Origin: Escherichia phage AV126 | Sequence record: OR352956.1 | DNA: 64,000 nucleotides | Reading direction: 5' to 3' (one strand) | In this document: one piece after another, positions 1 to 64,000 of the stretch | How positions within the stretch are numbered: the stretch's first letter is position 1 | Layout of the letters: the number at the start of each line of letters is the position of its first letter | Position numbers and translations under genes: made by a program | The notes under the pieces: model-generated | Databases searched by the model: none | The model's input: only the letters and a program-made list of their open reading frames with translations | Told to the model about the DNA's origin: nothing

Positions 1-165
1 AGAGGAAACAAAATGAATACATCTAATCGCGCAGAAAAAATTCAATCTTCCAAGATCCGCAAGGCCTGGAACGAGGAAGTGATCCGCAAAGGCGACAAGC
101 GTAATAAAACAAAGCGCGGGAAGAGTGACAAATATAATTGGATGGATTTAGAGGATTAACATAAC

Positions 166-195
166 AAGGGCGCACCAAGCGCCCTTTCTTTTTAC
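166..195 (+). terminator. rho-independent terminator (GGGCGCACCAAGCGCCC hairpin plus T-run)
   Basis: GC hairpin followed by TTTCTTTTT directly upstream of next gene. Confidence 0.6.
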
Positions 196-214
196 ATGTA
201 GAGGATAAACAAAA

Positions 215-400
215 ATGACTTTAAACGAGCTTAAAACAGCGTACAGCGCAACATTAAAAATAGCCGTGCGTTACCGTGACGAATACGGTTTTATTGCGCA
301 GGGCGTGATCCTGGGCTTTTCTGACGATGGTTTGATCTATGTTGATGCACATTATAACAAGGTTAAACCGGAAAACGTTATTAGCATAAAATATCTTTAA
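215..400 (+). CDS. hypothetical protein (61 aa)
   Basis: ORF with GAGGA SD-like motif upstream; flanked by terminator and next promoter. Confidence 0.5.
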   Translation: MTLNELKTAYSATLKIAVRYRDEYGFIAQGVILGFSDDGLIYVDAHYNKVKPENVISIKYL

Positions 401-485
401 AAACGGTTGACACCATAACCGGACCTGTTAAACTGTATTACATCAGGCGGGGAATAGTTCCCCACCATACAAAAAGGTAAATATT

Positions 486-692
486 ATGATCACCGCAAAA
501 CAAGAAAAAATCATTATCGACGTTGCAGCCGTTGCCGCTATCGCTATTATTGGATCTTATTATGATACCCGTTTCCCGTCGGCTATGCATGAGGTCGCCG
601 CCGTTGCATCAGTTGGCGTACTGTTTTACGTTGGTAAACGCTATTTATCACCAATGATTAACAAGCTGACACCGTGGAAAAATAAAGGTTGA
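486..692 (+). CDS. hypothetical small hydrophobic protein (68 aa)
   Basis: ORF preceded by promoter-like TTGACA and leader hairpin; hydrophobic N-terminal half. Confidence 0.5.
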   Translation: MITAKQEKIIIDVAAVAAIAIIGSYYDTRFPSAMHEVAAVASVGVLFYVGKRYLSPMINKLTPWKNKG

Positions 693-763
693 TCCTGTTT
701 TACATTGTGTTATAGTTATCGTGTAGGGCGGCAATGGTGCCGCGCCCCTTTGAGGATGCAATC

Positions 764-1048
764 ATGAGTAAAGCTAACACCGTGCTAATGTTTTCCCTGA
801 TTAATGATCTCGCTTACTTGTCCAACATGACGCAGGAGGGTAACACATTAACGGCAACATTCACCAATAAGCTTGACCGAGTGATCATCGTCTCACTGAA
901 AACAGTTAGTAAAGGCTTTTACTCGTTAGCTTATCATTGTATCACTGACACCGACGAGACAAGCCAGGACTATAGCGCCCCTTTCCCTGAATCAATGGCA
1001 CGGGAGATCATCGCCGCCGTTGTAAATGATGGTTTGTTTACTGCATAA
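764..1048 (+). CDS. hypothetical protein
   Basis: ORF 734..1048 trimmed to internal ATG at 764, which lies after the leader hairpin and a GAGGA motif. Confidence 0.45.
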   Translation: MSKANTVLMFSLINDLAYLSNMTQEGNTLTATFTNKLDRVIIVSLKTVSKGFYSLAYHCITDTDETSQDYSAPFPESMAREIIAAVVNDGLFTA

Positions 1049-1145
1049 ATAATTTAGAAAAAGGCTTGCAATCATTTTGAGATAGTGTATATTTAATTCA
1101 TAGGGCGGCGGGAATAGTTCCCAAAGCAAACGAGAGGATTACACG

Positions 1146-1265
1146 ATGAGCAAGTACACAGTAGAATACACGGTAGAGAATCCGGCAGTATCCGAAGGTA
1201 AAAAGATGACATTTGCCATCAGTATAATCGCTTTCGTTGTCACTATCTTATCAATCATCTTATAA
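1146..1265 (+). CDS. hypothetical small membrane peptide (39 aa)
   Basis: short ORF with GAGAGGA SD-like motif and hydrophobic C-terminus; below the ORF-track size cutoff. Confidence 0.35.
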   Translation: MSKYTVEYTVENPAVSEGKKMTFAISIIAFVVTILSIIL

Positions 1266-1275
1266 GGTACACACC

Positions 1276-1437
1276 ATGAAAATAGCAGACATTATCAAAG
1301 AGATCGCCCTTGCCACTGGTATCGAGATCGAGGAAGTGATCGCGCTCAATCTTACAGAAAACGATTTGCGCAACTATGAAGCGGAAAGCGTGAAAGCAAG
1401 TGGCGCGGTCCTGGCATATAATCCGGCTAACAAATAG
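1276..1437 (+). CDS. hypothetical protein
   Basis: ORF 1237..1437 trimmed to first ATG (the track start is TTG). Confidence 0.4.
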   Translation: MKIADIIKEIALATGIEIEEVIALNLTENDLRNYEAESVKASGAVLAYNPANK

Positions 1438-1438
1438 T

Positions 1439-1466
1439 TTGACAAGCTGAATCAACCTGATAAGAT
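1439..1466 (+). promoter_or_regulatory. sigma70-like promoter (TTGACA - 16 nt - TAAGAT)
   Basis: consensus -35 and near-consensus -10 upstream of leader hairpin and gene 1518. Confidence 0.55.
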
Positions 1467-1517
1467 GTATGACATAGGGGCGACAAGCGCCCCGCCTAAC
1501 AGAAGAGAGAAAAAATC

Positions 1518-1796
1518 ATGACCATCACCAAATTATCTACCGAAGAGATCACCAACATTCTGACTACTAATCTGCAAGATTGGAAGCGTGAAGCCGATTT
1601 GCAAGCGGTTTGCAAGCTGAATGTAGAGTTAACAGAAAGCGACATTGACGCCATTATTAACCCTGATTTCTATGATGCTATTCATGATGATTCTATTATC
1701 CTTGAAACACTATTAGATAATACTTGGATCAATCCCGATTTGGCAGCTTATGACCGTAGCGCCTTTATCACTATCCACAATATCTATAACCGTTAA
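1518..1796 (+). CDS. hypothetical protein (92 aa)
   Basis: ORF with AGAGAGA SD-like motif; own promoter and leader hairpin. Confidence 0.55.
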   Translation: MTITKLSTEEITNILTTNLQDWKREADLQAVCKLNVELTESDIDAIINPDFYDAIHDDSIILETLLDNTWINPDLAAYDRSAFITIHNIYNR

Positions 1797-1918
1797 GGGG
1801 CGTAGCATGAATCCGAGAGATATGCAATCATGGAAAGGGTGCGACGATCTAAGCGCCTTGCGCAATAAGTCAAGCCGTAACCTTAGACGGTTGGAAGCAA
1901 AGAAAAAGAAAAAATAGT

Positions 1919-1946
1919 TTGACAAGTCGGCTTAGTCTGGTAATAT
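1919..1946 (+). promoter_or_regulatory. sigma70-like promoter (TTGACA - 16 nt - TAATAT)
   Basis: consensus -35/-10 followed by GTAGGGCGGCAATGGTGCCGC leader hairpin. Confidence 0.55.
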
Positions 1947-1995
1947 GTATCTTGTAGGGCGGCAATGGTGCCGCTCACAAGAAGAGAGAAAAATC

Positions 1996-2280
1996 ATGGA
2001 AATCACAAAAAGCCTAACTAATTATGCAGCACGTCGCGGATTATGTTTAACCGTTGAAAACTTAGGGAAAGAAGACTTTTTGTGTTTTTGGGAGCTTGAA
2101 AATGATTGCGAGTGGATGTTTTCCTATTCTATCTGCGAAGATCAAAACGGTTGTTTGTTAACCTGGCGCGGTAATATCTATTTACCGGAAGAAATTAAAG
2201 AAGAGTTACCAGGTACAATCATGACAGAGAGACAGCTTAAGGAAGTGATCAATTTTGTAGGGCAAAACATTAAAAAATAA
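1996..2280 (+). CDS. hypothetical protein
   Basis: ORF 1945..2280 trimmed to ATG at 1996 after leader hairpin and SD-like motif. Confidence 0.5.
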   Translation: MEITKSLTNYAARRGLCLTVENLGKEDFLCFWELENDCEWMFSYSICEDQNGCLLTWRGNIYLPEEIKEELPGTIMTERQLKEVINFVGQNIKK

Positions 2281-2281
2281 T

Positions 2282-2310
2282 TTGACAGCACGCAAACAAC
2301 GTAGTAAAGT
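2282..2310 (+). promoter_or_regulatory. sigma70-like promoter (TTGACA - 17 nt - TAAAGT)
   Basis: consensus -35, 17 nt spacer, -10-like hexamer, followed by leader hairpin. Confidence 0.55.
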
Positions 2311-2365
2311 TTACCACATAGGGCGGCGGAATGGTCCACCGCTCACAACAGAAGAGAAACAAATC

Positions 2366-2536
2366 ATGATCCCGACTATGTTTTATGTATCGCGCAAAGG
2401 TCACAATATTTTTTGGTCTGAAGATTTAAATGAAGCCATGACGTTTGCCCGTGATCGTGTTGCTATCGGTGGCGTTAACATCACCGTAACCGATGAAAAT
2501 GGCATTGAATACTATAACGGCGACGATGAAGAGTAA
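2366..2536 (+). CDS. hypothetical protein
   Basis: ORF 2282..2536 trimmed to ATG at 2366 downstream of promoter, hairpin and SD-like motif. Confidence 0.5.
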   Translation: MIPTMFYVSRKGHNIFWSEDLNEAMTFARDRVAIGGVNITVTDENGIEYYNGDDEE

Positions 2537-2602
2537 TTAATAAGGCGGGGAATACTTCCCGCCACGCAGTGAATTTTCCGTTTGGGAAGTAAAAAATAAA
2601 TC

Positions 2603-2630
2603 TTGACGATAATTTGTTATCTGATAGAAT
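2603..2630 (+). promoter_or_regulatory. sigma70-like promoter (TTGACG - 16 nt - TAGAAT)
   Basis: near-consensus hexamers followed by leader hairpin. Confidence 0.5.
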
Positions 2631-2682
2631 GTATTTCGTAGGGCGGGGCAATAAGGCAACGCCCATTAATGAGGGTAGAATC

Positions 2683-2787
2683 ATGTTAGAGAAAATTTTC
2701 ACGGTTGCAGTAGTTGGCCTGGCGTTATCGGTTGGAGTGGTTGCAACTATGGCTAATATGATCCTATCTTCCCACGGTATCGGCTAA
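2683..2787 (+). CDS. hypothetical hydrophobic peptide (34 aa)
   Basis: short ORF with GAGGG SD-like motif directly after promoter and hairpin. Confidence 0.3.
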   Translation: MLEKIFTVAVVGLALSVGVVATMANMILSSHGIG

Positions 2788-2797
2788 GGTGAAACAA

Positions 2798-3013
2798 ATG
2801 ATCACGAATAAGACAGGTAAAACGGAATTTTTACGCGGCTTGCAAGTTGGTAAACCTGAGATCTGGCATTGTACTAAATCCGCGCATAATGAAATGAAAG
2901 ATTTTACCGCTACTTTACAACGTGTTAAAATATCTATCACACAGAAAAAAGCCTTGTTAGTAGTAGAAAACGAGATCCCGCAAACTATTATTATTGTCGA
3001 GCGTACAGCATGA
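2798..3013 (+). CDS. hypothetical protein
   Basis: ORF 2789..3013 (GTG) trimmed to ATG at 2798; AAGGTG SD-like motif. Confidence 0.45.
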   Translation: MITNKTGKTEFLRGLQVGKPEIWHCTKSAHNEMKDFTATLQRVKISITQKKALLVVENEIPQTIIIVERTA

Positions 3014-3396
3014 AAACAGAAATCATTATTGAAATCATCAACGGTTATAAAGAAGCCTTTATTTTTGCTGAATCAGCAAGGGATCATGAAGGTAATTTTA
3101 TTGAAAACTTAGACGATTATGATTTTTCTCCTAGCGCGGACGAACGGATCGCCCAGGATGTAACAGCCTTTATTAATGCTAATCTTGCCGCTATCTCTGA
3201 GGCAATGAGCGACGGCGCAACAGCCAACCAGATCGGGAATGATTTACATTTTACCCGTAACGGTCACGGCGTAGGCTTTTGGGATCGCCCTGAAATATAC
3301 ACCACTAACACGGCGAACCGCCTAACCAATGCAGCTAAGTTTATGCCGAACGTGTCGGCTTACATTGGTGAAGATAATTTGATTTATATTGAATAA
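3010..3396 (+). CDS. hypothetical acidic protein (128 aa)
   Basis: ORF whose ATG overlaps the upstream stop (ATGA coupling). Confidence 0.55.
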   Translation: MKTEIIIEIINGYKEAFIFAESARDHEGNFIENLDDYDFSPSADERIAQDVTAFINANLAAISEAMSDGATANQIGNDLHFTRNGHGVGFWDRPEIYTTNTANRLTNAAKFMPNVSAYIGEDNLIYIE

Positions 3397-3402
3397 AAAG
3401 TA

Positions 3403-3430
3403 TTGACACAGATCGCCAGTGTGCTAATAT
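3403..3430 (+). promoter_or_regulatory. sigma70-like promoter (TTGACA - 16 nt - TAATAT)
   Basis: consensus hexamers followed by leader hairpin GGGCGGCAATGGTGCCGCC. Confidence 0.55.
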
Positions 3431-3477
3431 TTACCACGTAGGGCGGCAATGGTGCCGCCGATAATGAGGAAAGTAAA

Positions 3478-3777
3478 ATGGAAACTATCGCTATTGTTAC
3501 CGTAGAAAAACTGGTTGTTGGTGATGTATTCGCGTTAATGGTGCCTAACAGCAGCAAGCTGGGCGCTTATGAAGTAATGGATCATAAAAATGAATCATTT
3601 GGCGACGGTTGCACAATGGCGGTAAAATCTTTAAAGGATGGAATCATCCGCCAGGCTAACTGGCACAAAGGGAATCAAGTCGGTTTAATATCAGCTAATT
3701 TCTTGCCAGAAGAGCAAACGTTAGACCAACTATCAGGCGGTAAGACGTTAGCCGAACTACTGGAAACAGCGATCTAA
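3478..3777 (+). CDS. hypothetical protein (99 aa)
   Basis: ORF with SD-like motif after promoter and leader hairpin. Confidence 0.55.
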   Translation: METIAIVTVEKLVVGDVFALMVPNSSKLGAYEVMDHKNESFGDGCTMAVKSLKDGIIRQANWHKGNQVGLISANFLPEEQTLDQLSGGKTLAELLETAI

Positions 3778-3821
3778 TCAACAAAGGGGCGGCAACGCCC
3801 CACATCAGAAAGGAAAAGATT

Positions 3822-4058
3822 ATGAGTATTGCAACAGTATTAAACGCCGTTAAAACCGCTGAATCATCCGGCTTGCATGTTGAGCTTATAGATCAACCAG
3901 GTGGCGATCTCCTTGTCCAGGTTTACCCGCCGAAAGTAGGGGATGATTATTATTGGGCTTATTCTGATACGTTCGAACAAGTAGACACGAAAGCGATCAC
4001 GGCTTTTATTTTAAAAGCTATTGAAGAAAATAACTTTCATCATAACATCAATCAATAA
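3822..4058 (+). CDS. hypothetical protein (78 aa)
   Basis: ORF with AGGAAA SD-like motif; preceded by GGGGCGGCAACGCCCC hairpin. Confidence 0.5.
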   Translation: MSIATVLNAVKTAESSGLHVELIDQPGGDLLVQVYPPKVGDDYYWAYSDTFEQVDTKAITAFILKAIEENNFHHNINQ

Positions 4059-4112
4059 ACCATAAGCGGGGCGGTAACGCCCCATTAAACGCAATAGGAA
4101 GAGGATAGACGC

Positions 4113-4403
4113 ATGAAAAAGATGATCGCAGTAGTTGCCCTGGTTGTTGGTATTAACGCGCCTGTACTGGCTAATGAGTTGCCAGAATCCATCACGCTAA
4201 CCGATATCAACGCAATAAACCGGATCGGCGTTAATTATCGCCTATGCCTTGCCGCTAAAACTTTCCAGGACGGCACGACAGAATACCACGGATTCGAGGG
4301 TATCCGCTGCGGTGAGCTTGCACGCGACCTTAAGGAAGATCCAGACCTTGAGGCCATACCGATGACCGTAAACGGTAAAGCTTACGTAAACCGCCAACAA
4401 TGA
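4113..4403 (+). CDS. hypothetical secreted protein (N-terminal signal peptide)
   Basis: MKKMIAVVALVVGINAPVLA hydrophobic leader with Ala-x-Ala-like cleavage context. Confidence 0.5.
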   Translation: MKKMIAVVALVVGINAPVLANELPESITLTDINAINRIGVNYRLCLAAKTFQDGTTEYHGFEGIRCGELARDLKEDPDLEAIPMTVNGKAYVNRQQ

Positions 4404-4534
4404 GAAAGATAATCATCACAATGGGGATCGTAGTAGCAACGCTGGCGCTTATCCCCTTCATGGTTGAACATGTGCTGATCAGTGTTGTCCTTGTAGTCAG
4501 TGACCTATTGGAAACGGTTGGCAACTGGTTTTAA
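4400..4534 (+). CDS. hypothetical small membrane peptide (44 aa)
   Basis: short hydrophobic ORF, ATGA-coupled to the upstream gene. Confidence 0.35.
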   Translation: MRKIIITMGIVVATLALIPFMVEHVLISVVLVVSDLLETVGNWF

Positions 4535-4787
4535 GATAAATAAACAGGGCTTGTTTTTGTCCTGTTTTTTGTTATACTTATTGAACGGGCGGCACTTGGG
4601 AGCAGGTGAAGATAATCACCGGAAGATCCCGCTATATATCGATAGCTAATACCTATCAAACAACAAAACATCAAAGAGATAAACTATCAAATCTTTACAA
4701 TCCTACCTATTGACACCGGATCACGCTTACATTATTATTTATCACGTAGGGCGAGCAATACAGCAAGCCCACAAAGAGGAAAAGAAG

Positions 4788-5156
4788 ATGAGCAAATCAG
4801 CAATTAAAGCAGTTGAAAAAGCGCAAGAAGTGATCGCAACGTCAACCACTGGCGCAAAGGTTAATCTCGTTGGTTATCTGACAGATGAAGCTATCCGTAA
4901 AAATTGGCGTAATGCTGATTTACTGGCTTGCTTATTGATTAATAGTGTCGCTAATGCTTTCCAGTGTGAAACAGCCGAGAGCCTGGAGGAAAACTTGTTT
5001 GATAATATGGATCAAGCCATTGAAACCTATATACAATCAAACCTGGATAGCTGGAACAGTAAGACATGGCCTGACAGCTTACGCGATACAACTGATCAAC
5101 TGATCCGCCTTGCCCTGATGGTTGAACGCGATAACGTTCACAACCGCACAAAGTAA
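4788..5156 (+). CDS. hypothetical protein
   Basis: ORF 4710..5156 trimmed to ATG at 4788 after promoter, hairpin and AGAGGA motif. Confidence 0.5.
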   Translation: MSKSAIKAVEKAQEVIATSTTGAKVNLVGYLTDEAIRKNWRNADLLACLLINSVANAFQCETAESLEENLFDNMDQAIETYIQSNLDSWNSKTWPDSLRDTTDQLIRLALMVERDNVHNRTK

Positions 5157-5296
5157 GATTATACAAGGGGCGCACTAAGCGCCCTTTAACGTAAAGAAAT
5201 GTAAATAATGCGCTATCCCCTATTGACAGGGGATCGGCGTTATATTATATTTAACTCACTGGCAGCAAACAACGAAACGAAACAAAGGACAACACC

Positions 5297-5716
5297 ATGA
5301 ACATTAAATCAAATAATCCAGCTTACTCCTTCGATAACGCTTTTTGTCACGGTAGCGCCGCCAAAGGCTTCGAAATCGATGGTAAATTGGTTATCGTGAA
5401 CGTTGACGGGGAAGAGGTTGCAGTGTATCCGGTAAACGATGTTAAAAGCCGTTTACAATGCCGCATGGATGTTACCGCATATCAGCTTGATCCGGTCCGT
5501 GTAGTTGCCCTGGTATTAGAGGAAGAGATCAAAGCAATGCATCACAGTAATAAGTTTATTGGTGACGCGCAGGATAATATGAACGTTTGCCGCCATAAAG
5601 TTAATGAAGCATTGAAAGAATATGGTTTTAAGGATCTGATGATCAAACGTGATGAAAAATTCCGCTTTCGTAATGACCTGGCAAACCGGATCTACTCAAT
5701 CTATGAAGCGTTATAA
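5297..5716 (+). CDS. hypothetical protein (139 aa)
   Basis: ORF with AAGGA SD-like motif; followed by terminator. Confidence 0.55.
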   Translation: MNIKSNNPAYSFDNAFCHGSAAKGFEIDGKLVIVNVDGEEVAVYPVNDVKSRLQCRMDVTAYQLDPVRVVALVLEEEIKAMHHSNKFIGDAQDNMNVCRHKVNEALKEYGFKDLMIKRDEKFRFRNDLANRIYSIYEAL

Positions 5717-5730
5717 TCGACAACAAAACA

Positions 5731-5759
5731 AGGGGCGCACCAAGCGCCCTTTCTTTTTG
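5731..5759 (+). terminator. rho-independent terminator (same hairpin as at 166-195)
   Basis: GGGGCGCACCAAGCGCCC hairpin plus TTTCTTTTT. Confidence 0.6.
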
Positions 5760-6299
5760 CCTGAACAATGTTGATAGCTTTCGCCTATGAAAAACCGACA
5801 CAGAACAAAACTGAATAAATCGCGGTATCGAGCTAATCAACCATCAAACGAATAACCATACATCCCAGGGCAACAGGCTGTTAGAGAGCTATTTAGAGCG
5901 GTTAAAATCGATCTACAACCAACAACAAACCATCAAAAACACCCTTTTACCTCCTTTCTAGTGCAATGATAACCATTATCATCTACCCATGATTATCTAT
6001 GCAATATAAGCGCATAATTATAATGTTGATAATAGTTCGCAACAACTAACCAACAAACAACATAAAACAATAAGCAAACTAATCATAATCAAAGGAATAA
6101 TAGCAAGATGATTGATAACGACAAACAATCAAACCATGATGAATACTAAGCAAGATAACGATAACACGACAAAACAACCAACTAACGAACAATAACAAAC
6201 GAAACCATTAAAAGATCAACTATTAGCAAAATAGTGTCTATTGCCATAATAGTGACTGAATGAAATCATTACAAAACGAATCATTCCAAGGATCATCAT

Positions 6300-6460
6300 T
6301 AGCACGCTACGCCGGACACGTAGCGAGCTAATAATAAGCCAACTACACCCCAACAATCATAACCATCGGTGACGGTTATTTCTTGTTACTGCGTAGCTTG
6401 CAATAATTGCAAGCGTAATGACGCTTACACTTATTGCGCTGGCTTATTATTAGCATTATA
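6300..6460. repeat. nested inverted-repeat cluster in non-coding region
   Basis: 15-bp inverted repeat GCTAATAATAAGCCA (6327-6341) / TGGCTTATTATTAGC (6440-6454) enclosing palindrome CTTGCAATAATTGCAAG and hairpin CGCTACG-CCGGACA-CGTAGCG. Confidence 0.6.
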
Positions 6461-7275
6461 TGTAATTACCAAGATCATAACATTAGCGCAATAACAATAA
6501 TCATTACAATAATTACATAAGGAAACAATTAGCATAGCAATAATTATGGGGGCAATGGGAGGATGATTATCATCATTCCGATACATTGCACACTATGCAC
6601 ATAATAAGATAAAAAGCAATAATCTTGGGGGCGAAATGTTACCGCCACAGGCGGGAATGTTGAGCATCTTCTCTTAAACGTAAATAAAATCAGAAAATTC
6701 TTGATTTATTTTAGTTTTTATGTTAATAAACGTTTAAATAATAATCATTCTCATATAAATAATAGTCTGCTTGTCATGAGCGGGATTAGTTGACATTGTT
6801 CCGTCATATGATGAAGTTGCCAAGCCATTGATAAATAAGTGTTTGTGTGATTTATAATCAAGTGGCCCACCTTGTCGCTACGTTGGCATGAGCCTTGCAT
6901 AAGTCATTGAATACGAATGATAATTATTCTCATTCGCATGATATTTGGGAATTGTCGCTGCGTGGACCTGACGGCCCGAAAATTCGCGTTAAGCACTTCT
7001 TACGTATGCGCCATGATTTTTGCCATATCATATTGATTCTATTAGATATTCTTGCCATGATTGCCATGAAACAGGGTGTCCCGAAATAATCTCTCCCCGT
7101 AGATATTTTGGGTTACTTTTTATACAAGAGTGGGGTGTCAAAAATAATCGGTATATATGGGATAATTGATAGGAATCCCCTATGATAATTCGATTGTAAT
7201 TCCCTAAGATTGATCGTATGATGTTGGTGATTGATGATTGCCATGAAAGATGGCTAACGATGAGAGGAGATTATC

Positions 7276-7644
7276 ATGCAAGAGAGTAAAAATATTCCGT
7301 TGAGCAGTGCAGCATTGATTCAATTCTACAAAGCATGGATGGCTGATCACTACAGCATGGATCGCACGGAGAATGGACTGTGTTTATGTATTCATCATTT
7401 TGTGCGATCTCATCTTATGAAAGATGTGGAGAATCCCCGATGGTATGCCGACATAATAGATAGCTTGTTGTTTGAGATGCGTGCTCAGTTCAAAGACGCT
7501 GGCATTGATACGTGCGCACCCTTCAACACTGGATATGCGGATTACTTGATTGAAGTGGAAGATAAAATGTGTCACCTGAATCCACTTCGCATTCAGTGGG
7601 TGAAAGATCGCATTGAAGATGCAAATAATGCTTGCATTGAATAA
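7276..7644 (+). CDS. hypothetical protein, paralog family A (copy 1 of 5)
   Basis: GAGAGGAGA SD; shares the GLC...YPF...WVKDR pattern with the ORFs at 10714, 14040, 17338 and 18643. Confidence 0.6.
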   Translation: MQESKNIPLSSAALIQFYKAWMADHYSMDRTENGLCLCIHHFVRSHLMKDVENPRWYADIIDSLLFEMRAQFKDAGIDTCAPFNTGYADYLIEVEDKMCHLNPLRIQWVKDRIEDANNACIE

Positions 7645-7714
7645 AAATGTCTGTATGATGTTTGTATAAGATATGCAATACCGCGCATAACAAACAGCTA
7701 ATGAGGAGATTGGA

Positions 7715-7945
7715 ATGCATAGCATGAAACGCATGAAAATTCGTATTGAGAATGATGGTGGTTATAAAGGATTGGCACATGCAAAATTTCCACTTGTGCT
7801 GGAAGCTACGGTGGAATACAGTGGGCTTGCTCATGTGCGATTCTCGAAGATGATGGAAGTGCAGGAATGGTTTTGGGACGAGATAGATGCACGAGAAGGA
7901 GAAGATTATGTTTTCTTTCCTCACGAATATGAAATTATCTATTAA
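7715..7945 (+). CDS. hypothetical protein, paralog family B (copy 1 of 2)
   Basis: GAGGAG SD; shares EWF...GEDYVFF motif with the ORF at 11424. Confidence 0.55.
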   Translation: MHSMKRMKIRIENDGGYKGLAHAKFPLVLEATVEYSGLAHVRFSKMMEVQEWFWDEIDAREGEDYVFFPHEYEIIY

Positions 7946-7957
7946 GGGTTGTGTGCA

Positions 7958-8197
7958 ATGATCACACCACAACAGAATGAAGCAGCAATGGATCTTCTTG
8001 ATAGTTTGTATTTCGATAATTGGTACTCTGAATGTGAATGGATGAATGTGCAAACTCTGAAAGAGAAGACAAAAGCGTTGATTACAGTAGATCAATTTCT
8101 TGCAGAGACGGAAAGAATGAATTATGATATGGCATCTCGCGCACGACGCGTTTCCATTTTCAATAAAATGTTAGCATTATGGGGAGGTAGAAAATGA
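7958..8197 (+). CDS. hypothetical protein
   Basis: ORF 7949..8197 (TTG) trimmed to ATG at 7958. Confidence 0.45.
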   Translation: MITPQQNEAAMDLLDSLYFDNWYSECEWMNVQTLKEKTKALITVDQFLAETERMNYDMASRARRVSIFNKMLALWGGRK

Positions 8198-8655
8198 GAC
8201 AACCATCTATACTGGAAGCGCATGTGCAGTGTGTTGTAGATTATGTCAAAGAACACTCAAGTTTATTAAATGTAACCTGTGCAGTGCAAAATGATGTAGG
8301 TATTGTCTGTGTGCAACATATCTTATCTGAAACTCGTTATGAAGTGTTTCGTGCCACGTTGTTTGGATGTGATCGGGTGCATGTAAACTTCCTGGACTCC
8401 AATTATCGTTATGCTTTAGAAAATATTGATGACTATCTTCCTTGCTCTCCGACAGGATATGTAATGGTAACAGCAAACGAAGTAACACCGAGCAACAGTG
8501 AACGGGAAGCTTTGTTACGGAAGAAAATACGCCAACTGCAAGTGTTGAATGAAATGCAAGAAGAGATTGAAAAAGAACTAAAAGAAGATTTTGGTATACT
8601 TCCAAAAGACGCTTTGAAATGGTATGATGAACTAGGAGGAGAAAGTTATGAATAA
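8194..8655 (+). CDS. hypothetical protein (153 aa)
   Basis: GGGGAGG SD; ATGA overlap with upstream gene. Confidence 0.55.
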   Translation: MRQPSILEAHVQCVVDYVKEHSSLLNVTCAVQNDVGIVCVQHILSETRYEVFRATLFGCDRVHVNFLDSNYRYALENIDDYLPCSPTGYVMVTANEVTPSNSEREALLRKKIRQLQVLNEMQEEIEKELKEDFGILPKDALKWYDELGGESYE

Positions 8656-8842
8656 AGGAACCACTGTATATTTAGTGACTAAGAACACCCCATGTTGGAA
8701 TCAGTGCACAACGACTCCATATAAAATCTGTGCAACACTGGAACTAGCACAACGTGCAGAAGCAGAAGTTGACGCTATGCATTACAGTTATGGGGAGATC
8801 ATTCCTTTCACTCTGGAACAAGAAGGAGCATACAATGTTTAA
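8648..8842 (+). CDS. hypothetical protein (64 aa)
   Basis: GGAGGAG SD; start overlaps upstream stop. Confidence 0.5.
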   Translation: MNKGTTVYLVTKNTPCWNQCTTTPYKICATLELAQRAEAEVDAMHYSYGEIIPFTLEQEGAYNV

Positions 8843-9293
8843 AGAAGGCCATGTCTACCGTTTCCAGGATGAGGATTATATGCGACTGTATTCTACCTTT
8901 GATAAAGGTATTGCGACTATCATTGGAGAGAATTTTTTCGAGGTGTTGAGCACTGATACGAATGGTAATATCTTGTCAATGGTTGTAATAGGTATGAGAG
9001 ATGGTATTATCACTGCTGGTGATGGGGATCGTTACATAATCAATTCTGCTCATATAGATTATTTTGTTGACGGTGGTGTTCGTGGTGGTCGTGGAAAACC
9101 CCAAGAAGAACCTGTTGATACAACAAAAGAAGAGTGGTATGTTGTAATGACTGATGACACATGTATTTCTGGATTTGAAAGTTATGAAGAAGCTTTGAAA
9201 GAAGCAGCAGAGCATAAAATGGCTAATCCTACAGAAGAGGTTGAAGTTTATAAACGTTTGGTTGTTGCTACCATCGGCGTATCTTTTGTTTAA
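8835..9293 (+). CDS. hypothetical protein
   Basis: ORF 8754..9293 trimmed to ATG at 8835 with AAGGAG SD. Confidence 0.5.
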   Translation: MFKEGHVYRFQDEDYMRLYSTFDKGIATIIGENFFEVLSTDTNGNILSMVVIGMRDGIITAGDGDRYIINSAHIDYFVDGGVRGGRGKPQEEPVDTTKEEWYVVMTDDTCISGFESYEEALKEAAEHKMANPTEEVEVYKRLVVATIGVSFV

Positions 9294-9305
9294 AAGGAGA
9301 ATGTT

Positions 9306-9743
9306 ATGTTTAAAGTTAATGCTGTTTACTGTTTCAAAAGTAAAGCTGCATGTGAAGCTTTCTCTATGATCTCTGATGAAAATTTCAAAATGGCAGCTTT
9401 GATTGAAGGGTCTTGTTTCCGCGTCGAAGATGTTAGTGAATCAGGGTCTGTTTGCTCATTGACTTTATTGGACAGCGGGGATATTATTGAAGCTGGACAG
9501 TATCCGTTCAGAAGTTGGGAGATATTGTTAGCTCGCGGAGAGCGTAACTTTTTTATGTGCGTGTCTGCGGGGGAAGTTGTGAAAGAAACTAAGGATGTTT
9601 CTGTTTACAATTCTGAATTTATAAGTTATAGTGAGTATCAACATCTGGAAGGCATTGTTGGTCACTTGTTATCTCTGATTGACATTGAATGTGACTTGCC
9701 TGAATCATTGAAAGAAGAGTTGAAAGCATTAGATCTGTTATAA
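9306..9743 (+). CDS. hypothetical protein (145 aa)
   Basis: AAGGAGA SD upstream. Confidence 0.55.
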   Translation: MFKVNAVYCFKSKAACEAFSMISDENFKMAALIEGSCFRVEDVSESGSVCSLTLLDSGDIIEAGQYPFRSWEILLARGERNFFMCVSAGEVVKETKDVSVYNSEFISYSEYQHLEGIVGHLLSLIDIECDLPESLKEELKALDLL

Positions 9744-9770
9744 TGTTTCGCACAACGAAAGGAGAATAAG

Positions 9771-10070
9771 ATGAATCTGACCGAACAGTTACGCCGTATT
9801 GCAAAAGAAGCTTCCTTCAACTTCCCTGTTGAAGAAGTGATCGAGACATGTTTTGCTGAAGCACGAGCGGGAAACTCTTCAAGAAATTTCACGCCATCTG
9901 ATTTTGGTCTGGATAACTCCCCTACCCACCCAGGGGAGATCTACAATCAGGTGAAGTGGATGGATGAAGCAGTAGCAATTCTTCGTGAGCGTGGGCTTAT
10001 TGTTTATAAAGAAATGGATCTGAACGGGGCATACGAGTGGATCACTATTGATTGGTCGGAGGTGAAATAA
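9771..10070 (+). CDS. hypothetical protein (99 aa)
   Basis: AAGGAGA SD upstream. Confidence 0.55.
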   Translation: MNLTEQLRRIAKEASFNFPVEEVIETCFAEARAGNSSRNFTPSDFGLDNSPTHPGEIYNQVKWMDEAVAILRERGLIVYKEMDLNGAYEWITIDWSEVK

Positions 10071-10279
10071 TGGTTACTATCACATTGACAGTTACACAAG
10101 AGCAAGCAGAAGAATTACGTGATGCACTGGCATATATGGGACGCGCTTATTATATGCCTCATAAATCTCAAGATGTTTTTGCTACAGCCGTTGAGAAAGC
10201 TTTAAACAAATACCGAGAAACTCATGCCGTTCCTAAAGTATCAGCAGAAGAGTTTGGCACTTGGCACGAAGTTCACTGA
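10070..10279 (+). CDS. hypothetical protein
   Basis: ORF 10052..10279 trimmed to ATG at 10070 (GGAGGTG SD, TAATG overlap). Confidence 0.5.
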   Translation: MVTITLTVTQEQAEELRDALAYMGRAYYMPHKSQDVFATAVEKALNKYRETHAVPKVSAEEFGTWHEVH

Positions 10280-10289
10280 GGAGGTTTCG

Positions 10290-10523
10290 ATGAAAGGTAA
10301 CAAGATGAAAGTTAGTCAAGTGCCGAGCGCATACACTTTGTGGCTTGCGCGAGCGTTACACCAGACGATCAAAAACCCTAAGAAGCCAATGAAGAGCGGG
10401 AAGAAGTTTATGTCTAAGGGCAAAACAACCTTTGGCTTCACTCGTATGTCTGTTAAGATGAAAAGACTGGGATACAAGCCAAACTACGCTCGTTACCCTT
10501 CCGAATACAACTGGTTTGACTAA
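10290..10523 (+). CDS. hypothetical basic protein
   Basis: ORF 10224..10523 trimmed to ATG at 10290 with GAGGAGG SD; Lys/Arg-rich. Confidence 0.5.
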   Translation: MKGNKMKVSQVPSAYTLWLARALHQTIKNPKKPMKSGKKFMSKGKTTFGFTRMSVKMKRLGYKPNYARYPSEYNWFD

Positions 10524-10536
10524 AAGGAGAAAGATT

Positions 10537-10713
10537 ATGGCTACTTTTCAACAATTGAAAGATGTTTCACGTTTAGTAAGAAAAATCCGAGAAGCAGACG
10601 CTGCTGTGCGGAATGCACTAACACCAGCAGAGCGTGAAGATCTTGAAGAGGAGGTGAAAACAGCCGAGAATGCTTTTGCTGCGTATCTTTCAACACTGTA
10701 CACAGGAGGTTAA
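10537..10713 (+). CDS. hypothetical protein
   Basis: ORF 10516..10713 trimmed to ATG at 10537 with AAGGAGA SD. Confidence 0.45.
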   Translation: MATFQQLKDVSRLVRKIREADAAVRNALTPAEREDLEEEVKTAENAFAAYLSTLYTGG

Positions 10714-11028
10714 ATGTCAGAAGAACTTAAAGAATTTTATCAGGCATATCATAACTGGCTGTTAGCTGGTGCTCCAGATAATAATCCTTTCTGGCATGAT
10801 AAAGGGTTATGTAGTTGCCTCTATCTTTGGTCTGGTGGTTATGATGACCTAAATTATGAAATGCAAATGCAATTCCGCGAAGCAGGTTTGTCTGAAGAAT
10901 ACCCGTTTGATGATGGGGATTGGTTTAAATATGATTTTGCACAAAGAAACGGGCTGCTACATTTAAATGCTGCCCGTATAAAATGGGTAAAAGATCATGC
11001 TACACAGGAGGATGTGCAATGCCTATAG
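10714..11028 (+). CDS. hypothetical protein, paralog family A (copy 2 of 5)
   Basis: AGGAGG SD; conserved GLC...YPF...WVKD pattern. Confidence 0.6.
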   Translation: MSEELKEFYQAYHNWLLAGAPDNNPFWHDKGLCSCLYLWSGGYDDLNYEMQMQFREAGLSEEYPFDDGDWFKYDFAQRNGLLHLNAARIKWVKDHATQEDVQCL

Positions 11029-11219
11029 TGTTTGTTTTCTTGGCAATTGTTATGGTTGTTCTTTTCGCCGCATGGCTTTGGGATTTTGACCCAGGAGCCG
11101 CGCAGCAAAGAGCTACAGACTTGAAAGAACAATGTATTGTGCTCAAACATGAACGAAATGCGGAGAAATTTCTTGACCTGGAGTGTGATCGCCTTGTAAG
11201 ATACAAGCAAGATAAATAA
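11019..11219 (+). CDS. hypothetical membrane protein
   Basis: ORF 10983..11219 trimmed to ATG at 11019 (AGGAGGA SD); hydrophobic N-terminal helix. Confidence 0.45.
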   Translation: MPIVFVFLAIVMVVLFAAWLWDFDPGAAQQRATDLKEQCIVLKHERNAEKFLDLECDRLVRYKQDK

Positions 11220-11233
11220 CTTTTAGGTGCAAA

Positions 11234-11422
11234 ATGGTAATTGAGATTAAACTTGAATATGCTGGGGCTGTTGCCTTGATCGCACAAATGCTTGGAGCAA
11301 AGATTGAAGAAGTGTATATCAACGCCTGGAGCGTAGAGATTGATGTTCCTATGGACAACATTGCTAATCGCTTGCTGGTGGCAGAGTGTGAACGCACCAA
11401 CATAATCTACAAAGGAGCATAA
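11234..11422 (+). CDS. hypothetical protein (62 aa)
   Basis: ORF in operon context. Confidence 0.45.
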   Translation: MVIEIKLEYAGAVALIAQMLGAKIEEVYINAWSVEIDVPMDNIANRLLVAECERTNIIYKGA

Positions 11423-11423
11423 T

Positions 11424-11645
11424 ATGAAAATTAGAGTTTGTGATGTATTGGGTTATGTTGGTTTTGAGAATGTTCAGATTCCTTTTGTTGTTGAAGCACA
11501 TCTTGTTAGTGAGGATATGACAACATTCTTTGTTACGATAGAAGAAATGTCCAAAGTTGAGGGATGGGAGTGGTTTGAAGAAGATGTTTGGGAAGGTTGT
11601 GATTACGTATTCTTCTCTGACGAAGTGAATGTTCTTGCGGAGTAG
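11424..11645 (+). CDS. hypothetical protein, paralog family B (copy 2 of 2)
   Basis: AAGGAG SD; EGWEWFEEDVWEGCDYVFF motif matches the ORF at 7715. Confidence 0.55.
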   Translation: MKIRVCDVLGYVGFENVQIPFVVEAHLVSEDMTTFFVTIEEMSKVEGWEWFEEDVWEGCDYVFFSDEVNVLAE

Positions 11646-11647
11646 GT

Positions 11648-11854
11648 ATGTCTTGTTTTACAAAAGCAGTGTCCATATGTAAGAAACAGTATGAAAGTGA
11701 TTACGGAATATTTAATATTCCAGTAGATCATACAGTGTATTGTTCATGTGGTGGCAGAATGAAGAAAACAGTGATTTATGCGGATAATGGAGATGAACTT
11801 GTTCCAGTTATGGTTTGCAAAGCTTGTCATTCTGTTAAAACATTAAAAGCGTAA
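11648..11854 (+). CDS. hypothetical zinc-ribbon-like protein (68 aa)
   Basis: Cys pairs CSCGG ... CKACH. Confidence 0.45.
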   Translation: MSCFTKAVSICKKQYESDYGIFNIPVDHTVYCSCGGRMKKTVIYADNGDELVPVMVCKACHSVKTLKA

Positions 11855-11950
11855 GGAGTCGGGACACCCGACGATTGGAGCTAAAAATTTTGCGTACAAC
11901 CCTTTCCGCCCAACAGGGGGCGCATCGGGTAAACAAAGAGGAGAGTTTAT

Positions 11951-12349
11951 ATGAAAAAGATTATCGTAGGTTTATTGTTACTCATTGCATCTCTTGGAAC
12001 AGCAAATGCATCTCAAGTTTATGAGTGTGTATCAGACGTAGTTGTTAAAAATCTGAAAGGTGAAGTGATTTCTGGCCCTAAGAAAATGGCTTCTGTTGTC
12101 ATTAATAAAGACAACTCCTTTATCCTTAAAAATTCGGGTGGTGCTTTGATGAGCGGTATTCTTCAAAACACAGGAGGAAAGAGTAAAGATGGAAGTTCTA
12201 TGTACGGTTCACAGCAGTTTATTGGCACTACCGAAGTTGTGATGATGCGCACAGAGTATCGAGATACTTTAGCTTGGTTTGCATTTCTAAAAAATGATAA
12301 AACAATAACGAATGTTCTTACTCTAGAAGCTGATTGTACGCAACGATAA
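11951..12349 (+). CDS. hypothetical secreted protein (signal peptide)
   Basis: MKKIIVGLLLLIASLGTANA leader; AGAGGAGAG SD. Confidence 0.55.
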   Translation: MKKIIVGLLLLIASLGTANASQVYECVSDVVVKNLKGEVISGPKKMASVVINKDNSFILKNSGGALMSGILQNTGGKSKDGSSMYGSQQFIGTTEVVMMRTEYRDTLAWFAFLKNDKTITNVLTLEADCTQR

Positions 12350-12358
12350 GGGGGATTT

Positions 12359-12805
12359 ATGACTAAAGTGAGGCATTACGCTGTAAACTGCAACGATGCT
12401 TGGCGTTTGTGTCCTGATGATCCTACAGAAGGGACATTTGTAAGATATGAGGATTATAAAGAGTTATCGGATGCTGTGATCGCATTGTTAACTGATATCC
12501 GTTCACGTTATCCAGGACAAGATTTCACTTGCCCTCACATCAAACTTCTTGCTTGTCTGGTAGAAGGTGAGAAAGAAGTGGAAGATGGCTTCAAGCGTGT
12601 AGAGTATCAAGGTGAAACTTTAGATGTTCCTGAGTTTGTTAATTATATTGCAACAGATTCGAGTGGCGAGCGTTATGGCTACAGCCATAAGCCAGAGATT
12701 CCTGATTGGATTCCCGCTTGGAGATATTCCGTTAGTACCGGAGACTATATCTTCCTTGGTGTAGGTAGTAGTAAGGATTGGCGTTTCTCTTTGACAGAGG
12801 TTTAA
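12359..12805 (+). CDS. hypothetical protein (148 aa)
   Basis: ORF in operon context. Confidence 0.5.
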   Translation: MTKVRHYAVNCNDAWRLCPDDPTEGTFVRYEDYKELSDAVIALLTDIRSRYPGQDFTCPHIKLLACLVEGEKEVEDGFKRVEYQGETLDVPEFVNYIATDSSGERYGYSHKPEIPDWIPAWRYSVSTGDYIFLGVGSSKDWRFSLTEV

Positions 12806-12809
12806 TAAT

Positions 12810-13073
12810 ATGGAAGAAACATTACCAGCAGCATATCGTTTGAATGATGAGCGTATTTGGGAGTGGACCGACGTTTCTTGTTTTTACCCTGAAATAGTTC
12901 AGTATTGGCGAGCGAAAGGGTGTATTGTGGTTATCAACCCTTGTGGACCAGTGGATGAAGATTGCTTGTATCTCGATGGAAAGTGGCACAGTTATTGTCG
13001 CTGGCCTTTTGAGTGGATGTGTAAAGAAGATCTCCCAGAGGGTTGGGAGTATCCAAAAGCAAATAGGAGATAA
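12810..13073 (+). CDS. hypothetical Cys/Trp-rich protein (87 aa)
   Basis: ORF in operon context. Confidence 0.5.
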   Translation: MEETLPAAYRLNDERIWEWTDVSCFYPEIVQYWRAKGCIVVINPCGPVDEDCLYLDGKWHSYCRWPFEWMCKEDLPEGWEYPKANRR

Positions 13074-13074
13074 T

Positions 13075-13437
13075 ATGTCTAAAGATTTTGTTGAAGTGTT
13101 TGTCAAAGATGAAGAAACTGGTTTAGGCACGGGTTTCATTTGTGAAGAAACTTTTAAACGTGAACAAGAAAAAGCTATCCTTATGCGAAACTATGATCAT
13201 GCATTAGAACAATGGAAAAATGCAGAACAAAAATGCAAAAACCTTTATGCAGAAAATAGAAAACTACAAGATCAAATGGAGTTGTTAGCTATCAGTTTAC
13301 GATCTCTCATTTTGGCTGTAGAAGACGGTTTTAAAAATCCAGATGGTTTTCCTGTGAGCGATATTGAACATGATTTGTATCTTGCTCGTGGTGCTTACTT
13401 TTATGTTAAACAGAAGTCTGTAGAAGGAGAGAAGTGA
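13075..13437 (+). CDS. hypothetical protein
   Basis: ORF 12925..13437 trimmed to ATG at 13075 with AGGAGA SD. Confidence 0.5.
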   Translation: MSKDFVEVFVKDEETGLGTGFICEETFKREQEKAILMRNYDHALEQWKNAEQKCKNLYAENRKLQDQMELLAISLRSLILAVEDGFKNPDGFPVSDIEHDLYLARGAYFYVKQKSVEGEK

Positions 13438-13634
13438 TGGAAGAAAAACTGGAACGTATTATCGAGTTAGCCATGTCTATTGGCTACGACGATTGTTTTC
13501 TCCAAACTATTGGAGAAACACAGAACGATTACGACTCTTGGGTGAAAGAGTTGGAAGAACTCAAAACTTCCTTGATTGCTGACTTTGCTGAAGCAGAGGA
13601 TAGAGCGGATCGTTACAACTATCTGTGTCGATAA
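13434..13634 (+). CDS. hypothetical protein (66 aa)
   Basis: ATGA-coupled to upstream gene. Confidence 0.5.
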   Translation: MMEEKLERIIELAMSIGYDDCFLQTIGETQNDYDSWVKELEELKTSLIADFAEAEDRADRYNYLCR

Positions 13635-13695
13635 ACCTTGACATTTCTTTTATGTATGGTATACATACATTATCAACACAGATAAGGAGAGAAAA

Positions 13696-14040
13696 ATGAT
13701 TAAACTTTTATGTGCAGAGTCTTCTGTCGAGTTCCTTAAAGAGGGTAAGCAGTATCTAGCTTCCCAAGTTATAGATAATCCAGGTTTGTTTTATATTACA
13801 GACGAAGAAGGGGATACCCTGTGTATCTCTTTGATTATGGATTGTGGTCGGTTTCATGTAATTGAGGATGACACTATTCGTCTCTTTGAGGTTTCCTACA
13901 CAAAAGACAATGGTCCTGTCCGTAAATATCAAATTCCCGCAAAATCCGCCTTTAACGCATGTGTACGATTAGGTCAAATCTACGGGGACGATAAAGATTG
14001 TCGTGAAGACGTGTTTATCAATGTGATCGAGGTAAAATAA
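13696..14040 (+). CDS. hypothetical protein (114 aa)
   Basis: AAGGAGAG SD; TTGACA promoter-like motif upstream at 13638. Confidence 0.55.
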   Translation: MIKLLCAESSVEFLKEGKQYLASQVIDNPGLFYITDEEGDTLCISLIMDCGRFHVIEDDTIRLFEVSYTKDNGPVRKYQIPAKSAFNACVRLGQIYGDDKDCREDVFINVIEVK

Positions 14041-14366
14041 TGAAAACAAGTAAAGATTTGATGGAGTTTTATAAAATTTATCTAGCATGGATTGATGTTG
14101 GTGCTCCTGATGGTAAACCTTTTCGGCGGGATTGTGGTTTGTGTGCCAACTTGTTCGATTATGTGCACAGAGGTAATTACAACCCCATTATAACAACCTT
14201 ATCAGATGAAATGCACGCACAGTTTTACCATAAAAGGTTGAATCAAGGACTCCCTTTCAATGAGAACTACGATGCATATGTCTTAGAGTCAGATGCAGAT
14301 GCCTGTCACCTGAACGTGGACAGAATTAATTGGGTAAGAGATCGTATTGCAGAGGAGGATGAATAA
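14040..14366 (+). CDS. hypothetical protein, paralog family A (copy 3 of 5)
   Basis: conserved GLC...LPF...H.N.DRI.WV.DR pattern. Confidence 0.6.
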   Translation: MKTSKDLMEFYKIYLAWIDVGAPDGKPFRRDCGLCANLFDYVHRGNYNPIITTLSDEMHAQFYHKRLNQGLPFNENYDAYVLESDADACHLNVDRINWVRDRIAEEDE

Positions 14367-14593
14367 TGTCGGATTATAACTGGTATGAACTTGAAGCTGT
14401 TTGTCAGTTTTATGATTCAATAGTTCTGCGTGATCCAATCTGTCAAGAATTGAGTCGCCGTGCAAGTGCATTGGCAATCCGTGTTAAAATAAATGGTTGG
14501 AACCCAGACTTGGAAAAAGAGTTGGAATTTCTCTTAGAAACAACACGTGTCTTCCACAAAGTGTTCCCTGAATGGTTCGAGATGGAAGAATGA
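14366..14593 (+). CDS. hypothetical protein (75 aa)
   Basis: GGAGGA SD; coupled start. Confidence 0.5.
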   Translation: MSDYNWYELEAVCQFYDSIVLRDPICQELSRRASALAIRVKINGWNPDLEKELEFLLETTRVFHKVFPEWFEMEE

Positions 14594-14811
14594 TCATGTG
14601 GATTGTACGTCTTAAATATGATGGCCCTGATCCTTGGGTGCATAACGTTTGCGGTTGTGATTCCGAACAAGCAGCACATAAAGCAGGAAGAGCAGTAAGT
14701 GCCTTCTATAATGACAAACCTCTTTGTTTAGAAATGGCAGGTGTGGTTTGTATGAGTATGTTCGAATACTACTCTTATGAAATCAAAGAACACCAAGGGG
14801 AATGGAAATAA
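14590..14811 (+). CDS. hypothetical protein
   Basis: ORF 14572..14811; start placed at ATG 14590, but 14572 is also possible. Confidence 0.4.
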   Translation: MIMWIVRLKYDGPDPWVHNVCGCDSEQAAHKAGRAVSAFYNDKPLCLEMAGVVCMSMFEYYSYEIKEHQGEWK

Positions 14812-14815
14812 ATCG

Positions 14816-14844
14816 TTGACAGAAGGATCTGTCTTTGTCATAAT
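14816..14844 (+). promoter_or_regulatory. sigma70-like promoter (TTGACA - 17 nt - CATAAT)
   Basis: consensus -35 with 17 nt spacer upstream of gene 14874. Confidence 0.55.
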
Positions 14845-14873
14845 CATCTCATCGAAACAAAGAGGAGAAAATC

Positions 14874-15287
14874 ATGAAAAAGTTTATTTGCACCCGTTCC
14901 ACTAACAGTGATATCCTTGTAGGTAAGGTTATCAAAGGAGAACTCTTCCATGCAAATGGTAAGAAATATATCCTGCTGAAAGATTCTTTCAACGGGGAAT
15001 ATCCGCGCTGCACTTTCTTCAATTACAACACTCCATTTGCTTTAGAAGGAGATGCTTGGGAATGGGCTGAACTCAATCCTTGTTGTGAGGAAGAAGAATC
15101 TATGTTCTTAGGTTTAAACGTTTACCGTGTAGATTACACCATGTGCGGAGCGGAACATTCTGTTCGCGTAGAAGCCGAATCCAAACTACAAGCACCTTTC
15201 AAGGCGGGGTTGACTTTGGGTCATTGTTTGGCAAACATTGAAGATGTTGTGATCCAAAGAGTTGTTTTAGAGAAAGAGGCTATTTGA
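14874..15287 (+). CDS. hypothetical protein (137 aa)
   Basis: AGAGGAGA SD; own promoter. Confidence 0.55.
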   Translation: MKKFICTRSTNSDILVGKVIKGELFHANGKKYILLKDSFNGEYPRCTFFNYNTPFALEGDAWEWAELNPCCEEEESMFLGLNVYRVDYTMCGAEHSVRVEAESKLQAPFKAGLTLGHCLANIEDVVIQRVVLEKEAI

Positions 15288-15340
15288 TAGAAGACGGTGC
15301 AATATTTAAAATATAAAAATTAACCACAAAGGAGATAGAT

Positions 15341-15640
15341 ATGCAAGTTGAAGACCTGATCAACATTCTGAATAAAGCCAAAGAGAAAGGGGCTATTAAG
15401 GACTGGAAACGTGAAACAAGTGAAGACCTATCTCACTGTTGCCGAGAATTTTACATCGAAGGTATTGCTGACGATCATTATATTATCGAATGGTATATCA
15501 ACTTAATGACTCTTAAGCACGGTTCGTTTGAGGTTTGGTTTGATGACATTGATGTAAATGGTTTTCATCCTGGCTATAAAATTGCTATGCAGTTATCTTA
15601 TCGTAGAGAAGTTGTAGCACATTTGGGTTTACATAACTAA
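15341..15640 (+). CDS. hypothetical protein (99 aa)
   Basis: AAGGAGA SD. Confidence 0.55.
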   Translation: MQVEDLINILNKAKEKGAIKDWKRETSEDLSHCCREFYIEGIADDHYIIEWYINLMTLKHGSFEVWFDDIDVNGFHPGYKIAMQLSYRREVVAHLGLHN

Positions 15641-15650
15641 GGAGAAAAGA

Positions 15651-15974
15651 ATGCAAGCAGTTGTTAACGAAGCTATTATGAACTTATCCTTCTTGTTAGC
15701 TGGTTTAGGAGGTGTTCTCATAGGTTTGGCTCTTATCTGGTGTATTCGTCGATTAATCGGGTACCGACAAAAAGGTGTTTCATGTTTTGTATCTTACAAT
15801 TTTACAACTGCTTACAGCAATGAGGTTGGATCTGGTAATGCTCAAGCATTTTTACCAACATATCCTCCTACAGTAGAAGATATTCGAAACTTGGAAGTAG
15901 AACTTATGGGACTAGGTGATAACTATACATCTCTAGTTATTCAAAATATTTTTCGACTAAAACAGGAGGCGTGA
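15651..15974 (+). CDS. hypothetical membrane protein (107 aa)
   Basis: AAGGAGA SD; N-terminal transmembrane segment. Confidence 0.5.
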   Translation: MQAVVNEAIMNLSFLLAGLGGVLIGLALIWCIRRLIGYRQKGVSCFVSYNFTTAYSNEVGSGNAQAFLPTYPPTVEDIRNLEVELMGLGDNYTSLVIQNIFRLKQEA

Positions 15975-16187
15975 ATGAAGGTACATTACCCTCATCCCTT
16001 TGATCCTAAAAACAAAGCCGTAATTCTTCGTCAGTGGCAACGGGTTTGCCGTACTAAATGTCCAATCAATAGCCCACACAATGTAGACAAGGACTATCTT
16101 GGGACATTTATTGAATACACTTACATAGACAAAAACAAGCGTAAACAACATGTCGAGGAATACTGCTTAAGAGTAGAATGGCTGTAA
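15975..16187 (+). CDS. hypothetical protein (70 aa)
   Basis: AGGAGG SD. Confidence 0.5.
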   Translation: MKVHYPHPFDPKNKAVILRQWQRVCRTKCPINSPHNVDKDYLGTFIEYTYIDKNKRKQHVEEYCLRVEWL

Positions 16188-16199
16188 ATAATAAATACC

Positions 16200-16228
16200 T
16201 TGACAAGTGTTTATTCGTTTTGTAAAGT
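16200..16228 (+). promoter_or_regulatory. sigma70-like promoter (TTGACA - 17 nt - TAAAGT) upstream of the recombinase gene
   Basis: consensus -35, 17 nt spacer; partial palindrome AATAAATAC / GTGTTTATT flanks the -35. Confidence 0.5.
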
Positions 16229-16257
16229 GAGAATACAGCAATGGTTTAGGAGTGGTT

Positions 16258-16929
16258 ATGAAAAAGTTTGTTGTTTACAGTCGTCTTTCTAAACAGAAAA
16301 AAGGTGAGGCACAATATGGTATGGAGAGCCAAGAGAATGATATCCGTTACTTCTTAGACTCTGTGCCTGATGCGGAAGTTATTGGTCAATTTTCTGAATA
16401 CTATTCGGGTAAGGGTGATTGGAAGCAACGTAAGGAACTGGTTAAAGCGGTTGAAATGTGTAAAGCTACCGGAGCAACTTTATTGGTAGCTAAAGTTGAC
16501 CGCTTGGGTCGTAACAACGCCTCCGTAGCAACTCTTCTAGAAATGATCGATGTTAAGATAGCCATCATGCCAGACGCAGATAAAATGGTTATACAGCTTC
16601 TGTCTGTTCTGGCTGAACAAGAAGTTAGAGGTATTGCTGATCGTATTAAAAAGGGTCTTGCTGTAGCAAAAAGCAAAGGTGTTTTATTAGGCAGTGCTAA
16701 TCCTAAAACTGCCGCTGCACGTAGAAAAGGAAAAATGGAATACAACTCTGTTAAAGCAGACGCTTTTGCAGAGACATTCCGTGAACGCTTGGAGATCCTT
16801 AGAGATTTAAATACACCTTACAAAACTATTGCTGAAAAATTCAATAGTAAGAAAATAGCAACAGCACGTGGTGGTAAATGGGATGCTAAAACTGTTTCTC
16901 GTTTGTGTGCCAGACTGAACATTAAATAG
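16258..16929 (+). CDS. serine recombinase (resolvase/invertase family)
   Basis: N-terminal catalytic YSRLS serine motif, LLVAKVDRLGRN resolvase signature, C-terminal HTH-like tail; AGGAGTGG SD. Confidence 0.7.
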   Translation: MKKFVVYSRLSKQKKGEAQYGMESQENDIRYFLDSVPDAEVIGQFSEYYSGKGDWKQRKELVKAVEMCKATGATLLVAKVDRLGRNNASVATLLEMIDVKIAIMPDADKMVIQLLSVLAEQEVRGIADRIKKGLAVAKSKGVLLGSANPKTAAARRKGKMEYNSVKADAFAETFRERLEILRDLNTPYKTIAEKFNSKKIATARGGKWDAKTVSRLCARLNIK

Positions 16930-16937
16930 GAGAGGAT

Positions 16938-17360
16938 ATGAAACAAGAAAATGAATCTGTAGATCACTTAATCATGCTGTCAGCCCTTTTTGCCGGATGG
17001 AACGTATTTTTTGAAAATTTGTTCAATTCTGCTACAGATGGTTCCGATTTTATGCGCCAGTTTAAACGACGAACTGTTGAGGACTATGCTTTCTATTCAG
17101 GTCGGATTGAAAAAGGTTACGAAGATACAAATACAACACTCACCATTAAAGTTTTAGATGTGATGTTTAGTGTTATAGATGCTATCGACGAAAGTCTTCC
17201 GATCCTAGACAATTGTAATACGAAAGCCTATGTTTACAAAATAGCTCGTGCTTATGTGTCTGCAAACAGTTGTCTTCTTTCCGCCCAGATTGCCGTGAAC
17301 AATCTTGCCAACTTGTTCGATGAAGGAGAAACTTTTTATGACAATCGATTTGAAGTGTAA
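16938..17360 (+). CDS. hypothetical protein (140 aa)
   Basis: AGGAGAGGA SD. Confidence 0.5.
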   Translation: MKQENESVDHLIMLSALFAGWNVFFENLFNSATDGSDFMRQFKRRTVEDYAFYSGRIEKGYEDTNTTLTIKVLDVMFSVIDAIDESLPILDNCNTKAYVYKIARAYVSANSCLLSAQIAVNNLANLFDEGETFYDNRFEV

Positions 17361-17703
17361 GAGGATTCTTTTAGATTTCTATAATAATTGGTTAGAACAC
17401 CTCCGTCTCTTTCCAAGAGAAAGTGGTTACGCTGATGTTGGCTTATGCCGAGGTCTACGTATGTATATAAGTGATGAATTTCGGGCCGAGCATTCTTTAG
17501 CATATTCTGTTTATGGTATGCAATTAGCCAGTTTTGAAAACGCTGGCTTAGATACAACTTTCCCATTTAACACAGCAAAATCTTTTGAGCAAGAGTGTAA
17601 GGAAAAACGTTGCATGTTTAATGAAAAACGTGTACAGTGGGTTAAGGATCGAGTTAAACAACTGGAACAAGAGTTGGATTTCTTCTATGATGAGGCAGAA
17701 TAA
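17338..17703 (+). CDS. hypothetical protein, paralog family A (copy 4 of 5)
   Basis: ORF 17305..17703 trimmed to ATG at 17338 (GAAGGAGA SD); conserved GLC...FPF...WVKDR pattern. Confidence 0.55.
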   Translation: MTIDLKCKRILLDFYNNWLEHLRLFPRESGYADVGLCRGLRMYISDEFRAEHSLAYSVYGMQLASFENAGLDTTFPFNTAKSFEQECKEKRCMFNEKRVQWVKDRVKQLEQELDFFYDEAE

Positions 17704-17975
17704 TGGATAGACAAACCTTAAAAACAATGGCAGATGCCACTAATTCCCCGTACTTTGAAAAAGTAAGTAAATTGGTAGCTCAAGCCGCAGAGGAAGGATA
17801 TTATAACATAAACATCCACAACCCAAGTCTTATACTAGAAATGCCAAGTGATAAGAAGATACAAGAGAGTATCTGTGAAGGTATTGTTAGTTACTGGCGC
17901 GAGCGTGGGTGTGGTGCAAACATGGCTTTAGACAGTGCAAACATTGTAAGATATATAAATATTTCTTGGGGGTGA
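17703..17975 (+). CDS. hypothetical protein (90 aa)
   Basis: coupled start. Confidence 0.5.
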   Translation: MDRQTLKTMADATNSPYFEKVSKLVAQAAEEGYYNINIHNPSLILEMPSDKKIQESICEGIVSYWRERGCGANMALDSANIVRYINISWG

Positions 17976-17979
17976 TTTT

Positions 17980-18591
17980 ATGATTCAATGCACTCATATC
18001 CAAATTACTTGGAGAGATGAACTTTACCATTTGGGACAATTTACTGTAGGGGAAACATACCCTATCATTAAACATAATCCTAACATCGCAAACTTTGACA
18101 GGATGGTTCTTGTTGAGGACGATCTAGGTCAAACTTATTCTTTAGATCTAAAATATCCGTTTTCTTACGGCTACGATTGGATCGTTACTTTTGAAGACGT
18201 GGAGGAAAATAAAACAATGAACGAAAAAAATTCTTGGTATTATCGTTGTGAACTGCCACCAGTAGGTGAAAAGGTTATCTTTGTCCCTGATTTGGAAAGA
18301 TATTCTTGGGACAGTTCTTATTCTGTTCCTAAAGAAGGCACCGAAGTTGAAGTTATTGCACATCGCACAACTTCGCATGGTAACGATGTAGCAGTTGTTT
18401 TCTGGGATGATGAAGGCGCTGCTTGTGCAGGTGGCTTTGTTGCAGGTAATTTTGAACCCCTGCCAGATCCTTTGAAGGAGGCAATTTTAGGCGTAGCTTC
18501 TTTTGGACTCTCTTACACATCTGCACAAGAGATCGTAGAAGGTATTTTAAACGGTACCGTTCCAAACGAAATTTTTAAACAGATTAAATAA
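17980..18591 (+). CDS. hypothetical protein (203 aa)
   Basis: GGGGGTGA SD. Confidence 0.55.
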   Translation: MIQCTHIQITWRDELYHLGQFTVGETYPIIKHNPNIANFDRMVLVEDDLGQTYSLDLKYPFSYGYDWIVTFEDVEENKTMNEKNSWYYRCELPPVGEKVIFVPDLERYSWDSSYSVPKEGTEVEVIAHRTTSHGNDVAVVFWDDEGAACAGGFVAGNFEPLPDPLKEAILGVASFGLSYTSAQEIVEGILNGTVPNEIFKQIK

Positions 18592-18597
18592 TAGTTG

Positions 18598-18625
18598 CAC
18601 CCCGTTCTGCGGGGTGTTATTGTAT
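18598..18625 (+). terminator. putative intrinsic terminator (CACCCCG-TTCT-GCGGGGTG hairpin)
   Basis: GC hairpin followed by T-rich tract. Confidence 0.45.
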
Positions 18626-18642
18626 ATGTAAAGGAGGCGCTA

Positions 18643-18981
18643 ATGTATTACACTGAAGACTACATATTGTATAACTTTTTTAAAGGTTGGTTGAAATGGG
18701 CGGAACAAGCTCCTGTCGGAGATTGTGTTTTTCCTTGGGATTCTCGTCAAGGCTTGTGTCGTTGTTTGGAAGATTGGCTTATAACCACAAACTACAATTC
18801 AGAAACTAAGAAATCTACATCAAACAGATTAAAAATGTTATTTGAAGAAGATGGTTTAGATCCAATTTATCCTTTCGGTGCTGAAAGCTTCCACAATGGT
18901 CTTTTTCTTGGCACTCAACATTATGACAAAGATCGCGTAGATTGGGTAAAAGAAAAGGTAGCACAGTATGAATGGGGCTAA
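18643..18981 (+). CDS. hypothetical protein, paralog family A (copy 5 of 5)
   Basis: ORF 18595..18981 trimmed to ATG at 18643 (AAGGAGG SD); conserved GLC...YPF...WVKEK pattern. Confidence 0.55.
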   Translation: MYYTEDYILYNFFKGWLKWAEQAPVGDCVFPWDSRQGLCRCLEDWLITTNYNSETKKSTSNRLKMLFEEDGLDPIYPFGAESFHNGLFLGTQHYDKDRVDWVKEKVAQYEWG

Positions 18982-19171
18982 GACTTATCATCGTTGGTTA
19001 GAAAGTTATATTAAGAAATGTGAACTTGGTGTTCCAGGTTATACTTACGACACGGACGAGATTCTTGATGAGATGGAAGTTTGGTTTAAAGAGCCTCGTG
19101 AACTATTGTCAAATATTCTAATGGCTTGGGATGGTACAGCACAAAGCATCGGAGGAGGTAGAAATGAGTAA
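18968..19171 (+). CDS. hypothetical protein (67 aa)
   Basis: ORF in operon context. Confidence 0.45.
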   Translation: MNGAKTYHRWLESYIKKCELGVPGYTYDTDEILDEMEVWFKEPRELLSNILMAWDGTAQSIGGGRNE

Positions 19172-19315
19172 GAAATTGTTTAATATTCGTGAGAACCGTG
19201 ATGGATCGTTCTCTGTAGTTAATGAGTTTAACGTTTCGGTTGGGACTTTTATTACTAAACGTCAAGCAGAACAAGTAAGAGATACTTTAAACAAGTAAGT
19301 TTTTAAGGGGGACTT

Positions 19316-19735
19316 ATGTTAGGTAAGATCAAAGCTTTTTTCAAACGTATTATTGAAGGAAGTCCAACAGAAGGTGCATTAGGAAGATCTCTAACAGGAG
19401 AACCACTTTCCATAATTTCTATCAGTCGGTATGGTGGATATTCAATTCGACAAACACCTTTAGGTATAGAAGGTAGTATGCTTTCTTGGACAATATCTCA
19501 AGTTGGTGATAACAGACTTGCAGCTATAGCGTTACTTCGTGGGGAGTATGACCACTGTTTATCAGCATCTTGTAAAAAGCACCTCATAGAGCACATTAGA
19601 GACAGAGTAGAAAGAGAAGGCGGATACTTCTTCGAAACTAAGAGAAACGAACAAGGAACTCTTGACTTCACTAAGGTTTACTGGGACAATCATACTCGTC
19701 AAACTGTTGAACAACTTCTGGAGGAAAGATGTTAA
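19316..19735 (+). CDS. hypothetical protein (139 aa)
   Basis: AAGGGGGA SD. Confidence 0.55.
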   Translation: MLGKIKAFFKRIIEGSPTEGALGRSLTGEPLSIISISRYGGYSIRQTPLGIEGSMLSWTISQVGDNRLAAIALLRGEYDHCLSASCKKHLIEHIRDRVEREGGYFFETKRNEQGTLDFTKVYWDNHTRQTVEQLLEERC

Positions 19736-19938
19736 AAGCTTTTGCTATATACTCTACTGTAGGATTCTTTTATTGGATTATAGTTATTGTCGGATGTTGG
19801 TTAGGTTCTTGTGTTGTGATGGGAGAATGGTTAACATACAATGTATTCGAATGGGATGTAGTTTGTAGATCATTACTTGTTATATGGACTGCTATTGTTT
19901 GTTGGATAACTGTTAGTCTAACATTAGATCTATATTGA
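19729..19938 (+). CDS. hypothetical membrane protein (69 aa, two predicted TM helices)
   Basis: hydrophobic, Trp/Cys-rich sequence. Confidence 0.45.
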   Translation: MLKAFAIYSTVGFFYWIIVIVGCWLGSCVVMGEWLTYNVFEWDVVCRSLLVIWTAIVCWITVSLTLDLY

Positions 19939-20231
19939 TTAATAGATGGTAGATAGATGATCATAGTTTATCTACCTTCACTTACGTTTCATACCTCACT
20001 ATCGTGAGTAACATGAAACATTATTATATAGAAATCTACTACTCGCTATCGCTCGTAAACATATGTTTAGGGTACCATACTTTTTTGAAAAAGTCAATGG
20101 TGACTCACCTATCAATTATCTGTTTAAGATAAGTCTTACCTATCAATCTAACTCTTAACTAGTATTGCACCTATAGTAAGACTATTCCTATAGTTATTAA
20201 CCCTCTTCTTCTGTAGAATGTAATTAGATCC

Positions 20232-20261
20232 TTGACAAACTCACAAAACTTGTGTTACATT
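20232..20261 (+). promoter_or_regulatory. sigma70-like promoter (TTGACA - 17 nt - TTACAT)
   Basis: consensus -35 upstream of gene 20299 after a ~360 bp intergenic gap. Confidence 0.5.
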
Positions 20262-20298
20262 GTGTCTCACAGGTGAATAATACCGAACAGGAGGAAGA

Positions 20299-20514
20299 AT
20301 GAGTTCCAATTTTCTATACAAAGCAAAAGATTCACGAGATGGAGAGAACCATTGGTGGTTGATCACAGAAGATGGTGTTATCATCCTACCGTGGGACGGA
20401 GAGACGAAAGTTCAAATATTAGAGAAAGTAAAAGGTGTTAGTTTTAATGTTAGTCATGATATAACAACTTTCAAAGCTTTTGCTATGAATCCTAATCTTG
20501 TTGCTGAATGGTAA
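20299..20514 (+). CDS. hypothetical protein, tandem paralog 1
   Basis: GGAGGAAGA SD; C-terminus NLVAEW matches the next gene. Confidence 0.55.
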   Translation: MSSNFLYKAKDSRDGENHWWLITEDGVIILPWDGETKVQILEKVKGVSFNVSHDITTFKAFAMNPNLVAEW

Positions 20515-20527
20515 TCCAGGAGAAAAT

Positions 20528-20746
20528 ATGACTAAAATGTATGCAGCCGTTGATAAGCTGGATGGGTCTGATTCTGTTTTTATTTTGAATAAAATGGGTG
20601 TCTTAGTTTATGCCCGAACTTCTCAAAACATAGAACACCAAGTGGAAGCAGCACAAATTTTAGAGCAAATAACCCCTCCATACCTATACTCAAATGTTGA
20701 GCGTTTTAACGATGCACTTGGTTTGACGTTAATAGCGGAATGGTAG
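20528..20746 (+). CDS. hypothetical protein, tandem paralog 2
   Basis: ORF 20498..20746 trimmed to ATG at 20528 (AGGAGAA SD); C-terminus LTLIAEW. Confidence 0.5.
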   Translation: MTKMYAAVDKLDGSDSVFILNKMGVLVYARTSQNIEHQVEAAQILEQITPPYLYSNVERFNDALGLTLIAEW

Positions 20747-20748
20747 TA

Positions 20749-20946
20749 ATGGCGAAAATGTTGGAAATTGATAATGTCGTAACAATCACTACGTCCATAC
20801 CTTGTCCTCCTATGCCTTGCCCCTATTGTGGTGGTGCAGGATATGTTATGGCGGACGTAGGTCAAATTTACGAGTGCAACCCGTGCAAAACCACAGGTTA
20901 TATCCAAATAGAATCAGAGGAGAAACACTATGAGCCAAAACGCTAA
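20749..20946 (+). CDS. zinc-finger mini-protein (DnaJ-type CxxCxGxG motif)
   Basis: CPYCGGAGY and CNPCKTTGY repeats. Confidence 0.5.
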   Translation: MAKMLEIDNVVTITTSIPCPPMPCPYCGGAGYVMADVGQIYECNPCKTTGYIQIESEEKHYEPKR

Positions 20947-21379
20947 AGAAAAAGAAGTAATCACGGTAATCCGTCAGATGGAAGGTGCCGAAAACAATGC
21001 TTTTGTTACTAAGATTCTTCTTAATATCTTTGAAGATGTTATTTTAAACAACCCTGGTCATAAAGATTATCAGTATGATGTTATGATGGGTGCTTTGCTT
21101 GAGATTAACAAAAACACTTTTGCTGAATATGAGCAACACATGCTTTTACCAGAGGAAGATCAGGATTATTTGTTATCTGGTGCTTTAAGTGCACAAGAAA
21201 ATTTCTACCACGTTCTTAATATGGCTTATGCAGATGAACTTGCTGTTTCCCTTGAAGAGCGTATTCAAATGGTTCGTGATGTGATGAATGAACAAATCCA
21301 AGAAGTTGAAGACTTGGTAGCAGAACCTTTAGCAGAAATTCGTGCAGCTATTGAAAAACAAAAAGGAACTCAATCATGA
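20930..21379 (+). CDS. hypothetical acidic protein (149 aa)
   Basis: ORF in operon context. Confidence 0.55.
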   Translation: MSQNAKEKEVITVIRQMEGAENNAFVTKILLNIFEDVILNNPGHKDYQYDVMMGALLEINKNTFAEYEQHMLLPEEDQDYLLSGALSAQENFYHVLNMAYADELAVSLEERIQMVRDVMNEQIQEVEDLVAEPLAEIRAAIEKQKGTQS

Positions 21380-21539
21380 TGCAAGTAGGTGATGTGGTTT
21401 GCCTTAAAGGTGCAAACAAACAAATGACAGTAATAGAAAGTTATGGTGAATCTTGTAAAGTAACTTGGTTCGATGAAAACGGGGAATTGCAACACGCCAT
21501 ATTCGATCAAAAAGCTTTGAGGAAGGTTGAAGAAAAAGA

Positions 21540-21803
21540 ATGAGCCATCCGTCAATATTTTTCTGTTTTGTAGATCTTGAAAACGAGTCTTTAATCGTTG
21601 ATAGTGAGGGTTACTTCACTTATTGGGAATCCGAGCACGAAACTATAAGTGTAGTGAAAGAAATTATGCAAACCAATCCAAGCCTACCAGCGCATAAGTA
21701 CGGTATTGCAAAAGTGTTTGTTACTAAAACAGAGTACACAAAAGAGCGAAGCACTTTGTACCATAATATTGAAGTGATTCACTATTTCAAAGATGTTATT
21801 TAG
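21540..21803 (+). CDS. hypothetical protein (87 aa)
   Basis: ORF in operon context. Confidence 0.5.
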   Translation: MSHPSIFFCFVDLENESLIVDSEGYFTYWESEHETISVVKEIMQTNPSLPAHKYGIAKVFVTKTEYTKERSTLYHNIEVIHYFKDVI

Positions 21804-21811
21804 GAGGTTAT

Positions 21812-22420
21812 ATGGAAGAGAAGATTTGGGATGGTAAAGATCCTTTAGAAGTTGGACACGTAGCGCGTGTCAAAAAATCTACTACAGGTCCTGGTTTTTC
21901 TGGTTTGTATCATATACCAGAAGAAGGTCAGCACGTTACAATTTTGGCTCGTGACAAACAAAACGGAGCAACGCCTGTGTGGATTGTTCGTTGGTATGAC
22001 AAAGATCTTAACATTTGCTTGTCACCTATTATGGCTCATTTGCTGGAAGCCCCTTGCTCTGAAGAAGCTCTAATTTTTGTTTCGGCTTTTCAGAAAGCCA
22101 CAGGTTTAACATTAGATGCAAAAGATGTGCAAAAAGCATTTGACATTATTCAGGAAGACAACGATACTACATCTAACGACGAACTGGTTGAAGTTACAAT
22201 CTTATCTTCAGCAGATATCCGAGAGATTGATAATTGTGATTTTCCAATCACATTTAAAATGTCGCAGAAAGACATGCAGTCATCTGGAAGTTGTTTTGGT
22301 ATACCTCGTTGGTTTTTTGATTCTATCAAAAATTCTACTACAGAGGGATCAGACTATGATCAAGATGACGTGCTTTGGTTCTTAAAAAACCGAGAGATTG
22401 TTCTCTCACCACTTAAATAA
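21812..22420 (+). CDS. hypothetical protein (202 aa)
   Basis: GGAGG SD. Confidence 0.55.
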   Translation: MEEKIWDGKDPLEVGHVARVKKSTTGPGFSGLYHIPEEGQHVTILARDKQNGATPVWIVRWYDKDLNICLSPIMAHLLEAPCSEEALIFVSAFQKATGLTLDAKDVQKAFDIIQEDNDTTSNDELVEVTILSSADIREIDNCDFPITFKMSQKDMQSSGSCFGIPRWFFDSIKNSTTEGSDYDQDDVLWFLKNREIVLSPLK

Positions 22421-22583
22421 GGAGAAATAATGGTTTCATTTATCGTAGGTGTAGTTGTAGGCTATCTTATTAACAAATATCAAGACGTTATCACGGCAAA
22501 AGTAAAAGACATTTTAGACTCATCTAAATAATCTATCAAAGCTGCATCTTCAATAGGTGCAGCCTTTTAAAAGGAGATATGGC

Positions 22584-22757
22584 ATGACTAAACGCACTGA
22601 TTTTAAATGTATGCATTGTGGGAAATCTTTTGGGGATCATCAAGCTCGCACATTCAACTGTCCACGTAAAGGTCGCGGAAATTTTAAAGGTTTTAATCCC
22701 GCACATGTTTATTCTCCAGATTACGATAAGCCAGAAGAAGAAAAATTTGTTATTTAA
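22584..22757 (+). CDS. hypothetical zinc-ribbon protein
   Basis: ORF 22557..22757 trimmed to ATG at 22584 (AAGGAGA SD); CMHCGK ... FNCPRKG motifs. Confidence 0.45.
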   Translation: MTKRTDFKCMHCGKSFGDHQARTFNCPRKGRGNFKGFNPAHVYSPDYDKPEEEKFVI

Positions 22758-22769
22758 TAAGGAGGTCAT

Positions 22770-23051
22770 ATGGAACTCGTTCAAGAATTGTATAATGCTT
22801 TAGGAGCAAAAGGAAAGGATTGGCCCGAACATGCGCTTATCGCTATAAGAGACTCCGATGGTGAGATTAAGTTCTCTAGTGTAAGTAAAGAACACATCGT
22901 AGAAAATGAGTTTGGTATTTACATGCGTGGAACTTATTGCTTATTCAACACCAGAATGGTAGAAGCCCCTGTTATTGAGTGTGGAACAAAAGATTGCCCC
23001 ACAATCGTAACAAAATCTGAATATGAGAAGTTTTTCTACGCTAAAGCTTGA
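22770..23051 (+). CDS. hypothetical protein (93 aa)
   Basis: AAGGAGG SD. Confidence 0.55.
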   Translation: MELVQELYNALGAKGKDWPEHALIAIRDSDGEIKFSSVSKEHIVENEFGIYMRGTYCLFNTRMVEAPVIECGTKDCPTIVTKSEYEKFFYAKA

Positions 23052-23094
23052 CACAGAAACAATACTATAGGATAGTGATTCTATCGTAGCAATA

Positions 23095-23118
23095 GAACCC
23101 GCTTCGGCGGGTTTTTTC
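23095..23118 (+). terminator. rho-independent terminator (AACCCGCTTCGGCGGGTT plus T-run)
   Basis: GC hairpin with TTCG loop followed by TTTTTT. Confidence 0.65.
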
Positions 23119-23142
23119 ATATCTGTAGCAATAGGAGGTCGT

Positions 23143-23373
23143 GTGTTAAATAAAATCGAAGAAGGTTGTATGGCATTTTTGGTAGATAACCCGTTTCCGT
23201 TTATGGTTAAGATCCATGTAGGAGAGTATTTAGGTAATGACGAATGGGATTGTAGTATCAATAGCGAAATGCACTACTACCAACCAACAATACTTAAGAC
23301 GGATCAAATGGCGCGTATCACAGTAGAGGATGAATTGATCATTGAGTTATACGAGAGAGCACTGCACAAGTAA
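23143..23373 (+). CDS. hypothetical protein (76 aa)
   Basis: AGGAGG SD; possible GTG start. Confidence 0.4.
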   Translation: MLNKIEEGCMAFLVDNPFPFMVKIHVGEYLGNDEWDCSINSEMHYYQPTILKTDQMARITVEDELIIELYERALHK

Positions 23374-23413
23374 GCTAGAACCCACCTAAATCGAACAGAG
23401 ACGCTCTAAAATA

Positions 23414-23448
23414 GAAAAGGCACCCACTTGGGTGCCTTTGTTTTATTC
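23414..23448. terminator. bidirectional terminator at the convergence of plus and minus gene blocks
   Basis: AAAGGCACCCACTTGGGTGCCTTT hairpin with T-tracts on both strands. Confidence 0.6.
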
Positions 23449-23715
23449 TTCGTTAGATTGCGTTTCAGATGCGTTAAATTCGGTTTCAGTACAACTTGCT
23501 AGGTAACTTATATTTTGCATCACTACAACTACAGGTGTTTGAAGTTTATCTTCTAGCCCCGCAGCCACTTGAGCCAAGGCATTATCAATATTTGATTTCC
23601 TAACACCTGTTCCATGTCCTGTTGCCAAGTAAAGATTACCTTCCCCTTTTTGTGTAGCATTAGCAAAGTAGTAAACGTAATGTGCAAGGTAGTAATCACG
23701 GATTTCTTCAGTCAT
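23443..23715 (-). CDS. hypothetical protein (90 aa)
   Basis: ORF at end of minus-strand block. Confidence 0.45.
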   Translation of the reverse strand: MTEEIRDYYLAHYVYYFANATQKGEGNLYLATGHGTGVRKSNIDNALAQVAAGLEDKLQTPVVVVMQNISYLASCTETEFNASETQSNEE

Positions 23716-23758
23716 TTTATTCTCCTGATAAGAAAGGGGCCGAAGCCCCTTGAGTGGT

Positions 23759-24559
23759 TTATTTGTTTAAATGGTCTTCAACCATTTTGATAAAGCCTTC
23801 ATCACTGAAGACTGTTCCTGCTTTCTCTCGGTAGACAAGCACTCCACGTTCTTCGTAGAGAGTTTGTTCTACAAAATTCAAACCTGGGTTAACTACTACC
23901 ATCTTAACCCCAATATTCAGGGCAGGGAAGAGTTCCCAGTTGAAGTTGATTACTTGGTTAGAGCAGCCTACAACGATAACCATATCTTGTGATGTTAGTT
24001 GATCCAGTTTGTGATACATGTCTGTGTAGAGTGGTGCATTCTCACCAAAAAACACCACATTAGGCTTCACATATTTGTAATCGTCTACATCAATAGCTGC
24101 GTAACCCACATCTTTGATAATTTTGTTATCAACAACAACTTCTGGCAAGAAGCCATGAACGTGCAATATTTCTTCTCTATCGATTCCAGCGCGTTCTAAT
24201 AGATCGTCAACGTTAGTAGTAATGTTAATAATCCTTTCTGCACCGTATTTTTCGAACCATTCTCCAATCTGAAGATGTGCTGGATTCGGGTCAACTTTCT
24301 CTAATTCCACGCGACGTTTATTGTAGAAGTCGTGAGTTTTACGGTAGAGGTTATATCCTTCCACATCTAAGCCACCCATAGCATCAGGAATACCCTGTTC
24401 TTGCTGATAACCGTCACGGAAGTTGAAAATGTCACAGACTTCTGTTAAATCGTATTCATCCCATAATGCCTTTCCAGAATCTGTTTCTGTGCGAAATGTT
24501 TGGATTCCGCTGTCAGCACTTAGTCCCGCACCACTAATAAAATATACACGTCTTGGCAT
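23759..24559 (-). CDS. Sir2-like NAD-binding protein (no zinc-ribbon cysteines)
   Basis: GAGLSADSGI Rossmann motif, sirtuin-like NITTNVDDLLERAG, HG and VVFFGE motifs; no CxxC pairs. Confidence 0.55.
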   Translation of the reverse strand: MPRRVYFISGAGLSADSGIQTFRTETDSGKALWDEYDLTEVCDIFNFRDGYQQEQGIPDAMGGLDVEGYNLYRKTHDFYNKRRVELEKVDPNPAHLQIGEWFEKYGAERIINITTNVDDLLERAGIDREEILHVHGFLPEVVVDNKIIKDVGYAAIDVDDYKYVKPNVVFFGENAPLYTDMYHKLDQLTSQDMVIVVGCSNQVINFNWELFPALNIGVKMVVVNPGLNFVEQTLYEERGVLVYREKAGTVFSDEGFIKMVEDHLNK

Positions 24560-25032
24560 TATTCGTCCTCCTCAAATGGATCATAAGAATCATATTCGTA
24601 AGTATCATCTTCTGAAAATTCTACTTCGAAATAAATATCAAACTCTGCAAACAGACGTAGGATGTTAGACATGCTATAATAATTATCGTAGGCAGATTCA
24701 GCTTCATAGTAAACATAAAGCAAATGGTTAGCCTTATCATCTTCCAAATATTTCCCGTCTGCATACGCATAGTCTGCATATGCTTTACCTGCATCTTCTA
24801 CAAGAGAACGATCAAGCAGAGTAGGAAATGGTTTCTCTTTTTCTTTTAGTTTGCTCACCAACCAATGTGCAATATCATTCCATTCTGCATCCATACCACT
24901 AAAGCAACTTGCTTCTTCTCCAAAAGAAGCTTCTCCTAAATCGCCACTAATACGAACAACATTAGATGAATTATAGCCACACGTTTCACAATCAGAGTAA
25001 CTATTATGCACATTGACATTTACTTGAAACAT
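24559..25032 (-). CDS. hypothetical acidic protein (157 aa)
   Basis: start overlaps upstream stop. Confidence 0.5.
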   Translation of the reverse strand: MFQVNVNVHNSYSDCETCGYNSSNVVRISGDLGEASFGEEASCFSGMDAEWNDIAHWLVSKLKEKEKPFPTLLDRSLVEDAGKAYADYAYADGKYLEDDKANHLLYVYYEAESAYDNYYSMSNILRLFAEFDIYFEVEFSEDDTYEYDSYDPFEEDE

Positions 25033-25090
25033 ATTCCCTCCTATAAAAGAAAAGCCCCCTGAAACAGGAGGCTTTGTTCAGATGTTGGCA

Positions 25091-25744
25091 CTATACCAGA
25101 CTTTGTAGGTATTTGTCAAGGGCTTCTTGATCACCTTGGCAAACATAGCAACGGAAGTCTTGAGCCGAAGGTTGTTTATTTTCATCCCAATCCCAATAAA
25201 CGTTACCTTTATAACGTGAACCAGGGAACTCAAAAGAGGCTGTATGTGTAATGTACCCTGGGCCACCAGTGAAATCACAGAATGAAAATTGAGGGTATGC
25301 CGCCTTTACTGCCTCAATAAACCAAGCTTTACGATCTAAGGCTTCATTGATGCTATATGCATGTCTCTCCATTTCTTCCCAAGTTTTCCAGACGCTTCTC
25401 TCATCAGGAGAGAAGACAAGCCATTCTGGAAGGTAGAGAGTGTCATAGTAATCATCATATTCGATCTCGGATGCGCACGAAGCTGACTCCTCCAACTTTG
25501 AGTAGTCAAAAGCGGAATATACCCACCAACCATCTTCCAGCAAGGCTTTGATAGGGACAAAACCTTTATCTGCATATTGATCAAATTGTTTGACACGGTG
25601 GCTTGTGCAGTCTTCAAACTCACATTCTAAACGATATGCACCTTTTCGACGAGCCTCAAGACCGTGTGTACTGAAAATAACAACACTTCCTTCACCATCA
25701 TTACGATCTACTTGATAAGCAACTACTGGTTTTGAATTTGACAT
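25091..25744 (-). CDS. hypothetical protein (217 aa)
   Basis: coupled to the MTase-like gene. Confidence 0.5.
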   Translation of the reverse strand: MSNSKPVVAYQVDRNDGEGSVVIFSTHGLEARRKGAYRLECEFEDCTSHRVKQFDQYADKGFVPIKALLEDGWWVYSAFDYSKLEESASCASEIEYDDYYDTLYLPEWLVFSPDERSVWKTWEEMERHAYSINEALDRKAWFIEAVKAAYPQFSFCDFTGGPGYITHTASFEFPGSRYKGNVYWDWDENKQPSAQDFRCYVCQGDQEALDKYLQSLV

Positions 25745-26427
25745 TATTTCTCCTTATCTAGAAGATTGTTAGACAAAAACACTGCACGAGCAAAACCACG
25801 TGCGGTTAGTGATCTAAGTTGTTTTGTTTTTGCACTGGCTCCGCCTAAGCTTTTCCAACCCCAGAAGCAGCCTATATGATCTACTGGTTTCTTCACTGGT
25901 TGAACAAAACCATTGCCGTGCCAAATACAAGTTTTCTTTGTATACCCATCACGGGTAGGCATTTTAGGATGAAAGCTTCCTTCCTCTTCAAACAAATACC
26001 CACCATACTCATAAGGATCAAAGTAAAAATCGGGTTTACGCCATAAGGTTGAAAGTTTACCTACTGGGTTTTCAATCATCCAAGGAACATTATATTTGTT
26101 ACCCAAAGCTTCCACTACACGAATATTAGCTAAAGCTTCGTCTAATTCCTCTGTGCTGCGTTCGTGTTTGCTACCACTACCTGCTAACATAGTGCAAGGT
26201 GGAAATCCAAAAATAATATCGGGTTTAGGTATTCCATGATCTTCAGGGTTGAATGTAGAATCTATCCAAGCATTCACATAGGTTATGTTTGGGTGTTCCA
26301 TCCTAACCTCGTATTTACCGTGGTCCCCTTCATCAGCGTTTACACAAAAACACTTGTGACCTGCTTCGGCATAACGTAACACCATGATCCCAGATCCGTC
26401 AAACATAGACAAAACTGTTTTACTCAT
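25744..26427 (-). CDS. DNA cytosine-5 methyltransferase-like protein (divergent, short)
   Basis: motif I-like FDGSGI, motif IV-like GFPPCT (PCQ position), motif VI-like ENPVG; start trimmed to ATG at 26427 with GGAGGG SD. Confidence 0.5.
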   Translation of the reverse strand: MSKTVLSMFDGSGIMVLRYAEAGHKCFCVNADEGDHGKYEVRMEHPNITYVNAWIDSTFNPEDHGIPKPDIIFGFPPCTMLAGSGSKHERSTEELDEALANIRVVEALGNKYNVPWMIENPVGKLSTLWRKPDFYFDPYEYGGYLFEEEGSFHPKMPTRDGYTKKTCIWHGNGFVQPVKKPVDHIGCFWGWKSLGGASAKTKQLRSLTARGFARAVFLSNNLLDKEK

Positions 26428-26833
26428 TACCCCTCCATTCAAGACAAGCCATAACTTTACGCCAATCACTTTCTGTAAGAAAAATCTCGTTTGCTTTCTT
26501 CCACAAATCTAGATCGTGAAGGGTTGGAATACGATATGTTAGTTCACAGAATCTATGTTCTTCTTCTGTAATATAACCAAAATGCAAAGCCACATCGTGA
26601 AACCAACACCAACCATGCATCTCTCGAACAACATGATCATGTTGAGACATTGTTTTATGACGTAAACCTAACCAACAAGGAACAGATACTTTAGTAGTCT
26701 TTAATCTGTGATCAACAGTATTAGAGTATTCAATAATAGCTATCAATTTCAATCGTGCTTTTTCTAAATCCTCATGCGGCACTTTGAAATAACTTTCTGA
26801 AAGATATCCACACATATTAATAACCTCCTTCAA
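26420..26833 (-). CDS. hypothetical protein (137 aa)
   Basis: coupled within operon. Confidence 0.5.
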   Translation of the reverse strand: MKEVINMCGYLSESYFKVPHEDLEKARLKLIAIIEYSNTVDHRLKTTKVSVPCWLGLRHKTMSQHDHVVREMHGWCWFHDVALHFGYITEEEHRFCELTYRIPTLHDLDLWKKANEIFLTESDWRKVMACLEWRGNE

Positions 26834-27758
26834 AAGGCTTAACTACATGTTGATTAGCTTTAAAACGTTCAACATAGTCGTTTTCACCCATGTTTTCATA
26901 TAGCTTAGTAACAACATAAAAGTTCTCCCAAGCATATTCCCTAAACCAACCACTAGTGATAGATGTGCAAACTTTAGATAAAGCCATCATAAAACTTTGC
27001 TTAGGGGTTGGACCTCCGATCTCTTCACCGAAAGGAATTTGTGAACGTTCCAAAGCCAAAACACACGCTTCTTCATAAACACCTAACAGGCGCACATGTT
27101 TTGGTTGAGCAAAAAACTTTTCTTTGCTGGTCATAACTTCACTTCCATCTTTCATATAAGATTTATATGCTGGAGCATCCATTACTGCGATTGCTTCATG
27201 AATAGAGTCATGATCATAAACATACGGAACCTCATCACCTTTAAAGAAGTCTTTACTTCTCACGTTTAAGTTTGGATGAGAGTAAGTATATGTTTCTTTC
27301 TCACGCAACTCATAAATACTCTTAAGATTTTCTGGGATCTTTGCGCCTAGTGATCGCATGAAATGAATATCTTTCATAGTTTTAAAGAAGTAAGGACTAT
27401 CCTTTTTAAAACGATGACTCATTTTAAGAAGGTAGAGCACATCTAAAGGAGCAACAACGTGTCCAGCGTAAGTTCGACGAATATCATCACAGTCTTCACA
27501 ATAACTAATCAAAGCTTCTGTGCTATTTCCTTGAGAAGCAATATCGTATTCCAAATGTGCACCCGCTATCATTTTGACATGGCCCTTGTTCCCTTTACGC
27601 TCTACAAGTTCAACAAACTCATCTTGAGAGAACATTTTTGATAATTCTTCCCACTCTTGTTCTGTACAGAGATAATCTAAATCTACACAAGGGCGATACA
27701 AGTCTTTTCCCATGTCCATAGCATGAATTTGTAATGCACGGCTACCAATTAACACCAT
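26817..27758 (-). CDS. hypothetical protein, possible Pol-beta-fold nucleotidyltransferase
   Basis: N-terminal IGSRAL ... DLDYL resembles the GS-x(n)-DxD nucleotidyltransferase signature; AGAGGAGAA SD. Confidence 0.35.
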   Translation of the reverse strand: MVLIGSRALQIHAMDMGKDLYRPCVDLDYLCTEQEWEELSKMFSQDEFVELVERKGNKGHVKMIAGAHLEYDIASQGNSTEALISYCEDCDDIRRTYAGHVVAPLDVLYLLKMSHRFKKDSPYFFKTMKDIHFMRSLGAKIPENLKSIYELREKETYTYSHPNLNVRSKDFFKGDEVPYVYDHDSIHEAIAVMDAPAYKSYMKDGSEVMTSKEKFFAQPKHVRLLGVYEEACVLALERSQIPFGEEIGGPTPKQSFMMALSKVCTSITSGWFREYAWENFYVVTKLYENMGENDYVERFKANQHVVKPFEGGY

Positions 27759-27788
27759 AATATTTCTCCTCTATTGGTTGATAGGTTA

Positions 27789-27817
27789 AGTTTATCAAGC
27801 TTCCAGATTTCTGTCAA
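27789..27817 (-). promoter_or_regulatory. sigma70-like promoter (TTGACA - 17 nt - TAAACT) for the 27758..25091 operon
   Basis: on minus strand: terminator hairpin, then TTGACAGAAATCTGGAAGCTTGATAAACT, then SD and ATG. Confidence 0.55.
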
Positions 27818-27848
27818 TAAAAAACCCGCCGAAGCGGGTTATTATTTA

Positions 27849-28121
27849 CTAACACATTGAGGAAGAAGAGATCCAAACACCTCTTGTGGTTAAACCATTT
27901 TCATCCAACTCTACACCATAATCTTCACAAATGAAATCAATATAGTGATCTGCGGCTGGCGTTCCTGTAGGGTAATAAGTTTCTCCGTTGCCGTAGTCAC
28001 CTATCCAAGCTTGTTCCTGAAACTGTTCACAAAGTTCTTCGATTTCCTTACGAAACTTTCTTTGTGCTTGTTCCATCTCTTTAACTTTCTTTTTTATCAG
28101 CAGTTCGCCTTCAGACTCCAC
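27849..28121 (-). CDS. small acidic protein, C-terminal W-x-SSS-x-C family (copy 1)
   Basis: ends GVWISSSSMC. Confidence 0.5.
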   Translation of the reverse strand: MESEGELLIKKKVKEMEQAQRKFRKEIEELCEQFQEQAWIGDYGNGETYYPTGTPAADHYIDFICEDYGVELDENGLTTRGVWISSSSMC

Positions 28122-28130
28122 AATCTCTCC

Positions 28131-28391
28131 TTAACAGCTACTACTGTGCCAAACGCCTTGAGAATTAACGACGAAACCATCATCACCTTCACCATAACAA
28201 GAAGAGGATTGCCAATCTTCAAAACAGATTGCGTTATCTTCTAAACTAAGACCAAAACCAGCATCTTCAGCTTCTTTTGTAAGTTCGTCCACTAAAGCCA
28301 TAATAGCTTGGGCTTTTTCAGTTAATTCTTCAACATTACGATCACTCATTAGTATTTCTCCTCCGGTTGGAAAACTGAACGACAAGCCCAC
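28131..28391 (-). CDS. small acidic protein, C-terminal W-x-SSS-C family (copy 2)
   Basis: ends QGVWHSSSC. Confidence 0.5.
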   Translation of the reverse strand: MGLSFSFPTGGEILMSDRNVEELTEKAQAIMALVDELTKEAEDAGFGLSLEDNAICFEDWQSSSCYGEGDDGFVVNSQGVWHSSSC

Positions 28392-28663
28392 ATACTAGCT
28401 TCTTTTAAATGTTTAATAGCACAACGGATTTGATCAATACGCTCGTATGCAACATCTAATTCTTTTTCTGTGCCGTCAAAAGACCCATGATATGCTTCAC
28501 AATACTCTTCCTCTAAAGCTTTGAAGATTAAACCTAAACGCTCTTCTGCATCTTTAATAGCGTTAACCTTGCCAATCTTATCGTCGGTATGCGCCTTATA
28601 ACCTTTGATATCTTCGATTCCCACTTTACCTCCTATTAACAACTTAAAGAAGATGGATGCCAA
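28349..28663 (-). CDS. hypothetical protein (start uncertain)
   Basis: ORF overlaps neighbour by 43 nt. Confidence 0.4.
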   Translation of the reverse strand: MASIFFKLLIGGKVGIEDIKGYKAHTDDKIGKVNAIKDAEERLGLIFKALEEEYCEAYHGSFDGTEKELDVAYERIDQIRCAIKHLKEASMWACRSVFQPEEKY

Positions 28664-28833
28664 TTTGTCCCAGTATTCTCATTTTCATCTTCTGGATCAT
28701 AATAACCACCCATCCCATATTCAGGGGAGAAATGGAAACCTTCTCCAGTCTCGTCTGCTAACTGCTCTGCTTCCGCTAAAGCATCATAAGCTGCTTTTAC
28801 GGCTTCTTCTACTGTTTTAAACTTGGTCGTCAT
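28636..28833 (-). CDS. small acidic protein, C-terminal W-x-SS-x-C family (copy 3)
   Basis: ends TNWHPSSLSC. Confidence 0.5.
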   Translation of the reverse strand: MTTKFKTVEEAVKAAYDALAEAEQLADETGEGFHFSPEYGMGGYYDPEDENENTGTNWHPSSLSC

Positions 28834-29107
28834 AAAATTTCTCCTCTCCTAAAGACATGGTGACATGAAATGCACGATATGTAAATTCGTTGTCCGTTGT
28901 ATTTGAATAAAACTCAAATTGAACAACACCGTCTTGAGAAGACAAATACATGCCAATTTGAACTGTACCTTCTGGTACTAGGTAAGCATACTCTGGGCGT
29001 AGTGTTACATTGTAAAAATAAAGTTCACCAACACCCATTTCATCCCAAGCTTCCCAAGCGGTAACGAAGTTACTTTCAAAACTTGTTACTGATCCGAACT
29101 CTGCCAT
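28817..29107 (-). CDS. hypothetical protein (96 aa)
   Basis: ORF in operon. Confidence 0.5.
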   Translation of the reverse strand: MAEFGSVTSFESNFVTAWEAWDEMGVGELYFYNVTLRPEYAYLVPEGTVQIGMYLSSQDGVVQFEFYSNTTDNEFTYRAFHVTMSLGEEKFYDDQV

Positions 29108-29598
29108 AAAACCTCCTCAATTTTGTAGTTTGACTCCATCTCCAACACATTTCCACGAACGTCTCTCCGAAGAAAGGCATAAGCTTTATTAGGTATTGTA
29201 GACTCATATTTAACCATATCTGGCACAGCAAAAGATACTACTACTCCTTCTGGGCTTCTGTCAAGAGCCTTATTAATATTTCTAAGGATATCGTTAGCCA
29301 AGATTTCTGCCAATTCTCCAAGAACAGTTTCGGTTATATCTTTATACCCCATTAAATATTTGTTAATATCTTTCATCTCTGCATTGTTCAGAGTATAGTC
29401 TAAAGGATAGAAATTCAAAGCGGAGTCACTTTTATGTGTCCACATGAAATGTACCCGATCCGAGCAGAATCGTAACCCTCTACGAAGAATGTCTTCTACA
29501 ACAGGGAGAATTTCTTTTGTCACATCATTAACCATGTTGTAATCTAAGATTTCTGCCAAGTTTGTTCTTTGTTCACCACGTTTACGTTTAGGAATCAC
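29086..29598 (-). CDS. hypothetical protein (170 aa)
   Basis: ORF in operon. Confidence 0.5.
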   Translation of the reverse strand: MIPKRKRGEQRTNLAEILDYNMVNDVTKEILPVVEDILRRGLRFCSDRVHFMWTHKSDSALNFYPLDYTLNNAEMKDINKYLMGYKDITETVLGELAEILANDILRNINKALDRSPEGVVVSFAVPDMVKYESTIPNKAYAFLRRDVRGNVLEMESNYKIEEVLWQSSDQ

Positions 29599-30169
29599 TT
29601 GTTATTGCCCTCATTACCAAAGGTCGTAGAAAATCATAAATCTCTTGTTTTGTTTTCCCACGAATGTTTAAACAAGGAACATTATTTGCTTTAGCTATCT
29701 TCCAAGCCGTAGCTGTTCCGCCTTTTGCATCTCCGTGTTTATCAGTATCGGCACAAGCCAACAAGAAACATGATGGAGCAGGATTCTCCAAATCTTTACC
29801 TAACACCTGATGCACATTACGTTGGTGCAATTTTCTAGCGCCCTGCTTAAGCTTTTCATAAGCTGGGTGAACATCTTTGATCCATTGCACAGAGATAGCA
29901 TAGTTCATTGTATCTGGTTTTGCAAGAACAATAACATCACCTGGAATCTGATTACCTTTGAAATTTTCCCAAGGTACATAAATCTCCTTGTTAGTAGGAT
30001 TTTCAGACTCTTGGACACCTGTTTCAAAAGCAGAATCACTACCCTCTGCCTTCCCAGACCTTAATTTAAACCCAAGGTTTGAAAGCCATTTCCCTATGCC
30101 TACCATCAAAGCCCACTCTTCTTCAGATATGTCTCTACTTCCAACTCCCGTATAGAACAGTTCTGCCAT
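29588..30169 (-). CDS. DprA/SLOG-like Rossmann-fold protein (tentative)
   Basis: GVGSRD and SGKAEGSDSAFETG motifs resemble the DprA/Smf nucleotide-binding core; start trimmed to internal ATG. Confidence 0.35.
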   Translation of the reverse strand: MAELFYTGVGSRDISEEEWALMVGIGKWLSNLGFKLRSGKAEGSDSAFETGVQESENPTNKEIYVPWENFKGNQIPGDVIVLAKPDTMNYAISVQWIKDVHPAYEKLKQGARKLHQRNVHQVLGKDLENPAPSCFLLACADTDKHGDAKGGTATAWKIAKANNVPCLNIRGKTKQEIYDFLRPLVMRAITSDS

Positions 30170-30176
30170 AATCACC

Positions 30177-30485
30177 TCAACAAGTAATTTCAAAAGGTGT
30201 ATAGGGTTCCGTATTTCTCATGATCCAAGGACTGCTAGGATTGCTCGGATCATAAGGACCAAAAGGTTTTATGGTAGGTTGTGTCTCTTTCTTCTGAATC
30301 TCTTCAAAAATACGACGAAGTTCAGAATATTCTTGATCCACCATAAGATTCGGTGCATCTGATTCTACAGCTTGCAGGTTATCTTCCTTAAAAATAATCT
30401 CTCGAACAAGATTAACATCTTCTGTTTCTAAGATAACTTCTTTACGGATATTACCTACACTTTGAATAATTGTAATCTTATACAT
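30177..30485 (-). CDS. hypothetical protein (102 aa)
   Basis: ORF in operon. Confidence 0.5.
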   Translation of the reverse strand: MYKITIIQSVGNIRKEVILETEDVNLVREIIFKEDNLQAVESDAPNLMVDQEYSELRRIFEEIQKKETQPTIKPFGPYDPSNPSSPWIMRNTEPYTPFEITC

Positions 30486-31228
30486 TAATCCTCCTCAAGA
30501 GTTGAATAAAATTGAAGACCACCGTCCATATCGAAATAAGCAAATGTTAAGTTATTATTGAACACAGATCCAGTATCCATATAAACACGATTCGCATTGA
30601 TAATAGGTGTTTTTACATAAGAGTGTCCATGAAACACATAGTCCACACCCATCACAACAGGAAGTTTCATTCCCTCTTTAGCACAGTCCACCATATCTCT
30701 GTCCCACATAAGTGCTTCAGCAAAACGGTTTTCCTGTGTTTTTGTCATCTTCAAAGTGTATTCTGGAATATCTGTTACAGGGAGATATTCCAAAGAAGAT
30801 GGATACCCACCATGAATAAACGCAAGTTTCATGCCTCTGTAGTTAACAATGAGAACAACAGGTAAATCTTCTGTCATCATTGCTAAGGCTGTAGCTCCTT
30901 CTTCACCACATTCTTCAAGGACTGTATATCCTCCATTTTGATACCAACACTCGAAGTAGCTACGATCTCCTTCCAGCATACCTTTAATCATCATGTCTTC
31001 ATGATTTCCACGAATAGCATAGCGGTTGTGTTTACGAGTAAATTCTAAAACACAACGAAAGTTTTGCTTTCCACGGTCAGTAAGATCTCCTAAAGATACA
31101 ACTACATCTGTATCTCGGATACCTAACTTTGCCTTTCCTTTTTCATACAAATTATAACAACCGTGTAGATCTCCAATTATAAAAAGATCTTGATCGCTTT
31201 TAACAGTAATTTCTCTATGTATGATCAC
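30485..31228 (-). CDS. serine/threonine protein phosphatase (PPP/calcineurin-like family)
   Basis: GDLHG, GDLTDRG and GNHE metallophosphatase motifs in canonical order. Confidence 0.75.
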   Translation of the reverse strand: MIIHREITVKSDQDLFIIGDLHGCYNLYEKGKAKLGIRDTDVVVSLGDLTDRGKQNFRCVLEFTRKHNRYAIRGNHEDMMIKGMLEGDRSYFECWYQNGGYTVLEECGEEGATALAMMTEDLPVVLIVNYRGMKLAFIHGGYPSSLEYLPVTDIPEYTLKMTKTQENRFAEALMWDRDMVDCAKEGMKLPVVMGVDYVFHGHSYVKTPIINANRVYMDTGSVFNNNLTFAYFDMDGGLQFYSTLEED

Positions 31229-31554
31229 TTATCCTCCTCAAAATCTAAGAAAATAAAAATATTCACCTTTCCTTCAATCTCTTGTTCTAAAACAAGATCG
31301 GCAAATTCTGCATAAGCTTTCTCTTCAACTTTTTCAATATGCTCTGCGGCATCTTTAAAAGGTGTATCCCCATCCACCTTTACTAATAAGAAAAGAGATC
31401 GCATTTCGACGCTTTTACTGTTACGAGGAAGGAAATCTACAGCTTCAACAATTCTCCAACCCAAATAGCCAGGAGTTTTATGAATCTCCCCTAAATGCTT
31501 TTCTAAGATTTTACGACCCTCGTCGATAAGGGCTTGTTCTGTAGTAATTTCCAT
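31225..31554 (-). CDS. hypothetical protein (109 aa)
   Basis: coupled ORF. Confidence 0.5.
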   Translation of the reverse strand: MEITTEQALIDEGRKILEKHLGEIHKTPGYLGWRIVEAVDFLPRNSKSVEMRSLFLLVKVDGDTPFKDAAEHIEKVEEKAYAEFADLVLEQEIEGKVNIFIFLDFEEDK

Positions 31555-31564
31555 TCCTTCCTCC

Positions 31565-32155
31565 TCAAATTATTAACGAAACCGCATGACTAAATTTTGG
31601 TTCAGATATAACCTCTGCTACAGTCACATATGTATCGTGCAGCCAAAAAGATTCTACTCTACAAACACAAATACCGTTGATAATGAAATCTACACAGGCT
31701 TTATTATTTTCGCACACTTGTTGACTATAAACAACCCCTAAAGAGTCATAAAGTGATCTAACTGTTGCTACCATTTCATCTGTTTCATCTTCGTGCGAAA
31801 CAAAGAAAACGAATACAGACAAGTTGTTAGCGAAAGTACTGCTATTCTCTACTTCAACCGACTTACAAGGTAAAAAGGAGTAATATTTACCGTTAGGTAT
31901 CAATTTCGCCTCAACCTGGTTAAGTATGCTTTGAGATGGTTTTGTTACATAAAAAAGATTTTCTGTTGGGTTTTCAACATTACTCCTTACTATGCAACGA
32001 GTGGGGTTCGAAGGATCAAAAACATGATCAAAATCGACACACACAGGTAGGTTAACAACTTTAAACTTTTTGCTAAGAATGCTTACTGCTGTAAAAATCA
32101 AACCAGCATTTATTTTGCCAGTGAAAGTTGAACGCATAACTACTCCTCGGATCAT
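31565..32155 (-). CDS. hypothetical protein (196 aa)
   Basis: ORF in operon. Confidence 0.5.
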   Translation of the reverse strand: MIRGVVMRSTFTGKINAGLIFTAVSILSKKFKVVNLPVCVDFDHVFDPSNPTRCIVRSNVENPTENLFYVTKPSQSILNQVEAKLIPNGKYYSFLPCKSVEVENSSTFANNLSVFVFFVSHEDETDEMVATVRSLYDSLGVVYSQQVCENNKACVDFIINGICVCRVESFWLHDTYVTVAEVISEPKFSHAVSLII

Positions 32156-32346
32156 TCTACCAAAGAGAATTCCGCCTCTTCCAGGTAGATTACAGACCTT
32201 GTTGCATGATATTTAACGCTCCAGAAATTACCTTCGCGCCGTAAAAGTATCTCATTCACATCAAGATTGCTTAGAAAAACCATATAACTTAAAGCTTGTT
32301 GACGCGTTGAGAATTGTTTCTCTAAAAGTTCTTCTCCGCTCTGCAT
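32152..32346 (-). CDS. hypothetical protein (64 aa)
   Basis: coupled ORF. Confidence 0.45.
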   Translation of the reverse strand: MQSGEELLEKQFSTRQQALSYMVFLSNLDVNEILLRREGNFWSVKYHATRSVIYLEEAEFSLVE

Positions 32347-32392
32347 AATCCCTCCTTAAAAATACTCCCTCCGAGAAGGGAGTATAAGTATA

Positions 32393-32596
32393 TCACGTAG
32401 TTGTTATGTTGCCTTCTTGGATACTAGAATCCACTTCTGCAAACATATCTTCTGCACTGTAATTATTTCCAGTCCAGCGTGATAAAAGGATAGCACCAAT
32501 CTCTTTTGCATGAGATTCAGACTCCGCATAAACGTTAGTCCCAGTGTCACCTTTCTTCTTTTCATGTGCATAAATGCAGTAATAATTGTAAGCCAT
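32393..32596 (-). CDS. hypothetical protein (67 aa)
   Basis: ORF in operon. Confidence 0.45.
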   Translation of the reverse strand: MAYNYYCIYAHEKKKGDTGTNVYAESESHAKEIGAILLSRWTGNNYSAEDMFAEVDSSIQEGNITTT

Positions 32597-32832
32597 TAGT
32601 CTTCCCAGTCATTGTCCTCGGTAGAGTGAACCAAAGCTCGCACGATACCACCGTAATCTACTGCCTGATTTGCAGCATGTTCGGCATAAACTTCAATGGC
32701 TTTTTTGAAGAAAAGAGCAGTAGCTGCTTCAATATTATCCATTTCGCCGTCTACATCAGTAGAAAGTGAAAGGTTGAGGCTTTCATCTACTTCATCAAAA
32801 TCAATAGCCACTGTCATAATTAGTTTACCCAT
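32596..32832 (-). CDS. hypothetical acidic protein (78 aa)
   Basis: coupled ORF. Confidence 0.45.
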   Translation of the reverse strand: MGKLIMTVAIDFDEVDESLNLSLSTDVDGEMDNIEAATALFFKKAIEVYAEHAANQAVDYGGIVRALVHSTEDNDWED

Positions 32833-32844
32833 AGTTCACACTCC

Positions 32845-33354
32845 TTAAACAAAATAAAATGGTTGAGAGAGGCCCAAACGATTCTTTGGGTCGTATACAT
32901 ACCAAGCGTATGCTGTCTTATCTGTTCCACCTGCAACAAACGAAGGCCGTTCTGAAAGAACTATAAGGTTTGTCGGTGGATTCTTTTGATGGAACTCTCG
33001 TCGTTTCTTTGACTCCAAGAAGCCCAACCGAAGAAGATAAATACAAACATCCGCCTCTTTTAAGCTCTTTTCCAAGAACTCCATTGCTAACTTAAATGGA
33101 GGGTTTGTGATTATAATGTCGGGACGATTTTCCCACTCGTGACTAAAATAATCCTTACCTTCTTCAAGTTCACAATATTCTGAACCTTCAGGAAAATGGC
33201 GATAAATCGCTTCAGCTTCACCTCTGCAAGGTTCTGCAAAAACCCAACCTTCTTCCTTTAGATTTTTGAAATCTATAACACTAAACAAACTGTTGATTGC
33301 TTTTTGCGGTGTCGGATAATAATCGCTCGTTGGGCGATCATAATCTAATGCCAT
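32845..33354 (-). CDS. DNA N6-adenine methyltransferase (small phage Dam-like)
   Basis: YYPTP motif and IIITNPPF (DPPY-type) catalytic motif. Confidence 0.6.
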   Translation of the reverse strand: MALDYDRPTSDYYPTPQKAINSLFSVIDFKNLKEEGWVFAEPCRGEAEAIYRHFPEGSEYCELEEGKDYFSHEWENRPDIIITNPPFKLAMEFLEKSLKEADVCIYLLRLGFLESKKRREFHQKNPPTNLIVLSERPSFVAGGTDKTAYAWYVYDPKNRLGLSQPFYFV

Positions 33355-33772
33355 CTAAAATCTCCTCTTTTGTAATATTATCCAACTCTTTAAAGGATGA
33401 AATCTCGTTTAATAATCCTATTTGATCAGCCTCTAGAGGATAAGTGTTTTTATCTGTTTTTCTAGACAGAATATCTTCAACAAACTTATCAATAGCCAAA
33501 GAAGAATCATAAAATTTTAAAAGTTGGTAATCCATAGGAGATATTTTGTCATCTCTTAGAAATATTTCTAACATGTTTTCAGGAGTATCGTGGTTTAGTT
33601 TATGTTCACCAAAAATATTAACTTCGTAAACATCTTTGCCAAACCAACGTTTTTTCTTTTCAACAGTATAGGTTTTTGCCACCAGACCATCTAAACAGTT
33701 TCTTGCCCTCTTACATGTTTGACGGTAAGAGTGGATAGCGCCTTCAACAAACTTAGCAGGAACTTGTAACAT
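33338..33772 (-). CDS. hypothetical protein (144 aa)
   Basis: ORF in operon. Confidence 0.5.
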   Translation of the reverse strand: MLQVPAKFVEGAIHSYRQTCKRARNCLDGLVAKTYTVEKKKRWFGKDVYEVNIFGEHKLNHDTPENMLEIFLRDDKISPMDYQLLKFYDSSLAIDKFVEDILSRKTDKNTYPLEADQIGLLNEISSFKELDNITKEEILDGIRL

Positions 33773-33817
33773 TATTAATCTCCTATGTTTAAGAAATGCC
33801 CCCGAAGGGGCAGTTTG

Positions 33818-34510
33818 TTAAATAGCGGTTCCTTCGAAATCCGCCACATTTACGAGATTAATATTTTCAGATTTAGAAGTCAAGTTGTTTTCTGCAACAG
33901 ATTTTTCTTCAGTATCCGCCTCGTTACCTGCCACGTTACGAGGTTCTTCTTCACCGTAGGGATTACCGAATTTCAAAAGATTGATCAATTCTTCTTTGGA
34001 GAAGTTTTCTAAATCATCGTCTGTTAATTCAATAATCTCATCTTGTTCTTCAACAAATGTTTCACCACCAGAAAAAGCATCTCGCTTTTTAGCTACTTCC
34101 ATAGCCTGTTCTGGTGTTGCCCCTGCATCAAGAGCAGCTAAAGCAAAGTCTGACCCGCTTCCTACCGCATAATATTCTTCATCAATCGGATATGCACGTG
34201 TTGGGTTGTTACCTTCGTGCAGGAAAATACGTCCGTCAGGATGAACAACAAGTGCAATAAACTCTTCATCTTCTTTATCTGGATCAGAGTGAATCATCAA
34301 ACCAGGGACAGCATCACGTGCTGCTTCGCACTGTAGGTTTTGTTCAAACCATTGAAAGAAAGAAAGCACGGAGGTCAGACGACCAGCACCACCTACAAGG
34401 TAATCTCCAATTTTTCGGACCTTTTTGAAATTAATAGAATCTACACGTCCGCCAAAAGTTACCTTACCATCACTCAAAATCTTATTCTTGGTTGCAATAA
34501 TTGTCGTCAC
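33818..34510 (-). CDS. HslV-like N-terminal-threonine peptidase with acidic C-terminal extension
   Basis: MTTIIATKN start (Thr directly after Met), GGAG and AVGSGSDFALAAL blocks align with HslV; about 50 extra acidic residues at the C-terminus. Confidence 0.6.
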   Translation of the reverse strand: MTTIIATKNKILSDGKVTFGGRVDSINFKKVRKIGDYLVGGAGRLTSVLSFFQWFEQNLQCEAARDAVPGLMIHSDPDKEDEEFIALVVHPDGRIFLHEGNNPTRAYPIDEEYYAVGSGSDFALAALDAGATPEQAMEVAKKRDAFSGGETFVEEQDEIIELTDDDLENFSKEELINLLKFGNPYGEEEPRNVAGNEADTEEKSVAENNLTSKSENINLVNVADFEGTAI

Positions 34511-35013
34511 TATTCTTCCTCCTCTGTTAATGTTTTAAGAACCGCTTTCCCGCCATTCACATATTTGCAGATGTATTCTATCGCACGTAGTGTCTCTTTG
34601 TCAACAAAAATTTGATCAGACGTTGCGAGCGGGTTATTAAGAAGATCACTGCAATCACGAACAAGCAGTGCTTTCTTATTAAACAAATTACTTAAGAACA
34701 GTAACTTCGCCTCTTCTTCTGTTATGTGCAGAAGGCTAGGATCGGAGCCAGCTATTCCTATTATACAATCAAACAAGCTTTCTTTACTATCAGAAAGTTC
34801 TTGAAAATGGTTTAAAAGCCAATCTTCTCCTAGACACCAACATTTAAACATTTCCAGTTTATCTCGGAGGGTCATATTCTCTAAAGTAAGAGCAATCTCT
34901 TTTTCAATATGGTTTACACAAATTTGACGAAATTCGTTAGGTTTTACGAGTCCCGTTTGATAGCACTCATCTATACCGCTTCTTCCGATAGCTATTGTTG
35001 CTACACCCATCAA
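34510..35013 (-). CDS. hypothetical protein (167 aa)
   Basis: coupled ORF. Confidence 0.5.
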   Translation of the reverse strand: MMGVATIAIGRSGIDECYQTGLVKPNEFRQICVNHIEKEIALTLENMTLRDKLEMFKCWCLGEDWLLNHFQELSDSKESLFDCIIGIAGSDPSLLHITEEEAKLLFLSNLFNKKALLVRDCSDLLNNPLATSDQIFVDKETLRAIEYICKYVNGGKAVLKTLTEEEE

Positions 35014-35045
35014 TCCTCCTTATAAATGGCTTCCCTGCCACGTTA

Positions 35046-35804
35046 TTAAATAAACACTTCAGTAATCAGTTTAGACAAACGTCCACGTTTATTATCGTCC
35101 GTTGTCAGTTCAACATATCCAATAAAATCTACAATTGGCTCACGAACACCTTCTTCATTTTCTGGATATAAAAGTTCCAAAATTTGATGCAGACCATTGC
35201 TACGTTTTTTAATTGCATATGTCTGGCGAACATCACCTAATACAATAACATGCGTATTAATACCTGCACGTTCAATAAGAAGTTTAAGTGTTTCTGTTGA
35301 CATAAGTTGTGCTTCGTCAATAATGACAATTGTATTATCCAGGGTAGCTCCCAACAAATAGTTAGGAATATTCAATTCGATCTTACCTGATCCAATATCG
35401 TTTTCCAATTTGTTGGCTGTCATGAATTGCTGGAAAATACGTTTTGTAGATTCATAGTGTGCTGCTAGTTTATCTGTTTTATCCCCAGACAAGAAACCAA
35501 TCTGGTCATCTCCGACTTCAGTAGGGTTTTTGATAAAAAGTAGTTTACGGAAGTCTCCTGAACGAAGCATCTGCAAAGCTTTCCATAAAGCAACAGAGGT
35601 TTTACCAGTCCCTGCCGGAGCATTTACAACAGTCAGATCATTCCAAATCATGCTTTGAACAATCTTATTTTGGTCCCCTTCAGGCATAAATTCATCTAAA
35701 CGGTAATCGTCATTACCTACCGCTTTTGCTGCATAACGGCTTTCAATCTTTGCTGAATTAGCCAGTTTCTGCCGTTGTGTTTTAGCTGCGGTTTTATTTC
35801 CCAT
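35046..35804 (-). CDS. phoH: PhoH-like ATPase
   Basis: Walker A GTGKTSVAL and Walker B IIDEAQ; start trimmed to ATG at 35804 with AAGGAG SD. Confidence 0.8.
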   Translation of the reverse strand: MGNKTAAKTQRQKLANSAKIESRYAAKAVGNDDYRLDEFMPEGDQNKIVQSMIWNDLTVVNAPAGTGKTSVALWKALQMLRSGDFRKLLFIKNPTEVGDDQIGFLSGDKTDKLAAHYESTKRIFQQFMTANKLENDIGSGKIELNIPNYLLGATLDNTIVIIDEAQLMSTETLKLLIERAGINTHVIVLGDVRQTYAIKKRSNGLHQILELLYPENEEGVREPIVDFIGYVELTTDDNKRGRLSKLITEVFI

Positions 35805-35841
35805 AGTAGCACTCCTTTTAGAAGGGGCCGAAGCCCCTTTA

Positions 35842-36342
35842 TTAGTTGTAAGCATCTAAAGTTCCAGAAGTCAGAACTTTAATTACTCGTTCAGCACGGT
35901 TTGGCGTCTGGCTATACCATCGGCTTTTACGCATGTTTTTACCTGCTTGAGTATAATATGCATTGCTGATTAAAGTCAAGCTATTTTGAAACCCTTCAGC
36001 ACCTTTTAACCCCAACTGGAAAACCATGTTGATTATTCCCAATTTACGAGTATCACTCACCTTATCATAGATTGGTGATAAGATAGCACTGTTTTTTATG
36101 TCTCTCTTCACTTTTGCAACATCGTCAGCAAAGATTTGACGGGCTTCTTTTTCTGTGATAACTCCATTGGTCTTACGACCAAGGAGATTATCTAAGATTT
36201 GAATAGCCTTTGCTTTATCTTTTATTTTAGTCAGAAGGTGTCCTATGCCGACTGTCCAATAACCAAGATGGTCTTGATAAACAGTAAGCTTCAGTCCTTC
36301 ATCGACTCGTAGCATATCAAACTCATCTACTACTTTAGCCAT
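35842..36342 (-). CDS. T4-type lysozyme (glycoside hydrolase family 24 endolysin)
   Basis: near-collinear match to the T4 lysozyme sequence, including EGLKLTVYQD, YWTVGIGHLL and WYSQTPNRAERVI. Confidence 0.9.
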   Translation of the reverse strand: MAKVVDEFDMLRVDEGLKLTVYQDHLGYWTVGIGHLLTKIKDKAKAIQILDNLLGRKTNGVITEKEARQIFADDVAKVKRDIKNSAILSPIYDKVSDTRKLGIINMVFQLGLKGAEGFQNSLTLISNAYYTQAGKNMRKSRWYSQTPNRAERVIKVLTSGTLDAYN

Positions 36343-36504
36343 TTACTTCCTATTCGTCGTCTCCTACTCCGTGATCCAACTCGTTAAACAATAGATGTTC
36401 TGGAGAAGTTTCACGTTTTGGTTTCGTTTTCTTTATGTTGGACTTCAGCTCATTTGCCAAAGCACGAGAAAAGATCTTACGTTTCTGTTTACTTTTCATA
36501 ATTG

Positions 36505-36765
36505 TTACTCCGCAATTTGAGCCATGAGATCACGCAGTTCGGTAAAACCGCCTACGTATGTTACCTCCCCGTTCACTTCAGACAGAATTTGTGGAAATGT
36601 GCGTGGAGGAACTCCGGTAAGATCAACAACTGTTTTAGTCATTGATTCTAAATCGTAGTCTTGGTCAAGACTTAAATATTCAAACTGTTTATTGCGCATG
36701 GTTAATAGTTGTTTTGACATTTCACAAAATTGACAGTTAGGTTTACCAAAAATTACAAATTCCAT
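36505..36765 (-). CDS. glutaredoxin/NrdH-like redoxin
   Basis: CQFC active-site motif in an 86 aa thioredoxin-fold-sized protein next to RNR genes. Confidence 0.7.
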   Translation of the reverse strand: MEFVIFGKPNCQFCEMSKQLLTMRNKQFEYLSLDQDYDLESMTKTVVDLTGVPPRTFPQILSEVNGEVTYVGGFTELRDLMAQIAE

Positions 36766-37607
36766 TACCTCTCCTTATTAAGTAATACTGCTAAAGACTG
36801 TTCAATACCTTTATTTAAATCTGATTTTGTAAGATAGTGACTGGTTACTAGTTGTGACTTCACCGGACGTGCTGCTGGAGCATTATAGGTTGAAGCTGAT
36901 ACCGCCGATATCTTAACAGGTTCTGGCATCTGTGTCAAGATCTTTTCCGCAAACTCCGCCCAAGAAATAAGATGGCTTCCTGCAAAATGGTAAGTCTTAA
37001 CAGATCTTGACCAACCTGTTTTTAATACTTCAAAAATAGCTTCTGCTAAATCTGGGGCATATGTTGGACAAGAGAACTGATCAGCAACAATAATAAAATC
37101 ACGTTGTCCATCATTATAGCGAGACAACATGGTTTTTAGAAAGTTATTTCCAAATTCGCTATATACCGAGGCTGTTCGAATAATATATGCATTTGGGTTA
37201 ACTCCTCGCACCATTTTTTCACCAAGTTCTTTCGTATACCCATAATTGTTTATTGGGTTAGGTGTAGTATCTTCAAAAATAGGATGAGAATAATTAAAAA
37301 TATAGTCTGTAGAAATATGCACAAAATCAATTTTAAGTTTGCTGCACACTGCCGCAATATTTGCAGGTCCATACGCATTAACAGCCAAAGCAGTAGCAAA
37401 TTCATGTTCTGCTTTATCTACCGCCGTATAAGCGGCGCAATTAATAACACCATCTACATAATCTTCAACAATAGCGTTTCGCACAGCTTCAAAATTTGTA
37501 ATATCTACACGTTCTTTAGGATAAATTAAAGATACATTTGCAGGGGCAACTTTACGTAAAGCTTGTCCCAGTTGTCCATTACCACCCAATACCAAATATG
37601 TTAGCAT
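36765..37607 (-). CDS. rmlD: dTDP-4-dehydrorhamnose reductase
   Basis: N-terminal LVLGGNGQLGQAL Rossmann motif; size and position within rml cluster. Confidence 0.8.
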   Translation of the reverse strand: MLTYLVLGGNGQLGQALRKVAPANVSLIYPKERVDITNFEAVRNAIVEDYVDGVINCAAYTAVDKAEHEFATALAVNAYGPANIAAVCSKLKIDFVHISTDYIFNYSHPIFEDTTPNPINNYGYTKELGEKMVRGVNPNAYIIRTASVYSEFGNNFLKTMLSRYNDGQRDFIIVADQFSCPTYAPDLAEAIFEVLKTGWSRSVKTYHFAGSHLISWAEFAEKILTQMPEPVKISAVSASTYNAPAARPVKSQLVTSHYLTKSDLNKGIEQSLAVLLNKER

Positions 37608-38167
37608 ACACCCTCGCTACGTAACTGTTGAAAAGATTTAGCCATTGCATCTTTTGTTGATAGGATAGGTTTAAAACCTTCATCAAAAATCATATCGAAG
37701 CCCCAATCGATCCCTATATCAGGATCATCCCAACGTAAACTTTGTTCACTAGAAGAGTCGTATGGAGTTGTGCATTTGTATTCAAAGATAGCATCCATAC
37801 TCAAAACTATAAAACCATGTGCCAAACCAGGTGGAAGCCAAAACTGCGTATGGTGTCGTGCACGAAGAACAACACCGTCCCAAGCACCGTAAGTAGGACT
37901 ATCTTTACGTAAGTCTACAGCGAAATCCAATACTTCACCACTTACACAACGAACAAGCTTACCTTGCGGATTATTTGTTTGAAAGTGCATTCCTCGCAAA
38001 ACACCGAAGTTTGATTTAGACATGTTATCTTGAACGAAAGTTTGTCTACCAATAATATCTTCGTATTTTTGTTCATTATATGTTTCTAAAAAGAAACCAC
38101 GGTCATCTTTATAAACGTCTGGTTTGATAATTACCGCACCTTCAATTTTTGTCTTTTCTACTTTCAT
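37601..38167 (-). CDS. rmlC: dTDP-4-dehydrorhamnose 3,5-epimerase
   Basis: cupin-fold epimerase signature (DDRGFF..E, RGMHFQ); start trimmed to ATG at 38167, ATGA-coupled to rmlA. Confidence 0.8.
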
Positions 38168-39042
38168 TTTCTCTCCGCTAATTTGAGTAGGTATTGCCCG
38201 TACTCTGTTTTCTTCAGTGAGTTTCCATGATATACCAAAGTCTCTAAAGAAATCCACCCTTTTTTGAAAGCAATTTCTTCCAGGCACGCAATCTTCAACC
38301 CTTGACGGTTCTCAATAGTCTGCACGAATTGACCAGCTTCCATCAGACTGGCGTGTGTTCCTGTGTCAAGCCAAGTAAATCCTCGTCCGAGAACTTCCAC
38401 TTGTAACTTCCTGTCTTCGAGGTAGCTGCGATTGATATCTGTGATCTCCAGTTCTCCCCGCGCGGAAGGGGTTACTTCTAATGCACGTTCAACAACAGAG
38501 TTATCATAGAAATACAAACCTGTGACAGCATAATCTGATTTAGGATTTTCAGGTTTCTCTTCAATAGAAATAGCTTGACGATTACTCCCAAATTCAACCA
38601 CACCGAATCGTTCAGGATCTTTCACCAAATACCCGAAGATACAAGCTCCGCCACAAACATCTACCATCTCACTGGCGTTAATCAGTAGTTTACCAAAGCT
38701 TTGTCCGAAGAATAGGTTGTCACCTAAAATAAGAGCAACAGAGTCTTCTCCGATAAAATCTTTACCGATGATGAAAGCGTCCGCAAGACCTCGTGGCTCG
38801 GATTGGATTGCGTAAGTGAGTTTTATCCCAAACATAGACCCATCTCCGAGAAGATACTCAAAGTCTTCCTGATCGCCTGGTGTGGTGATGATTAAGATAT
38901 CCTTAATGTCAGCCAACATCAATACCGATAAAGGGTAGTAGATCATGGGTTTGTCATACACAGGGAGCAATTGCTTGCTCACACTGCGTGTTACCGGATG
39001 AAGGCGGGTTCCACTTCCTCCCGCCAAAATAATACCTTTCAT
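38164..39042 (-). CDS. rmlA: glucose-1-phosphate thymidylyltransferase
   Basis: [14 protein letters not shown] nucleotidyltransferase motif; start trimmed to ATG at 39042 with AAGGAGGG SD. Confidence 0.85.
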
Positions 39043-39050
39043 AGCCCTCC

Positions 39051-40043
39051 TTAAATCTTCCCACTCCACCATTGAGGGTTGTTTAAGTACCATTCAATCG
39101 TTGAGTAGAGATCTTGTTCAAATGTAGAGTTTGCACTCCAACCCAGTTCAGACTCTATTTTAGAAGGATTGATTTCATAACGCAAGTCATGTCCTTTACG
39201 ATCTTCAACAAAAGTTATCAAGTTGGAAGAAGGGTAGGTTCCTGCTTCTGGATGTACAGCATCCATGTAGTCACAAACCATATAGATGATCTCCATATTG
39301 GTTTTGGGATTACGTGTTCCAACATTATACGTTTGACCTGGTTCTCCACCTGTTGCCACTTGAAGAATAGCTCGCGCATGATCCTCAACAAAAAGCCAGT
39401 CTCGCACCTGATCGCCTTTACCATACACCGGAATCTCTTTATTCGTCAAGATACTTGTGATGATTTTTGGGATCAGCTTTTCTGGATGTTGATAAGGTCC
39501 AAAGTTATTGGAGCAGTTGGTTATCACAACAGGTAAACCGTAGGTACGGTACCAAGCTTTCACAAGATGGTCAGATGCTGCCTTAGACGCACTGTACGGG
39601 CTTGAAGGGGCATAAGCTGTCTCTTCGGTAAAGGGAACGCCAGAGTCTGCCATATCGCCGTACACTTCGTCTGTGGAGACGTGTACGAACATCTTCAGTT
39701 TATTTTTTGGGAGGAGCCTTGCAGCTTCCAATAAATTGTATGTGCCAATAATATTGGAGTCGATGAAAACTCGTGGATTCTTGATAGAATTATCCACATG
39801 ACTCTCTGCCGCTAAGTGAATGATGAAATCGGGATTGCACTCTACTACTAAACTTTTGACCTGGGTTTCGTTTGCCAAATCTGTTATGCTTAGTTTAACG
39901 TGAGTGATATCGCCTACATTCTCAATATCTGCTGCATAGCCCATCTTATCAACGACAAAAACTTCGTTATTGGGATCTTGACAAAGAGAGCGCACCACGG
40001 CACTCCCAATAAAACCAAGACCACCTGTTACCAGATAGCGCAT
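39051..40043 (-). CDS. rmlB: dTDP-glucose 4,6-dehydratase
   Basis: [13 protein letters not shown] Rossmann motif, YSASKAASD catalytic YxxxK context. Confidence 0.85.
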
Positions 40044-40052
40044 CAGTTCTCC

Positions 40053-40379
40053 TTACCAGACATGTTGAGAAATAATAGTTTCCGTTTTAATGTTATATTT
40101 TTCAAGTAGCTTTGCATAGGCTTCTTTTGCATTCTCATTCAATTGCTCAAGATCTACAGCTATGCTTCCTTCTCCGCCTTCTAAATCAAGGCCATATATG
40201 CAATAAGACTCATCCGCATCGTAGAAAGGAGAGATGCGGCTTAAGTCAAGACCTTCTTGTAAGAACCAGTTAAAATCTCCGTCAAATTCTTCTTCAATTC
40301 TAGGATCTTCTCCTACAGCCTCTTCCCACTTATTAAAAGGTGCACCCTGTAACATACGCCATTCGATATCAATACCCAT
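40053..40379 (-). CDS. hypothetical acidic protein (108 aa)
   Basis: ORF in operon. Confidence 0.5.
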   Translation of the reverse strand: MGIDIEWRMLQGAPFNKWEEAVGEDPRIEEEFDGDFNWFLQEGLDLSRISPFYDADESYCIYGLDLEGGEGSIAVDLEQLNENAKEAYAKLLEKYNIKTETIISQHVW

Positions 40380-40522
40380 TTTTCATCTCCTCCTCTTCTT
40401 GAGCAGCTTTAATAATTGCTTCATAAATATCGTAAGCAATGCCTCCACAACATCTAGCTTCGAAAGCTATTGCTTCTGCAATGTGATCTGTTAATTCTCG
40501 TGGAATGCGAACATACTCTTTT

Positions 40523-40675
40523 TCACTCTCCATCTTCTACCTCCAACCCTTCTTTTTCAAAGACTACTACTCGTCCCTCACCATGACAATTCAGGCAAGG
40601 AAATGTTACCATAATTTCCACTTCCATCTGTCCCGTCCCACCGCACACAGGACAAAAAATAAGTTTTTCAGCCAC
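40523..40675 (-). CDS. hypothetical zinc-ribbon mini-protein (50 aa, GTG start)
   Basis: CPVCGG ... CLNCHG; AGGAGGA SD; below the ORF-track cutoff. Confidence 0.35.
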   Translation of the reverse strand: MAEKLIFCPVCGGTGQMEVEIMVTFPCLNCHGEGRVVVFEKEGLEVEDGE

Positions 40676-40884
40676 TATTCCTCCTTAATTATTTCAAATT
40701 TGGCAACACCATTTACAATAATATGACCACAAGACATAACTCCTAGCCAAGGATCGCCGTTTTTCTTCAGGCGTTTACCGAATACATCACAAAAACCATT
40801 CTTCATTTCAGAGGCTTCATAAGAAGCCCCTTTATCAAAAACGTCTTTGAATGTGTCGATTATACCAACACATTTCAAAATCAT
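40675..40884 (-). CDS. hypothetical protein (69 aa)
   Basis: coupled to nrdB. Confidence 0.45.
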   Translation of the reverse strand: MILKCVGIIDTFKDVFDKGASYEASEMKNGFCDVFGKRLKKNGDPWLGVMSCGHIIVNGVAKFEIIKEE

Positions 40885-41969
40885 TCGAAGTCAAGCTCCT
40901 CATCATCAGAGAGATCTTTGTTAGCTGAATTCAATTTGTAATTAGTTAACTGAATCTCTTGGGCTGCTGACTGAATCAAATCAGGATTCAACCATTTTTC
41001 CATCCAAGCTAAAGGACTGTGTTTAGGTGCTTTAAACTTGGCTTTCATTTTCAATCGACGATAAATAGGAGCAGCATTGAAATAAACCCACTGTTTAGAC
41101 AATTCGGCGTTAAGACCTACAATAAAACGACCTTCACTAAACAGGTAGTCACACCACTGTTCCTCTTGTTCAACAACAGTGTCGAGGATCAAAGTCAACT
41201 CTTCAATATTGTCTTCGTAAATTTTACGCCAAATTGGGTCATGCATCAATGCATCAATTACAGCATAATCCATCTTAACATGCAAGATTTCATCTAGCAT
41301 AATTTTCTGGATCAGTTTACAAGCTCCAACAAACAGTTGTTGTTCTGCCATAGCAAAAGTAGCAGAGAAGGAAGATATAAACTGGATACCTTCTAACCCA
41401 ATCAGGGCTACCATCCCTTTAAGAATCAGCAATCGAAGTTCATCGTTAGCTTCAATCAATCCTAGAGCATACTTATGACCAGCTTCTTCCAACTGACCCA
41501 TGATATCAGCAATGATACCCATACGATTGAAAATTTTATCATTAACCATAATCTGATTGATGACTTCAATTGGATCTGGAGTACATTGACGGATTATTTC
41601 AGAATACGTTAACGCATGGAGAACTTCCATTTCACTCTGCTTCATCATCATAGCACAGGCTTCATTGTTACTCAAGAATGGAGAGAACAAAGTGATGATT
41701 GATTTTGCAAGAGAATCATTTTCCCATTGGAACGATAAGTTTTTAATCATAACATCATAGTTGTTTTTAGAACAAGCTACGAAATCTTTACGTGTCTGAT
41801 CTAGATTAACTTCGTTTTCATCCCAATCTTGTGCTTTTTGAAGTTTGTAGAGTTTGTGCATTTCTGGATAAGTTACGTTAACAGAATCAAAGATCCCTAA
41901 TTGCTCCCCCAAAAATACTGGATATTTTCCTGTTTTGTAAACTTCATTGTGTAAATTAATTGCTGCCAT
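40881..41969 (-). CDS. nrdB: ribonucleotide reductase small subunit (class Ia beta)
   Basis: di-iron ligand motifs EGIQFISSF and DEILH; size ~360 aa. Confidence 0.85.
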   Translation of the reverse strand: MAAINLHNEVYKTGKYPVFLGEQLGIFDSVNVTYPEMHKLYKLQKAQDWDENEVNLDQTRKDFVACSKNNYDVMIKNLSFQWENDSLAKSIITLFSPFLSNNEACAMMMKQSEMEVLHALTYSEIIRQCTPDPIEVINQIMVNDKIFNRMGIIADIMGQLEEAGHKYALGLIEANDELRLLILKGMVALIGLEGIQFISSFSATFAMAEQQLFVGACKLIQKIMLDEILHVKMDYAVIDALMHDPIWRKIYEDNIEELTLILDTVVEQEEQWCDYLFSEGRFIVGLNAELSKQWVYFNAAPIYRRLKMKAKFKAPKHSPLAWMEKWLNPDLIQSAAQEIQLTNYKLNSANKDLSDDEELDFE

Positions 41970-42012
41970 TTAAAATTCTCCTCAATAAAAGGGGGCCGAA
42001 GCCCCTTTATAT

Positions 42013-42669
42013 TTAGCCTCGAAATACTGTTTTTGTTTCCGCCAGGTGCCAATAGAAATCAGCTTTGTTTACAAGAGTGTTGTACACCTCTGGATAAAAA
42101 TGTTCTTCCTCTTTGTAACGATCTGCTGTTTCCCTGATTGACTTAGCTTTATCCTTTAGCCAAGCGAAGTGTGCCTCTTCCTCTGTAGAGAAGTAGCCTA
42201 AATGCTTTCCTTTACTCCCAGAAGCTTTGGCATAAATCTTACCATCTTTCCTAACATGTGCTCCTAGTAAGTATTTTCTTTCATACCTCTTAGCATAACT
42301 TAAGAGTGTATTTATATAAGGAGGAACAAACCTACAATATTCAGGACAATAAACAGTATTTCCTTCAAGAACAAGATCTTTATCTAAAACAAAGCCTTCC
42401 ACATTGTGTTCTTGATACTAGTTATCAAAGTTTGAAAAGGTGAACCAAGCATCACACACAGTAACATCTTTATAACCTGGTCTAATGTTTTCCATACGAT
42501 ATGCACGATTAAACATGCCTTTCCAAGCTGCATAGGAAGGGTCTATGAATGTATTAACCCTTTTCCCATTGATAACACCACCTTCCCACAATCTACGTTC
42601 AACATCCACAATCAAGGGGATTTCTCCCCTCTCTGTGAGAACGGTAACTTTACGTTTACCCTTCTTCAT
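42013..42669 (-). pseudogene. homing-endonuclease-like gene (AP2-domain type) interrupted by an in-frame TAG
   Basis: ORFs 42418..42669 and 42013..42402 are in the same frame, separated by an amber codon at 42418-42420; C-terminal part has an AP2-like HLGYFSTEEEAHFAW motif. Confidence 0.45.
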
Positions 42670-42680
42670 CTGTTCTCCTA

Positions 42681-44924
42681 CTACATTTTACAGGCACTAC
42701 ACCCTTCGTCTTCAGAATCTTCTTGTGCTAAAGAATCTGCTGATTTTGTTCTACTGTTAAGGTAATACAATGACTTACCACCCAGTCTAGCAAAATTCAG
42801 AATAAACTGCATCTCAGCTTTCACTGATAAACGTCCACCTACCAATTTAGAATAATCTAGCCAAGAATCACAAGAAATTCCTTGGTCCGTAAACTTGGTA
42901 AAGATACCATACATTTCTGCAAGATCTTTAGCCGGAGTGTCCCAGGCAGACTGGTAGAACATTTTCAGTTTTTCATAATCTGGAACAATAAATAATACGC
43001 TACCTTTCTGACTTTGTTTATACATAATAGTATCACGAACAGGGTACAGAGAGTTAGTAGTATTGCTTACCAAACTGCTGGACTCATTAGGTGCAATAGC
43101 AGCCAAGACACTGTTACGGATACCACCTTGTTCAATGATTTCAGCACGTAAGCCTTCCCAGTCCATTTTAAGATCAAAATTACCGATACTATCTACTGTT
43201 TTAGCATAAGTGTCAATTGGTAGCCAACCTTGAGGCCATTTGGTCTTATCGATCCATTCTGCATTACCTTTTTCCTTAGCCAGACGCAGAGAGGCTTTTG
43301 CCAACCAAAAGTAATGACGTTCTGCAAGTTCATGCATTAATTTTTTAGCATAAGCATCTGAATAATTTACAAAATTACTTGCCAAATAATGCGCTAAGTT
43401 TGTAATACCTACACCAATAGATCTACGTGCTTTAGCAGTTATTTCGTTATGTTTAAATGGATAATCCATTGTTTCAATAACGTTGTCAATTGTCAATACA
43501 GTGTAGTATGCAACATCCTCATATTCTTCAGGTAAGACACGACCAGCGACAATAGAAGATAAGAAGCATAAAGCCAATTCTTGATCTTCTGTATTCTCAC
43601 CAGTAAAGAGATCCGGCATACTGTGGAAAGCTTTAGTTGGTAAGAAGATCTCTTGACACAGGTTTGATTGATACACCGTATCCAGGAAAGGTGTATGGTT
43701 GTTAACGTTGTCAGCAAAGAACATGTAAATACGTCCTGTTTCTGCACGTTGAACAATAATCTCTGTCAGAAGATCACGAGCCTTAACAAATTTTTTCTTA
43801 ATGCGACGACGGCTTACTTTGTCATAAACTGCATCAAACTCTTCTTCACTTTTATACAAGGCTTCATAAAGTTCAGGAGCATCATCACAACTAACTAACA
43901 TCCAGTCTTCGTTTTTTGCTGCTCGACGCAAGAACGAACGGTTAACAACAATAGAATAATCTAGTTTGTCTACTCGTTTATCTATAGGTGTTGTTGGATT
44001 CTTCAGTCGAATCAGATCGTCGAAGTCTGGTTCAAGTATGGTAAAGGTAACTGTAGCACTACCTCCACGGCTTGCTTGCTTCGAAGCTCCAACACTATCT
44101 TCCATCCATTTCAGATATGGAAGAAGACCACCATGAATAATACGATTATTCTTAACACCTTGACCTGTGGCACGAGTTTGAAGATTAACACCAATACCTG
44201 CGTTATTCAACGTATACTCATGAGCTAAGTAATTAGCAATGGCTAAAGACTCTGCCGTATCGTCTGCACGGAACAAACAACAAGACGCACTTCCTTTGAT
44301 TGGAGTTCGTAGAGTTGTCAGATACGGCGATGGCAGATTAATCTTGAGATCGCTAACATAAGTATAAAGTTTTTTAATATCTTCTATACGGCGTTCTTTT
44401 GGTTGGATCTCCATAACCTTCATTGCGATACCAATGAAAAGAAACTGTGGAGACTCATGCACCACATCGTTTACTGCATCTCGAATAAGATATTTATCTA
44501 CCATCTGACGTAAAACAGAATAACCATAAGTTAGATTTTTATTATGCTTTACAATCTTACCGATTTCTTTGATCTCTTCATCAGTATAATCCATTTTAGC
44601 CCAATGTCCACGTTCTACCATATCATGATAAAAGGTATTCAGTGAAGGGATACTGTGGTATCCCCCATGAGCCTGTTTGTAAATCATACCCAGAAGAAGT
44701 CTTCCTGCCATATCACTGTAAGCTTGTGTTTTCTTGTCAATACACGCTGCAATCATTGCTTTATGCAGATCACGTGTAGACACACCGTCATAACACCGCT
44801 TCACAGCTTCTAATTCAATTTCAGACCAGTTTAGTTTACCTGCTGCAAATTCAGACCACTTGCGAAGTTTTTCTGGATTAAACTCCTCTGTCTTACCATT
44901 AGATTTAGTTACAAAACGAATCAA
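42681..44924 (-). CDS. nrdA: ribonucleotide reductase large subunit (class Ia alpha)
   Basis: N-terminal ATP-cone, ~750 aa, adjacent to nrdB. Confidence 0.9.
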   Translation of the reverse strand: MIRFVTKSNGKTEEFNPEKLRKWSEFAAGKLNWSEIELEAVKRCYDGVSTRDLHKAMIAACIDKKTQAYSDMAGRLLLGMIYKQAHGGYHSIPSLNTFYHDMVERGHWAKMDYTDEEIKEIGKIVKHNKNLTYGYSVLRQMVDKYLIRDAVNDVVHESPQFLFIGIAMKVMEIQPKERRIEDIKKLYTYVSDLKINLPSPYLTTLRTPIKGSASCCLFRADDTAESLAIANYLAHEYTLNNAGIGVNLQTRATGQGVKNNRIIHGGLLPYLKWMEDSVGASKQASRGGSATVTFTILEPDFDDLIRLKNPTTPIDKRVDKLDYSIVVNRSFLRRAAKNEDWMLVSCDDAPELYEALYKSEEEFDAVYDKVSRRRIKKKFVKARDLLTEIIVQRAETGRIYMFFADNVNNHTPFLDTVYQSNLCQEIFLPTKAFHSMPDLFTGENTEDQELALCFLSSIVAGRVLPEEYEDVAYYTVLTIDNVIETMDYPFKHNEITAKARRSIGVGITNLAHYLASNFVNYSDAYAKKLMHELAERHYFWLAKASLRLAKEKGNAEWIDKTKWPQGWLPIDTYAKTVDSIGNFDLKMDWEGLRAEIIEQGGIRNSVLAAIAPNESSSLVSNTTNSLYPVRDTIMYKQSQKGSVLFIVPDYEKLKMFYQSAWDTPAKDLAEMYGIFTKFTDQGISCDSWLDYSKLVGGRLSVKAEMQFILNFARLGGKSLYYLNSRTKSADSLAQEDSEDEGCSACKM

Positions 44925-44940
44925 CTTCTCCTCCCTATTA

Positions 44941-45195
44941 TTAATGCATATTCAAAACATCTACATCATAACCGAACTTCATTTCATTAAAAAGTCCATT
45001 AGCATATAGAAAACCTTCAAAATGAGTTATGTCATCAAACCCTTTTGCTTTTGCTCGACGGTCTGCTTCTTGTCTTTTAGGAGATAAACGTTTTGAAGTG
45101 TCTAGAATTACAGTTACATTACAACCAACAGTTTCATCAAAATAGACTTCGATTTCACAGCCTTCATATTTATTATCAGTCATTGTCCCTCTCAT
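44941..45195 (-). CDS. hypothetical protein (84 aa)
   Basis: ORF in operon. Confidence 0.45.
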   Translation of the reverse strand: MRGTMTDNKYEGCEIEVYFDETVGCNVTVILDTSKRLSPKRQEADRRAKAKGFDDITHFEGFLYANGLFNEMKFGYDVDVLNMH

Positions 45196-45635
45196 TGATT
45201 AGTATCATCTGCTTTCGCAGGATCATAAGAGTTACCGAAATCATCCATCTTAATATGTGACGCACCCCAACCTGTAAATTCTTCATCACCAAAATGAAAA
45301 ATATCATTTTCTTGATAGATTCGTTTAAAACCACAATTAGGTGAAACAGGGAAAGTGAAAAGCGTTGTATTTGCAAACACTACTCGCTTATCGTTATTGC
45401 TTCGGATATTCACATTACGCTCAACAGAATAGTGTGAATCTTCAGCCATACCCAGCATTACAAGCGACGCTCTAATAACAGCATTTTGTTTCTCGTGTGG
45501 GATATTGCCATTGTGTTTATTTGATTCTAGTTTCCAGATAGGGGTAGACATTACAGTAGACATGCTTACGGTAGCCCAAGTTGTAGTATTTACTAATGAC
45601 ATATTTTCTCCTTCATTTTGAATGGGAGGACTCAC
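45192..45635 (-). CDS. hypothetical protein (start uncertain)
   Basis: coupled ORF. Confidence 0.45.
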   Translation of the reverse strand: MSPPIQNEGENMSLVNTTTWATVSMSTVMSTPIWKLESNKHNGNIPHEKQNAVIRASLVMLGMAEDSHYSVERNVNIRSNNDKRVVFANTTLFTFPVSPNCGFKRIYQENDIFHFGDEEFTGWGASHIKMDDFGNSYDPAKADDTNQ

Positions 45636-45700
45636 CTCCTCCCAGTATTGTGCTATATTATACTAAAACTAATACTAAAGTCAATAGCTATTTAAACAGA

Positions 45701-46693
45701 TCACCATTTAGTATGATTTGTTAAAAGTTGACGATGTTGAATCCAGCCTTTGAAATTTCCAGACCACAAACAACATTTACGATCCATATGTGTAATACCT
45801 TCTTCCCAAGTAGTAGGGAATGGGGGCATATTAACACCACCTTTTTGTTGTTTTAATCCTGACAAATCCATTTCTTTCATTGGAGTTGCTTGATGTTCAA
45901 ACGGAGAAGCATGGACTTTACGTCCAGTCAGCAAACGCCCGTAGATATCCAAAGCTTTATCTTTGGTTGCATTTAAACGACGATAGCTAACCTGTGCACA
46001 ACACGAAGCTGAAATAGCTTTGGCTTCTTCCAAAGTAAGCACAACGACTTCTCCAGATTCATCTTGAACGTAGTATCCACCAAAAACAAAATGATCGTCA
46101 CCTTCTGTGCCAATAGTATCATAGAAATGGTCTACATAAGGTGTGTGCCATTGCCCTGGTTTCAGCACTTCTGGTGTAGATCCTTCATACTCTTTGTGCA
46201 TCTCTTTAGCCAAAGCTTCGATAGTAGGATCGGCTTCTTTGTCATCACGTAGCCACCAGAAATTTTCATATTCTGTTGCTGTCAGAACTGTTTTAATTCG
46301 TTGGAAAGGTTCCAGAAGACGGTTTGCAACTTGTTTGTGGTACCCTGCCAAAGAGAATTCTTCTGCAAAACGTGCTGCACTAAGCGCGGCAAGATCCCAC
46401 CACTCTTGAGCAGTATAACCTGCATCAATAAGAGCGTCATGATCAACACCTTTATCCTGCATACCAGGTTGGTTAGCCCCAAAACGATAAGGACGAGCAG
46501 GTTGATTTCGCACCATTTCAATCAGTGTTTTAACAGGTATAGCACGGCTAGAAGCAGCATTACGACTGAACATGCGGTGAGTCATCAATTCTGAATGAAT
46601 AATACGTGGATATTCTAGTTCAAAAGTTACAATCTCTTTTCCGTCTTCAGTGATGGAATGCGCAATAATACTAGCCGAAATCTGTTTTGTCAT
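45701..46693 (-). CDS. thyX: flavin-dependent thymidylate synthase
   Basis: ThyX signature RHRxxSxxxxSxR present as THRMFSRNAASSRA. Confidence 0.85.
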   Translation of the reverse strand: MTKQISASIIAHSITEDGKEIVTFELEYPRIIHSELMTHRMFSRNAASSRAIPVKTLIEMVRNQPARPYRFGANQPGMQDKGVDHDALIDAGYTAQEWWDLAALSAARFAEEFSLAGYHKQVANRLLEPFQRIKTVLTATEYENFWWLRDDKEADPTIEALAKEMHKEYEGSTPEVLKPGQWHTPYVDHFYDTIGTEGDDHFVFGGYYVQDESGEVVVLTLEEAKAISASCCAQVSYRRLNATKDKALDIYGRLLTGRKVHASPFEHQATPMKEMDLSGLKQQKGGVNMPPFPTTWEEGITHMDRKCCLWSGNFKGWIQHRQLLTNHTKW

Positions 46694-46702
46694 TTTTTCT
46701 CC

Positions 46703-47311
46703 TTAGTTTTTAAAATTGTTCAAAGTGTTAAAAACGTCCAAACATGTTAGCCACTGATCTTCTAAACCTGTGATCACAACATTTGGTTTTTTCTTTAGTT
46801 CTTCTAGATGGTTATCTTTATAAGGTGTATTAAAATATATTTTAACCACTTCATCTGGAAAATATAGTAGGTTATCAGCCCTGTCATCTATTGCTATATC
46901 ACAAGGCAATAAATATTTTTCTTTTGTAGCAAAAAAGCCGTTACCAGATCCTTTGCTAAAATCAATCGTATCTAATGTTCTTAAAACATGTTTATGTTTA
47001 GAACTTAAGTGACCACCTTTTGTAACACTTGCGATCAAAAGATTACTACCTTTTCTTGAAACATATTTTAAGAAATCCGGCATACCTGTAACAAAACCCA
47101 TTGTATCATAGAGATGAGGATTATCCAGAAATCCGTAAGGATCTATATTGAACTCCTCCCTGAAACCAGGGAAGTAGTTGGTAAGATCGTAGTCTGCATT
47201 TTTTGTGAATGTGTCTATCTTAACACCAAGTCCACTAATCTTATTCAACCATTCTAACCAAGCAACATCTAATGGAGCCACAACTAAATCCCAATCACAT
47301 ACTATCTGCAT
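46703..47311 (-). CDS. HAD-superfamily hydrolase, possible 5'-deoxyribonucleotidase
   Basis: N-terminal CDWDLVV (DxDxV HAD motif I). Confidence 0.4.
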   Translation of the reverse strand: MQIVCDWDLVVAPLDVAWLEWLNKISGLGVKIDTFTKNADYDLTNYFPGFREEFNIDPYGFLDNPHLYDTMGFVTGMPDFLKYVSRKGSNLLIASVTKGGHLSSKHKHVLRTLDTIDFSKGSGNGFFATKEKYLLPCDIAIDDRADNLLYFPDEVVKIYFNTPYKDNHLEELKKKPNVVITGLEDQWLTCLDVFNTLNNFKN

Positions 47312-47347
47312 AAAACCTCCTCTCTCTTTTAGTATAGTTATCTTATA

Positions 47348-47923
47348 CTAACTTTCAATTTCCTGCAATAGGATTTTGACTATTTGTTTACGGCGTTTTG
47401 CTACTGTGCTTTCAGGTTCTATTTTACGCTTCTTCAGCCATGCTTTATCTTTCTTAGCTCTGCACAAAGCTATCGCTTCTTTTTCAGCTTTCGCTTCTTC
47501 AAAAGATATACCTTGTTTATCTGCATAAGCAAGAATAGAGTTGCACAATTTACAAACCATGCGCAAATCTTCTTCTTTCACATAGATTAAACGGAAAACA
47601 AAAAGAGGAATATCATCAAAACATTGAAGTTGTTTTGCTGCGTGAATATGATCCACTTGGAAGTCTTTCATTCCTCCTCTATGTCCACATATTTCGCACT
47701 CACAATTCCAAACTTGTTTTGGTTTTCCAGTTTTCTTGTCTATCATTACATTGCCGTCTTTATCTACGCGATCAACTTTAAAACGCCTTGCATTGATAAC
47801 CTTAATTTTATTAGGGTGTCTCATCCATGCTTTTCTAAAGCATCCCCTAAGATAAGTATAAAATTCAGCTTGTGTTTTCCAGGGTGTTCCTTCACCCCAC
47901 ATTATTTTTGGTTCACCTGCCAA
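47348..47923 (-). CDS. HNH endonuclease
   Basis: CECEICGH ... DFQVDHIH ... CKLCN HNH motif. Confidence 0.65.
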   Translation of the reverse strand: MAGEPKIMWGEGTPWKTQAEFYTYLRGCFRKAWMRHPNKIKVINARRFKVDRVDKDGNVMIDKKTGKPKQVWNCECEICGHRGGMKDFQVDHIHAAKQLQCFDDIPLFVFRLIYVKEEDLRMVCKLCNSILAYADKQGISFEEAKAEKEAIALCRAKKDKAWLKKRKIEPESTVAKRRKQIVKILLQEIES

Positions 47924-48146
47924 TATTGCTCACCTTTTTAGCTGTATATTCCCCTGGTGGGATATTATGTTTAAAAAACAAAAGGCGGTCTAACCCCGCC
48001 TTGCACATTGTTTCTGGAATAGTCAAAGTTAGTAAAAGTTTATCACCTTTGCGGTTGAATATTTTATAAACTTCTCCTGCTCCATATTGTTTAGTATTAC
48101 TCGCCACTAATACGTTCCTTAAGTTGTTTAATAGCTTCGATTGCAT
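47913..48146 (-). CDS. hypothetical protein (77 aa)
   Basis: ORF in operon. Confidence 0.45.
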   Translation of the reverse strand: MQSKLLNNLRNVLVASNTKQYGAGEVYKIFNRKGDKLLLTLTIPETMCKAGLDRLLFFKHNIPPGEYTAKKVSNIGR

Positions 48147-48492
48147 CTACATAAGAAGAGTTATACATGTGTTTCAGTGCCACTCGGATTAAAGGATCTT
48201 TTGTGAAGAAATCAATAAGAAGCATAGCTTGATCATGTTTAGCTGCACTAGTCATAGATGGATAATTTTCACGAACCATATACGTGTTATTTTGCATAAG
48301 GGTTCTTTCTAGTTCAATACAATGAATAGCTTTATCTAGGTTAATCTGACGTTCACCTTTAATACGTGTTGCATATTTTGCCAATTTGCAAAAACAAGGT
48401 GTGCCACCAACCAAATAAGCTAGTTCAATAGGTTGCATTGCCATTTTTGTGTAGTGATCACCGTCAACCTGATTATCAAAAGCATTAGACAT
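48097..48492 (-). CDS. hypothetical protein (131 aa)
   Basis: ORF in operon. Confidence 0.45.
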   Translation of the reverse strand: MSNAFDNQVDGDHYTKMAMQPIELAYLVGGTPCFCKLAKYATRIKGERQINLDKAIHCIELERTLMQNNTYMVRENYPSMTSAAKHDQAMLLIDFFTKDPLIRVALKHMYNSSYVDAIEAIKQLKERISGE

Positions 48493-48748
48493 AATTTTCC
48501 TCCTGAATTCCTACTGCGCCTTCTTCTGGGTAGTCTGTATAATAAGCTACCCTACCTTGATAGATAACATCACCATCATTATTGTAGATTGCTGTATCTT
48601 CTTGAATTGTTATTTCAACATCAAGTAAATCTGGGTCTTTCTCGATGGTATAGTTCAAACCTAACATTTCAAACAGTTCGAAAATTTCGTTACCTGTTAA
48701 TGTAATGCTCATATTTCCTCCTTTTATTGTGGTTAGCAGAGTATACAC
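48485..48748 (-). CDS. hypothetical protein (87 aa)
   Basis: coupled ORF. Confidence 0.45.
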   Translation of the reverse strand: MYTLLTTIKGGNMSITLTGNEIFELFEMLGLNYTIEKDPDLLDVEITIQEDTAIYNNDGDVIYQGRVAYYTDYPEEGAVGIQEENYV

Positions 48749-48798
48749 TAATATAAAATTTTTGTCAATAAAAAAGGGAGCAATAAGCTCCCTGATTA

Positions 48799-49758
48799 TT
48801 AGATTCCAATGATAGTTGCTGCTCGTTTATCCTTGGATCTGGTGTTTGCTCTACTACGTGACAAACCGCCGCAAGATTCACAACGAATGATATCGAAAGA
48901 ACTTACCGCAGTGTGGTATTGTTTACCAGTAACAACGTGAACGTGATCACTGCCACAACGAGAACAACGGACCTTCTCATCTGGATAATAAGCGGATAAG
49001 TTAGGATGTTGTGGAATCCACGGAAGGATTTTCATATACAAATCACGGAGTGAAACAACATCACCATCATTGTAAATCTGCATACGTTCAAAAGCATCAC
49101 GATCACCTTCACAACATGCTTTCCATAAAGGGAAACCCTCGTTATCCAGTTTTTCACTTTCTGTTTCGAAATATGCTCCCATTTCTTTAAGGGAGTTGGA
49201 AGGAAGTGCAAATTGTTTCTTAGCCGCCTTCAATGTATCAACAACTACATAGTTAGAAGGAGGAGCCATATCGTGATATGCAAAGCGTTGGTTAATGTAT
49301 GCACGGTCAAACTTATATCCGTTGTGTGCCACAACTACATCTGCCTCATTTAGAAGGTTCCAAAGATCTTGGCAAAGCTCCCAATCATCTGTATGATCAA
49401 TGTCAAAAAGAGGATAAGAAGACAAGTTCTTACCTTCCACTTCACCAGTATACAGGTCAGCAGAAGAGTAAGATAACAAATAACCCCTACGAATTACTTG
49501 ATCTGGAGAAATGAAGGCTTTGAATCGACGGAAAGTATATGCAATCTCTGGTGCAGTTTCAACATCAATAATTTTAATAACTGGTTGTTTCTTTTTAACT
49601 GGCTCTTGTTTACTTGCTCCGAATCGTGCAAGGAAATCGTTCACTGTGCTTTTTCTTGTTGGACTACCTAAAACAATTGCTGCAATATTGCGAGAAGACA
49701 TACCCTCTGCACTCATACTAAGGATATCTGCTTTCTGCTCTTCTGTTAATCTGCTCAC
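48799..49758 (-). CDS. DnaQ-like (DEDD) 3'-5' exonuclease with N-terminal HTH region
   Basis: IKIIDVETAPE (Exo I DxE) and VVAHNGYKFDRAY (Exo II) motifs; two C-terminal CxxC pairs. Confidence 0.5.
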   Translation of the reverse strand: MSRLTEEQKADILSMSAEGMSSRNIAAIVLGSPTRKSTVNDFLARFGASKQEPVKKKQPVIKIIDVETAPEIAYTFRRFKAFISPDQVIRRGYLLSYSSADLYTGEVEGKNLSSYPLFDIDHTDDWELCQDLWNLLNEADVVVAHNGYKFDRAYINQRFAYHDMAPPSNYVVVDTLKAAKKQFALPSNSLKEMGAYFETESEKLDNEGFPLWKACCEGDRDAFERMQIYNDGDVVSLRDLYMKILPWIPQHPNLSAYYPDEKVRCSRCGSDHVHVVTGKQYHTAVSSFDIIRCESCGGLSRSRANTRSKDKRAATIIGI

Positions 49759-50873
49759 TCTTCCTCCTGTTGTGAGATGTATGACTGAAGCATACTCTCA
49801 AATGTTGTATCGTCGTTATCCCAGCGTTTCATGTATACCAACTGGAAAATTGTTTCTATCCATTCATCTGTTGTCATATGGACTTCTTCTCCATCCCAAG
49901 AAGTAAAATTAACACCATCTGGGAACCATGAGTAGTAAGTATCTTTAACTGTTTGGAAAAGCTCTGCTTGAGTTTTACAAGCTGAAAGAAGATTAAAACA
50001 AGTAATATCTCCAAACTTAATATCAAAATCTTGATAAGGTCGGATACTATCTGTTTTATCTCCCATTAGCATCTGATATGCTAACCAGTAACTGCCCCAA
50101 CCTTTAACTTCTTTCTTTTTACCTTTATCTACGACCCATATGTCGCCAATAGATTCATCAATAAGAATTATATCTGGGTTTTTAAAGACTCCATCTTCTT
50201 TGTAGAAATTAAAAAGGATACTAGGAGTATGTAAACTATCTTTATCTATAGACACTACGATATAAGAAAATTTACCCGTCCTTTTATAATCTTTATAACC
50301 CTGGAAACCATATTTCTCCAACTCATCGTCAGCCTCTATTACAGTAACAACATCACCATTGTGGAACTCCACAAGATAATCTTTGGTTTCTGAAAGCTGA
50401 AGTGGTTTGATATCTAACCGTTCAGATTTATATTCTACGGGCATTTTGAAGGCGTGTCTGAAAGTTTTTCCTACGCCAATAACTCCGCAATATTTTTCTA
50501 AACGTAGATGTTTTAGAATGCCTAAGACTTTTGTTTTAGCTGCTTGGAAGGTGTGTCCGATATCTTCTGGTGGGTATTGCTTATCAATGATTTCGAACTC
50601 TTCCTTTGTGAAGGGACGTTTGTTTTTGGAGGCTCTTTCTGCATTTGTATCTCCTAGCCAACCTCCAATTTTAGTCTTACTTTTACCCCAAAACTCTGTC
50701 TTATTTTTAAATTCCTTTTGAGCACCTGAAGGGATGTGCTTCGCAATGATTGTTCTTTTCTCTAATGCAGACGCTGCTTGGAAAGCGATCTGATCATAAT
50801 CAATTGCAGCTATTGTTTCTTCGTTGACATATAAATGAAGATCTTCAGGTTTAATTAAAATATAACCGCTAAT
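49755..50873 (-). CDS. T4 RNase H-like 5'-3' exonuclease / flap endonuclease (non-canonical start)
   Basis: blocks IAAIDYDQIAF, EYKSER, VIEADDEL, YIVVSIDKD and MGDKTDSI align in order with T4 RNase H; reading frame is open back to 50885 with no in-frame ATG/GTG/TTG upstream of 50444; start placed at ATT after a GGGGGA motif. Confidence 0.55.
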   Translation of the reverse strand: MSGYILIKPEDLHLYVNEETIAAIDYDQIAFQAASALEKRTIIAKHIPSGAQKEFKNKTEFWGKSKTKIGGWLGDTNAERASKNKRPFTKEEFEIIDKQYPPEDIGHTFQAAKTKVLGILKHLRLEKYCGVIGVGKTFRHAFKMPVEYKSERLDIKPLQLSETKDYLVEFHNGDVVTVIEADDELEKYGFQGYKDYKRTGKFSYIVVSIDKDSLHTPSILFNFYKEDGVFKNPDIILIDESIGDIWVVDKGKKKEVKGWGSYWLAYQMLMGDKTDSIRPYQDFDIKFGDITCFNLLSACKTQAELFQTVKDTYYSWFPDGVNFTSWDGEEVHMTTDEWIETIFQLVYMKRWDNDDTTFESMLQSYISQQEEE

Positions 50874-50885
50874 ATTTCCCCCTAG

Positions 50886-51095
50886 TTATTCATCGTCATC
50901 CTCTGTTGAGAATGTTTTAGTATACGGACATTGACGACTTTTCGGGATTGCTATAACTTCATCTTGGTTAGCGTTAGAATAGTAGCAATATTTTGTGTTG
51001 CCATTAACTTCAGAATCAGACAAGATTAAAGTAATTTGACCTGCTGCTACTGTGAAACTAAAAGCTAAAAGAACGACTGTCAGAATCTTTTTCAT
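50886..51095 (-). CDS. small secreted protein (signal peptide, two Cys)
   Basis: MKKILTVVLLAFSFTVAAGQ leader; acidic C-terminus. Confidence 0.5.
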   Translation of the reverse strand: MKKILTVVLLAFSFTVAAGQITLILSDSEVNGNTKYCYYSNANQDEVIAIPKSRQCPYTKTFSTEDDDE

Positions 51096-51167
51096 AACGC
51101 CTCCTAAAAAGCCTACCTCATTAAGTAGGTAGGCATAATATCATAACTAATCCCGCAAGTCAAGAAT

Positions 51168-52046
51168 TTATTTAAGGATTGTTGCTTTGGTTAAATCTTC
51201 CATCAGACCTCGAATCTCATTGAAGCACAGAAGGACTGAAGCTTCAATACTACCTTCTTCGTCTGCAAAATATTTCGGAAAACGTAGTTTAGAAAGCTTA
51301 AACTCTTTATCCACTACAAAATCTACAACACCATCGTATTCAAGACCGATTGCAACCACATCTTTACCATCTTCTTTTAGTTCGACAGCTTTAGATTCGT
51401 ATAGAGATTCTTTACTCCAAACAACAACGCCCTCGCTATCCTCCATTTTAATATAATTTCCGAGAGTAATACGATCTGCTTCGTGATTCTCCAGCAATTC
51501 ACCAAAACCTTTTACAATAGCTTCTTCGTGCACACTAAAACCTACCGAAGGGAAAGTCCCAAGAACGGAACGGAGGAAAGAAGTAATCTCTTCTGCAACC
51601 TTTTTACTTCCATTAAGAACATAAAGAAGATTCGTAGTTTTATCCAAGACAACATAGTTAAAGAAATCTTCAGGTTCTGTTTCAGGCAATAGTGCAAATT
51701 CAATATCTTCCTTCATTGCTTTGACTACTTCTTTATCGACATAAAACTCTTTACCTTCGCTCTCCATGTCCTGACGCATTTCTTCTAGACGTTCATTCAA
51801 AATACGTTTAACTTTCTTTTTATCTACCTTCTTCACAGATTGACCTACATTAAGCAGTTCAAGATCTGAAAACTCTTTTACAAATTTAGAGTCATCTTCG
51901 AAACGAACAAGACCGATAGTGTGTGACTGGGAGCCTTCTGCTGTTACAAATTCCAGAGGAATATCTGTAATGCTGTTAATGGATGCTACAGAAGCATTGT
52001 CACCAACAACCATAGGCAGAGCGAATTTAAAAGATTTTACAAACAT
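51168..52046 (-). CDS. rdgC: RdgC-like recombination-associated protein
   Basis: N-terminal MFVKSFKF and internal FLRSVLGTFPSVGFS resemble RdgC; ~290 aa. Confidence 0.5.
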   Translation of the reverse strand: MFVKSFKFALPMVVGDNASVASINSITDIPLEFVTAEGSQSHTIGLVRFEDDSKFVKEFSDLELLNVGQSVKKVDKKKVKRILNERLEEMRQDMESEGKEFYVDKEVVKAMKEDIEFALLPETEPEDFFNYVVLDKTTNLLYVLNGSKKVAEEITSFLRSVLGTFPSVGFSVHEEAIVKGFGELLENHEADRITLGNYIKMEDSEGVVVWSKESLYESKAVELKEDGKDVVAIGLEYDGVVDFVVDKEFKLSKLRFPKYFADEEGSIEASVLLCFNEIRGLMEDLTKATILK

Positions 52047-52102
52047 GTTTCCTCCTATTTAATACATCTCACATTACCGCCCGTAAAGGGCGGCTTACAA
52101 CA

Positions 52103-52828
52103 TTACTTGTTAATAATACCTGCAATGTTAGGTTTAATGAAACCTGACCACTTCATGATCTTACCTTTATCATCAAAGAACACATACACTTTCTGTTTTT
52201 CATTATAAACAGCATGAACACCAGTGTATGCCCCTTCTGGACGATTGGCATTTCGTTCTTCAATTGCAGCGCATTCTTGTGCAATGGCTGAATCAATATC
52301 TGAAGTTTTCCAAGTTTTCAGCAACTGTTGTTTAGTTGGATACTTGGAATCATTACTTTTCAATACCTCTTTAATAACTTTCTTTTCTGGATATTTTGAA
52401 CGGATTAGAGTGTCACGAGACATACGCATAATACCAGCAGCCATTAGCGCCATTTGAACTGGCTCTGTAAATGTTTGTTCCAAAGCATCAAAATCAGTAT
52501 ACACAGTTGGAGTAAAAACATCGCCTACAGCATAGTCCAAGAAATTCATCGTATGTTCTTCACCAAAGAACATGTAAGTCAGATAACTGGATACTACAAA
52601 AATATCCGCTGCTGCATCCAAGAGTTCTACATGATCGTTTACTTTCGCGGCTGTTTCATACTCTTTAAGCTCTTCACGAACGAACCCGATTTGGGACATA
52701 AATAACTCTTGAGTGAATTCAGGTTGTTCACCACCTCGTGCTTTGGCATTCCAATCAATTACGTGCTTTGCTGCATTTTTGAAAAATTCAGTATCGAATT
52801 TAATATCTTTAAAAAAATTCTCGATCAT
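52103..52828 (-). CDS. hypothetical protein, possible MazG-like NTP pyrophosphohydrolase
   Basis: EELKEYE ... ELLDAAADI resembles the MazG ExxE...E..D motif. Confidence 0.35.
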   Translation of the reverse strand: MIENFFKDIKFDTEFFKNAAKHVIDWNAKARGGEQPEFTQELFMSQIGFVREELKEYETAAKVNDHVELLDAAADIFVVSSYLTYMFFGEEHTMNFLDYAVGDVFTPTVYTDFDALEQTFTEPVQMALMAAGIMRMSRDTLIRSKYPEKKVIKEVLKSNDSKYPTKQQLLKTWKTSDIDSAIAQECAAIEERNANRPEGAYTGVHAVYNEKQKVYVFFDDKGKIMKWSGFIKPNIAGIINK

Positions 52829-52837
52829 TATAACTCC

Positions 52838-53098
52838 TTATTTAAAATAGCTTTCTAGAAAGTTGCTAATATTTACTACAGTCTCACCCATGTAAATTCC
52901 TGCGAAACCGAAAACAAGCATACGTGGAATATTGAAATACCATTTATCCGCCGGAAAAGATGCCAGAATTACAATAGCAATTGCTATCAACATCATAAGA
53001 ATTGTTGCTAAAATTATCATAAAAATGCCTCCAGGTATTTTGCACAATAATAAGCTAAGAAACAAGAAACTACCGCATACCCAACTCCAGACATACAT
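52838..53098 (-). CDS. hypothetical membrane protein (86 aa)
   Basis: two to three predicted TM helices. Confidence 0.45.
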   Translation of the reverse strand: MYVWSWVCGSFLFLSLLLCKIPGGIFMIILATILMMLIAIAIVILASFPADKWYFNIPRMLVFGFAGIYMGETVVNISNFLESYFK

Positions 53099-53211
53099 GA
53101 ATCAATCGCAACACATATGGTTCTTTTCTTTGAATTCTTAGGAAAGTTTTCCGAAGCATTCATACAATAAAAAGAAAGCACACTGAAAACGATTAAAATG
53201 GCTAAGAACAT
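53017..53211 (-). CDS. hypothetical membrane protein (64 aa, overlaps neighbour out of frame)
   Basis: hydrophobic ORF; 80 nt overlap makes one of the two starts doubtful. Confidence 0.35.
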   Translation of the reverse strand: MFLAILIVFSVLSFYCMNASENFPKNSKKRTICVAIDSCMSGVGYAVVSCFLAYYCAKYLEAFL

Positions 53212-53220
53212 TTTTCCTCC

Positions 53221-54348
53221 TTACTCTGCTGGTTCCCAAGTGCCTGGGATCATTTCTCGAATACGAACACCAACAGGTTTTGTTGGAATACCTTCATCTG
53301 AAAATTCTTCATACTCTATTTCAACGAACTGATTAATCAAGGTAGAAGCATTCTCTGCTTTACGATAATTGATAGTCTCATGAGCATCTTTACGCATTAA
53401 GAATTCGACTACTTTACCATTTTCCATCTCACCTGTCAACACTCCATCGCCATTTTTATCGCTTTTTGAATTTGTTACTTTAACTTCAAGGGTATGGCGA
53501 GGCTTACGTTTAATAACATCATAAGAACGTTTATCAAATTCGTAAACTCCGTGAGCATTACGATATACTACACCTTCAGCTTTCTCAAGTAAAGCTTTTT
53601 CATAGAAAGCATTAAACTGTTCTTGGTTTTCAATATACTCTGTATGAACTACACAAATAAGCTCGTCAAGACCATAATCTTCAACTACGGCCTTAAGAGC
53701 AGCAAGAGCATCAACACGTTTTTCAAACGGTAGACCTGGAACTGGAATATCGTATACGTAATAATTCAGCAAAGGTGTATTTGCATTATGCTTCTTCCAA
53801 GCACTGTTAATTTGTTGCAGACTAAGGACGCCTAACCCAGCAAACACTTCACCATCAAGAGGATGACCAACAACTTCACTAATAAAGTTTGGAATACCTT
53901 TCCAATGAGGTGGCAGGTTATACACTTCCCCAGCTTTTGATAAACACTCCCCTTTCATGTTAATCATAGAACGTAACCCGTTCAGTTTGTATTGTGCATA
54001 ACCAGGGAACACAACCTTTTCAGGATAATCTTTATAATCCTGGCATTTCATTGGTGTGGAAGGAACATGGTTTTCAGCTTCTTCTTTTGTTTTATAATAG
54101 CCATTCTTTAACTGTTTTGTCCATTTGGCAAAAGCTTCAAGTTCAGCTTGTTCTTCCGGTGTTGTTTCATTGGAACGACCAATGTTTTTTGCTTCTGCTG
54201 TATAAGATTTTTCTGTGATTTTTCCACCTACCCTTCCATGAGCTACAGTAACAACTGCACCATCTGTATACACTGTCCACTGTTTAAGTTTTCCTTTTGA
54301 ATCTTTACCATACAGCGTTTGATTTGTTTGTTGCATTAGTCCTCCCAT
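53221..54348 (-). CDS. ATP-dependent DNA ligase-like nucleotidyltransferase
   Basis: motif I KLNGLR (Asn at the usual Asp position), motif III HPLDGEVF, motif IV EGVVYR, motif V DVIKRKP in canonical order. Confidence 0.6.
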   Translation of the reverse strand: MGGLMQQTNQTLYGKDSKGKLKQWTVYTDGAVVTVAHGRVGGKITEKSYTAEAKNIGRSNETTPEEQAELEAFAKWTKQLKNGYYKTKEEAENHVPSTPMKCQDYKDYPEKVVFPGYAQYKLNGLRSMINMKGECLSKAGEVYNLPPHWKGIPNFISEVVGHPLDGEVFAGLGVLSLQQINSAWKKHNANTPLLNYYVYDIPVPGLPFEKRVDALAALKAVVEDYGLDELICVVHTEYIENQEQFNAFYEKALLEKAEGVVYRNAHGVYEFDKRSYDVIKRKPRHTLEVKVTNSKSDKNGDGVLTGEMENGKVVEFLMRKDAHETINYRKAENASTLINQFVEIEYEEFSDEGIPTKPVGVRIREMIPGTWEPAE

Positions 54349-54557
54349 TTAAAAACTGAAATTTTCAATCTGTTACACACTTCATCCAAATCCGCGTCGA
54401 GTAACGTTGTAGATGTTGCCAACATATAATCAATGCTTGTGAAACCTTGCCCTTTGGCATAGTCAAGCATATCTTCATACATATCTTCAAGATCACCGTC
54501 ATCAAAAGTAGCTAGAAAATCCTCGTCCCCGCTACGAACATAAAATGCAGTACTCAT
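54336..54557 (-). CDS. hypothetical acidic protein (73 aa)
   Basis: coupled ORF. Confidence 0.45.
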   Translation of the reverse strand: MSTAFYVRSGDEDFLATFDDGDLEDMYEDMLDYAKGQGFTSIDYMLATSTTLLDADLDEVCNRLKISVFKWED

Positions 54558-54745
54558 TCATCTTCATCCCAAGATTCAAAAGCACAACAATCATCGGTTT
54601 CTATAATACCAACACGTCCGCAGGTATTGCAAGTGATTTTATCCCCGTAGAATAAATAATTTTTATCACCCTCTGTGTTTACAGTTATGTCATTACTACC
54701 ACAAGGGCAAGTCAGCCAACCAACAACAACGATATCTTTTTTCAT
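54554..54745 (-). CDS. zinc-ribbon mini-protein (63 aa)
   Basis: CPCG ... CNTCG Cys pairs. Confidence 0.5.
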   Translation of the reverse strand: MKKDIVVVGWLTCPCGSNDITVNTEGDKNYLFYGDKITCNTCGRVGIIETDDCCAFESWDEDE

Positions 54746-54754
54746 AATCCCTCC

Positions 54755-55081
54755 TTAAGCGTTCAGTTCGTTGTTGAGTTCGTAAATCTCTTCTTGAAGA
54801 GCATCAATCTCTTCCTCCAAACGGGAGATCTCTTCTTTTAGATATACCATTTCGGATTCTTTCTCTTCTAATTCATTTTCAAATTTTACTTTATTAGCCT
54901 CATTTTCATAATGCAGTTCAGCGTAATCATCACGCATTTGTTCAATAAGATGAATCAGAGACAAGATATAATTGTCTCCCGTTTCATCACGCCACTCTTC
55001 ACCGTGACGGAGAACGGTAATTCGTCCAGTGTCTTCATCTAAAATTGTCTCATATTTACGATCATCTATATAAATCTGCAT
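54755..55081 (-). CDS. hypothetical coiled-coil protein (108 aa)
   Basis: Glu/Leu heptad-rich C-terminus. Confidence 0.5.
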   Translation of the reverse strand: MQIYIDDRKYETILDEDTGRITVLRHGEEWRDETGDNYILSLIHLIEQMRDDYAELHYENEANKVKFENELEEKESEMVYLKEEISRLEEEIDALQEEIYELNNELNA

Positions 55082-55089
55082 TGTTCCTC

Positions 55090-55635
55090 CTATAAAATAA
55101 TTTTATGATGGTCTACAGTGATAACTTCTCGTTTTTCCATCATTTCGATAATTTCATCAAAATGCAGGATCTTACCGTGTGCATCCCAACCCACATCTAA
55201 CATTTTACCATAAGCTTCATCAGGGAAAGATCCGTGGGAATGCCCGTGTAGCATGATTGATCCACGACCTTGTTTATTCCAGGAGGCCATAGGGTAATGA
55301 CTTAAGACGAAGAACAGCTTCTGATATTTCACTTCGTCATAATACACCACTTCACCATACTCTGCAAGCACTTCTCGGTGTTTGCTGTAGTCATGGTTCC
55401 CAACACAGTAGGTGATATCTCCTTGGAGACGGGAAGCAATTTTACGGGTATCTTCTTCAGTTCCGAAACAGAAGTCGCCCAAATGCCACATCTTAACACC
55501 AGGAGTAGTAGCACATTTGTTCCATGCTTCGATCAAGGCTTCTGTCATGTGGTCCATATCTTCCCACGGACGATATTCAGGAGCAAACTCTCGAATACGT
55601 TTATGCATAAAATGCAAATCGCTTGTAATAAACAT
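55090..55635 (-). CDS. metallophosphoesterase
   Basis: SDLHF, GDF, GNHD and GHSH calcineurin-like motifs. Confidence 0.6.
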   Translation of the reverse strand: MFITSDLHFMHKRIREFAPEYRPWEDMDHMTEALIEAWNKCATTPGVKMWHLGDFCFGTEEDTRKIASRLQGDITYCVGNHDYSKHREVLAEYGEVVYYDEVKYQKLFFVLSHYPMASWNKQGRGSIMLHGHSHGSFPDEAYGKMLDVGWDAHGKILHFDEIIEMMEKREVITVDHHKIIL

Positions 55636-55991
55636 TAGTATAATCCCTCGCTAAATAATTCATGGTCGTGACCATTACGCTCATGGTCGATCTGGTCAGC
55701 ATTTTCCGCGATGATGTAAGCATCCGCACGACTCCACCAATTGTAATACTGATCGATAAAGCCTTGATTGTTTGGAAGACAATGCACTTTATCAAGAACA
55801 CCTGCTTCTTTCAACACGTTTAACTGTGCATATAGTACAGGATTTGCATGTCGAACACAAGGAATAATTAACTCTTCACCATTATTCAAAATATACTTAT
55901 TTGCAGCACAGACGATAACACGTTGCGCATAATGACCCTCACCCATCCAGGTAAGAGGTTGGTAACAAATATTGTTTTCAATACTACTCAT
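55635..55991 (-). CDS. hypothetical protein (118 aa)
   Basis: coupled ORF. Confidence 0.5.
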   Translation of the reverse strand: MSSIENNICYQPLTWMGEGHYAQRVIVCAANKYILNNGEELIIPCVRHANPVLYAQLNVLKEAGVLDKVHCLPNNQGFIDQYYNWWSRADAYIIAENADQIDHERNGHDHELFSEGLY

Positions 55992-56150
55992 TGTTTCCTA
56001 ATCCTCCTCTCTTAAGTTATCCTCGAAAAAACTAGTGTCTGGAAGTAAAAGATCATTACTTGTGTCGGGCCAATCCTCTTCTTCTCGGTAGATAAAGTAA
56101 CCTTCGTCCTCTTCTTGTTCCGACCAAACCGAATGATGCATGTTCTCTCC

Positions 56151-56495
56151 TTAGTAGTGCACACGAATCATTTTAATACCATAACGCAGCATGGATTCTT
56201 TTGCAAGCATGAATTTATCCCCAGCGGCGGGATTAGAAGTATGCACGAAAATGGTGGGTGAACCAAAGCAAGGTTTACCAAACGCCAGAAGTTCTTCCAG
56301 GTACAGGAAAACATCATACCCATCTTGGTCTGACTCCATACCTAAATCATTGTCAAAAGACCACTCGGTTACTCTTCGATACAGTTTAGCAGGATCGTTG
56401 AGAAAGGCCATAGCTTCTTGTGACGTTTTAAACCAAATCGCATCCTCCTGTCCATAGTCGGCTGGGTTCCGCATATCATCTATCCAAACTTTCAT
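56151..56495 (-). CDS. hypothetical protein (114 aa)
   Basis: ORF in operon. Confidence 0.5.
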   Translation of the reverse strand: MKVWIDDMRNPADYGQEDAIWFKTSQEAMAFLNDPAKLYRRVTEWSFDNDLGMESDQDGYDVFLYLEELLAFGKPCFGSPTIFVHTSNPAAGDKFMLAKESMLRYGIKMIRVHY

Positions 56496-56505
56496 ATAAC
56501 CTCCT

Positions 56506-56976
56506 TTAAGCTGGCATGATTAAAAAAGAACTTTCCACTTCAAAATGCCAATCATCAACAAGCCCTGATTCCCAATCCTTCTCTTCATGGAAAGAGCAAA
56601 TCCAACGGTACATACCTGGCGGTGTATTCTCAACATCTTCTGGCAACCCATAATCCAAAGCTGTCTTACCGTTCTCTGTAAAACCAGGATGGAGATTAGG
56701 AGCCTTCAGTACAGAAACCATACCTCCAACATCCACAGCTACGATCCACTCTGTCATGTATGGGCTGTCATATTGAGGCTCATCAGAACCTACCTCAACA
56801 GCCTCTGTGCGTAAGATGATAATAGCCTGCTCTGTGATTGGGGCTTTGACAATATAACCGTGGTCCTCAAAAAGATCGATAACCTCGAACTCATCGCCGT
56901 TTTCGACACCATAACTCTTATTCAAAGAGATAAACTTCGGGTTATCATCGTAAGCTTTAGTTACTTTAATTCTCAT
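56506..56976 (-). CDS. hypothetical protein (156 aa)
   Basis: ORF in operon. Confidence 0.5.
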   Translation of the reverse strand: MRIKVTKAYDDNPKFISLNKSYGVENGDEFEVIDLFEDHGYIVKAPITEQAIIILRTEAVEVGSDEPQYDSPYMTEWIVAVDVGGMVSVLKAPNLHPGFTENGKTALDYGLPEDVENTPPGMYRWICSFHEEKDWESGLVDDWHFEVESSFLIMPA

Positions 56977-57197
56977 TTTTCCTCCTTCACTTTAACCTCA
57001 AATTCTACAGGATTACCCTCAATGTAAAAACACTGATACTCTGCCTTATCATCATCATCACGAGGCCAAGTTACCAAGGAGTTATAGCAATCTTCTGGTG
57101 CTTTGAAGATGGTTTTAGTCTCCACAGTAACATTCCCATTAAGTGTTGCCAATACCACCCACCCAGCTACATGGATCATAGTGCCTCCACTTTCCAC
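56973..57197 (-). CDS. hypothetical protein (74 aa)
   Basis: coupled ORF. Confidence 0.45.
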   Translation of the reverse strand: MESGGTMIHVAGWVVLATLNGNVTVETKTIFKAPEDCYNSLVTWPRDDDDKAEYQCFYIEGNPVEFEVKVKEEK

Positions 57198-57358
57198 GTT
57201 TTACCATTATCAACCAAGGTTTTTGCTACAGCATACTCCTTCCCATTAATAATGAAATAATAAACTATAAAAGATTTTCCGATTGTTACTGTCTTAGTAA
57301 CCTCTACACGTTTAACACCTTGCATGTATTTCGCCTTACCGGAATAAAGTAAAATCAT
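57176..57358 (-). CDS. hypothetical protein (60 aa)
   Basis: ORF in operon. Confidence 0.4.
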   Translation of the reverse strand: MILLYSGKAKYMQGVKRVEVTKTVTIGKSFIVYYFIINGKEYAVAKTLVDNGKTWKVEAL

Positions 57359-57636
57359 TTTGCATTCCTCTTATTGTTGATAACATCCATAGTAGTATAT
57401 GGTTTATTAGTGCCATGATACTCCAGAATCATTGGAGAGCCTTCTTGCACTACTTCAAAAATACCATAAACAGAACTTTCAGCAAATACCATTTGCTTCG
57501 TGCCTTCATCGTTTACAACGAGAGAAAACTTCTTGCCTGTCCCGTTGAGGATCTCGTATTTCTTGCCAGCAGTGAATAATCCAGAGTACCACTCATTATC
57601 TGTTGCTTTTACACACTTCAGGAAAGTCTTGATCAT
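57355..57636 (-). CDS. hypothetical protein (93 aa)
   Basis: coupled ORF. Confidence 0.45.
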   Translation of the reverse strand: MIKTFLKCVKATDNEWYSGLFTAGKKYEILNGTGKKFSLVVNDEGTKQMVFAESSVYGIFEVVQEGSPMILEYHGTNKPYTTMDVINNKRNAK

Positions 57637-57986
57637 TTCTTTTTGCTCCTCTTTTTAGATTTCTCATACAAACCTAACACAGCCGCTTCTTTTGCACAAG
57701 TAGGAACTGAAGTCATTCCTCTTCTTTTTGCTTCTGGTAGTTGCAAAGTCCATATTCCCCACCAATAAATTTGGTCTGCCGTGAGTGGTTCAGCCATTGG
57801 ATCTGCCTCCTGCTCCTCAAGACGTTGCAACGCTTCTTCAATCTTCTCGATTGGTGTGTCAAAGACGAATGCCTCCGTATCAAATTTATCTTTCTTAGGA
57901 ACTGATTTAGCTACTTTGAGAACCTCGTTTTTCGGTTTCTTAGTAACGTTCTTTGGCTTTGATAACTTCTTCGGTGTTTTCGCCAC
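57633..57986 (-). CDS. hypothetical basic protein (Lys-rich termini)
   Basis: KKPK-rich N- and C-termini suggest nucleic-acid binding. Confidence 0.45.
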   Translation of the reverse strand: MAKTPKKLSKPKNVTKKPKNEVLKVAKSVPKKDKFDTEAFVFDTPIEKIEEALQRLEEQEADPMAEPLTADQIYWWGIWTLQLPEAKRRGMTSVPTCAKEAAVLGLYEKSKKRSKKK

Positions 57987-58179
57987 TTACTACCTCCATA
58001 CGATCTAAAAAGTCATTCACAAATCTCCAGTAACGTTGACCTGTTCTAAGATCTTCATAGATAACCACAGGATCAAACACTTTAGATATTCCGGCAGGTT
58101 TTGGAAATTCCACTACTGTATATAAACCACCTTTTGCTACACAAGAATAGGTTACGCCTGTAATTGGATAGTTGCTCAT
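57940..58179 (-). CDS. hypothetical protein (79 aa)
   Basis: ORF in operon. Confidence 0.4.
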   Translation of the reverse strand: MSNYPITGVTYSCVAKGGLYTVVEFPKPAGISKVFDPVVIYEDLRTGQRYWRFVNDFLDRMEVVSGENTEEVIKAKERY

Positions 58180-58370
58180 TTCTTTACGTACTCCATGATT
58201 GGGGTATGGTCGCCAGTAAGCGTAACACGGCTGTAGGACACATCTTGTGTCTTCAATGTATCAATCCACTCTAAGAAGTGTTCTTTCGCTTCTGTGTAGT
58301 TCTGTGTGCCTTTAACAACGTGTATACCATCTAGGGTTACACGAAATACCATTTGAATAACGTCTTTCAT
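58176..58370 (-). CDS. hypothetical protein (64 aa)
   Basis: coupled ORF. Confidence 0.4.
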   Translation of the reverse strand: MKDVIQMVFRVTLDGIHVVKGTQNYTEAKEHFLEWIDTLKTQDVSYSRVTLTGDHTPIMEYVKK

Positions 58371-58466
58371 TTCTTACCTCCTTTGTTGTCAAAGTAGCTT
58401 ACCAGAACATCGTGAACCACACACATGGCAAAAATCAGAACAATTGTTGCCAGGATTGGGTTCTCA

Positions 58467-58790
58467 CTAATTAGTGCTATCATCTTTAACCACCTCCAAT
58501 TGCCTTTCGAGTTTGACTCTGTTTGAGAACTGATAATGACACAACTTACATTGCATGTCAACAATCTGATCGTGATTTAACCCTACAATTTTAACTTCCT
58601 TTGCACCATCCCACTCCAAATACTCAAAGCCATCCAAATGATTACTCTTGTCCAACAGGAATGCTATCTGCTGCCATTCAATCTGAATATCATTTAAATG
58701 ATATGCTGCACAGAAGATATCCTCATAGTAAAAGACGATCATTGTCATTGCTTCGTCTAGTACAACTACCTCTTGTCTTGTAAATCTCAC
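58467..58790 (-). CDS. hypothetical protein (107 aa, GTG start), first gene of the minus-strand block
   Basis: AGGAGG SD upstream of GTG. Confidence 0.45.
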   Translation of the reverse strand: MRFTRQEVVVLDEAMTMIVFYYEDIFCAAYHLNDIQIEWQQIAFLLDKSNHLDGFEYLEWDGAKEVKIVGLNHDQIVDMQCKLCHYQFSNRVKLERQLEVVKDDSTN

Positions 58791-59039
58791 TCTAGCCTCC
58801 TAAACGCGTCTCTGACGCACTTTTTATATATAAGATGATAAATCACCTTACCTAGTAAGTAAACTTGCTCTACGAGCCTCTTATGAAGCTTGTGTTATAG
58901 GCTATACTATTGCTACCTGTTTAAGCAAGGTTTTGCACACAGAAAATAATTTTTAATAAAACTCTTGACTTTTGTGTTCGAAGTATGCTACCCTAGAAAT
59001 CTATTAACGAGCGCAGCGAGTTAAGGTTTTAGGTTGTTG

Positions 59040-59230
59040 ATGTAGTACTCTGTACTCAAGTACTGTACTCCGTACTAGATTAATAATTATTAAATATTAA
59101 TAATAAATAATTATTAGATCTAACGAACAGGTACAGTGTATCAGAACTGGTACGTACAGATCAACTTCTATCAATTAAAAATAAAATAATAAATTATTAT
59201 AAATAATACTTGATCTATAGATCAGTATGA
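59040..59230. repeat. GTACT-repeat and palindrome cluster in divergent intergenic region (candidate origin or control region)
   Basis: five GTACT units within 59044-59078; perfect palindromes TTAATAATTATTAA (59080-59093) and TGATCTATAGATCA (59211-59224). Confidence 0.55.
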
Positions 59231-59270
59231 AGTACAGTACGTAACATCTTAACAAGAATGGAGGTGTACA

Positions 59271-59456
59271 ATGATTAGTGAGAATCCGTGCAAATGGCAT
59301 CATGTGCCTATTAAAGATTGTATGTCTTGTAATCCACGTTCTATTTATAACATTGCATCTTATGATGATGACAATGTGTTAGACGATGATGAAGGCTGGG
59401 AGGATTTAGATTGGACTGATTATGAAACCAAAAAGGATAAAATTATTCCTAGTTGA
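59271..59456 (+). CDS. hypothetical acidic protein (61 aa)
   Basis: GGAGGTG SD. Confidence 0.45.
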   Translation: MISENPCKWHHVPIKDCMSCNPRSIYNIASYDDDNVLDDDEGWEDLDWTDYETKKDKIIPS

Positions 59457-59493
59457 CTTAAGATATCCTTCGTGCTAAACTAGAAGTGAGGAG

Positions 59494-59745
59494 ATGCCGA
59501 TCACTCCCCATTTGGGGTTCGAAGGATATATGCAAAATAGTTTTTATTTTAGGTGCCGTGCTTGTAATAGGCATTTGACAAACCACTCCAGACGTGATAA
59601 AAATGGAGTCATCAAGGAATCAGACCTCTGTTCTATTTGCACAGGTTTGGCTTTTGATGATAGTCCCGAAAGGGTTTATCAGCATCAATGTATAACAGAC
59701 GTTCTCGTGTCAAACTTGGTAGAGGACGAACAACTAACAGATTAG
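59494..59745 (+). CDS. hypothetical zinc-ribbon protein (83 aa)
   Basis: CRACNRH ... CSICTG Cys pairs. Confidence 0.45.
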   Translation: MPITPHLGFEGYMQNSFYFRCRACNRHLTNHSRRDKNGVIKESDLCSICTGLAFDDSPERVYQHQCITDVLVSNLVEDEQLTD

Positions 59746-59753
59746 GAGGAACA

Positions 59754-60002
59754 ATGTCTCTATTAGAAAAACACGTGTTTGAAGATGGTAACGGCAATGC
59801 AGTTTTTCTTTTCCATCCAGAAAAATACACATCTGAAAACAATGGTACAACTTCTATTGTAATCACTAAAGATGTTAAAGTTATTGATTTCTTGGCTCTG
59901 ATGCGAGAGATGGATCTTGAAATTAATACTTTTAACGCAGAAGCTTTGGTTGTTGCTCTTCTGGAAAAGAAAGATAGTGAAGAAGTAGCAGAATATGCTT
60001 AA
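59754..60002 (+). CDS. hypothetical protein
   Basis: ORF 59688..60002 trimmed to ATG at 59754 with AGGAGGA SD. Confidence 0.45.
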   Translation: MSLLEKHVFEDGNGNAVFLFHPEKYTSENNGTTSIVITKDVKVIDFLALMREMDLEINTFNAEALVVALLEKKDSEEVAEYA

Positions 60003-60248
60003 ATAACTATTGACAAACGTATCCTTCATATGTTAGGATACGTTCATCAAGTGTGGTAACAGGGTCGTTGACTTTTGTTAAGAGGGGCTTGCACTGCGGT
60101 AGTGTTAGAGACTACTTCTTCAGAGGTTAGCTACCAAAGAGGAAAAGGAATAGTCTCGGCTCAAGAACTTTTACGCTGAAAGTTGGGCTTGGTCTTAGAG
60201 AATGTAGCGGTTCTCTACAATCGTCAGCGTCTCTGTTACCACATTTAT

Positions 60249-60323
60249 GGCCCTGTAGCTCAATGGGAGAGCTGTCGGCTCATAACCGATAGGTAGCTGG
60301 ATCGAAACCAGCCAGGGCCACCA
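60249..60323 (+). tRNA. tRNA with CAT anticodon (Met or lysidine-Ile2 type)
   Basis: cloverleaf folded by eye: acceptor GGCCCTG/CAGGGCC, anticodon loop CTCATAA, T-arm GCTGG-ATCGAAA-CCAGC, CCA encoded. Confidence 0.7.
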
Positions 60324-60325
60324 AC

Positions 60326-60400
60326 GTCTTTATGGTGTAATGGATAGCACAGGAGTCTTCTAAACTCTTAGTCAAGGTTCGATTCCTTGTAAAGACACCA
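60326..60400 (+). tRNA. tRNA-Arg (TCT)
   Basis: acceptor GTCTTTA/TAAAGAC, anticodon loop CTTCTAA, T-loop TTCGATT, CCA encoded. Confidence 0.7.
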
Positions 60401-60645
60401 GAACATTTTAACATGAATTAGCTCAAGTGATTTGAACCCACTACTGATCATGGTGGCAGAGAATGAGGCAAGTATGTCAGACATTATAAACAAAGGCCAC
60501 GGTTATATTAGAAGACATAAATGCTCGAAGAGCACCGTTCGTGGAGAACGGGGGTTGGTGGAGTCACCATTCATGGTAAAATGTTTTAAAAAACTATTGA
60601 CAACAAACATTATTTTATGTTAGATTATAAGTATGGAAGGGCAAA

Positions 60646-60727
60646 TCGACGTGGCGACGAAAACGGTCTTGAAAACCGCCGAGCTTGAAAGAGCCTTGGG
60701 AGTTCGACTCTCCCTCCTTCAGCCAGA
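60646..60727 (+). tRNA. tRNA-like element, possibly degenerate tRNA-Ser (TGA)
   Basis: canonical T-arm GGGAG-TTCGACT-CTCCC and candidate anticodon loop CTTGAAA, but imperfect acceptor and D arms; promoter-like TTGACA at 60597. Confidence 0.3.
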
Positions 60728-60729
60728 TT

Positions 60730-60815
60730 AGGTAGATTGGTGAAATGGTAGCCACGACAGTTTGCTAAACTGTAGTCGGAAACGGCGTGTAGGTTCGAGT
60801 CCTACATCTACCGCC
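60730..60815 (+). tRNA. tRNA-Ser (GCT)
   Basis: acceptor GGTAGAT/ATCTACC, anticodon loop TTGCTAA, long variable arm, G discriminator, CCA encoded. Confidence 0.7.
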
Positions 60816-60946
60816 AAGTTCTTTTTAATGTAGCTTACTTTAGCAGAGTAAATCTTCGGCAAGTGGCGGTAACCACTTTACCGATAACTCATAGTTAGTG
60901 GTGCGAACACTGGCTATTTTAAAAAGAATTTAAATATTAGTATTTA

Positions 60947-61034
60947 GGTGAGTTAATTCCGTAGGGGTAGCGGGGCAGACTGTAAATCTGTTATCATTGC
61001 GATTCGGGTGGTTCGACTCCATCACTCACCACCA
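60947..61034 (+). tRNA. tRNA-Tyr (GTA)
   Basis: acceptor GGTGAGT/ACTCACC, anticodon loop CTGTAAA, long variable arm, T-loop TTCGACT. Confidence 0.7.
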
Positions 61035-61040
61035 AATTAA

Positions 61041-61126
61041 GATGAGTTGGCTGAATGGTTTAAGCGGCGGACTGTTAATCCGTGTTCGAAAGAACAATAT
61101 AGGTTCGAATCCTATACTCATCGCCA
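61041..61126 (+). tRNA. type-II (long variable arm) tRNA with GTT (Asn) anticodon
   Basis: perfect acceptor GATGAGT/ACTCATC, Ser-like D arm, anticodon arm GCGGA-CTGTTAA-TCCGT, variable hairpin GTTC-GAAA-GAAC, T-arm ATAGG-TTCGAAT-CCTAT, G discriminator. Confidence 0.55.
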
Positions 61127-61133
61127 GAATTAT

Positions 61134-61211
61134 GGACTTGTAGAGTTAAGGTAAACCCCCCAGTCGCCAATAGGCTTCTGGAATTGCAGGTATCGAATCC
61201 TGCCGAGTCCC
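61134..61211 (+). ncRNA. tRNA-like element, unresolved
   Basis: 7-bp acceptor-like pairing GGACTTG/CGAGTCC and T-arm-like GCAGG...CCTGC but no canonical anticodon arm found by eye. Confidence 0.25.
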
Positions 61212-61217
61212 AGCATT

Positions 61218-61292
61218 GCTCCTATAGTATAATGGCTATTACAACGGTTTTGTAATCCGTGGATCTCTGTTCGATTCAGTGTGGGAGCACCA
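61218..61292 (+). tRNA. tRNA-Thr (TGT)
   Basis: acceptor GCTCCTA/TGGGAGC, anticodon loop TTTGTAA (one mismatch in anticodon stem), CCA encoded. Confidence 0.55.
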
Positions 61293-61565
61293 ACACAACA
61301 TTAAGAGCACTGTGATTGATCGTCGTATCCTGTGCACAAGGTCTGCTCGAAAGACAGTGTTCTTAGTATTGTGTTGATCACAAAAAGAGTCACCCGAAAC
61401 TTGACCGGAGTAGGGTTGGATGGGGAAAAATGAGAAGCGGCTCTCCCATTGACAGCAACGAAGAATAATATTTGACTTTGGTTTTGTATTATTTTAAGTT
61501 AGCTTACCGAACGTAGGGCTAGTCACCCAACGGGATACTCGTCACTGTCCCAATCAATAAAAGTC

Positions 61566-61595
61566 TTGACAACAAATAGTAAAATGTAGTATAGT
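61566..61595 (+). promoter_or_regulatory. sigma70-like promoter (TTGACA - 18 nt - TATAGT) driving the downstream tRNA group
   Basis: consensus -35 and near-consensus -10 about 11 nt upstream of tRNA-Gly. Confidence 0.6.
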
Positions 61596-61606
61596 AAATA
61601 TATAGG

Positions 61607-61680
61607 GCGTTCTTGGTGTAGCGGTAGCATTCCGTCCTTCCAAGTCGGCGGCACGAGTTCGATCCTCGTAGAACGCTCCA
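61607..61680 (+). tRNA. tRNA-Gly (TCC)
   Basis: acceptor GCGTTCT/AGAACGC, anticodon loop CTTCCAA, U discriminator, CCA encoded. Confidence 0.65.
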
Positions 61681-61778
61681 AATTATTTAATAAAGGGTTG
61701 CCAGAAAACTTTCTCTTTTACTCATGGTTTTCTCCTTCTCTCACACTTCTTCTGGTTGCCCTTCATTAAATGATTTAT

Positions 61779-61854
61779 TGGTTTGTAGTGTAGTCCGGTA
61801 GCACACGACACTTTGACTGTCGTAGGTTTGGTTCAAATCCAGACAGACCAGCCA
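61779..61854 (+). tRNA. tRNA-Gln (TTG)
   Basis: acceptor TGGTTTG/CAGACCA with U1-A72, anticodon stem CGACA/TGTCG, loop CTTTGAC, G discriminator. Confidence 0.7.
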
Positions 61855-61859
61855 TATAA

Positions 61860-61936
61860 CGGAATTTAGCTCAGTTTGGTAGAGCATACGCTTTGGGAGC
61901 GTAGGGTCGCAGGTTCGAATCCTGCAATTCCGACCA
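61860..61936 (+). tRNA. tRNA-Pro (TGG)
   Basis: acceptor CGGAATT/AATTCCG, D arm GCTC-AGTTTGGTA-GAGC, anticodon loop TTTGGGA, T-loop TTCGAAT. Confidence 0.75.
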
Positions 61937-61942
61937 ATTTAA

Positions 61943-62016
61943 TGTTTCGTAGTTCAATGGTAGAACCCACGACTGATAATCGTGAGACACAAGTTCGATT
62001 CTTGTCGAAACAACCA
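61943..62016 (+). tRNA. tRNA-Ile (GAT)
   Basis: acceptor TGTTTCG/CGAAACA, anticodon stem CACGA/TCGTG, loop CTGATAA, T-loop TTCGATT. Confidence 0.75.
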
Positions 62017-62018
62017 GT

Positions 62019-62091
62019 TTCCCGTTAGACTTACAGGATAAGAGTTCCACAGCTTATTGTGATGCTGGTTCGAATCCAGCACGGGATACCC
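62019..62091 (+). ncRNA. tRNA-like element, anticodon unresolved
   Basis: canonical T-arm GCTGG-TTCGAAT-CCAGC and acceptor-like TTCCCGT/ACGGGAT, but D and anticodon arms could not be folded by eye. Confidence 0.3.
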
Positions 62092-62094
62092 AAT

Positions 62095-62174
62095 AGCGGG
62101 ATAGAGGAGTCTGGTCGTCCTCGCCAGTTTCATATGCTGGAGATCATCGGTTCGAATCCGATTCCCGCCTCCAA
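62095..62174 (+). tRNA. tRNA-Met (CAT), 1:72 mismatch
   Basis: acceptor AGCGGGA/TCCCGCC with unpaired A1/C72, anticodon stem CCAGT/GCTGG, loop TTCATAT, T-loop TTCGAAT. Confidence 0.6.
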
Positions 62175-62288
62175 ATATCGCTTGCCAGCGGTATCTTTGA
62201 AGACCTTGCCTGGTTCCTTCTAAGATGGAGGGGTGCGACTCCTTAACGCACAATTATAATAAAGCATTTCAACTTAACAGTATTTATT

Positions 62289-62313
62289 AGCCTCCTTATT
62301 GGAGGCTTTTTGC
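62289..62313 (+). terminator. rho-independent terminator closing the tRNA cluster
   Basis: AGCCTCC-TTAT-TGGAGGCT hairpin plus TTTTTG. Confidence 0.65.
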
Positions 62314-62330
62314 TATCTATTGAATAAAAC

Positions 62331-62360
62331 TTGACTTATTATTTTTTATATGTTAAGATA
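62331..62360 (+). promoter_or_regulatory. sigma70-like promoter (TTGACT - 18 nt - TAAGAT)
   Basis: -35/-10-like hexamers upstream of gene 62381. Confidence 0.5.
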
Positions 62361-62380
62361 AAGTTTAGGAGGATTTTATT

Positions 62381-62677
62381 ATGCCTAAACTAAAACGTGG
62401 TCGTGGAAGACCAACAGCCGAAATGCAACAGATTTACGCAATGGATGCGGCGCAAGCAAGTGTAAAAGAATTATTTGCAGAGCATTATTTAGAAGCTATG
62501 CGGTATATTGTTGAACTTGTTAATGATAAGGATGCAGCAAAACCTCTCCGCTTCCAAGCAGCTAAAGCTATTAAAGAGCAAGTAGAAGAATGGTTAGAAG
62601 AACATTATGAAGCTATGGAAGAAGAAACTCCTGCCGTGCAGAATACAGATGACGTTCCTAAAAAGATCGTAATCTAA
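62381..62677 (+). CDS. hypothetical DNA-binding protein (AT-hook-like KRGRGRP)
   Basis: AGGAGGA SD; N-terminal KLKRGRGRPT motif; acidic C-terminal half. Confidence 0.5.
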   Translation: MPKLKRGRGRPTAEMQQIYAMDAAQASVKELFAEHYLEAMRYIVELVNDKDAAKPLRFQAAKAIKEQVEEWLEEHYEAMEEETPAVQNTDDVPKKIVI

Positions 62678-62724
62678 TCCCTCTCCTCTCTTGGGGCTTT
62701 GCCCCTCCTCCTTGTTATTTTTAA

Positions 62725-62757
62725 CACCCCTCTCCGAAAGGTTAGGGGCTTTTTTAT
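62725..62757 (+). terminator. putative intrinsic terminator
   Basis: CCCCTCTCCGAAAGGTTAGGGG hairpin followed by CTTTTTTATTTT. Confidence 0.5.
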
Positions 62758-62816
62758 TTTAATGCTTGCAATTGTATATCCTTTTGTGATAAGATCAGAT
62801 ATGAGGAGGATAAAAT

Positions 62817-62987
62817 ATGCGCAATTTTGTAGTTAAAAATGATTTTAACCGTTCTTCTTATCATAAAGATAAAAAGAATGATTACACACGGGCTTGGAAC
62901 TTGGAGGAAGAACTTTATGATGACAGAGAAGACGTGGGAAGAGATCCTAGCGGAGGCTCAACCAATGGAAGTGAAGAAGATAGTTAA
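62817..62987 (+). CDS. hypothetical small protein (56 aa)
   Basis: strong GAGGAGGA SD 7 nt upstream of ATG; overlaps track ORF 62839..63054 in another frame. Confidence 0.35.
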   Translation: MRNFVVKNDFNRSSYHKDKKNDYTRAWNLEEELYDDREDVGRDPSGGSTNGSEEDS

Positions 62988-63037
62988 TAATGCCCCTTCT
63001 CTTCCTAAAATAAAATTTTATGAGGAAGCAGAAGATA

Positions 63038-63430
63038 ATGAATCTAAAGACTAAAACTGTATTAGGTTTTGTTTTAATTGTTGTTCTTATTCTTACCGGA
63101 ATGTTTGCTTATAACAAGATACGTGAGTCTGGCTACAAAGATGGTGTTGCCTATCAAACGCAATTATATCAAGCAGCCCAAGCAAAAGCAAAACAGGATT
63201 TTGATGTTCTTCAAAAAAGAGCCGATGAAGAAAGAGCATTATTAAATACCCAAATAAACAACTTGTCTAAAAACAATGCACAATTAAAAGCAGATTTAGA
63301 GAAGAAGAAACAAACGATCAATGAGGATACAACGAATTATGCAAAAACTAATTCTGGCAGTATGTCTTGCTTTGCCCCTAATGATGACGGGTTGTTCATC
63401 ATCAACAAAAGTTTCCCCAGTTCTTATTGA
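63038..63430 (+). CDS. inner-membrane spanin (i-spanin, Rz-like)
   Basis: N-terminal TM helix VLGFVLIVVLILTGMF followed by coiled-coil-like Gln/Lys-rich domain; overlaps the o-spanin-like gene. Confidence 0.55.
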   Translation: MNLKTKTVLGFVLIVVLILTGMFAYNKIRESGYKDGVAYQTQLYQAAQAKAKQDFDVLQKRADEERALLNTQINNLSKNNAQLKADLEKKKQTINEDTTNYAKTNSGSMSCFAPNDDGLFIINKSFPSSY

Positions 63431-63665
63431 TGAGTGTAAGGCTGTAGCCATAGAAAAGGTTAAAGGTCCAGATTCAGACTTGATGGATAAAGTATCGACA
63501 CCTGTGCCATACACTAAAAATCAAATTGCAAAAGGGGTCAGTAGATCTGAAGTTGTTAACAATCAAACTCAAAACAACGCTCTTTGGGAGCAAGATAGAC
63601 GAAAGGTTTTAGGTTTACAAACATATATTAAAACACTGCAAGAAAAAGGTATTATTGCTGAATAA
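63339..63665 (+). CDS. outer-membrane lipoprotein spanin (o-spanin, Rz1-like)
   Basis: signal peptide with lipobox-like LMMTGC; starts inside the i-spanin gene in a different frame. Confidence 0.55.
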   Translation: MQKLILAVCLALPLMMTGCSSSTKVSPVLIDECKAVAIEKVKGPDSDLMDKVSTPVPYTKNQIAKGVSRSEVVNNQTQNNALWEQDRRKVLGLQTYIKTLQEKGIIAE

Positions 63666-63674
63666 GGAGGGAAT

Positions 63675-64000
63675 GTGGCAAAGAAAAAGGCAGCAGGTAG
63701 TTTAGCTGGAGTAGATATTGAAGTAAAGGCTCAACCAGGTAAACAGACTCTTGCAATGGATTTAATGCCAGAAGTTATGATTTATGGTGGTGCCGCTGGG
63801 TGTGTTTCTGCCGAAACAGAATATCTTACAAAAGATGGTTGGAGACAGATTAGTGAATATTCAGGAGAGGATATTTACCAATACAACCCTAAGAATAAGC
63901 GTTTAGAATTGGTAACACCTTATTTTGTAGAATACGATTTAAATGGAGATAACCTATACAGAATAACAAATGGTGTAGGATTGTTCCAAGAACTTAGTAT
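63675..64000 (+). CDS. P-loop protein, 5' fragment, with intein-like block after GGAAG (truncated by window end)
   Basis: AAGGAGGG SD then GTG; MIYGGAAG immediately followed by CVSAETEYLTKDGW, which resembles an intein N-terminal splice block. Confidence 0.4.
   Translation, partial: MAKKKAAGSLAGVDIEVKAQPGKQTLAMDLMPEVMIYGGAAGCVSAETEYLTKDGWRQISEYSGEDIYQYNPKNKRLELVTPYFVEYDLNGDNLYRITNGVGLFQELS

What the first reader, a model, noticed from the sequence alone, without database searches (positions are those of the whole stretch)
7276..18981. Five-copy paralogous small-protein family spread through the early gene forest
The ORFs at 7276, 10714, 14040, 17338 and 18643 (~105-125 aa) share an ordered pattern: an aromatic-x-x-W-L N-terminal segment, GLC-x-x-L, an F/Y-P-F core, and a C-terminal H-x-N-x-x-R-[IV]-x-W-V-[KR]-[DE]-[KR]. 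They recur every ~3.4 kb (two only ~1.3 kb apart). Such multi-copy diversification is typical of host-takeover or anti-defence effectors under selection. I do not recognise the family.
Basis: seen in the sequence. Interest (0 to 1): 0.6.

Follow-up and report, generated by a model that had tools for sequence, protein, structure and literature searches.

The report
Five-copy phage early protein family
Five small genes in the early region of this E. coli phage really are ancient copies of one another; they belong to a very widespread but never-studied phage protein family (it includes gene 3 of the model phage N4) that has a fold unlike any solved structure and still has no known function.

Summary
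Five + strand genes (7276, 10714, 14040, 17338, 18643) form one collinear family. Nine of ten pairs match at E 1e-4 to 1e-18, and there is no sixth copy in the window. The window is a Phapecoctavirus, a phAPEC8-like E. coli myovirus.

The family is catalogued without a function as PHROG 2510 and pVOG 7392. I show that it includes phage N4 gp3. It has 1,828 sequence clusters in virulent phages of Proteobacteria, usually at the first-expressed genome end, often in several copies or as 2-3-domain fusions. It has no Pfam, NCBIfam or PADLOC match.

AlphaFold gives a confident five-helix bundle (pLDDT 93.5) with no relative among solved structures. Cys35, Pro72-Phe73 and Arg95 are about 99.5% invariant over 218 domains. 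The proteins are acidic.

Three members in phage PTXU04 were dispensable in a published knock-down screen. Four window copies are under purifying selection. Copy 1 is an allelic hot spot, and copy number varies from 5 to 7 between near-identical phages.

Best reading (about 0.45): dispensable early host-protein binders for takeover or counter-defence. The mechanism is unproven. The anti-defence interpretation is plausible but not shown.

The parts
7276..7644 (+). Copy 1 (122 aa, pI 5.1). It is the first gene after a terminator and a ~1.5-kb ORF-poor stretch. This is the hypervariable allelic slot of the family.
   Evidence: ORF. PHROG 2510 at E 1.5e-20. Family HMM at 1.6e-43. Its allele is only 49-64% identical to the alleles at the same locus in close relatives, while the ends are conserved (MQESKN.PLSS ... 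QWVKDRIEDANNACIE).
10714..11028 (+). Copy 2 (104 aa, pI 4.5). Its start codon directly abuts the stop of the upstream gene.
   Evidence: ORF. PHROG 2510 at E 6.4e-29. Its orthologs are 99% identical, with dN/dS 0.013.
14040..14366 (+). Copy 3 (108 aa, pI 5.0). Its ATG overlaps the stop of the upstream gene. This copy was used for the structure model.
   Evidence: ORF. PHROG 2510 at E 2.8e-31. AlphaFold2 pLDDT 93.5, pTM 0.86, five helices. Its orthologs average 89.6% identity, with dN/dS 0.285.
17338..17703 (+). Copy 4 (121 aa, pI 5.3). It overlaps the 3' end of the upstream gene and has Met in place of the semi-conserved His.
   Evidence: ORF. PHROG 2510 at E 2.2e-26. The ATG 17338 start matches the annotation in relatives. 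dN/dS 0.052.
18643..18981 (+). Copy 5 (112 aa, pI 4.8). It is the most divergent copy and has Asp in place of the helix-capping Asn.
   Evidence: ORF. PHROG 2510 at E 1.1e-26. The ATG 18643 start matches relatives. dN/dS 0.069.
18597..18617 (+). Terminator-like GC-rich hairpin followed by a T-rich tail, between the upstream gene and copy 5.
   Evidence: Consensus scan: 9 pairs, 6 of them G-C. It argues that the TTG 18595 extension of copy 5 is not translated. This is a pattern match only.

Best explanation
The five genes encode members of the 'N4 gp3-like' family (PHROG 2510 / pVOG 7392). Each is a ~105-residue, acidic, aromatic-rich five-helix bundle made very early in infection by virulent phages of Proteobacteria.

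Most likely they are dispensable accessory proteins that act by binding host proteins stoichiometrically, for host takeover or counter-defence. In this reading the invariant core (helix 1 face, G-L-C, E-M-x-x-Q-F, P-F, N-x-x-R-I-x-W-V) keeps the scaffold. The hypervariable stretch from the end of helix 2 to the start of helix 3, together with helix 4, carries target specificity. Old paralogs would then cover different targets or target variants, and the copy 1 slot is exchanged between phages as alleles. They probably work as dimers or pseudo-dimers.

Shown: homology, family extent, predicted fold, acidity, dispensability of three homologs, the selection pattern and copy-number variation.

Inferred: early expression in this phage, protein binding, dimerisation, and any link to defence.
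For: - Family reality and extent. The exhaustive profile search finds 1,828 clusters at E<=1e-3 and 810 at E<=1e-10.
- N4 gp3 is a member, at E 1.4e-20. It lies between the known early genes gp1/gp2 and gp15/gp16 (PMC4496689).
- Position near the first-expressed genome end. In N4-like phages it sits 1-3 kb from the left end. In PTXU04 three tandem copies lie near the right end. In this window copy 1 is the first gene after a terminator and an ORF-poor stretch.
- Dispensability: PTXU04_00085, 86 and 87 were each scored 'Not Fit' in the CRISPRi-ART screen (PMC11879866 supplement).
- Acidity: the five copies have pI 4.5-5.3 and net charge -4 to -10. The family median pI is 5.2.
- The confident five-helix model has no solved relative. 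Its only structural relatives are uncharacterised phage proteins.
- Variable versus conserved segments: the Cys35-Glu57 segment ranges from 9 to 37 residues and has the highest entropy.
- Copy number varies from 5 to 7 among near-identical genomes. Copy 1 shows allelic replacement.
- Tandem 2-3-domain fusions exist. A two-domain member models with pLDDT 94.6 and pTM 0.80, meaning the two domains take a fixed mutual arrangement.
- The family is almost confined to phages. There is one hit in 72,556 plasmids, on a plasmid carrying phage-type genes and phd/doc. It matches no defence-system model.
Against: - No target, phenotype or interaction is known for any member.
- Several polar residues are conserved far better than a pure scaffold would need: Cys35 in 214/215 domains, Arg95 in 217/218, Asn92 91%, Gln61 85%, Glu57 83%. 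This fits a common ligand or catalytic site at least as well as diversified protein binding.
- Four of the five copies are under plain purifying selection, like their neighbours.
- Dispensability in PTXU04 could simply reflect redundancy among three tandem copies.
- Early timing in this phage is inferred from gene position, not measured.
Confidence: 0.45

Rival explanations
1. The domain has one conserved chemical function: a small enzyme or a ligand- or metal-binding module. It would be built around the invariant Cys35 at the N-terminus of helix 2 and Arg95, helped by Glu57, Gln61, Asn92 and the frequent His90. Possible activities include sequestering or modifying a host small molecule or nucleotide signal, or thiol chemistry. 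Paralogs would differ in substrate range or partner.
For: Cys35, Pro72, Phe73 and Arg95 are about 99.5% invariant over 218 domain instances, including every domain of the 2-3-domain fusions. Several polar residues are 83-91% conserved at about 30% overall identity. The family spans phages of alpha-, beta- and gamma-proteobacteria, which suits a universal small ligand. Tandem fusions and a rigid two-domain model fit an oligomeric binding site.
Against: His90 is only 75% conserved (Tyr, Met or Phe otherwise), and window copy 4 has Met, so a Cys-His dyad is not general. Ser4, Gly33 and Asn92 sit at helix N-termini, and Arg95 lies on the same helix face as the core Trp98 and Val99, so many 'polar invariants' may be structural. 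A 105-residue all-helical protein with no structural relative among enzymes or known sponges. I could not inspect model coordinates, so whether these residues cluster in 3D is untested.
Confidence: 0.2
2. The proteins serve the phage's own programme, for example as cofactors, chaperones or regulators of phage early transcription, replication or genome entry. They would bind phage rather than host proteins.
For: In N4, gp3 sits among early genes whose known products (gp1, gp2, gp15, gp16) build the phage's own transcription machinery. Most copies are strongly conserved among relatives.
Against: The family occurs in phages with entirely different transcription and replication strategies: Schitoviridae, Drexlerviridae, Stephanstirmvirinae, Vequintavirinae, Rhizobium and Burkholderia phages. 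No gene neighbour is constant. Single knock-downs in PTXU04 had no fitness cost. Copy number varies freely from 5 to 7.
Confidence: 0.15
3. They are nucleic-acid-binding regulators (helix-turn-helix-like) that control early transcription or bind host DNA or RNA.
Confidence: 0.05

Closest known systems
Phage N4 gp3 and 'N4 gp3-like' proteins of Schitoviridae (PHROG 2510, pVOG 7392)
   Same: Homologous over the whole domain: the family HMM hits N4 gp3 at E 1.4e-20 and Erwinia phage Frozen gp8 at about 1e-27. They share the same length, the same G-L-C / P-F / N-x-x-R-I-x-W-V motifs and the same position in the early gene cluster.
   Different: N4 has one copy. This phage has five in the window, and relatives have up to seven. 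Neither N4 gp3 nor any other member has a described function, so the comparison names the family but does not explain it.
PTXU04 gp85, gp86 and gp87 (Xuquatrovirus), the only members with published functional data
   Same: Family members at E 1e-24 to 1e-30, multi-copy, near the genome end.
   Different: They are three directly tandem copies rather than dispersed ones. Each was scored 'Not Fit' (dispensable) on knock-down in a lab strain. No equivalent data exist for this phage.
Small acidic early phage inhibitors of host proteins (T7 Ocr, T4 AsiA, N4 gp8; recalled from general knowledge)
   Same: They work alike in the proposed model: about 100 residues or fewer, early expression, acidic, acting by stoichiometric binding, usually non-essential in lab hosts.
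   Different: No sequence or structural relationship. The profile search and both fold searches of the PDB, which holds Ocr, AsiA and many anti-defence proteins, returned nothing significant. This is resemblance of lifestyle only.
Phage nucleotide 'sponge' proteins (Acb2, Tad1, Tad2; recalled from general knowledge)
   Same: Small, oligomeric, widespread in unrelated phages, dispensable without the cognate defence. A conserved pocket would fit the invariant polar residues.
   Different: No similarity to any solved chain. No ligand is known. The sponges are typically single-copy, not 5-7 paralogs.

Membership tests
PHROG 2510 / pVOG 7392 / 'N4 gp3-like' family (function unknown) | Significant full-length profile match | tested here: met
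   All five copies hit phrog_2510 at E 1.5e-20 to 2.8e-31 over about 105 residues. The orthologs in phage anhysbys are labelled VOG7392.
PHROG 2510 / pVOG 7392 / 'N4 gp3-like' family (function unknown) | Homology to N4 gp3 itself | tested here: met
   An HMM of 60 family members hits the N4 gp3 ORF (NC_008720 1214-1528) at E 1.4e-20, covering model positions 2-105.
PHROG 2510 / pVOG 7392 / 'N4 gp3-like' family (function unknown) | Conserved motif set (F-Y, G-L-C, Q-F, P-F, N-x-x-R-x-x-W-V) and a five-helix fold shared with other members | tested here: met
   Conservation over 218 domains. The model of copy 3 superposes on BFVD models of members from Rhizobium, Burkholderia, Achromobacter, Delftia and Pectobacterium phages at TM 0.77-0.85.
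Structurally characterised anti-defence or host-takeover proteins (Ocr, ArdA, Acb2, Tad1/2, Gad1, Acr proteins, AsiA and others) | Sequence or fold similarity to a solved member | tested here: not met
Proteins of known anti-phage defence systems (PADLOC-DB) | Match to any defence-system protein model | tested here: not met
   No hit at E<=1 for any of the five copies.
Curated anti-defence collections (AntiDefenseFinder, dbAPIS) | Match to a curated anti-defence HMM | not testable with these tools
   These libraries are not available here. The literature search found no member named as an anti-defence gene.
Cysteine peptidase-like enzymes (Cys-His-Asn/Asp triad) | Invariant nucleophile Cys plus invariant general-base His | tested here: not met
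   Cys35 is invariant, but His90 is only 75% conserved (Tyr 26, Met 5, Phe 5 of 218 domains), and window copy 4 has Met. The fold is all-helical with no peptidase match.
T4 GoF (comC-alpha) 'mRNA metabolism modulator', a label present in annotations of relatives | The label applies to these genes | tested here: not met
   In vB_Ec-G1 and phAPEC8_ev052 the goF label sits on homologs of neighbouring genes in the 8.6-9.7 kb stretch of the window (including 8835-9293 and 9306-9743), not on any family copy. All family orthologs are labelled 'hypothetical protein'.
Pfam HNH_2 / Imm45 / YaeQ (weak hits) | Score at or above Pfam's gathering threshold | tested here: not met
   The best hits score 13-16 bits against cut-offs of 21-27 bits, and each hits only one copy. 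Of the 60 sequences scanned (58 relatives plus one window copy), only one had any Pfam hit at E<=0.01, and that was an unrelated Pfam family.

The most novel reading that the evidence does not exclude
The N4 gp3-like domain is a phage-specific fold with a single conserved chemical site (invariant Cys35 and Arg95, with Glu57, Gln61 and Asn92). It would act as a new kind of small enzyme or ligand/metal-binding module, for example one that captures or modifies a host immune or stress signal. Phages would deploy it in arrays of 1-9 paralogs and tandem fusions in the first minutes of infection.
Probability: 0.15. Interest if true: 0.75.

Novelty: new member of a known kind. Interest (0 to 1): 0.4.

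Why it matters
This is one of the larger phage-only protein families with no Pfam entry, no structure and no function. It has over 1,800 clusters at 50% identity, occurs in at least five unrelated groups of virulent phages, and appears in therapeutic-type E. coli phages in 5-7 copies.

Linking it to N4 gp3 and to PTXU04 gp85-87 puts it in two genetically tractable phages. There, a clean deletion, a defence-library plating assay and a pull-down could assign a function.

If it proves to be a counter-defence or takeover module, its copy number and the hypervariable copy 1 slot would become useful markers of host range in Phapecoctavirus and related phages. If the invariant Cys/Arg site proves catalytic or ligand-binding, it would be a new fold with a new activity.

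As it stands, it is a solid but functionally open annotation improvement, not a surprise.

Tried and rejected
1. Pfam, NCBIfam and PADLOC scans of the five copies, and Pfam on 60 sequences (58 relatives plus one window copy): nothing above threshold.
3. The goF annotation lead belongs to neighbouring genes.
4. The Atd1 lead (an anti-TIR gene reported in Phapecoctavirus) is a MazG-like pyrophosphatase, unrelated.
5. The JSS1_004 lead is a T7 gp0.7-type kinase, unrelated.
6. Literature searches for phrog_2510, N4 gp3, and early or anti-defence genes of Schitoviridae and Phapecoctavirus found no functional description.
7. A second word-indexed protein search with a wider profile added little.
9. 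A degenerate DNA pattern for R-I-Q-W-V-K-D-H in 185,579 genomes gave 8 hits, none of them a family member. That is about the number I estimated by hand for chance matches. The pattern covers only one sub-type, so this is weak evidence of absence from bacterial chromosomes.
10. The idea that the ~3.4-kb spacing reflects a repeated multi-gene module: only one other gene pair is co-duplicated.
11. Gene-wide positive selection: not seen, with dN/dS 0.013-0.285.
12. The promoter scan was not enriched over shuffles (52 sites against 42.8 +/- 5.5), so it was not used.
13. Repeats in the ORF-poor stretch before copy 1: nothing notable.
Full report
**What is there**

The region holds a dense array of short + strand genes.

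A terminator-like hairpin at 18597-18617 lies inside the TTG extension of copy 5.

A MAFFT alignment is collinear, with 12 invariant columns. Against the window's own 679 six-frame ORFs, nine of the ten pairs are significant at E 1e-4 to 1e-18. The tenth pair (copy 1 versus copy 5, E 0.14) is bridged by the other copies. An HMM of the five finds exactly five members in the 64 kb.

It is the largest paralogous family in the window. The only other co-duplicated genes are 7715-7945 and 11424-11645, each shortly downstream of a family copy. The near-regular 3.3-3.4-kb spacing is therefore at most a faint trace of an old segmental duplication, not a repeating module.

**Where the window comes from**

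The region is 96-98% identical to Phapecoctavirus genomes (phAPEC8-like E. coli myoviruses of about 150 kb, Stephanstirmvirinae). The best match is vB_Ec-G1. All family orthologs there are annotated 'hypothetical protein'.

**What family it is**

- All five copies match PHROG 2510 (unknown function) at E 1e-20 to 1e-31.
- In phage anhysbys, seven genes of the same region are tagged pVOG VOG7392.
- Nothing matches in Pfam, NCBIfam or PADLOC. Of the 60 sequences scanned (58 relatives plus one window copy), only one had a Pfam hit at E<=0.01, to an unrelated family.
- An exhaustive profile search of 1.84 billion representative proteins gives 1,828 clusters at E<=1e-3 and 810 at E<=1e-10. These include many proteins with two or three tandem copies of the domain.
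- A tblastn search of 50,697 phage records finds 258 records and 627 places. They include Stephanstirmvirinae, Vequintavirinae, Drexlerviridae, N4-like Schitoviridae of Escherichia, Erwinia, Klebsiella and Achromobacter, and Rhizobium, Ralstonia and Delftia phages. Some genomes have up to 8-9 places.
The family HMM hits N4 gp3 itself at E 1.4e-20. So the family is the N4 gp3 family.
- Only one of 72,556 plasmids has a member, and that plasmid carries phage-type genes and phd/doc.
- A narrow DNA-pattern scan of bacterial genomes found no member.

**Structure**

AlphaFold2 on copy 3 with a 30-sequence alignment gives pLDDT 93.5 and pTM 0.86. The model has five helices: 5-19, 34-43, 50-64, 77-85 and 93-107.

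In the viral model library, the only matches are uncharacterised phage proteins, with TM up to 0.85.

A natural two-domain member models at pLDDT 94.6 and pTM 0.80. This implies a fixed packing of the two domains, and by inference a tendency of single-domain members to pair.

**Conservation pattern**

Over 218 domain instances:

| Residue(s) | Conservation |
|---|---|
| Cys35 | 214/215 |
| Pro72, Phe73, Arg95 | 217/218 each |
| Phe10, Gly33 | 98% |
| Leu7, Leu34 | 96% |
| Phe62, Trp98 | 95% |
| Tyr11 | 93% |
| Asn92, Val99 | 91% |
| Gln61 | 85% |
| Glu57 | 83% |
| His90 | 75% (window copy 4 has Met) |

Many of these are core aromatics or helix caps. The invariant Cys and Arg are not obviously explained by packing.

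The segment between Cys35 and Glu57 varies from 9 to 37 residues. Together with helix 4, it has the highest entropy.

The proteins are acidic. The five copies have pI 4.5-5.3 and net charge -4 to -10, and the family median pI is 5.2. This argues against nucleic-acid binding.

**Dynamics**

The homologous region of eight close relatives holds 5-7 copies. Extra slots lie immediately upstream of copy 1 and about 700 nt downstream of copy 3.

Nei-Gojobori dN/dS against these relatives is 0.013 for copy 2, 0.052 for copy 4, 0.069 for copy 5 and 0.285 for copy 3. Neighbouring genes lie mostly between 0.03 and 0.26, with a few up to 0.46, so this is ordinary purifying selection.

Copy 1 is different. 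The 12-kb early region as a whole is about 96-98% identical between these genomes. Yet the window's copy 1 allele is only 49-64% identical in protein to the alleles in the relatives. At least five or six allele types share conserved ends (MQESKN.PLSS ... QWVKDRIEDANNACIE) around a variable body. This is the pattern of cassette-like allelic replacement.

**Functional data from elsewhere**

Phage PTXU04 carries three tandem members, gp85-87. In the genome-wide CRISPRi-ART knock-down screen, each was scored 'Not Fit', meaning dispensable in the laboratory host. The authors' HHpred annotation was 'unknown' (PMC11879866 supplementary files 8 and 16).

In N4, gp3 lies between gp1/gp2 and gp15/gp16. 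All of these are early products transcribed from the left end, which is injected first (PMC4496689). Early expression of gp3 and of the window copies is inferred from position.

I found no paper describing a function for any member.

**Interpretation**

The facts fit best a family of non-essential early proteins that bind host proteins. The supporting facts are:
- small, acidic helical bundles;
- position among the first genes expressed;
- individual dispensability in a defence-poor lab strain;
- presence only in phages, mostly virulent ones;
- free gain and loss of copies;
- one slot with allelic turnover;
- variable surface segments on a rigid core;
- tandem fusions.

Whether the purpose is takeover or counter-defence cannot be decided here. 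I put this reading at about 0.45.

The main rival (about 0.2) is a common chemical site built on the invariant Cys and Arg, acting as an enzyme, metal site or small-molecule binder. The unusually strict polar conservation favours it. I could not test it because model coordinates are not exposed.

A phage-internal role (about 0.15) is disfavoured by the spread across phages with unrelated replication and transcription strategies and by the lack of any constant neighbour. Nucleic-acid binding (about 0.05) is disfavoured by charge.

**Novelty and verdict**

The sequences are already in public records and are clustered automatically (PHROG, pVOG). The family is therefore not new as an entity, and a paralogous set of hypothetical early genes in a 150-kb phage will not surprise a specialist.

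This analysis adds:
- the link to N4 gp3;
- the true size of the family;
- the absence of any Pfam model or solved fold;
- the near-absolute Cys, Pro-Phe and Arg signature;
- the copy 1 allelic hot spot;
- the connection to existing knock-down data.

I file it as a new, uncharacterised member of a known kind (small early accessory phage proteins), with moderate interest of 0.4. There is a roughly 15% chance that it hides a new small enzyme or ligand-binding fold.

Noticed in passing
window 7715-7945 and 11424-11645 (+): A second paralogous pair (BLASTP 1.6e-10; both match phrog_15322, function unknown). Each lies shortly downstream of a family copy, which suggests an old segmental duplication. 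The homolog is labelled 'protein ea8.5' in Shigella phage SF1-1.
   Followed up: partly
window 8835-9293 and 9306-9743 (+): Adjacent genes that share PHROG hits (phrog_3710 and 5804), so they are probably distant paralogs. Homologs of genes in this stretch carry the label 'goF mRNA metabolism modulator' in some records. The label is unverified and inconsistent between records.
   Followed up: partly
window 16258-16929 (+): Serine recombinase / DNA invertase-like gene (phrog_125 at E 2.6e-32). It is 100% identical in protein in 7 relatives (dN = 0), which is unusual conservation for this region. The label 'methionine ABC transporter ATP-binding protein' appears in this region in several GenBank records. 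In phAPEC8_ev052 it sits on this gene's homolog, which looks like a mislabel; in other records the similar label is on the small upstream gene.
   Followed up: partly
window 5720-7270, with hairpin 5730-5752: An ORF-poor ~1.5-kb stretch that follows a strong terminator-like hairpin readable on both strands and precedes copy 1. At least three deposited genomes (ESCO37, ESCO5, MRostami-2023b) start their numbering here. There are no notable repeats.
   Followed up: partly
window 11951-12349 (+): The 132-aa protein begins MKKIIVGLLLLIASLGTANA, a signal-peptide-like N-terminus. It may be an exported protein within the early cluster. It matches phrog_26124, function unknown.
   Followed up: no
window 60249-62173 (+): A cluster of 10 tRNA genes: Met, Arg, Ser, Asn, Thr, Gly, Gln, Pro, Ile, Met.
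   Followed up: no
window ~22500-23500: GC skew changes sign, and the gene array switches from the + strand to the - strand.
   Followed up: no
public records matching window 7000-19000: Phapecoctavirus-like genomes 81-97% identical to this region are deposited as 'Campylobacter phage B15' and 'A110a', 'Acinetobacter phage vB_AbaM_ABPW7' and 'Pseudomonas phage PsgM04F'. These host labels look doubtful.
   Followed up: no
L002 1277-1621; L012 9505-9825; L013 8819-9106: Relatives carry extra family copies that are absent from the window. One abuts copy 1 upstream, one lies about 700 nt after copy 3, and phiWec190 has a further one. In Klebsiella phage ZCKP1 the copy 3 slot is empty while the slot after it is filled.
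   Followed up: partly

What the first reader, a model, noticed from the sequence alone, without database searches (positions are those of the whole stretch)
16200..16929. Small serine recombinase with its own promoter inside a lytic-phage early region
The 223 aa protein carries the catalytic YSRLS serine context, the LLVAKVDRLGRN resolvase signature and a C-terminal HTH-like tail, i.e. a Hin/Gin/resolvase-type enzyme, not a large integrase. It has a dedicated TTGACA-17-TAAAGT promoter flanked by a partial palindrome. In phages such enzymes usually drive DNA inversion switches or resolve replication multimers; here no tail-fibre genes are nearby, so its substrate is unknown.
Basis: partly seen in the sequence, partly recalled or inferred. 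Interest (0 to 1): 0.6.

Follow-up and report, generated by a model that had tools for sequence, protein, structure and literature searches.

The report
Conserved serine recombinase in lytic coliphage
The gene is a real, apparently active small DNA-cutting-and-rejoining enzyme (serine recombinase) that nearly all phages of this strictly lytic family keep and express from its own early promoter. It shows no sign of running a DNA-inversion switch, and its DNA target is still unknown.

Summary
Window 16258-16929 (+) encodes a 223-aa serine recombinase (Pfam Resolvase, E=5e-18). All catalytic residues are intact, the AlphaFold model is confident, and a TTGACA-17-TAAAGT promoter lies 58 nt upstream.

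The window is a Phapecoctavirus, a ~150-kb lytic E. coli myovirus with 329-bp direct terminal repeats. Identical proteins are already annotated in GenBank as serine recombinase, resolvase or DNA invertase.

New here:
- The gene is near-universal in Stephanstirmvirinae and under purifying selection.
- It is syntenic as far out as Shewanella phage 1/40 and was moved once, in Phapecoctavirus, to the left-end early region.
- It almost always carries its own sigma-70-type promoter.
- Its C-terminal domain resembles the start of the large-serine-integrase "recombinase domain", not a Hin/Gin helix-turn-helix (HTH).
- Its nearest non-phage relatives sit on tiny plasmids, with dyad sites just upstream.

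The inversion idea is not supported. A 147-kb composite genome has no inverted-repeat pair, and the tail-fibre module is collinear in about 60 genomes. The "partial palindrome" is at chance level and not conserved.

Most likely it is a resolvase-like enzyme acting on phage DNA. The substrate is unidentified. Ordinary in kind, modest interest.

The parts
16200..16228 (+). sigma-70-type promoter: -35 TTGACA at 16200-16205, 17-nt spacer, -10 TAAAGT at 16223-16228
   Evidence: Both boxes are conserved while the spacer diverges in phiWec179 and L006. Analogous promoters lie 53-68 nt upstream in 12 of 14 orthologues.
16248..16252 (+). Shine-Dalgarno AGGAG, 5 nt before the ATG
   Evidence: Read directly from the sequence.
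16258..16929 (+). Serine recombinase CDS, 223 aa plus TAG stop
   Evidence: The protein is 100% identical in about 62 Phapecoctavirus records. Against phage nieznany there are 10 synonymous and 0 nonsynonymous differences; dN/dS is 0.18 against phiWec179.
16258..16677 (+). Catalytic domain plus long alpha-E helix (aa 1-140); the nucleophile Ser11 is encoded at 16288-16290
   Evidence: PF00239 covers aa 5-142. Y7, R9, S11, R58, D81, R82 and R85 are invariant in 57 homologues. The model shows a resolvase fold with a helix at 109-139. Foldseek hits include Sin, gamma-delta resolvase and Bxb1.
16702..16914 (+). C-terminal four-helix DNA-binding domain (aa 149-219), related to the start of the PF07508 'Recombinase' domain
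   Evidence: Weak PF07508 hit at aa 187-216. Several homologues carry precomputed PF07508 hits. Helices at 149-172, 175-183, 188-197 and 210-219. This domain is far more divergent between genera than the catalytic domain.
16190..16215 (.). 26-bp partial palindrome over the -35 box; judged not functional
   Evidence: 9 of 13 arm positions are complementary, a level reached about once per 620 nt. It is not conserved and has no partner.
32347..32392 (-). Empty ancestral locus: the intergenic spacer, with a terminator hairpin at 32364-32383, where Justusliebigvirus, the Klebsiella relatives, L013 and Shewanella phage 1/40 carry promoter plus recombinase
6663..6991 (.). Single collapsed copy of the 329-bp direct terminal repeat, i.e. 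the genome ends. It is a candidate location for a duplicated recombination site, but only by inference.
   Evidence: The first 329 nt of Schickermooser are identical to its last 329 nt and map here. A 328-bp repeat is reported in PMC6563267. A 343-bp DTR is annotated in phi92. Sequence blocks are conserved across genera.

Best explanation
Shown. The gene encodes a catalytically competent small serine recombinase. It has a resolvase-type catalytic domain and alpha-E helix, followed by a four-helix DNA-binding domain related to the first part of the large-serine-recombinase 'recombinase domain'. It is a vertically inherited, near-universal gene of the lytic Stephanstirmvirinae and some distant relatives. 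It is under purifying selection and carries its own host-type (sigma-70) promoter, so it should be made right after infection. In Phapecoctavirus it was moved once, from a conserved PhoH-phosphatase gene cluster to the left-end early region.

Inferred. It most likely works as a resolvase-like enzyme, recombining two copies of a simple site in direct repeat (deletion or fusion). Its likely substrate is the phage's own intracellular DNA. Possible roles are reducing multimeric or circular replication forms to units, or joining or circularising DTR-ended genomes. It does not appear to flip an invertible segment. The site itself was not identified.
For: Identity and activity:
- Pfam, PHROG and PDB hits.
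- Y7, R9, S11, R82 and R85 are invariant, and an acidic residue (E47) sits at the position of D36. These match the six residues found crucial in Tn3 resolvase: Y6, R8, S10, D36, R68, R71 (PMC2794168).
- AlphaFold model with pLDDT 89 and Foldseek hits to Bxb1, Sin and gamma-delta resolvase.

Selection and inheritance:
- 10 synonymous against 0 nonsynonymous changes versus nieznany; dN/dS 0.18 versus phiWec179.
- 167 phage records carry the protein, roughly 125-135 of them Stephanstirmvirinae. That compares with 132 records whose major capsid protein is at least 80% identical.
- The flanking synteny is shared by alia, L007, L011, L013 and Shewanella phage 1/40.

Early expression:
- Promoter conservation.
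- Position 9.6 kb from the left end.

Resolvase-like rather than invertase-like:
- The nearest non-phage relatives (35-40% identity) are on 5.7-6.4-kb non-mobilizable plasmids.
- Those plasmid genes have long non-coding upstream regions with dyads of crossover-site geometry: L091 has 16-nt arms with a 2-nt spacer, and L093 has repeated TGTAACA half-sites.
- No inverted-repeat pair exists in a 147-kb composite genome.
- The tail module is collinear in about 60 genomes.
Against: - No res-like or crossover site was found next to the gene. Only the promoter boxes are conserved upstream.
- No patch of unusual synonymous conservation lies inside the gene.
- No repeated dyad family exists in the genome apart from terminators and promoter/stem-loop cassettes.
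- A lytic phage that packages from concatemers has no obvious need for multimer resolution.
- Classical resolvases need supercoiled circular substrates and accessory sites, and none is seen here.
- The DNA-binding domain diverges strongly between genera, whereas the DTR blocks are conserved. This argues against those blocks being its target.
- The best DTR dyad (6911-6939) has an odd 1-nt spacer and changes geometry in phiWec190 and phi92.
Confidence: 0.4

Rival explanations
1. DNA invertase (Hin/Gin/Cin-like) that flips a phage segment, for example to switch a host-range or expression state.
For: PHROG 125 is named 'DNA invertase', and several GenBank records use that label. Phage-borne small serine recombinases classically do this (established knowledge: Mu Gin, P1 Cin).
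Against: - No pair of inverted repeats appears in the window or in the 147-kb composite genome, other than a bidirectional terminator and one AT-only self-palindrome.
- The 25-kb tail and tail-fibre module aligns as one collinear place in about 60 Phapecoctavirus records.
- The protein is 223 aa with a PF07508-like tail rather than the ~190-aa HTH_7 architecture.
- The gene was relocated about 16 kb within the genome without any segment accompanying it.
Confidence: 0.08
2. The enzyme targets non-phage DNA (host chromosome, a resident prophage, a satellite or a plasmid) as an early takeover or conflict function.
For: - It has an immediate-early-type host promoter in every lineage.
- In Phapecoctavirus it sits among small early genes of unknown function.
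- No cognate site was detectable in the phage genome.
- The DNA-binding domain evolves fast between genera that infect different hosts.
- A 30%-identical copy lies in a variable accessory region of only some ICP1 isolates.
Against: There is no positive evidence for a host site. The gene is retained across phages of Escherichia, Klebsiella, Shewanella and Vibrio, which would require a target in each host. There are no PADLOC hits and no linked partner gene.
Confidence: 0.2
3. A selfish or moron-like mobile gene, a minimal serine-recombinase element that moves itself and gives the phage no benefit.
For: The gene occupies two different loci in sister genera. In each it is a compact 'promoter plus gene' insert between conserved neighbours. 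The surrounding early region is highly mosaic.
Against: - Only one relocation is seen. Everywhere else the locus is syntenic, down to Shewanella phage 1/40.
- The gene is near-universal in the subfamily.
- Purifying selection is strong.
- There are no terminal repeats or element ends.
- The domain order is opposite to that of IS607-type transposases.
Confidence: 0.07
4. A domesticated DNA-binding protein (regulator or architectural factor) that no longer recombines DNA.
For: No recombination site was found. Resolvases commonly double as repressors of their own promoters (established knowledge: Tn3/gamma-delta).
Against: Every catalytic residue is invariant across 57 homologues that reach down to about 30% identity. 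That is not expected if catalysis were dispensable. No operator-like dyad is conserved at the promoter.
Confidence: 0.08

Closest known systems
Tn3 / gamma-delta resolvase and Sin (small serine resolvases)
   Same: Catalytic-domain fold and the catalytic residues, the long alpha-E helix, and N-terminal catalytic plus C-terminal DNA-binding order. A promoter lies immediately upstream of the gene.
   Different: Only about 20-25% identity. The C-terminal domain is a longer four-helix unit related to PF07508 rather than HTH_7. No multi-subsite res was found next to the gene. The host replicon is a linear DTR-ended lytic phage, not a transposon or plasmid.
Uncharacterised 'recombinase family protein' genes of small plasmids (e.g. 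Klebsiella pIIIF7SW-P1_2, Marinovum pMaD11, Synechococcus pIITB3_2)
   Same: Same subfamily: 35-40% identity over the full length and the same C-terminal domain type. The size is similar.
   Different: The plasmid genes have 140-680-nt non-coding upstream regions with dyads or repeated half-sites. The phage gene has only a 70-nt promoter spacer. That the plasmid proteins are multimer resolvases is itself an inference.
Large serine integrases (Bxb1, phiC31, A118/LI)
   Same: Best Foldseek hit to the whole model is Bxb1, 9iu2_A. The tail matches the start of the PF07508 recombinase domain.
   Different: 223 aa against more than 450 aa. It lacks the rest of the recombinase domain, the zinc-ribbon domain and the coiled coil. 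The phage has no lysogeny module, and phapecoctaviruses are described as lytic (PMC5374246, PMC10282059).
Hin/Gin/Cin/Pin DNA invertases
   Same: A small serine recombinase encoded by a phage; the PHROG label is 'DNA invertase'.
   Different: No inverted crossover sites, no invertible segment, no adjacent tail-fibre genes and a different DNA-binding domain.
P1 Cre/loxP (functional analogy only)
   Same: A phage-encoded site-specific recombinase that can cyclise terminally redundant incoming DNA and resolve dimers (established knowledge). The genome here has terminal repeats and the enzyme is made early.
   Different: Cre is a tyrosine recombinase of a temperate plasmid-prophage. No lox-like site has been identified here.

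Membership tests
Serine recombinase superfamily (PF00239 catalytic domain) | Significant match to the Resolvase catalytic-domain profile | tested here: met
   PF00239 E=5.2e-18, 66 bits against a cutoff of 23.3, covering aa 5-142.
Serine recombinase superfamily (PF00239 catalytic domain) | Catalytic residues equivalent to Tn3 Y6, R8, S10, D36, R68, R71 (PMC2794168) | tested here: met
   Y7, R9, S11, R82 and R85 are invariant. E47 (E or D in homologues) sits at the D36 position. D81 and R58 are also invariant.
Serine recombinase superfamily (PF00239 catalytic domain) | Resolvase fold with a long alpha-E helix | tested here: met
   AlphaFold2 pLDDT 89 with a helix at 109-139. Foldseek probability 1.00 to Sin, gamma-delta resolvase, TP901-1 and Bxb1.
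Serine recombinase superfamily (PF00239 catalytic domain) | Site-specific cleavage and rejoining through a phosphoserine link | not testable with these tools
   Needs biochemistry.
DNA invertases (Hin/Gin/Cin/Pin) | Two near-identical ~26-bp crossover sites in inverted orientation flanking a segment next to the gene | tested here: not met
   No such pair in the window or in the 147-kb composite genome (self-BLAST, word size 11). The promoter palindrome has no partner.
DNA invertases (Hin/Gin/Cin/Pin) | Both orientations of a segment seen among isolates | tested here: not met
   The 25-kb tail/fibre module is collinear as a single place per record in about 60 genomes. Other regions were not examined systematically.
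DNA invertases (Hin/Gin/Cin/Pin) | ~190 aa with a C-terminal HTH_7-type domain; Fis-dependent enhancer | tested here: not met
   223 aa, no HTH_7 hit, and a PF07508-like four-helix tail. The enhancer was not testable.
Tn3/Sin/plasmid-type resolvases | A res site with crossover and accessory subsites adjacent to (usually upstream of) the gene | tested here: not met
   The upstream spacer is only 70 nt and only the -35 and -10 boxes are conserved. There is no embedded conserved element in the gene.
Tn3/Sin/plasmid-type resolvases | Two sites in direct repeat on one replicon | tested here: inconclusive
   No repeated candidate site is seen in the unit genome. The 329-bp DTR would duplicate any site it holds, but no convincing site was identified there.
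Large serine recombinases (phage integrases) | More than 400 aa with a full recombinase domain, zinc-ribbon domain and coiled coil | tested here: not met
   223 aa. PF07508 matches only profile positions 19-48 of 102, at E=0.003, below the cutoff. The model ends after a four-helix domain.
IS607-type serine transposases | N-terminal HTH followed by a C-terminal catalytic domain; an element that moves between sites | tested here: not met
   The catalytic domain is N-terminal. The locus is syntenic across distant phages, with a single relocation.

The most novel reading that the evidence does not exclude
The recombinase acts on a site inside the 329-bp direct terminal repeats. That site is automatically present twice, in direct orientation, on every injected genome. 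Acting immediately after infection, the enzyme would circularise the incoming DNA or join it head-to-tail. This would be a Cre/lox-like cyclisation or concatemer-junction step carried out by a serine enzyme in a strictly lytic phage, independent of host RecA and protective against RecBCD.
Probability: 0.12. Interest if true: 0.65.

Novelty: new member of a known kind. Interest (0 to 1): 0.3.

Why it matters
Phapecoctaviruses and phi92-like phages are widely proposed for phage therapy. Safety screens flag "recombinases" as lysogeny markers. At least one genome report for this genus states that no specific recombinase is present (PMC5374246), although the gene is there, and GenBank labels it inconsistently: hypothetical protein, resolvase, DNA invertase, and, for the neighbouring ORF, a spurious "ABC transporter".

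Showing that it is a conserved, catalytically intact core gene of a lytic lineage, and not an integrase, clarifies that issue.

Biologically, it poses a tractable question: what does a virulent phage with terminal repeats need a site-specific recombinase for? If the target is the genome ends or a host element, that would add a new step to lytic phage DNA metabolism or host takeover. It would also yield a compact recombinase-and-site pair for engineering.

Tried and rejected
1. Inverted and direct repeat search in the window and self-BLAST of a 147-kb composite genome built from the window plus Schickermooser. Only terminators, one AT-only palindrome and promoter/stem-loop cassettes turned up.
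2. Scan for dyads with 14-nt arms and 0-6-nt spacers. There were 22 hits against 2-8 in shuffles, but they are mostly terminators. The DTR dyad at 6911-6939 has an odd spacer and is not kept in register in other genera.
3. Motif counts for the DTR words ATTCTCAT and TTGTCGCT. Neither is enriched.
4. It is at chance frequency, not conserved and has no partner.
5. Search for an embedded cis-element through synonymous-site conservation. The profile is flat.
6. Inversion polymorphism in the tail-fibre module. None was seen. The megablast output for the early region shows only indel mosaicism.
7. Neighbouring genes. All are of unknown function (Pfam and PHROGs). There are no PADLOC hits. Distant loci have no recurrent partner gene.
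8. NCBIfam. Only sub-threshold hits to YneB, XisF, Mpi and Ccr.
9. Rfam. Only tRNAs.
10. Literature. There are only annotation-level remarks and no experiments on this protein. The phi92 genome paper (PMC3457257) was not available.
11. The idea that the gene hops like a homing gene was rejected after synteny mapping.

Full report
**What is there**

Window 16258-16929 (+) is an ORF of 223 codons plus a TAG stop. It is preceded by AGGAG at 16248-16252.

The protein matches Pfam Resolvase PF00239 (E=5.2e-18, aa 5-142) and, weakly, PF07508 'Recombinase' at aa 187-216. It also matches PHROG 125 'DNA invertase' and PHROG 95 'integrase'. By sequence it matches Tn3 resolvase, gamma-delta resolvase, Sin and Gin in the PDB.

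In alignments of 22 and 57 homologues reaching down to about 30% identity, Y7, R9, S11, R58, D81, R82 and R85 are invariant. Position 47, which aligns with Tn3 D36, is always E or D. These correspond to the residues shown to be crucial in Tn3 resolvase: Y6, R8, S10, D36, R68, R71 (PMC2794168).

An AlphaFold2 model built on the 57-sequence alignment is confident, with mean pLDDT 89. It shows the resolvase alpha/beta catalytic fold, a long helix at 109-139 and a four-helix C-terminal unit at 149-219. Foldseek against the PDB returns Bxb1 integrase first, then Sin, gamma-delta resolvase and TP901-1 catalytic domains.

**Which genome this is**

The region is 98-99% identical to about 62 Phapecoctavirus genomes (Stephanstirmvirinae). 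These are ~150-kb E. coli myoviruses such as ZCKP1, nieznany, UP17 and phAPEC8.

The protein is 100% identical in most of them. It is annotated there variously as hypothetical protein, serine recombinase, resolvase, DNA invertase or recombinase family protein. So the identity of the gene is already in the public record.

The literature I could reach contains only annotation-level comments. One paper guesses 'resolvase for concatemers' without data (PMC10282059). One genome announcement states that no specific recombinase is present (PMC5374246).

**Genome ends**

Phage Schickermooser has a reported 328-bp terminal repeat (PMC6563267). In its record the first 329 nt equal the last 329 nt, and they map to window 6663-6991. 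phi92 has an annotated 343-bp left DTR.

The window therefore spans the junction of the genome ends. The recombinase gene lies 9.6 kb inside the left end, in a run of small same-strand genes of unknown function.

**Promoter**

TTGACA-17-TAAAGT is present at 16200-16228. The total number of such consensus matches in 12-24 kb equals the shuffle expectation, so the match alone is weak evidence. Two further observations make it credible.

First, in phiWec179 and L006, where the protein is 74-75% identical, the -35 and -10 boxes are conserved while the spacer and flanks have diverged.

Second, 12 of 14 orthologues carry a comparable site 53-68 nt upstream of the start codon. These include orthologues at a different genomic locus and from Klebsiella, Shewanella and Vibrio phages. 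From, the chance of such a match in a 130-nt stretch is roughly 0.16.

The 'partial palindrome' (16190-16215, 9 of 13) is not special. Dyads that good occur about once per 620 nt. Its right arm is not conserved, and nothing in the genome resembles it beyond shuffle level.

**Evolutionary behaviour**

At first sight the gene looks mobile. In Justusliebigvirus (alia) it lies between homologues of the window genes at about 32.4 kb and 32.15 kb, in the minus-strand PhoH-phosphatase cluster. There it is a compact promoter-plus-gene insert. The window has only a terminator hairpin at that spot.

Mapping more loci changes the picture. The alia-type position is shared by L007, L009, L011 (a Klebsiella-type relative), L013 (39% identity) and, more loosely, Shewanella phage 1/40 (35% identity). 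So this is the ancestral position, and Phapecoctavirus, including the phiWec group, made a single relocation to the left-end early region.

The gene is near-universal in the subfamily. 167 phage records carry the protein, about 125-135 of them Stephanstirmvirinae. By comparison, 132 records have a major capsid protein at least 80% identical. rV5-like relatives lack it.

Selection is purifying. There are 10 synonymous and 0 nonsynonymous differences against nieznany and 3 against 0 for UP17. dN/dS is 0.18 against phiWec179. The catalytic domain is much better conserved between genera than the DNA-binding tail.

**Search for a substrate**

I built a 147-kb composite unit genome from the window and Schickermooser.
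- Self-BLAST found no inverted-repeat pair other than a bidirectional terminator and one AT-only self-palindrome. The only repeat family is a set of direct promoter plus 5' stem-loop cassettes at the right end.
- A dyad scan gave mostly terminators.
- The 25-kb tail/tail-fibre module is collinear, one place per record, in about 60 genomes.
- No synonymous-site conservation peak lies inside the gene.

The DTR region contains several blocks conserved from Phapecoctavirus to phi92. One is an AT-rich dyad at 6911-6939. However, that dyad has a 1-nt spacer, changes register in the other genera and looks more like a Fur box. Conserved DTR blocks also fit poorly with a fast-evolving DNA-binding domain.

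No site can therefore be named. One caveat matters. Because the virion DNA is terminally repeated, a site inside the DTR would exist in two direct copies without appearing as a repeat in the unit genome. 'No paired sites' is therefore not a refutation.

**Relatives outside phages**

The closest plasmid homologues (35-40% identity, full length) are on very small, non-mobilizable plasmids of 5.7-6.4 kb from Klebsiella, Marinovum and Synechococcus. There the gene follows a 140-680-nt non-coding region carrying dyads of crossover-site geometry. Examples are 16-nt arms with a 2-nt spacer at L091 4323-4356, and repeated TGTAACA half-sites in L093.

On such replicons the obvious role is multimer resolution, though that is an inference. 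No curated NCBIfam model claims the protein, and it has no PADLOC match.

**Interpretation**

Firm conclusions:
- It is an active-looking small serine recombinase of a subfamily whose DNA-binding domain resembles the start of the large-serine-recombinase recombinase domain.
- It is a conserved, early-expressed core gene of a lytic phage lineage.
- It is not an integrase, not an IS607-type transposase and not demonstrably an invertase.

The best mechanistic guess (about 0.4) is a resolvase-like deletion or fusion reaction on phage DNA: unit-length resolution of replication forms, or end-joining or cyclisation.

Rivals are:
- action on host or other resident DNA (about 0.2);
- invertase (about 0.08);
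- selfish cassette (about 0.07);
- a non-catalytic regulator (about 0.08).

**Verdict**

The kind of gene is known and already annotated. What is unexplained is why a virulent DTR phage lineage maintains it. Interest is modest.

Noticed in passing
window 5800-7275: A 1.5-kb non-coding stretch holds the physical genome ends, with the DTR at 6663-6991. Several sequence blocks are conserved from Phapecoctavirus to phi92. They include the terminus itself, the DTR right edge (GAAAATTCGCGTTAAGCAC) and a block just outside the DTR at about 7100-7191. That last block is the only part still detectable by blastn in Justusliebigvirus.
   Followed up: partly
window 6919-6937, 6559-6577, 5962-5980; L094 (phi92) 74-92; L095 (phiWec190) 695-713: Fur-box-like 19-mers (consensus GATAATGATAATCATTATC) lie in and beside the terminal repeat. 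They match 17 of 19 positions in phi92 and phiWec190 and 15 of 19 in the window. This could mean host Fur binds the phage ends, or it could simply be an AT-rich dyad used by a phage protein.
   Followed up: partly
window 400-4760 (and Schickermooser 141.9-147 kb, L089): At least 12 direct copies of a cassette made of a strong promoter (TTGACA-17-TAATAT-like) followed by a GC-rich 5' stem-loop (GTAGGGCGGCAATGGTGCCGC). They resemble the PeSL cassettes of T4-type phages. The same early region is highly mosaic between otherwise 96%-identical phages: 8-17 alignment pieces and 63-94% coverage.
   Followed up: partly
window 32347-32392 (-): A terminator hairpin occupies exactly the spot where sister genera carry the promoter plus recombinase cassette.
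   Followed up: yes
window 59079-59116: A 36-38-nt palindrome made only of A and T sits at the strand-switch region just before the tRNA cluster. It may be an origin or a divergent-promoter element.
   Followed up: no
window 60249-62170: A cluster of 11 tRNA genes on the + strand.
   Followed up: no
window 15975-16187: The 70-aa ORF just upstream of the recombinase is a DUF7202 protein. Many GenBank records mislabel it as 'methionine ABC transporter ATP-binding protein'.
   Followed up: partly
window ORFs 14040-14366, 17338-17703, 18643-18981 (and one ending near 11012): A small paralogous gene family (PHROG 2510, VOG7392) is scattered through the early region on both sides of the recombinase. 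Their conserved 3' ends form direct repeat family D1.
   Followed up: no
L005 (ICP1 isolate 2017_DRC_48) 3001-3756: A 30%-identical small serine recombinase, also with its own TTGACA promoter, lies in a variable block between gp30 and gp41 that only some ICP1 isolates carry. I found no literature on it.
   Followed up: partly
GenBank records MG0656xx 'Campylobacter phage' B15, C3, A150, A110a; 'Acinetobacter phage' vB_AbaM_ABPW7: These records are near-identical to E. coli Phapecoctavirus or Justusliebigvirus genomes. Their host labels look doubtful.
   Followed up: no

What the first reader, a model, noticed from the sequence alone, without database searches (positions are those of the whole stretch)
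23443..27817. Self-contained operon with nucleotidyltransferase-like, C5-MTase-like and zinc-less Sir2-like genes
A minus-strand unit bounded by terminator hairpins has its own TTGACA-17-TAAACT promoter and encodes, in order: a 313 aa protein with a GS...DxD nucleotidyltransferase-like N-terminus; a 137 aa unknown; a short cytosine-5 MTase-like protein with FDGSGI / GFPPCT / ENPVG motifs (Thr at the PCQ glutamine position) and no obvious target-recognition domain; a 217 aa unknown; an acidic 157 aa protein; and a Sir2-fold protein lacking the zinc-ribbon cysteines of deacetylase sirtuins, as in NAD-consuming defence Sir2 domains. The combination suggests a DNA/nucleotide modification or NAD-directed anti-defence module, not housekeeping genes.
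Basis: partly seen in the sequence, partly recalled or inferred. Interest (0 to 1): 0.75.

Follow-up and report, generated by a model that had tools for sequence, protein, structure and literature searches.

The report
Phage accessory genes, not one operon
The stretch is part of the accessory-gene region of a known E. coli phage: the three enzyme-like genes are real but are inherited independently, and the nucleotidyltransferase's real conserved partners are small acidic proteins just outside the reported coordinates that all end in the same cysteine-terminated tail.

Summary
The window is a Phapecoctavirus, 99.2% identical over this stretch to Escherichia phage nieznany, where these genes are already annotated. 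The fold calls hold. The 313-aa protein is a Pol-beta nucleotidyltransferase closest to MenT/AbiEii toxins. The 227-aa protein is a compact C5-methyltransferase fold with an almost absent target-recognition region. The 266-aa protein is a sirtuin without zinc cysteines.

It is not a self-contained operon. A terminator follows the 217-aa gene, and a second hairpin follows the Sir2 gene. It is also not a conserved module. The three enzyme families have different phage distributions and sit together only in Stephanstirmvirinae-like genomes.

The Sir2 belongs to the T5/rV5 viral sirtuin clade. It keeps all catalytic motifs and matches no defence-Sir2 profile. A published comparative-genomics study predicts an RNA-repair role for this clade.

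New here: the nucleotidyltransferase is consistently preceded by 1-4 tandem small acidic proteins ending in G-x-W-x-S-S-S-x-x-C. This holds in 70 of 80 loci, with none in 818 kb of control phage DNA. In the window these genes lie at 27849-28833, interleaved with an Acb2 sponge gene. Their function is unknown.

The parts
27849..28121 (-). Small acidic protein (90 aa) ending ...GVWISSSSMC.
   Evidence: phrog_899. Family census.
28131..28349 (-). Small acidic protein (72 aa from the annotated start) ending ...GVWHSSSC, with an internal DWQSSSC copy of the motif.
28349..28663 (-). Acb2/Tad1-hairpin protein, a homologue of T4 Vs.4 (the anti-CBASS cyclic-nucleotide sponge), interleaved with the small proteins.
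   Evidence: Pfam PF24729 at E=2.1e-16, 60.3 bits against a cut-off of 27. The public record annotates it as similar to vs.4.
28636..28833 (-). Small acidic protein (65 aa) ending ...NWHPSSLSC, with the YGMGGYY motif.
   Evidence: phrog_899, E=3.4e-13.
27823..27840 (.). Bidirectional hairpin terminator (AACCCGC-TTCG-GCGGGTT plus a T-run) between the small-protein genes and gene A.
27789..27817 (-). Promoter-like site TTGACA-17-TAAACT with a TG extension, upstream of gene A.
   Evidence: It is a consensus match only.
26817..27758 (-). Gene A (313 aa): a Pol-beta-fold nucleotidyltransferase (DUF7277, residues 1-87) joined to the conserved helical domain DUF7275 (residues 107-297). Its closest solved folds are the MenT1, MenT3 and MenT4 tRNA nucleotidyltransferase toxins.
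26420..26815 (-). Gene B (131 aa): unknown function, restricted to the closest relatives (1 of 80 NTase loci).
25744..26427 (-). Gene C (227 aa): a compact C5-cytosine methyltransferase fold with motifs FDGSG, FPPCT and ENPVGK. Only about 35 residues lie between motif VIII and motifs IX/X.
25091..25744 (-). Gene D (217 aa): unknown and acidic. Its start overlaps the stop of C (TAATG). It is mostly confined to Stephanstirmvirinae.
25051..25119 (-). Internal punctuation: promoter-like TTGACA-18-TATAGT (25119-25090), followed by an 11-bp-stem terminator with a T-run (25075-25051).
24559..25032 (-). Gene E (157 aa): very acidic (pI 4.05). Its stop overlaps the Sir2 start (TAATG). Function unknown.
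23759..24559 (-). Gene F (266 aa): a zinc-less sirtuin of the T5/rV5 viral clade. It keeps GAGLS, TTNVDD, HVHG (H135), FFGE and VNP, and carries a roughly 20-aa insertion specific to this lineage.
   Evidence: Literature: PMC9503650 and PMC5107563.
23736..23749 (-). Hairpin GGGGC-TTCG-GCCCC followed by TTTCTT, after the Sir2 gene. The related phage ASO2A annotates a terminator at this position.
23443..23715 (-). Gene G (90 aa): unknown function (phrog_15991).
23416..23439 (.). Bidirectional terminator where the plus-strand and minus-strand gene blocks converge.

Best explanation
The stretch is a piece of the early accessory region of a Phapecoctavirus. It is a mosaic of independently inherited accessory genes in three transcription sub-units (A-B-C-D, E-F, G), not one pathway.

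(1) Gene A is a MenT/AbiEii-like Pol-beta nucleotidyltransferase fused to DUF7275. Its conserved functional partners are not the downstream genes. They are the 1-4 tandem small acidic proteins just upstream, which all end in G-x-W-x-S-S-S-x-x-C. I infer that A either acts on that tail, for example by nucleotidylylating a serine hydroxyl, or is regulated by these proteins in the way a small antitoxin regulates MenT1.

(2) Gene C is a compact C5-methyltransferase that most likely methylates cytosine in DNA with little sequence selectivity, to blunt restriction.

(3) Gene F is an active-site-complete, zinc-less viral sirtuin that uses NAD+ for ADP-ribosyl transfer. That could be deacylation, or removal of RNA 2'-phosphate as proposed for this clade.

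Shown here: the folds, the motifs, the gene linkage and the distributions. Inferred: all substrates and activities.
For: Identity: 99.2% to phage nieznany, with the same genes annotated there.

Sub-units: internal terminators and gene-junction overlaps.

Independence of the genes:
- In 80 NTase loci, C, D and F occur in only 8-9, and 8 of those are phapecoctavirus-like.
- In 80 MTase loci, A, D and F occur in only 4-5.
- Numbers of phage records and hosts differ: A 734 records (T4-likes, Aeromonas, Acinetobacter, Pseudomonas, actinophages); C 1487 (largely 45-52 kb Klebsiella and E. coli phages); F 980 (T5-like, rV5-like, Vibrio).

Gene A:
- The model has pLDDT 89.
- G5, S6, D26, D28, E70, K112 and D130 are invariant.

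Linkage of A to the small proteins:
- 70 of 80 loci have at least one ORF ending W.[SA]S.{1,3}C within 2.5 kb upstream on the same strand.
- There are 152 hits in 1092 nearby reading-frame segments, against 8 in 9825 elsewhere in the same loci, and 0 in 818 kb of phage DNA without A.
- The link holds in 24 of 30 clades of A at 70% identity.
- Three reverse look-ups starting from small proteins each found a DUF7277+DUF7275 gene 20-900 bp downstream.
- The family has 555 representatives at 50% identity, and 137 of 147 inspected end exactly in Cys.

Gene C:
- F9, D10, G11, S12, G13, P76, C78, E119, N120, P121 and V122 are invariant.

Gene F:
- Pfam SIR2 at 74.5 bits.
- All motifs are conserved, and six phage members spanning T5, rV5, Mydo, Vibrio and Xanthomonas phages have no zinc cysteines.
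Against: A, C, D and F keep the same order in a second lineage at only about 50% protein identity (L009-L011, L019). A-B-C-D are translationally coupled. Some functional interplay within this phage lineage therefore cannot be excluded.

A divergent A homologue lies 2.1 kb from the Sir2 gene in a KVP40-like Vibrio phage. That is a second, independent case of A and F lying together.

No activity of any of these proteins has been measured. The C5-MTase match is below Pfam's gathering score (11.6 against 22 bits). No homology or structure ties the small proteins to any known antitoxin or substrate.
Confidence: 0.6

Rival explanations
1. RNA (tRNA) repair and protection toolkit. A restores or edits RNA 3' ends as a MenT-like tRNA nucleotidyltransferase. 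F removes 2'-phosphates with NAD+ in a KptA/Tpt1-like reaction. C methylates tRNA cytosine as DNMT2 does. Together they would counter host tRNA-targeting defences.
For: - The closest solved folds to A are tRNA 3'-end nucleotidyltransferases (PMC10435456).
- Iyer et al. 2022 predict RNA repair for the viral sirtuin clade that includes phage V5 and Mydo (PMC9503650). F is 49-55% identical to those proteins.
- A homologues lie near PNKP and a ligase in jumbo phages, and near Metallophos genes in several lineages.
- An A homologue lies 0.9 kb upstream of a tRNA cluster in Gordonia phage OneUp, and 2.1 kb from Sir2 in Vibrio phage XZ1.
- The window encodes cREC, Metallophos, MazG-like and ligase genes and 10 tRNAs.
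Against: - In this genome the cREC, Metallophos, MazG-like and ligase genes are 30 kb away from Sir2, and no RNA ligase homologue was found in the window.
- C is found mainly in about 50 kb T1-like phages that lack these partners, where it is annotated as a DNA methylase.
- A, C and F do not co-occur outside two lineages.
- This reading does not explain the cysteine-terminated small proteins.
- The sirtuin RNA-repair role is itself an untested prediction; I found no experimental paper.
Confidence: 0.2
2. One reading: a single dedicated module for DNA or nucleotide modification, or an NAD-directed anti-defence module, in which the NTase, the MTase and the Sir2 act in one pathway.
For: - The genes are adjacent on one strand and bounded by terminators.
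- The order A-C-D-F is conserved across Stephanstirmvirinae-like genomes.
- Anti-defence context: Acb2 lies just upstream.
Against: - Internal terminators split the unit.
- The three families have separate phyletic distributions.
- The Sir2 has no similarity to defence NADase profiles and keeps the acyl-lysine/FGE architecture.
- No known hypermodification pathway uses this trio; this last point rests on my own knowledge and is not a test.
Confidence: 0.08
3. A and the small proteins form a phage-borne toxin-antitoxin-like pair. A is a MenT-like host-shutoff toxin that blocks host tRNA charging, and the small acidic proteins are MenA1-like stoichiometric inhibitors that time or restrain it. 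The conserved tail is only a binding element.
For: - MenA1 is a 68-aa helical protein encoded upstream of menT1 that blocks the active site (PMC10435456).
- The phage small proteins are 60-100 aa, begin with an amphipathic helix and lie upstream of A on the same strand.
Against: - Several tandem paralogues per enzyme (up to 4) is unusual for antitoxins.
- Conservation is concentrated in the last 8 residues and in a free C-terminal Cys, not in the helix.
- In the window a terminator and a promoter separate the small genes from A.
- There is no sequence similarity to MenA or AbiEi.
Confidence: 0.12

Closest known systems
MenT / AbiEii (DUF1814) nucleotidyltransferase toxins, e.g. M. tuberculosis MenT1 (PDB 8an4), MenT3/TglT, MenT4
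   Different: There is no sequence-profile match to DUF1814; Pfam files the protein as DUF7277+DUF7275. It is about 120 residues longer, with a large and very conserved extra helical domain that has no PDB match. It is encoded by lytic phages. The upstream partners are tandem acidic proteins with a W-x-S-S-S-x-x-C end and are unrelated to MenA or AbiEi. Activity is untested.
C5-cytosine DNA methyltransferases (Pfam PF00145; M.HhaI, M.HaeIII, DNMT3 catalytic domain)
   Same: The fold matches, and motifs I (FxGxG), IV (PC) and VI (ENV) are invariant, as is a C-terminal TPRGFA element resembling motifs IX/X.
   Different: It has only 227 residues against roughly 290-330 for those enzymes. About 35 residues stand where the target-recognition domain should be. 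Thr replaces Gln after the catalytic Cys. The match is below Pfam's gathering score. The target (DNA or RNA) and the specificity are unknown.
Viral sirtuin clade of phages T5 (cobB/T5.102), rV5 and Mydo, described by Iyer et al. 2022 (PMC9503650); also noted in KVP40-like Vibrio phages (PMC5107563)
   Same: It is 49-55% identical to the T5, rV5 and Mydo proteins. It shares the clade-specific motifs, lacks zinc cysteines and keeps the catalytic His and the NAD-binding motifs.
   Different: Here the gene is not next to the tRNA ligase, cREC, MazG and phosphoesterase genes that defined the predicted RNA-repair neighbourhood; homologues of cREC, the phosphoesterase, MazG and the DNA ligase lie 30 kb away, and no RNA (tRNA) ligase homologue was found in the window. 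It is translationally coupled to a very acidic 157-aa protein, and it carries a roughly 20-aa insertion.
Defence-associated Sir2 NADases (ThsA, DSR1/2, SIR2-HerA; Pfam SIR2_2)
   Same: The Rossmann-type Sir2 fold binds NAD+, and there is no zinc ribbon.
   Different: There is no PADLOC profile hit, and the SIR2_2 match is only E=0.038, below threshold. There is no sensor or partner domain. The protein is closer to the CobB, Sir2Af2 and SIRT5 deacylases.
Acb2 (T4 Vs.4) anti-CBASS sponge
   Same: The 28349-28663 gene matches the Acb2/Tad1 hairpin domain at E=2e-16.
   Different: It is relevant only as context, marking the neighbourhood as counter-defence.

Membership tests
Pol-beta superfamily nucleotidyltransferase, MenT/AbiEii-like | hG[GS] motif, [DE]x[DE] motif and a third catalytic carboxylate | tested here: met
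   G5, S6, D26, D28 and E70 are invariant in 31 homologues at 50-81% identity. Divergent actinophage and Vibrio phage members keep GS...DxD.
Pol-beta superfamily nucleotidyltransferase, MenT/AbiEii-like | Fold similarity to solved MenT structures | tested here: met
Pol-beta superfamily nucleotidyltransferase, MenT/AbiEii-like | Sequence-profile membership in DUF1814/AbiEii | tested here: not met
   Only DUF7277 and DUF7275 match, in all 31 members, at E up to 5. A profile search against PDB sequences found nothing.
Pol-beta superfamily nucleotidyltransferase, MenT/AbiEii-like | Transfer of nucleotides to tRNA 3' ends; toxicity neutralised by a cognate antitoxin | not testable with these tools
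   This needs enzyme and growth assays.
C5-cytosine methyltransferase (PF00145) | Motifs I (FxGxG), IV (PC, catalytic Cys) and VI (ENV) | tested here: met
   F9, D10, G11, S12, G13; F75, P76, C78, T79; and E119, N120, P121, V122 are invariant in 29 homologues.
C5-cytosine methyltransferase (PF00145) | Pfam gathering score | tested here: not met
   11.6 bits against a cut-off of 22, E=0.18, covering only residues 4-92. PADLOC type II MTase profiles match at E=1e-4, again only the N-terminal half.
C5-cytosine methyltransferase (PF00145) | Fold of the catalytic domain | tested here: met
C5-cytosine methyltransferase (PF00145) | Target-recognition domain between motifs VIII and IX | tested here: not met
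   Only about 35 residues separate YTKKTCIW from TKQLRSLT. Total length is 227 aa.
Sirtuin (PF02146) | Pfam SIR2 above threshold, with the NAD-binding and catalytic motifs (GAGxS, xxNxD, HG, FGE) | tested here: met
   74.5 bits against a cut-off of 24. The motifs align to CobB and Sir2Af2 and are conserved in six phage members.
Sirtuin (PF02146) | Four-cysteine zinc ribbon | tested here: not met
   The segment between HG and FGE has no Cys in any of six phage homologues.
Housekeeping CobB (NCBIfam equivalogs) | Score above the curated cut-off | tested here: not met
   Best score is 94.5 bits against a cut-off of 243.
Defence Sir2 NADases (PADLOC; Pfam SIR2_2) | Profile match to a defence Sir2 family | tested here: not met
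   No PADLOC family matches at E up to 1. SIR2_2 scores 14.5 bits against a cut-off of 24.5.
Viral RNA-repair sirtuin neighbourhood (Iyer et al. 2022) | Sequence membership in the clade typified by the phage V5 and Mydo sirtuins | tested here: met
   49% identity to the typing phage 5 (V5) protein, 55% to Mydo and 51-53% to T5.
Viral RNA-repair sirtuin neighbourhood (Iyer et al. 2022) | Adjacency to tRNA ligase, cREC, MazG, kinase or calcineurin-like phosphoesterase genes | tested here: not met
   Homologues of cREC (56151-56495), Metallophos (55090-55635), a MazG-like gene (52103-52828) and a ligase (53221-54348) lie 28-32 kb away. No RNA ligase homologue was found in the window.
Single self-contained operon | No internal transcription stops; genes co-inherited | tested here: not met
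   Internal terminators are at 25075-25051 and 23749-23736. The genes are co-inherited only within one phage lineage.

The most novel reading that the evidence does not exclude
The NTase-DUF7275 enzyme covalently modifies the invariant C-terminal W-x-S-S-S-x-x-C tail of the tandem small acidic proteins. The modification could be O-nucleotidylylation of a serine. It might be followed by elimination and attack by the terminal cysteine, which would give a lanthionine- or AviCys-like ring; Ser at -3 from a C-terminal Cys is the spacing used for AviCys in epidermin, a point from my own knowledge. This would be a previously unrecognised, widespread system of enzyme-matured small effector proteins in large lytic phages (T4-like, jumbo, phapecoctavirus, Pseudomonas phages), probably used in counter-defence.
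Probability: 0.12. Interest if true: 0.85.

Novelty: new variant of a known kind. Interest (0 to 1): 0.45.

Why it matters
As submitted, the finding is mostly ordinary. The genes are already annotated in public phage genomes, and the sirtuin clade has been discussed in print.

Two things are still worth knowing. First, three widespread phage enzyme families remain without any measured activity: 734, 1487 and 980 phage records respectively. Here they sit in a tractable E. coli K-12 phage.

Second, the analysis exposes a statistically very strong and apparently undescribed gene linkage. A MenT-like nucleotidyltransferase is linked to arrays of small acidic proteins with an invariant cysteine-terminated tail, next to a known anti-CBASS sponge. 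That gives a concrete, testable entry point: co-expression, intact-mass spectrometry and tRNA labelling. It could reveal either a new protein modification or a new way for phages to control a tRNA-modifying enzyme.

Tried and rejected
- RlaP (RNA-ligase-associated Pol-beta NTase) membership for A. No Pfam match was found.
- Sequence searches of A, D, E and the small-protein profile against PDB found nothing meaningful. For the small proteins, only designed helical bundles matched the N-terminal helix.
- Pfam, NCBIfam and PADLOC gave nothing for B, D, E and G.
- A conserved partner for Sir2 across phage families was sought. The neighbours differ in T5, rV5, Mydo, Vibrio and Xanthomonas phages, and E is not conserved outside close relatives.
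- D as an obligatory partner of the MTase: D is present in only 5 of 80 MTase loci.
- A special stop codon after the terminal Cys, as a sign of recoding: the counts are TAA 128, TGA 20, TAG 4, which is unremarkable.
- Rfam scan of 22-31 kb gave no hit.
- Literature searches for DUF7275/DUF7277, the PHROG ids, RB69ORF134c, a phage-encoded sirtuin and experimental tests of the sirtuin RNA-repair idea returned nothing beyond PMC9503650 and PMC5107563.
- The afdb50 fold library was unavailable.

Full report
**Source and observation.** The 4.5 kb around the finding is 99.2% identical to Escherichia phage nieznany (Stephanstirmvirinae, Phapecoctavirus) and 91-98% identical to many relatives, including phAPEC8. 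The public records already annotate the same ORFs: several hypothetical proteins, a 'Dcm/DNA methyltransferase' and a 'Sir2 (NAD-dependent deacetylase)'.

I call them:
- A: 26817-27758
- B: 26420-26815
- C: 25744-26427
- D: 25091-25744
- E: 24559-25032
- F: 23759-24559
- G: 23443-23715

Promoter-like matches in the region are no more frequent than in shuffled sequence (16 against 14.7), so they carry little weight.

**The unit is not self-contained.** An 11-bp-stem terminator with a T-run lies between D and E at 25075-25051. An 11/12 promoter match lies immediately before it. A GGGGC-TTCG-GCCCC hairpin with a T-run follows F. The independent annotation of phage ASO2A calls terminators at the same three places. 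Start/stop overlaps couple A-B-C-D and couple E-F, but nothing couples D to E or F to G. The best reading is three sub-units.

**Gene A.** Pfam files A as DUF7277 (residues 1-87) plus DUF7275 (residues 107-297), and PHROGs as phrog_2141. Both are of unknown function. The family has more than 2200 relatives in the 90%-clustered protein collection and occurs in 734 phage records. These include RB69 ORF134c and other T4-likes, Aeromonas, Acinetobacter and Pseudomonas phages, jumbo phages and divergent actinophage members.

A is not a sequence-level member of DUF1814. The last roughly 140 residues have no structural match.

**The real partners of A.** I fetched 80 diverse viral loci holding A homologues and clustered all neighbouring ORFs. 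Only one other family is widely shared. It consists of small proteins just upstream on the same strand.

Every member ends in G-x-W-x-S-S-S-x-x-C, with the cysteine as the last residue. A regex census gave these counts:
- 70 of 80 loci have 1-4 such ORFs within 2.5 kb upstream.
- 152 of 1092 nearby stop-to-stop segments match, against 8 of 9825 elsewhere in the same loci.
- There are 0 matches in 818 kb of phage loci that lack A.

The link holds in 24 of 30 clades of A at 70% identity, and in 16 of 21 at 60%. Starting instead from three small proteins, the encoding contigs each carry a DUF7277+DUF7275 gene 20-900 bp downstream.

The 147 unique proteins have a median length of 87 aa and a mean net charge of -8.9. 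They have Ser at -3 in 94% of cases and often carry a YG(M/S)GGTYYP motif. A profile search of 1.84 billion representatives finds 555 clusters; of the 147 inspected, 137 end exactly in Cys. They have no Pfam family, only phrog_899 and phrog_4882 of unknown function, no relative with a solved structure, and I found no literature on them.

In the window they are at 27849-28121, 28131-28349 and 28636-28833. They are interleaved with a clear Acb2/Vs.4 anti-CBASS sponge homologue at 28349-28663 (PF24729, E 2e-16).

The family is in 1487 phage records. Most are 45-52 kb Klebsiella and E. coli phages where it is annotated as a C5 methylase. It is also in rV5-like and some T4-like phages. The BASEL study notes that Drexlerviridae abundantly encode C5-MTases, without a simple link to restriction resistance (PMC8594841). 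In 80 loci holding C, the genes D, A and F appear in only 4-5.

**Gene F.** Pfam SIR2 scores 74.5 bits. The best PDB relatives are Sir2Af2, CobB and SIRT5. NCBIfam CobB models match far below their cut-offs. No PADLOC defence profile matches.

The GAGLS, TTNVDD, HVHG, FFGE and VNP motifs are kept. The zinc-ribbon segment has no cysteine in F or in the T5, rV5, Mydo, Vibrio and Xanthomonas phage homologues. F is 49-55% identical to the T5 (cobB), rV5 and Mydo proteins.

This is the viral sirtuin clade that Iyer et al. 2022 singled out and predicted to act in RNA repair. They proposed a KptA-like removal of 2'-phosphate, on the basis of neighbouring tRNA ligase, cREC, MazG, kinase and phosphoesterase genes (PMC9503650). 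Skliros et al. 2016 had already remarked on phage Sir2/CobB genes (PMC5107563).

In this window the homologues of those neighbours lie 28-32 kb away: cREC at 56151-56495, Metallophos at 55090-55635, a MazG-like gene at 52103-52828 and a ligase at 53221-54348. No RNA ligase homologue was found. I found no experimental test of the prediction.

**Do the genes form a module?** In the 80 A loci, C, D and F occur in 8-9. Eight of these are phapecoctavirus-like or a sister lineage at about 50% identity that keeps the order A-C-D-F. One further locus has A and C in another arrangement. That pattern fits vertical inheritance of a syntenic accessory region better than functional coupling.

Two observations keep a weaker link alive. 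A divergent A homologue lies 2.1 kb from the Sir2 gene in a KVP40-like Vibrio phage. A homologues also often sit near PNKP, ligase, Metallophos or tRNA genes. I therefore keep an RNA-repair toolkit reading for A and F as the main rival, at about 0.2.

**Mechanism.** I commit to the mosaic reading at 0.6. C most likely methylates DNA cytosines with low specificity. F carries out NAD+-dependent ADP-ribosyl transfer, either deacylation or RNA 2'-phosphate removal. A works on or with the cysteine-terminated small proteins.

For A, the options are enzyme-substrate or inhibitor-enzyme. In the first, A would nucleotidylylate a tail serine; the MntA-HepT pair is a precedent for NTase-mediated protein AMPylation, a point from my own knowledge. 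In the second, the small proteins would inhibit A as MenA1 inhibits MenT1. Several paralogues per enzyme, and conservation confined to the last eight residues, favour the substrate reading. No computation available to me could decide between them.

B, D, E and G remain without any lead.

**Verdict.** The submitted 'operon' is ordinary and already annotated. The NTase and small-protein linkage is the part that deserves follow-up.

Noticed in passing
window 27849-28833 (-): Three tandem small acidic genes end in W-x-S-S-S-x-x-C. They belong to a family of at least 555 clusters that almost always lies just upstream of DUF7277+DUF7275 genes in T4-like, jumbo, Pseudomonas and phapecoctavirus phages. 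There is no Pfam family and I found no literature.
   Followed up: yes
window 28349-28663 (-): An Acb2/Vs.4-type cyclic-nucleotide sponge homologue (PF24729, E=2e-16) sits inside the small-protein array. The RefSeq record annotates it only as a hypothetical protein.
   Followed up: partly
window 25051-25119 (-): A near-consensus promoter (TTGACA-18-TGGTATAGT) lies immediately upstream of a strong terminator hairpin rather than downstream of it. Transcripts from it would begin about 8 nt before the hairpin. This could be a 5' stabiliser, an attenuator or a chance match.
   Followed up: no
window 52103-56495 (-): A cluster of a MazG-like pyrophosphatase, an ATP-dependent ligase, a calcineurin-like phosphoesterase and a cREC (cyclic-phosphate processing receiver) gene. 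These are the partners of the sirtuin in rV5/Mydo-type 'RNA repair' neighbourhoods, but here the sirtuin is 30 kb away and no RNA ligase homologue was found.
   Followed up: partly
window 36765-40043 (-): A complete dTDP-L-rhamnose pathway (RmlD, RmlC, RmlA, RmlB; Pfam E-values 1e-66 to 1e-80) is encoded by the phage. Its target (DNA, virion or host surface) is unknown to me.
   Followed up: no
window 60249-62173 (+): A cluster of 10 tRNA genes (Met x2, Arg, Ser, Asn, Thr, Gly, Gln, Pro, Ile).
   Followed up: no
window 29588-30193 (-) and 30485-31228 (-): A gene that RefSeq annotates as DprA-like (no Pfam hit in my scan) and a calcineurin-like phosphoesterase (PF00149, E=3e-13) lie just upstream of the small-protein array. 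Metallophos genes recur near A homologues in other phage lineages.
   Followed up: partly
window 32845-33354 (-): A 169-aa gene that RefSeq annotates as 'DNA methyltransferase' has no Pfam match at E<=0.001. The annotation may be unsupported.
   Followed up: no
L185 (Vibrio phage XZ1) 3543-4600 and 6739-7500; L183 (Gordonia phage OneUp) 2429-4058; L184 (Streptomyces phage BillNye) 2854-4084: Divergent A homologues in Vibrio phages and actinophages are flanked by a different small protein family with a G-x-G-x-x-Y-Y motif and a beta-rich C-terminus. This family may be distantly related to the cysteine-terminated family. In XZ1 the Sir2 gene is 2.1 kb downstream, and in OneUp a tRNA cluster is 0.9 kb downstream.
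   Followed up: partly
window 24355-24415 (-), Sir2 residues ~49-68: The phapecoctavirus Sir2 carries a roughly 20-residue insertion (GYQQEQGIPDAMGGLDVEGY) that is absent from the T5, rV5, Mydo, Vibrio and Xanthomonas phage homologues.
   Followed up: no
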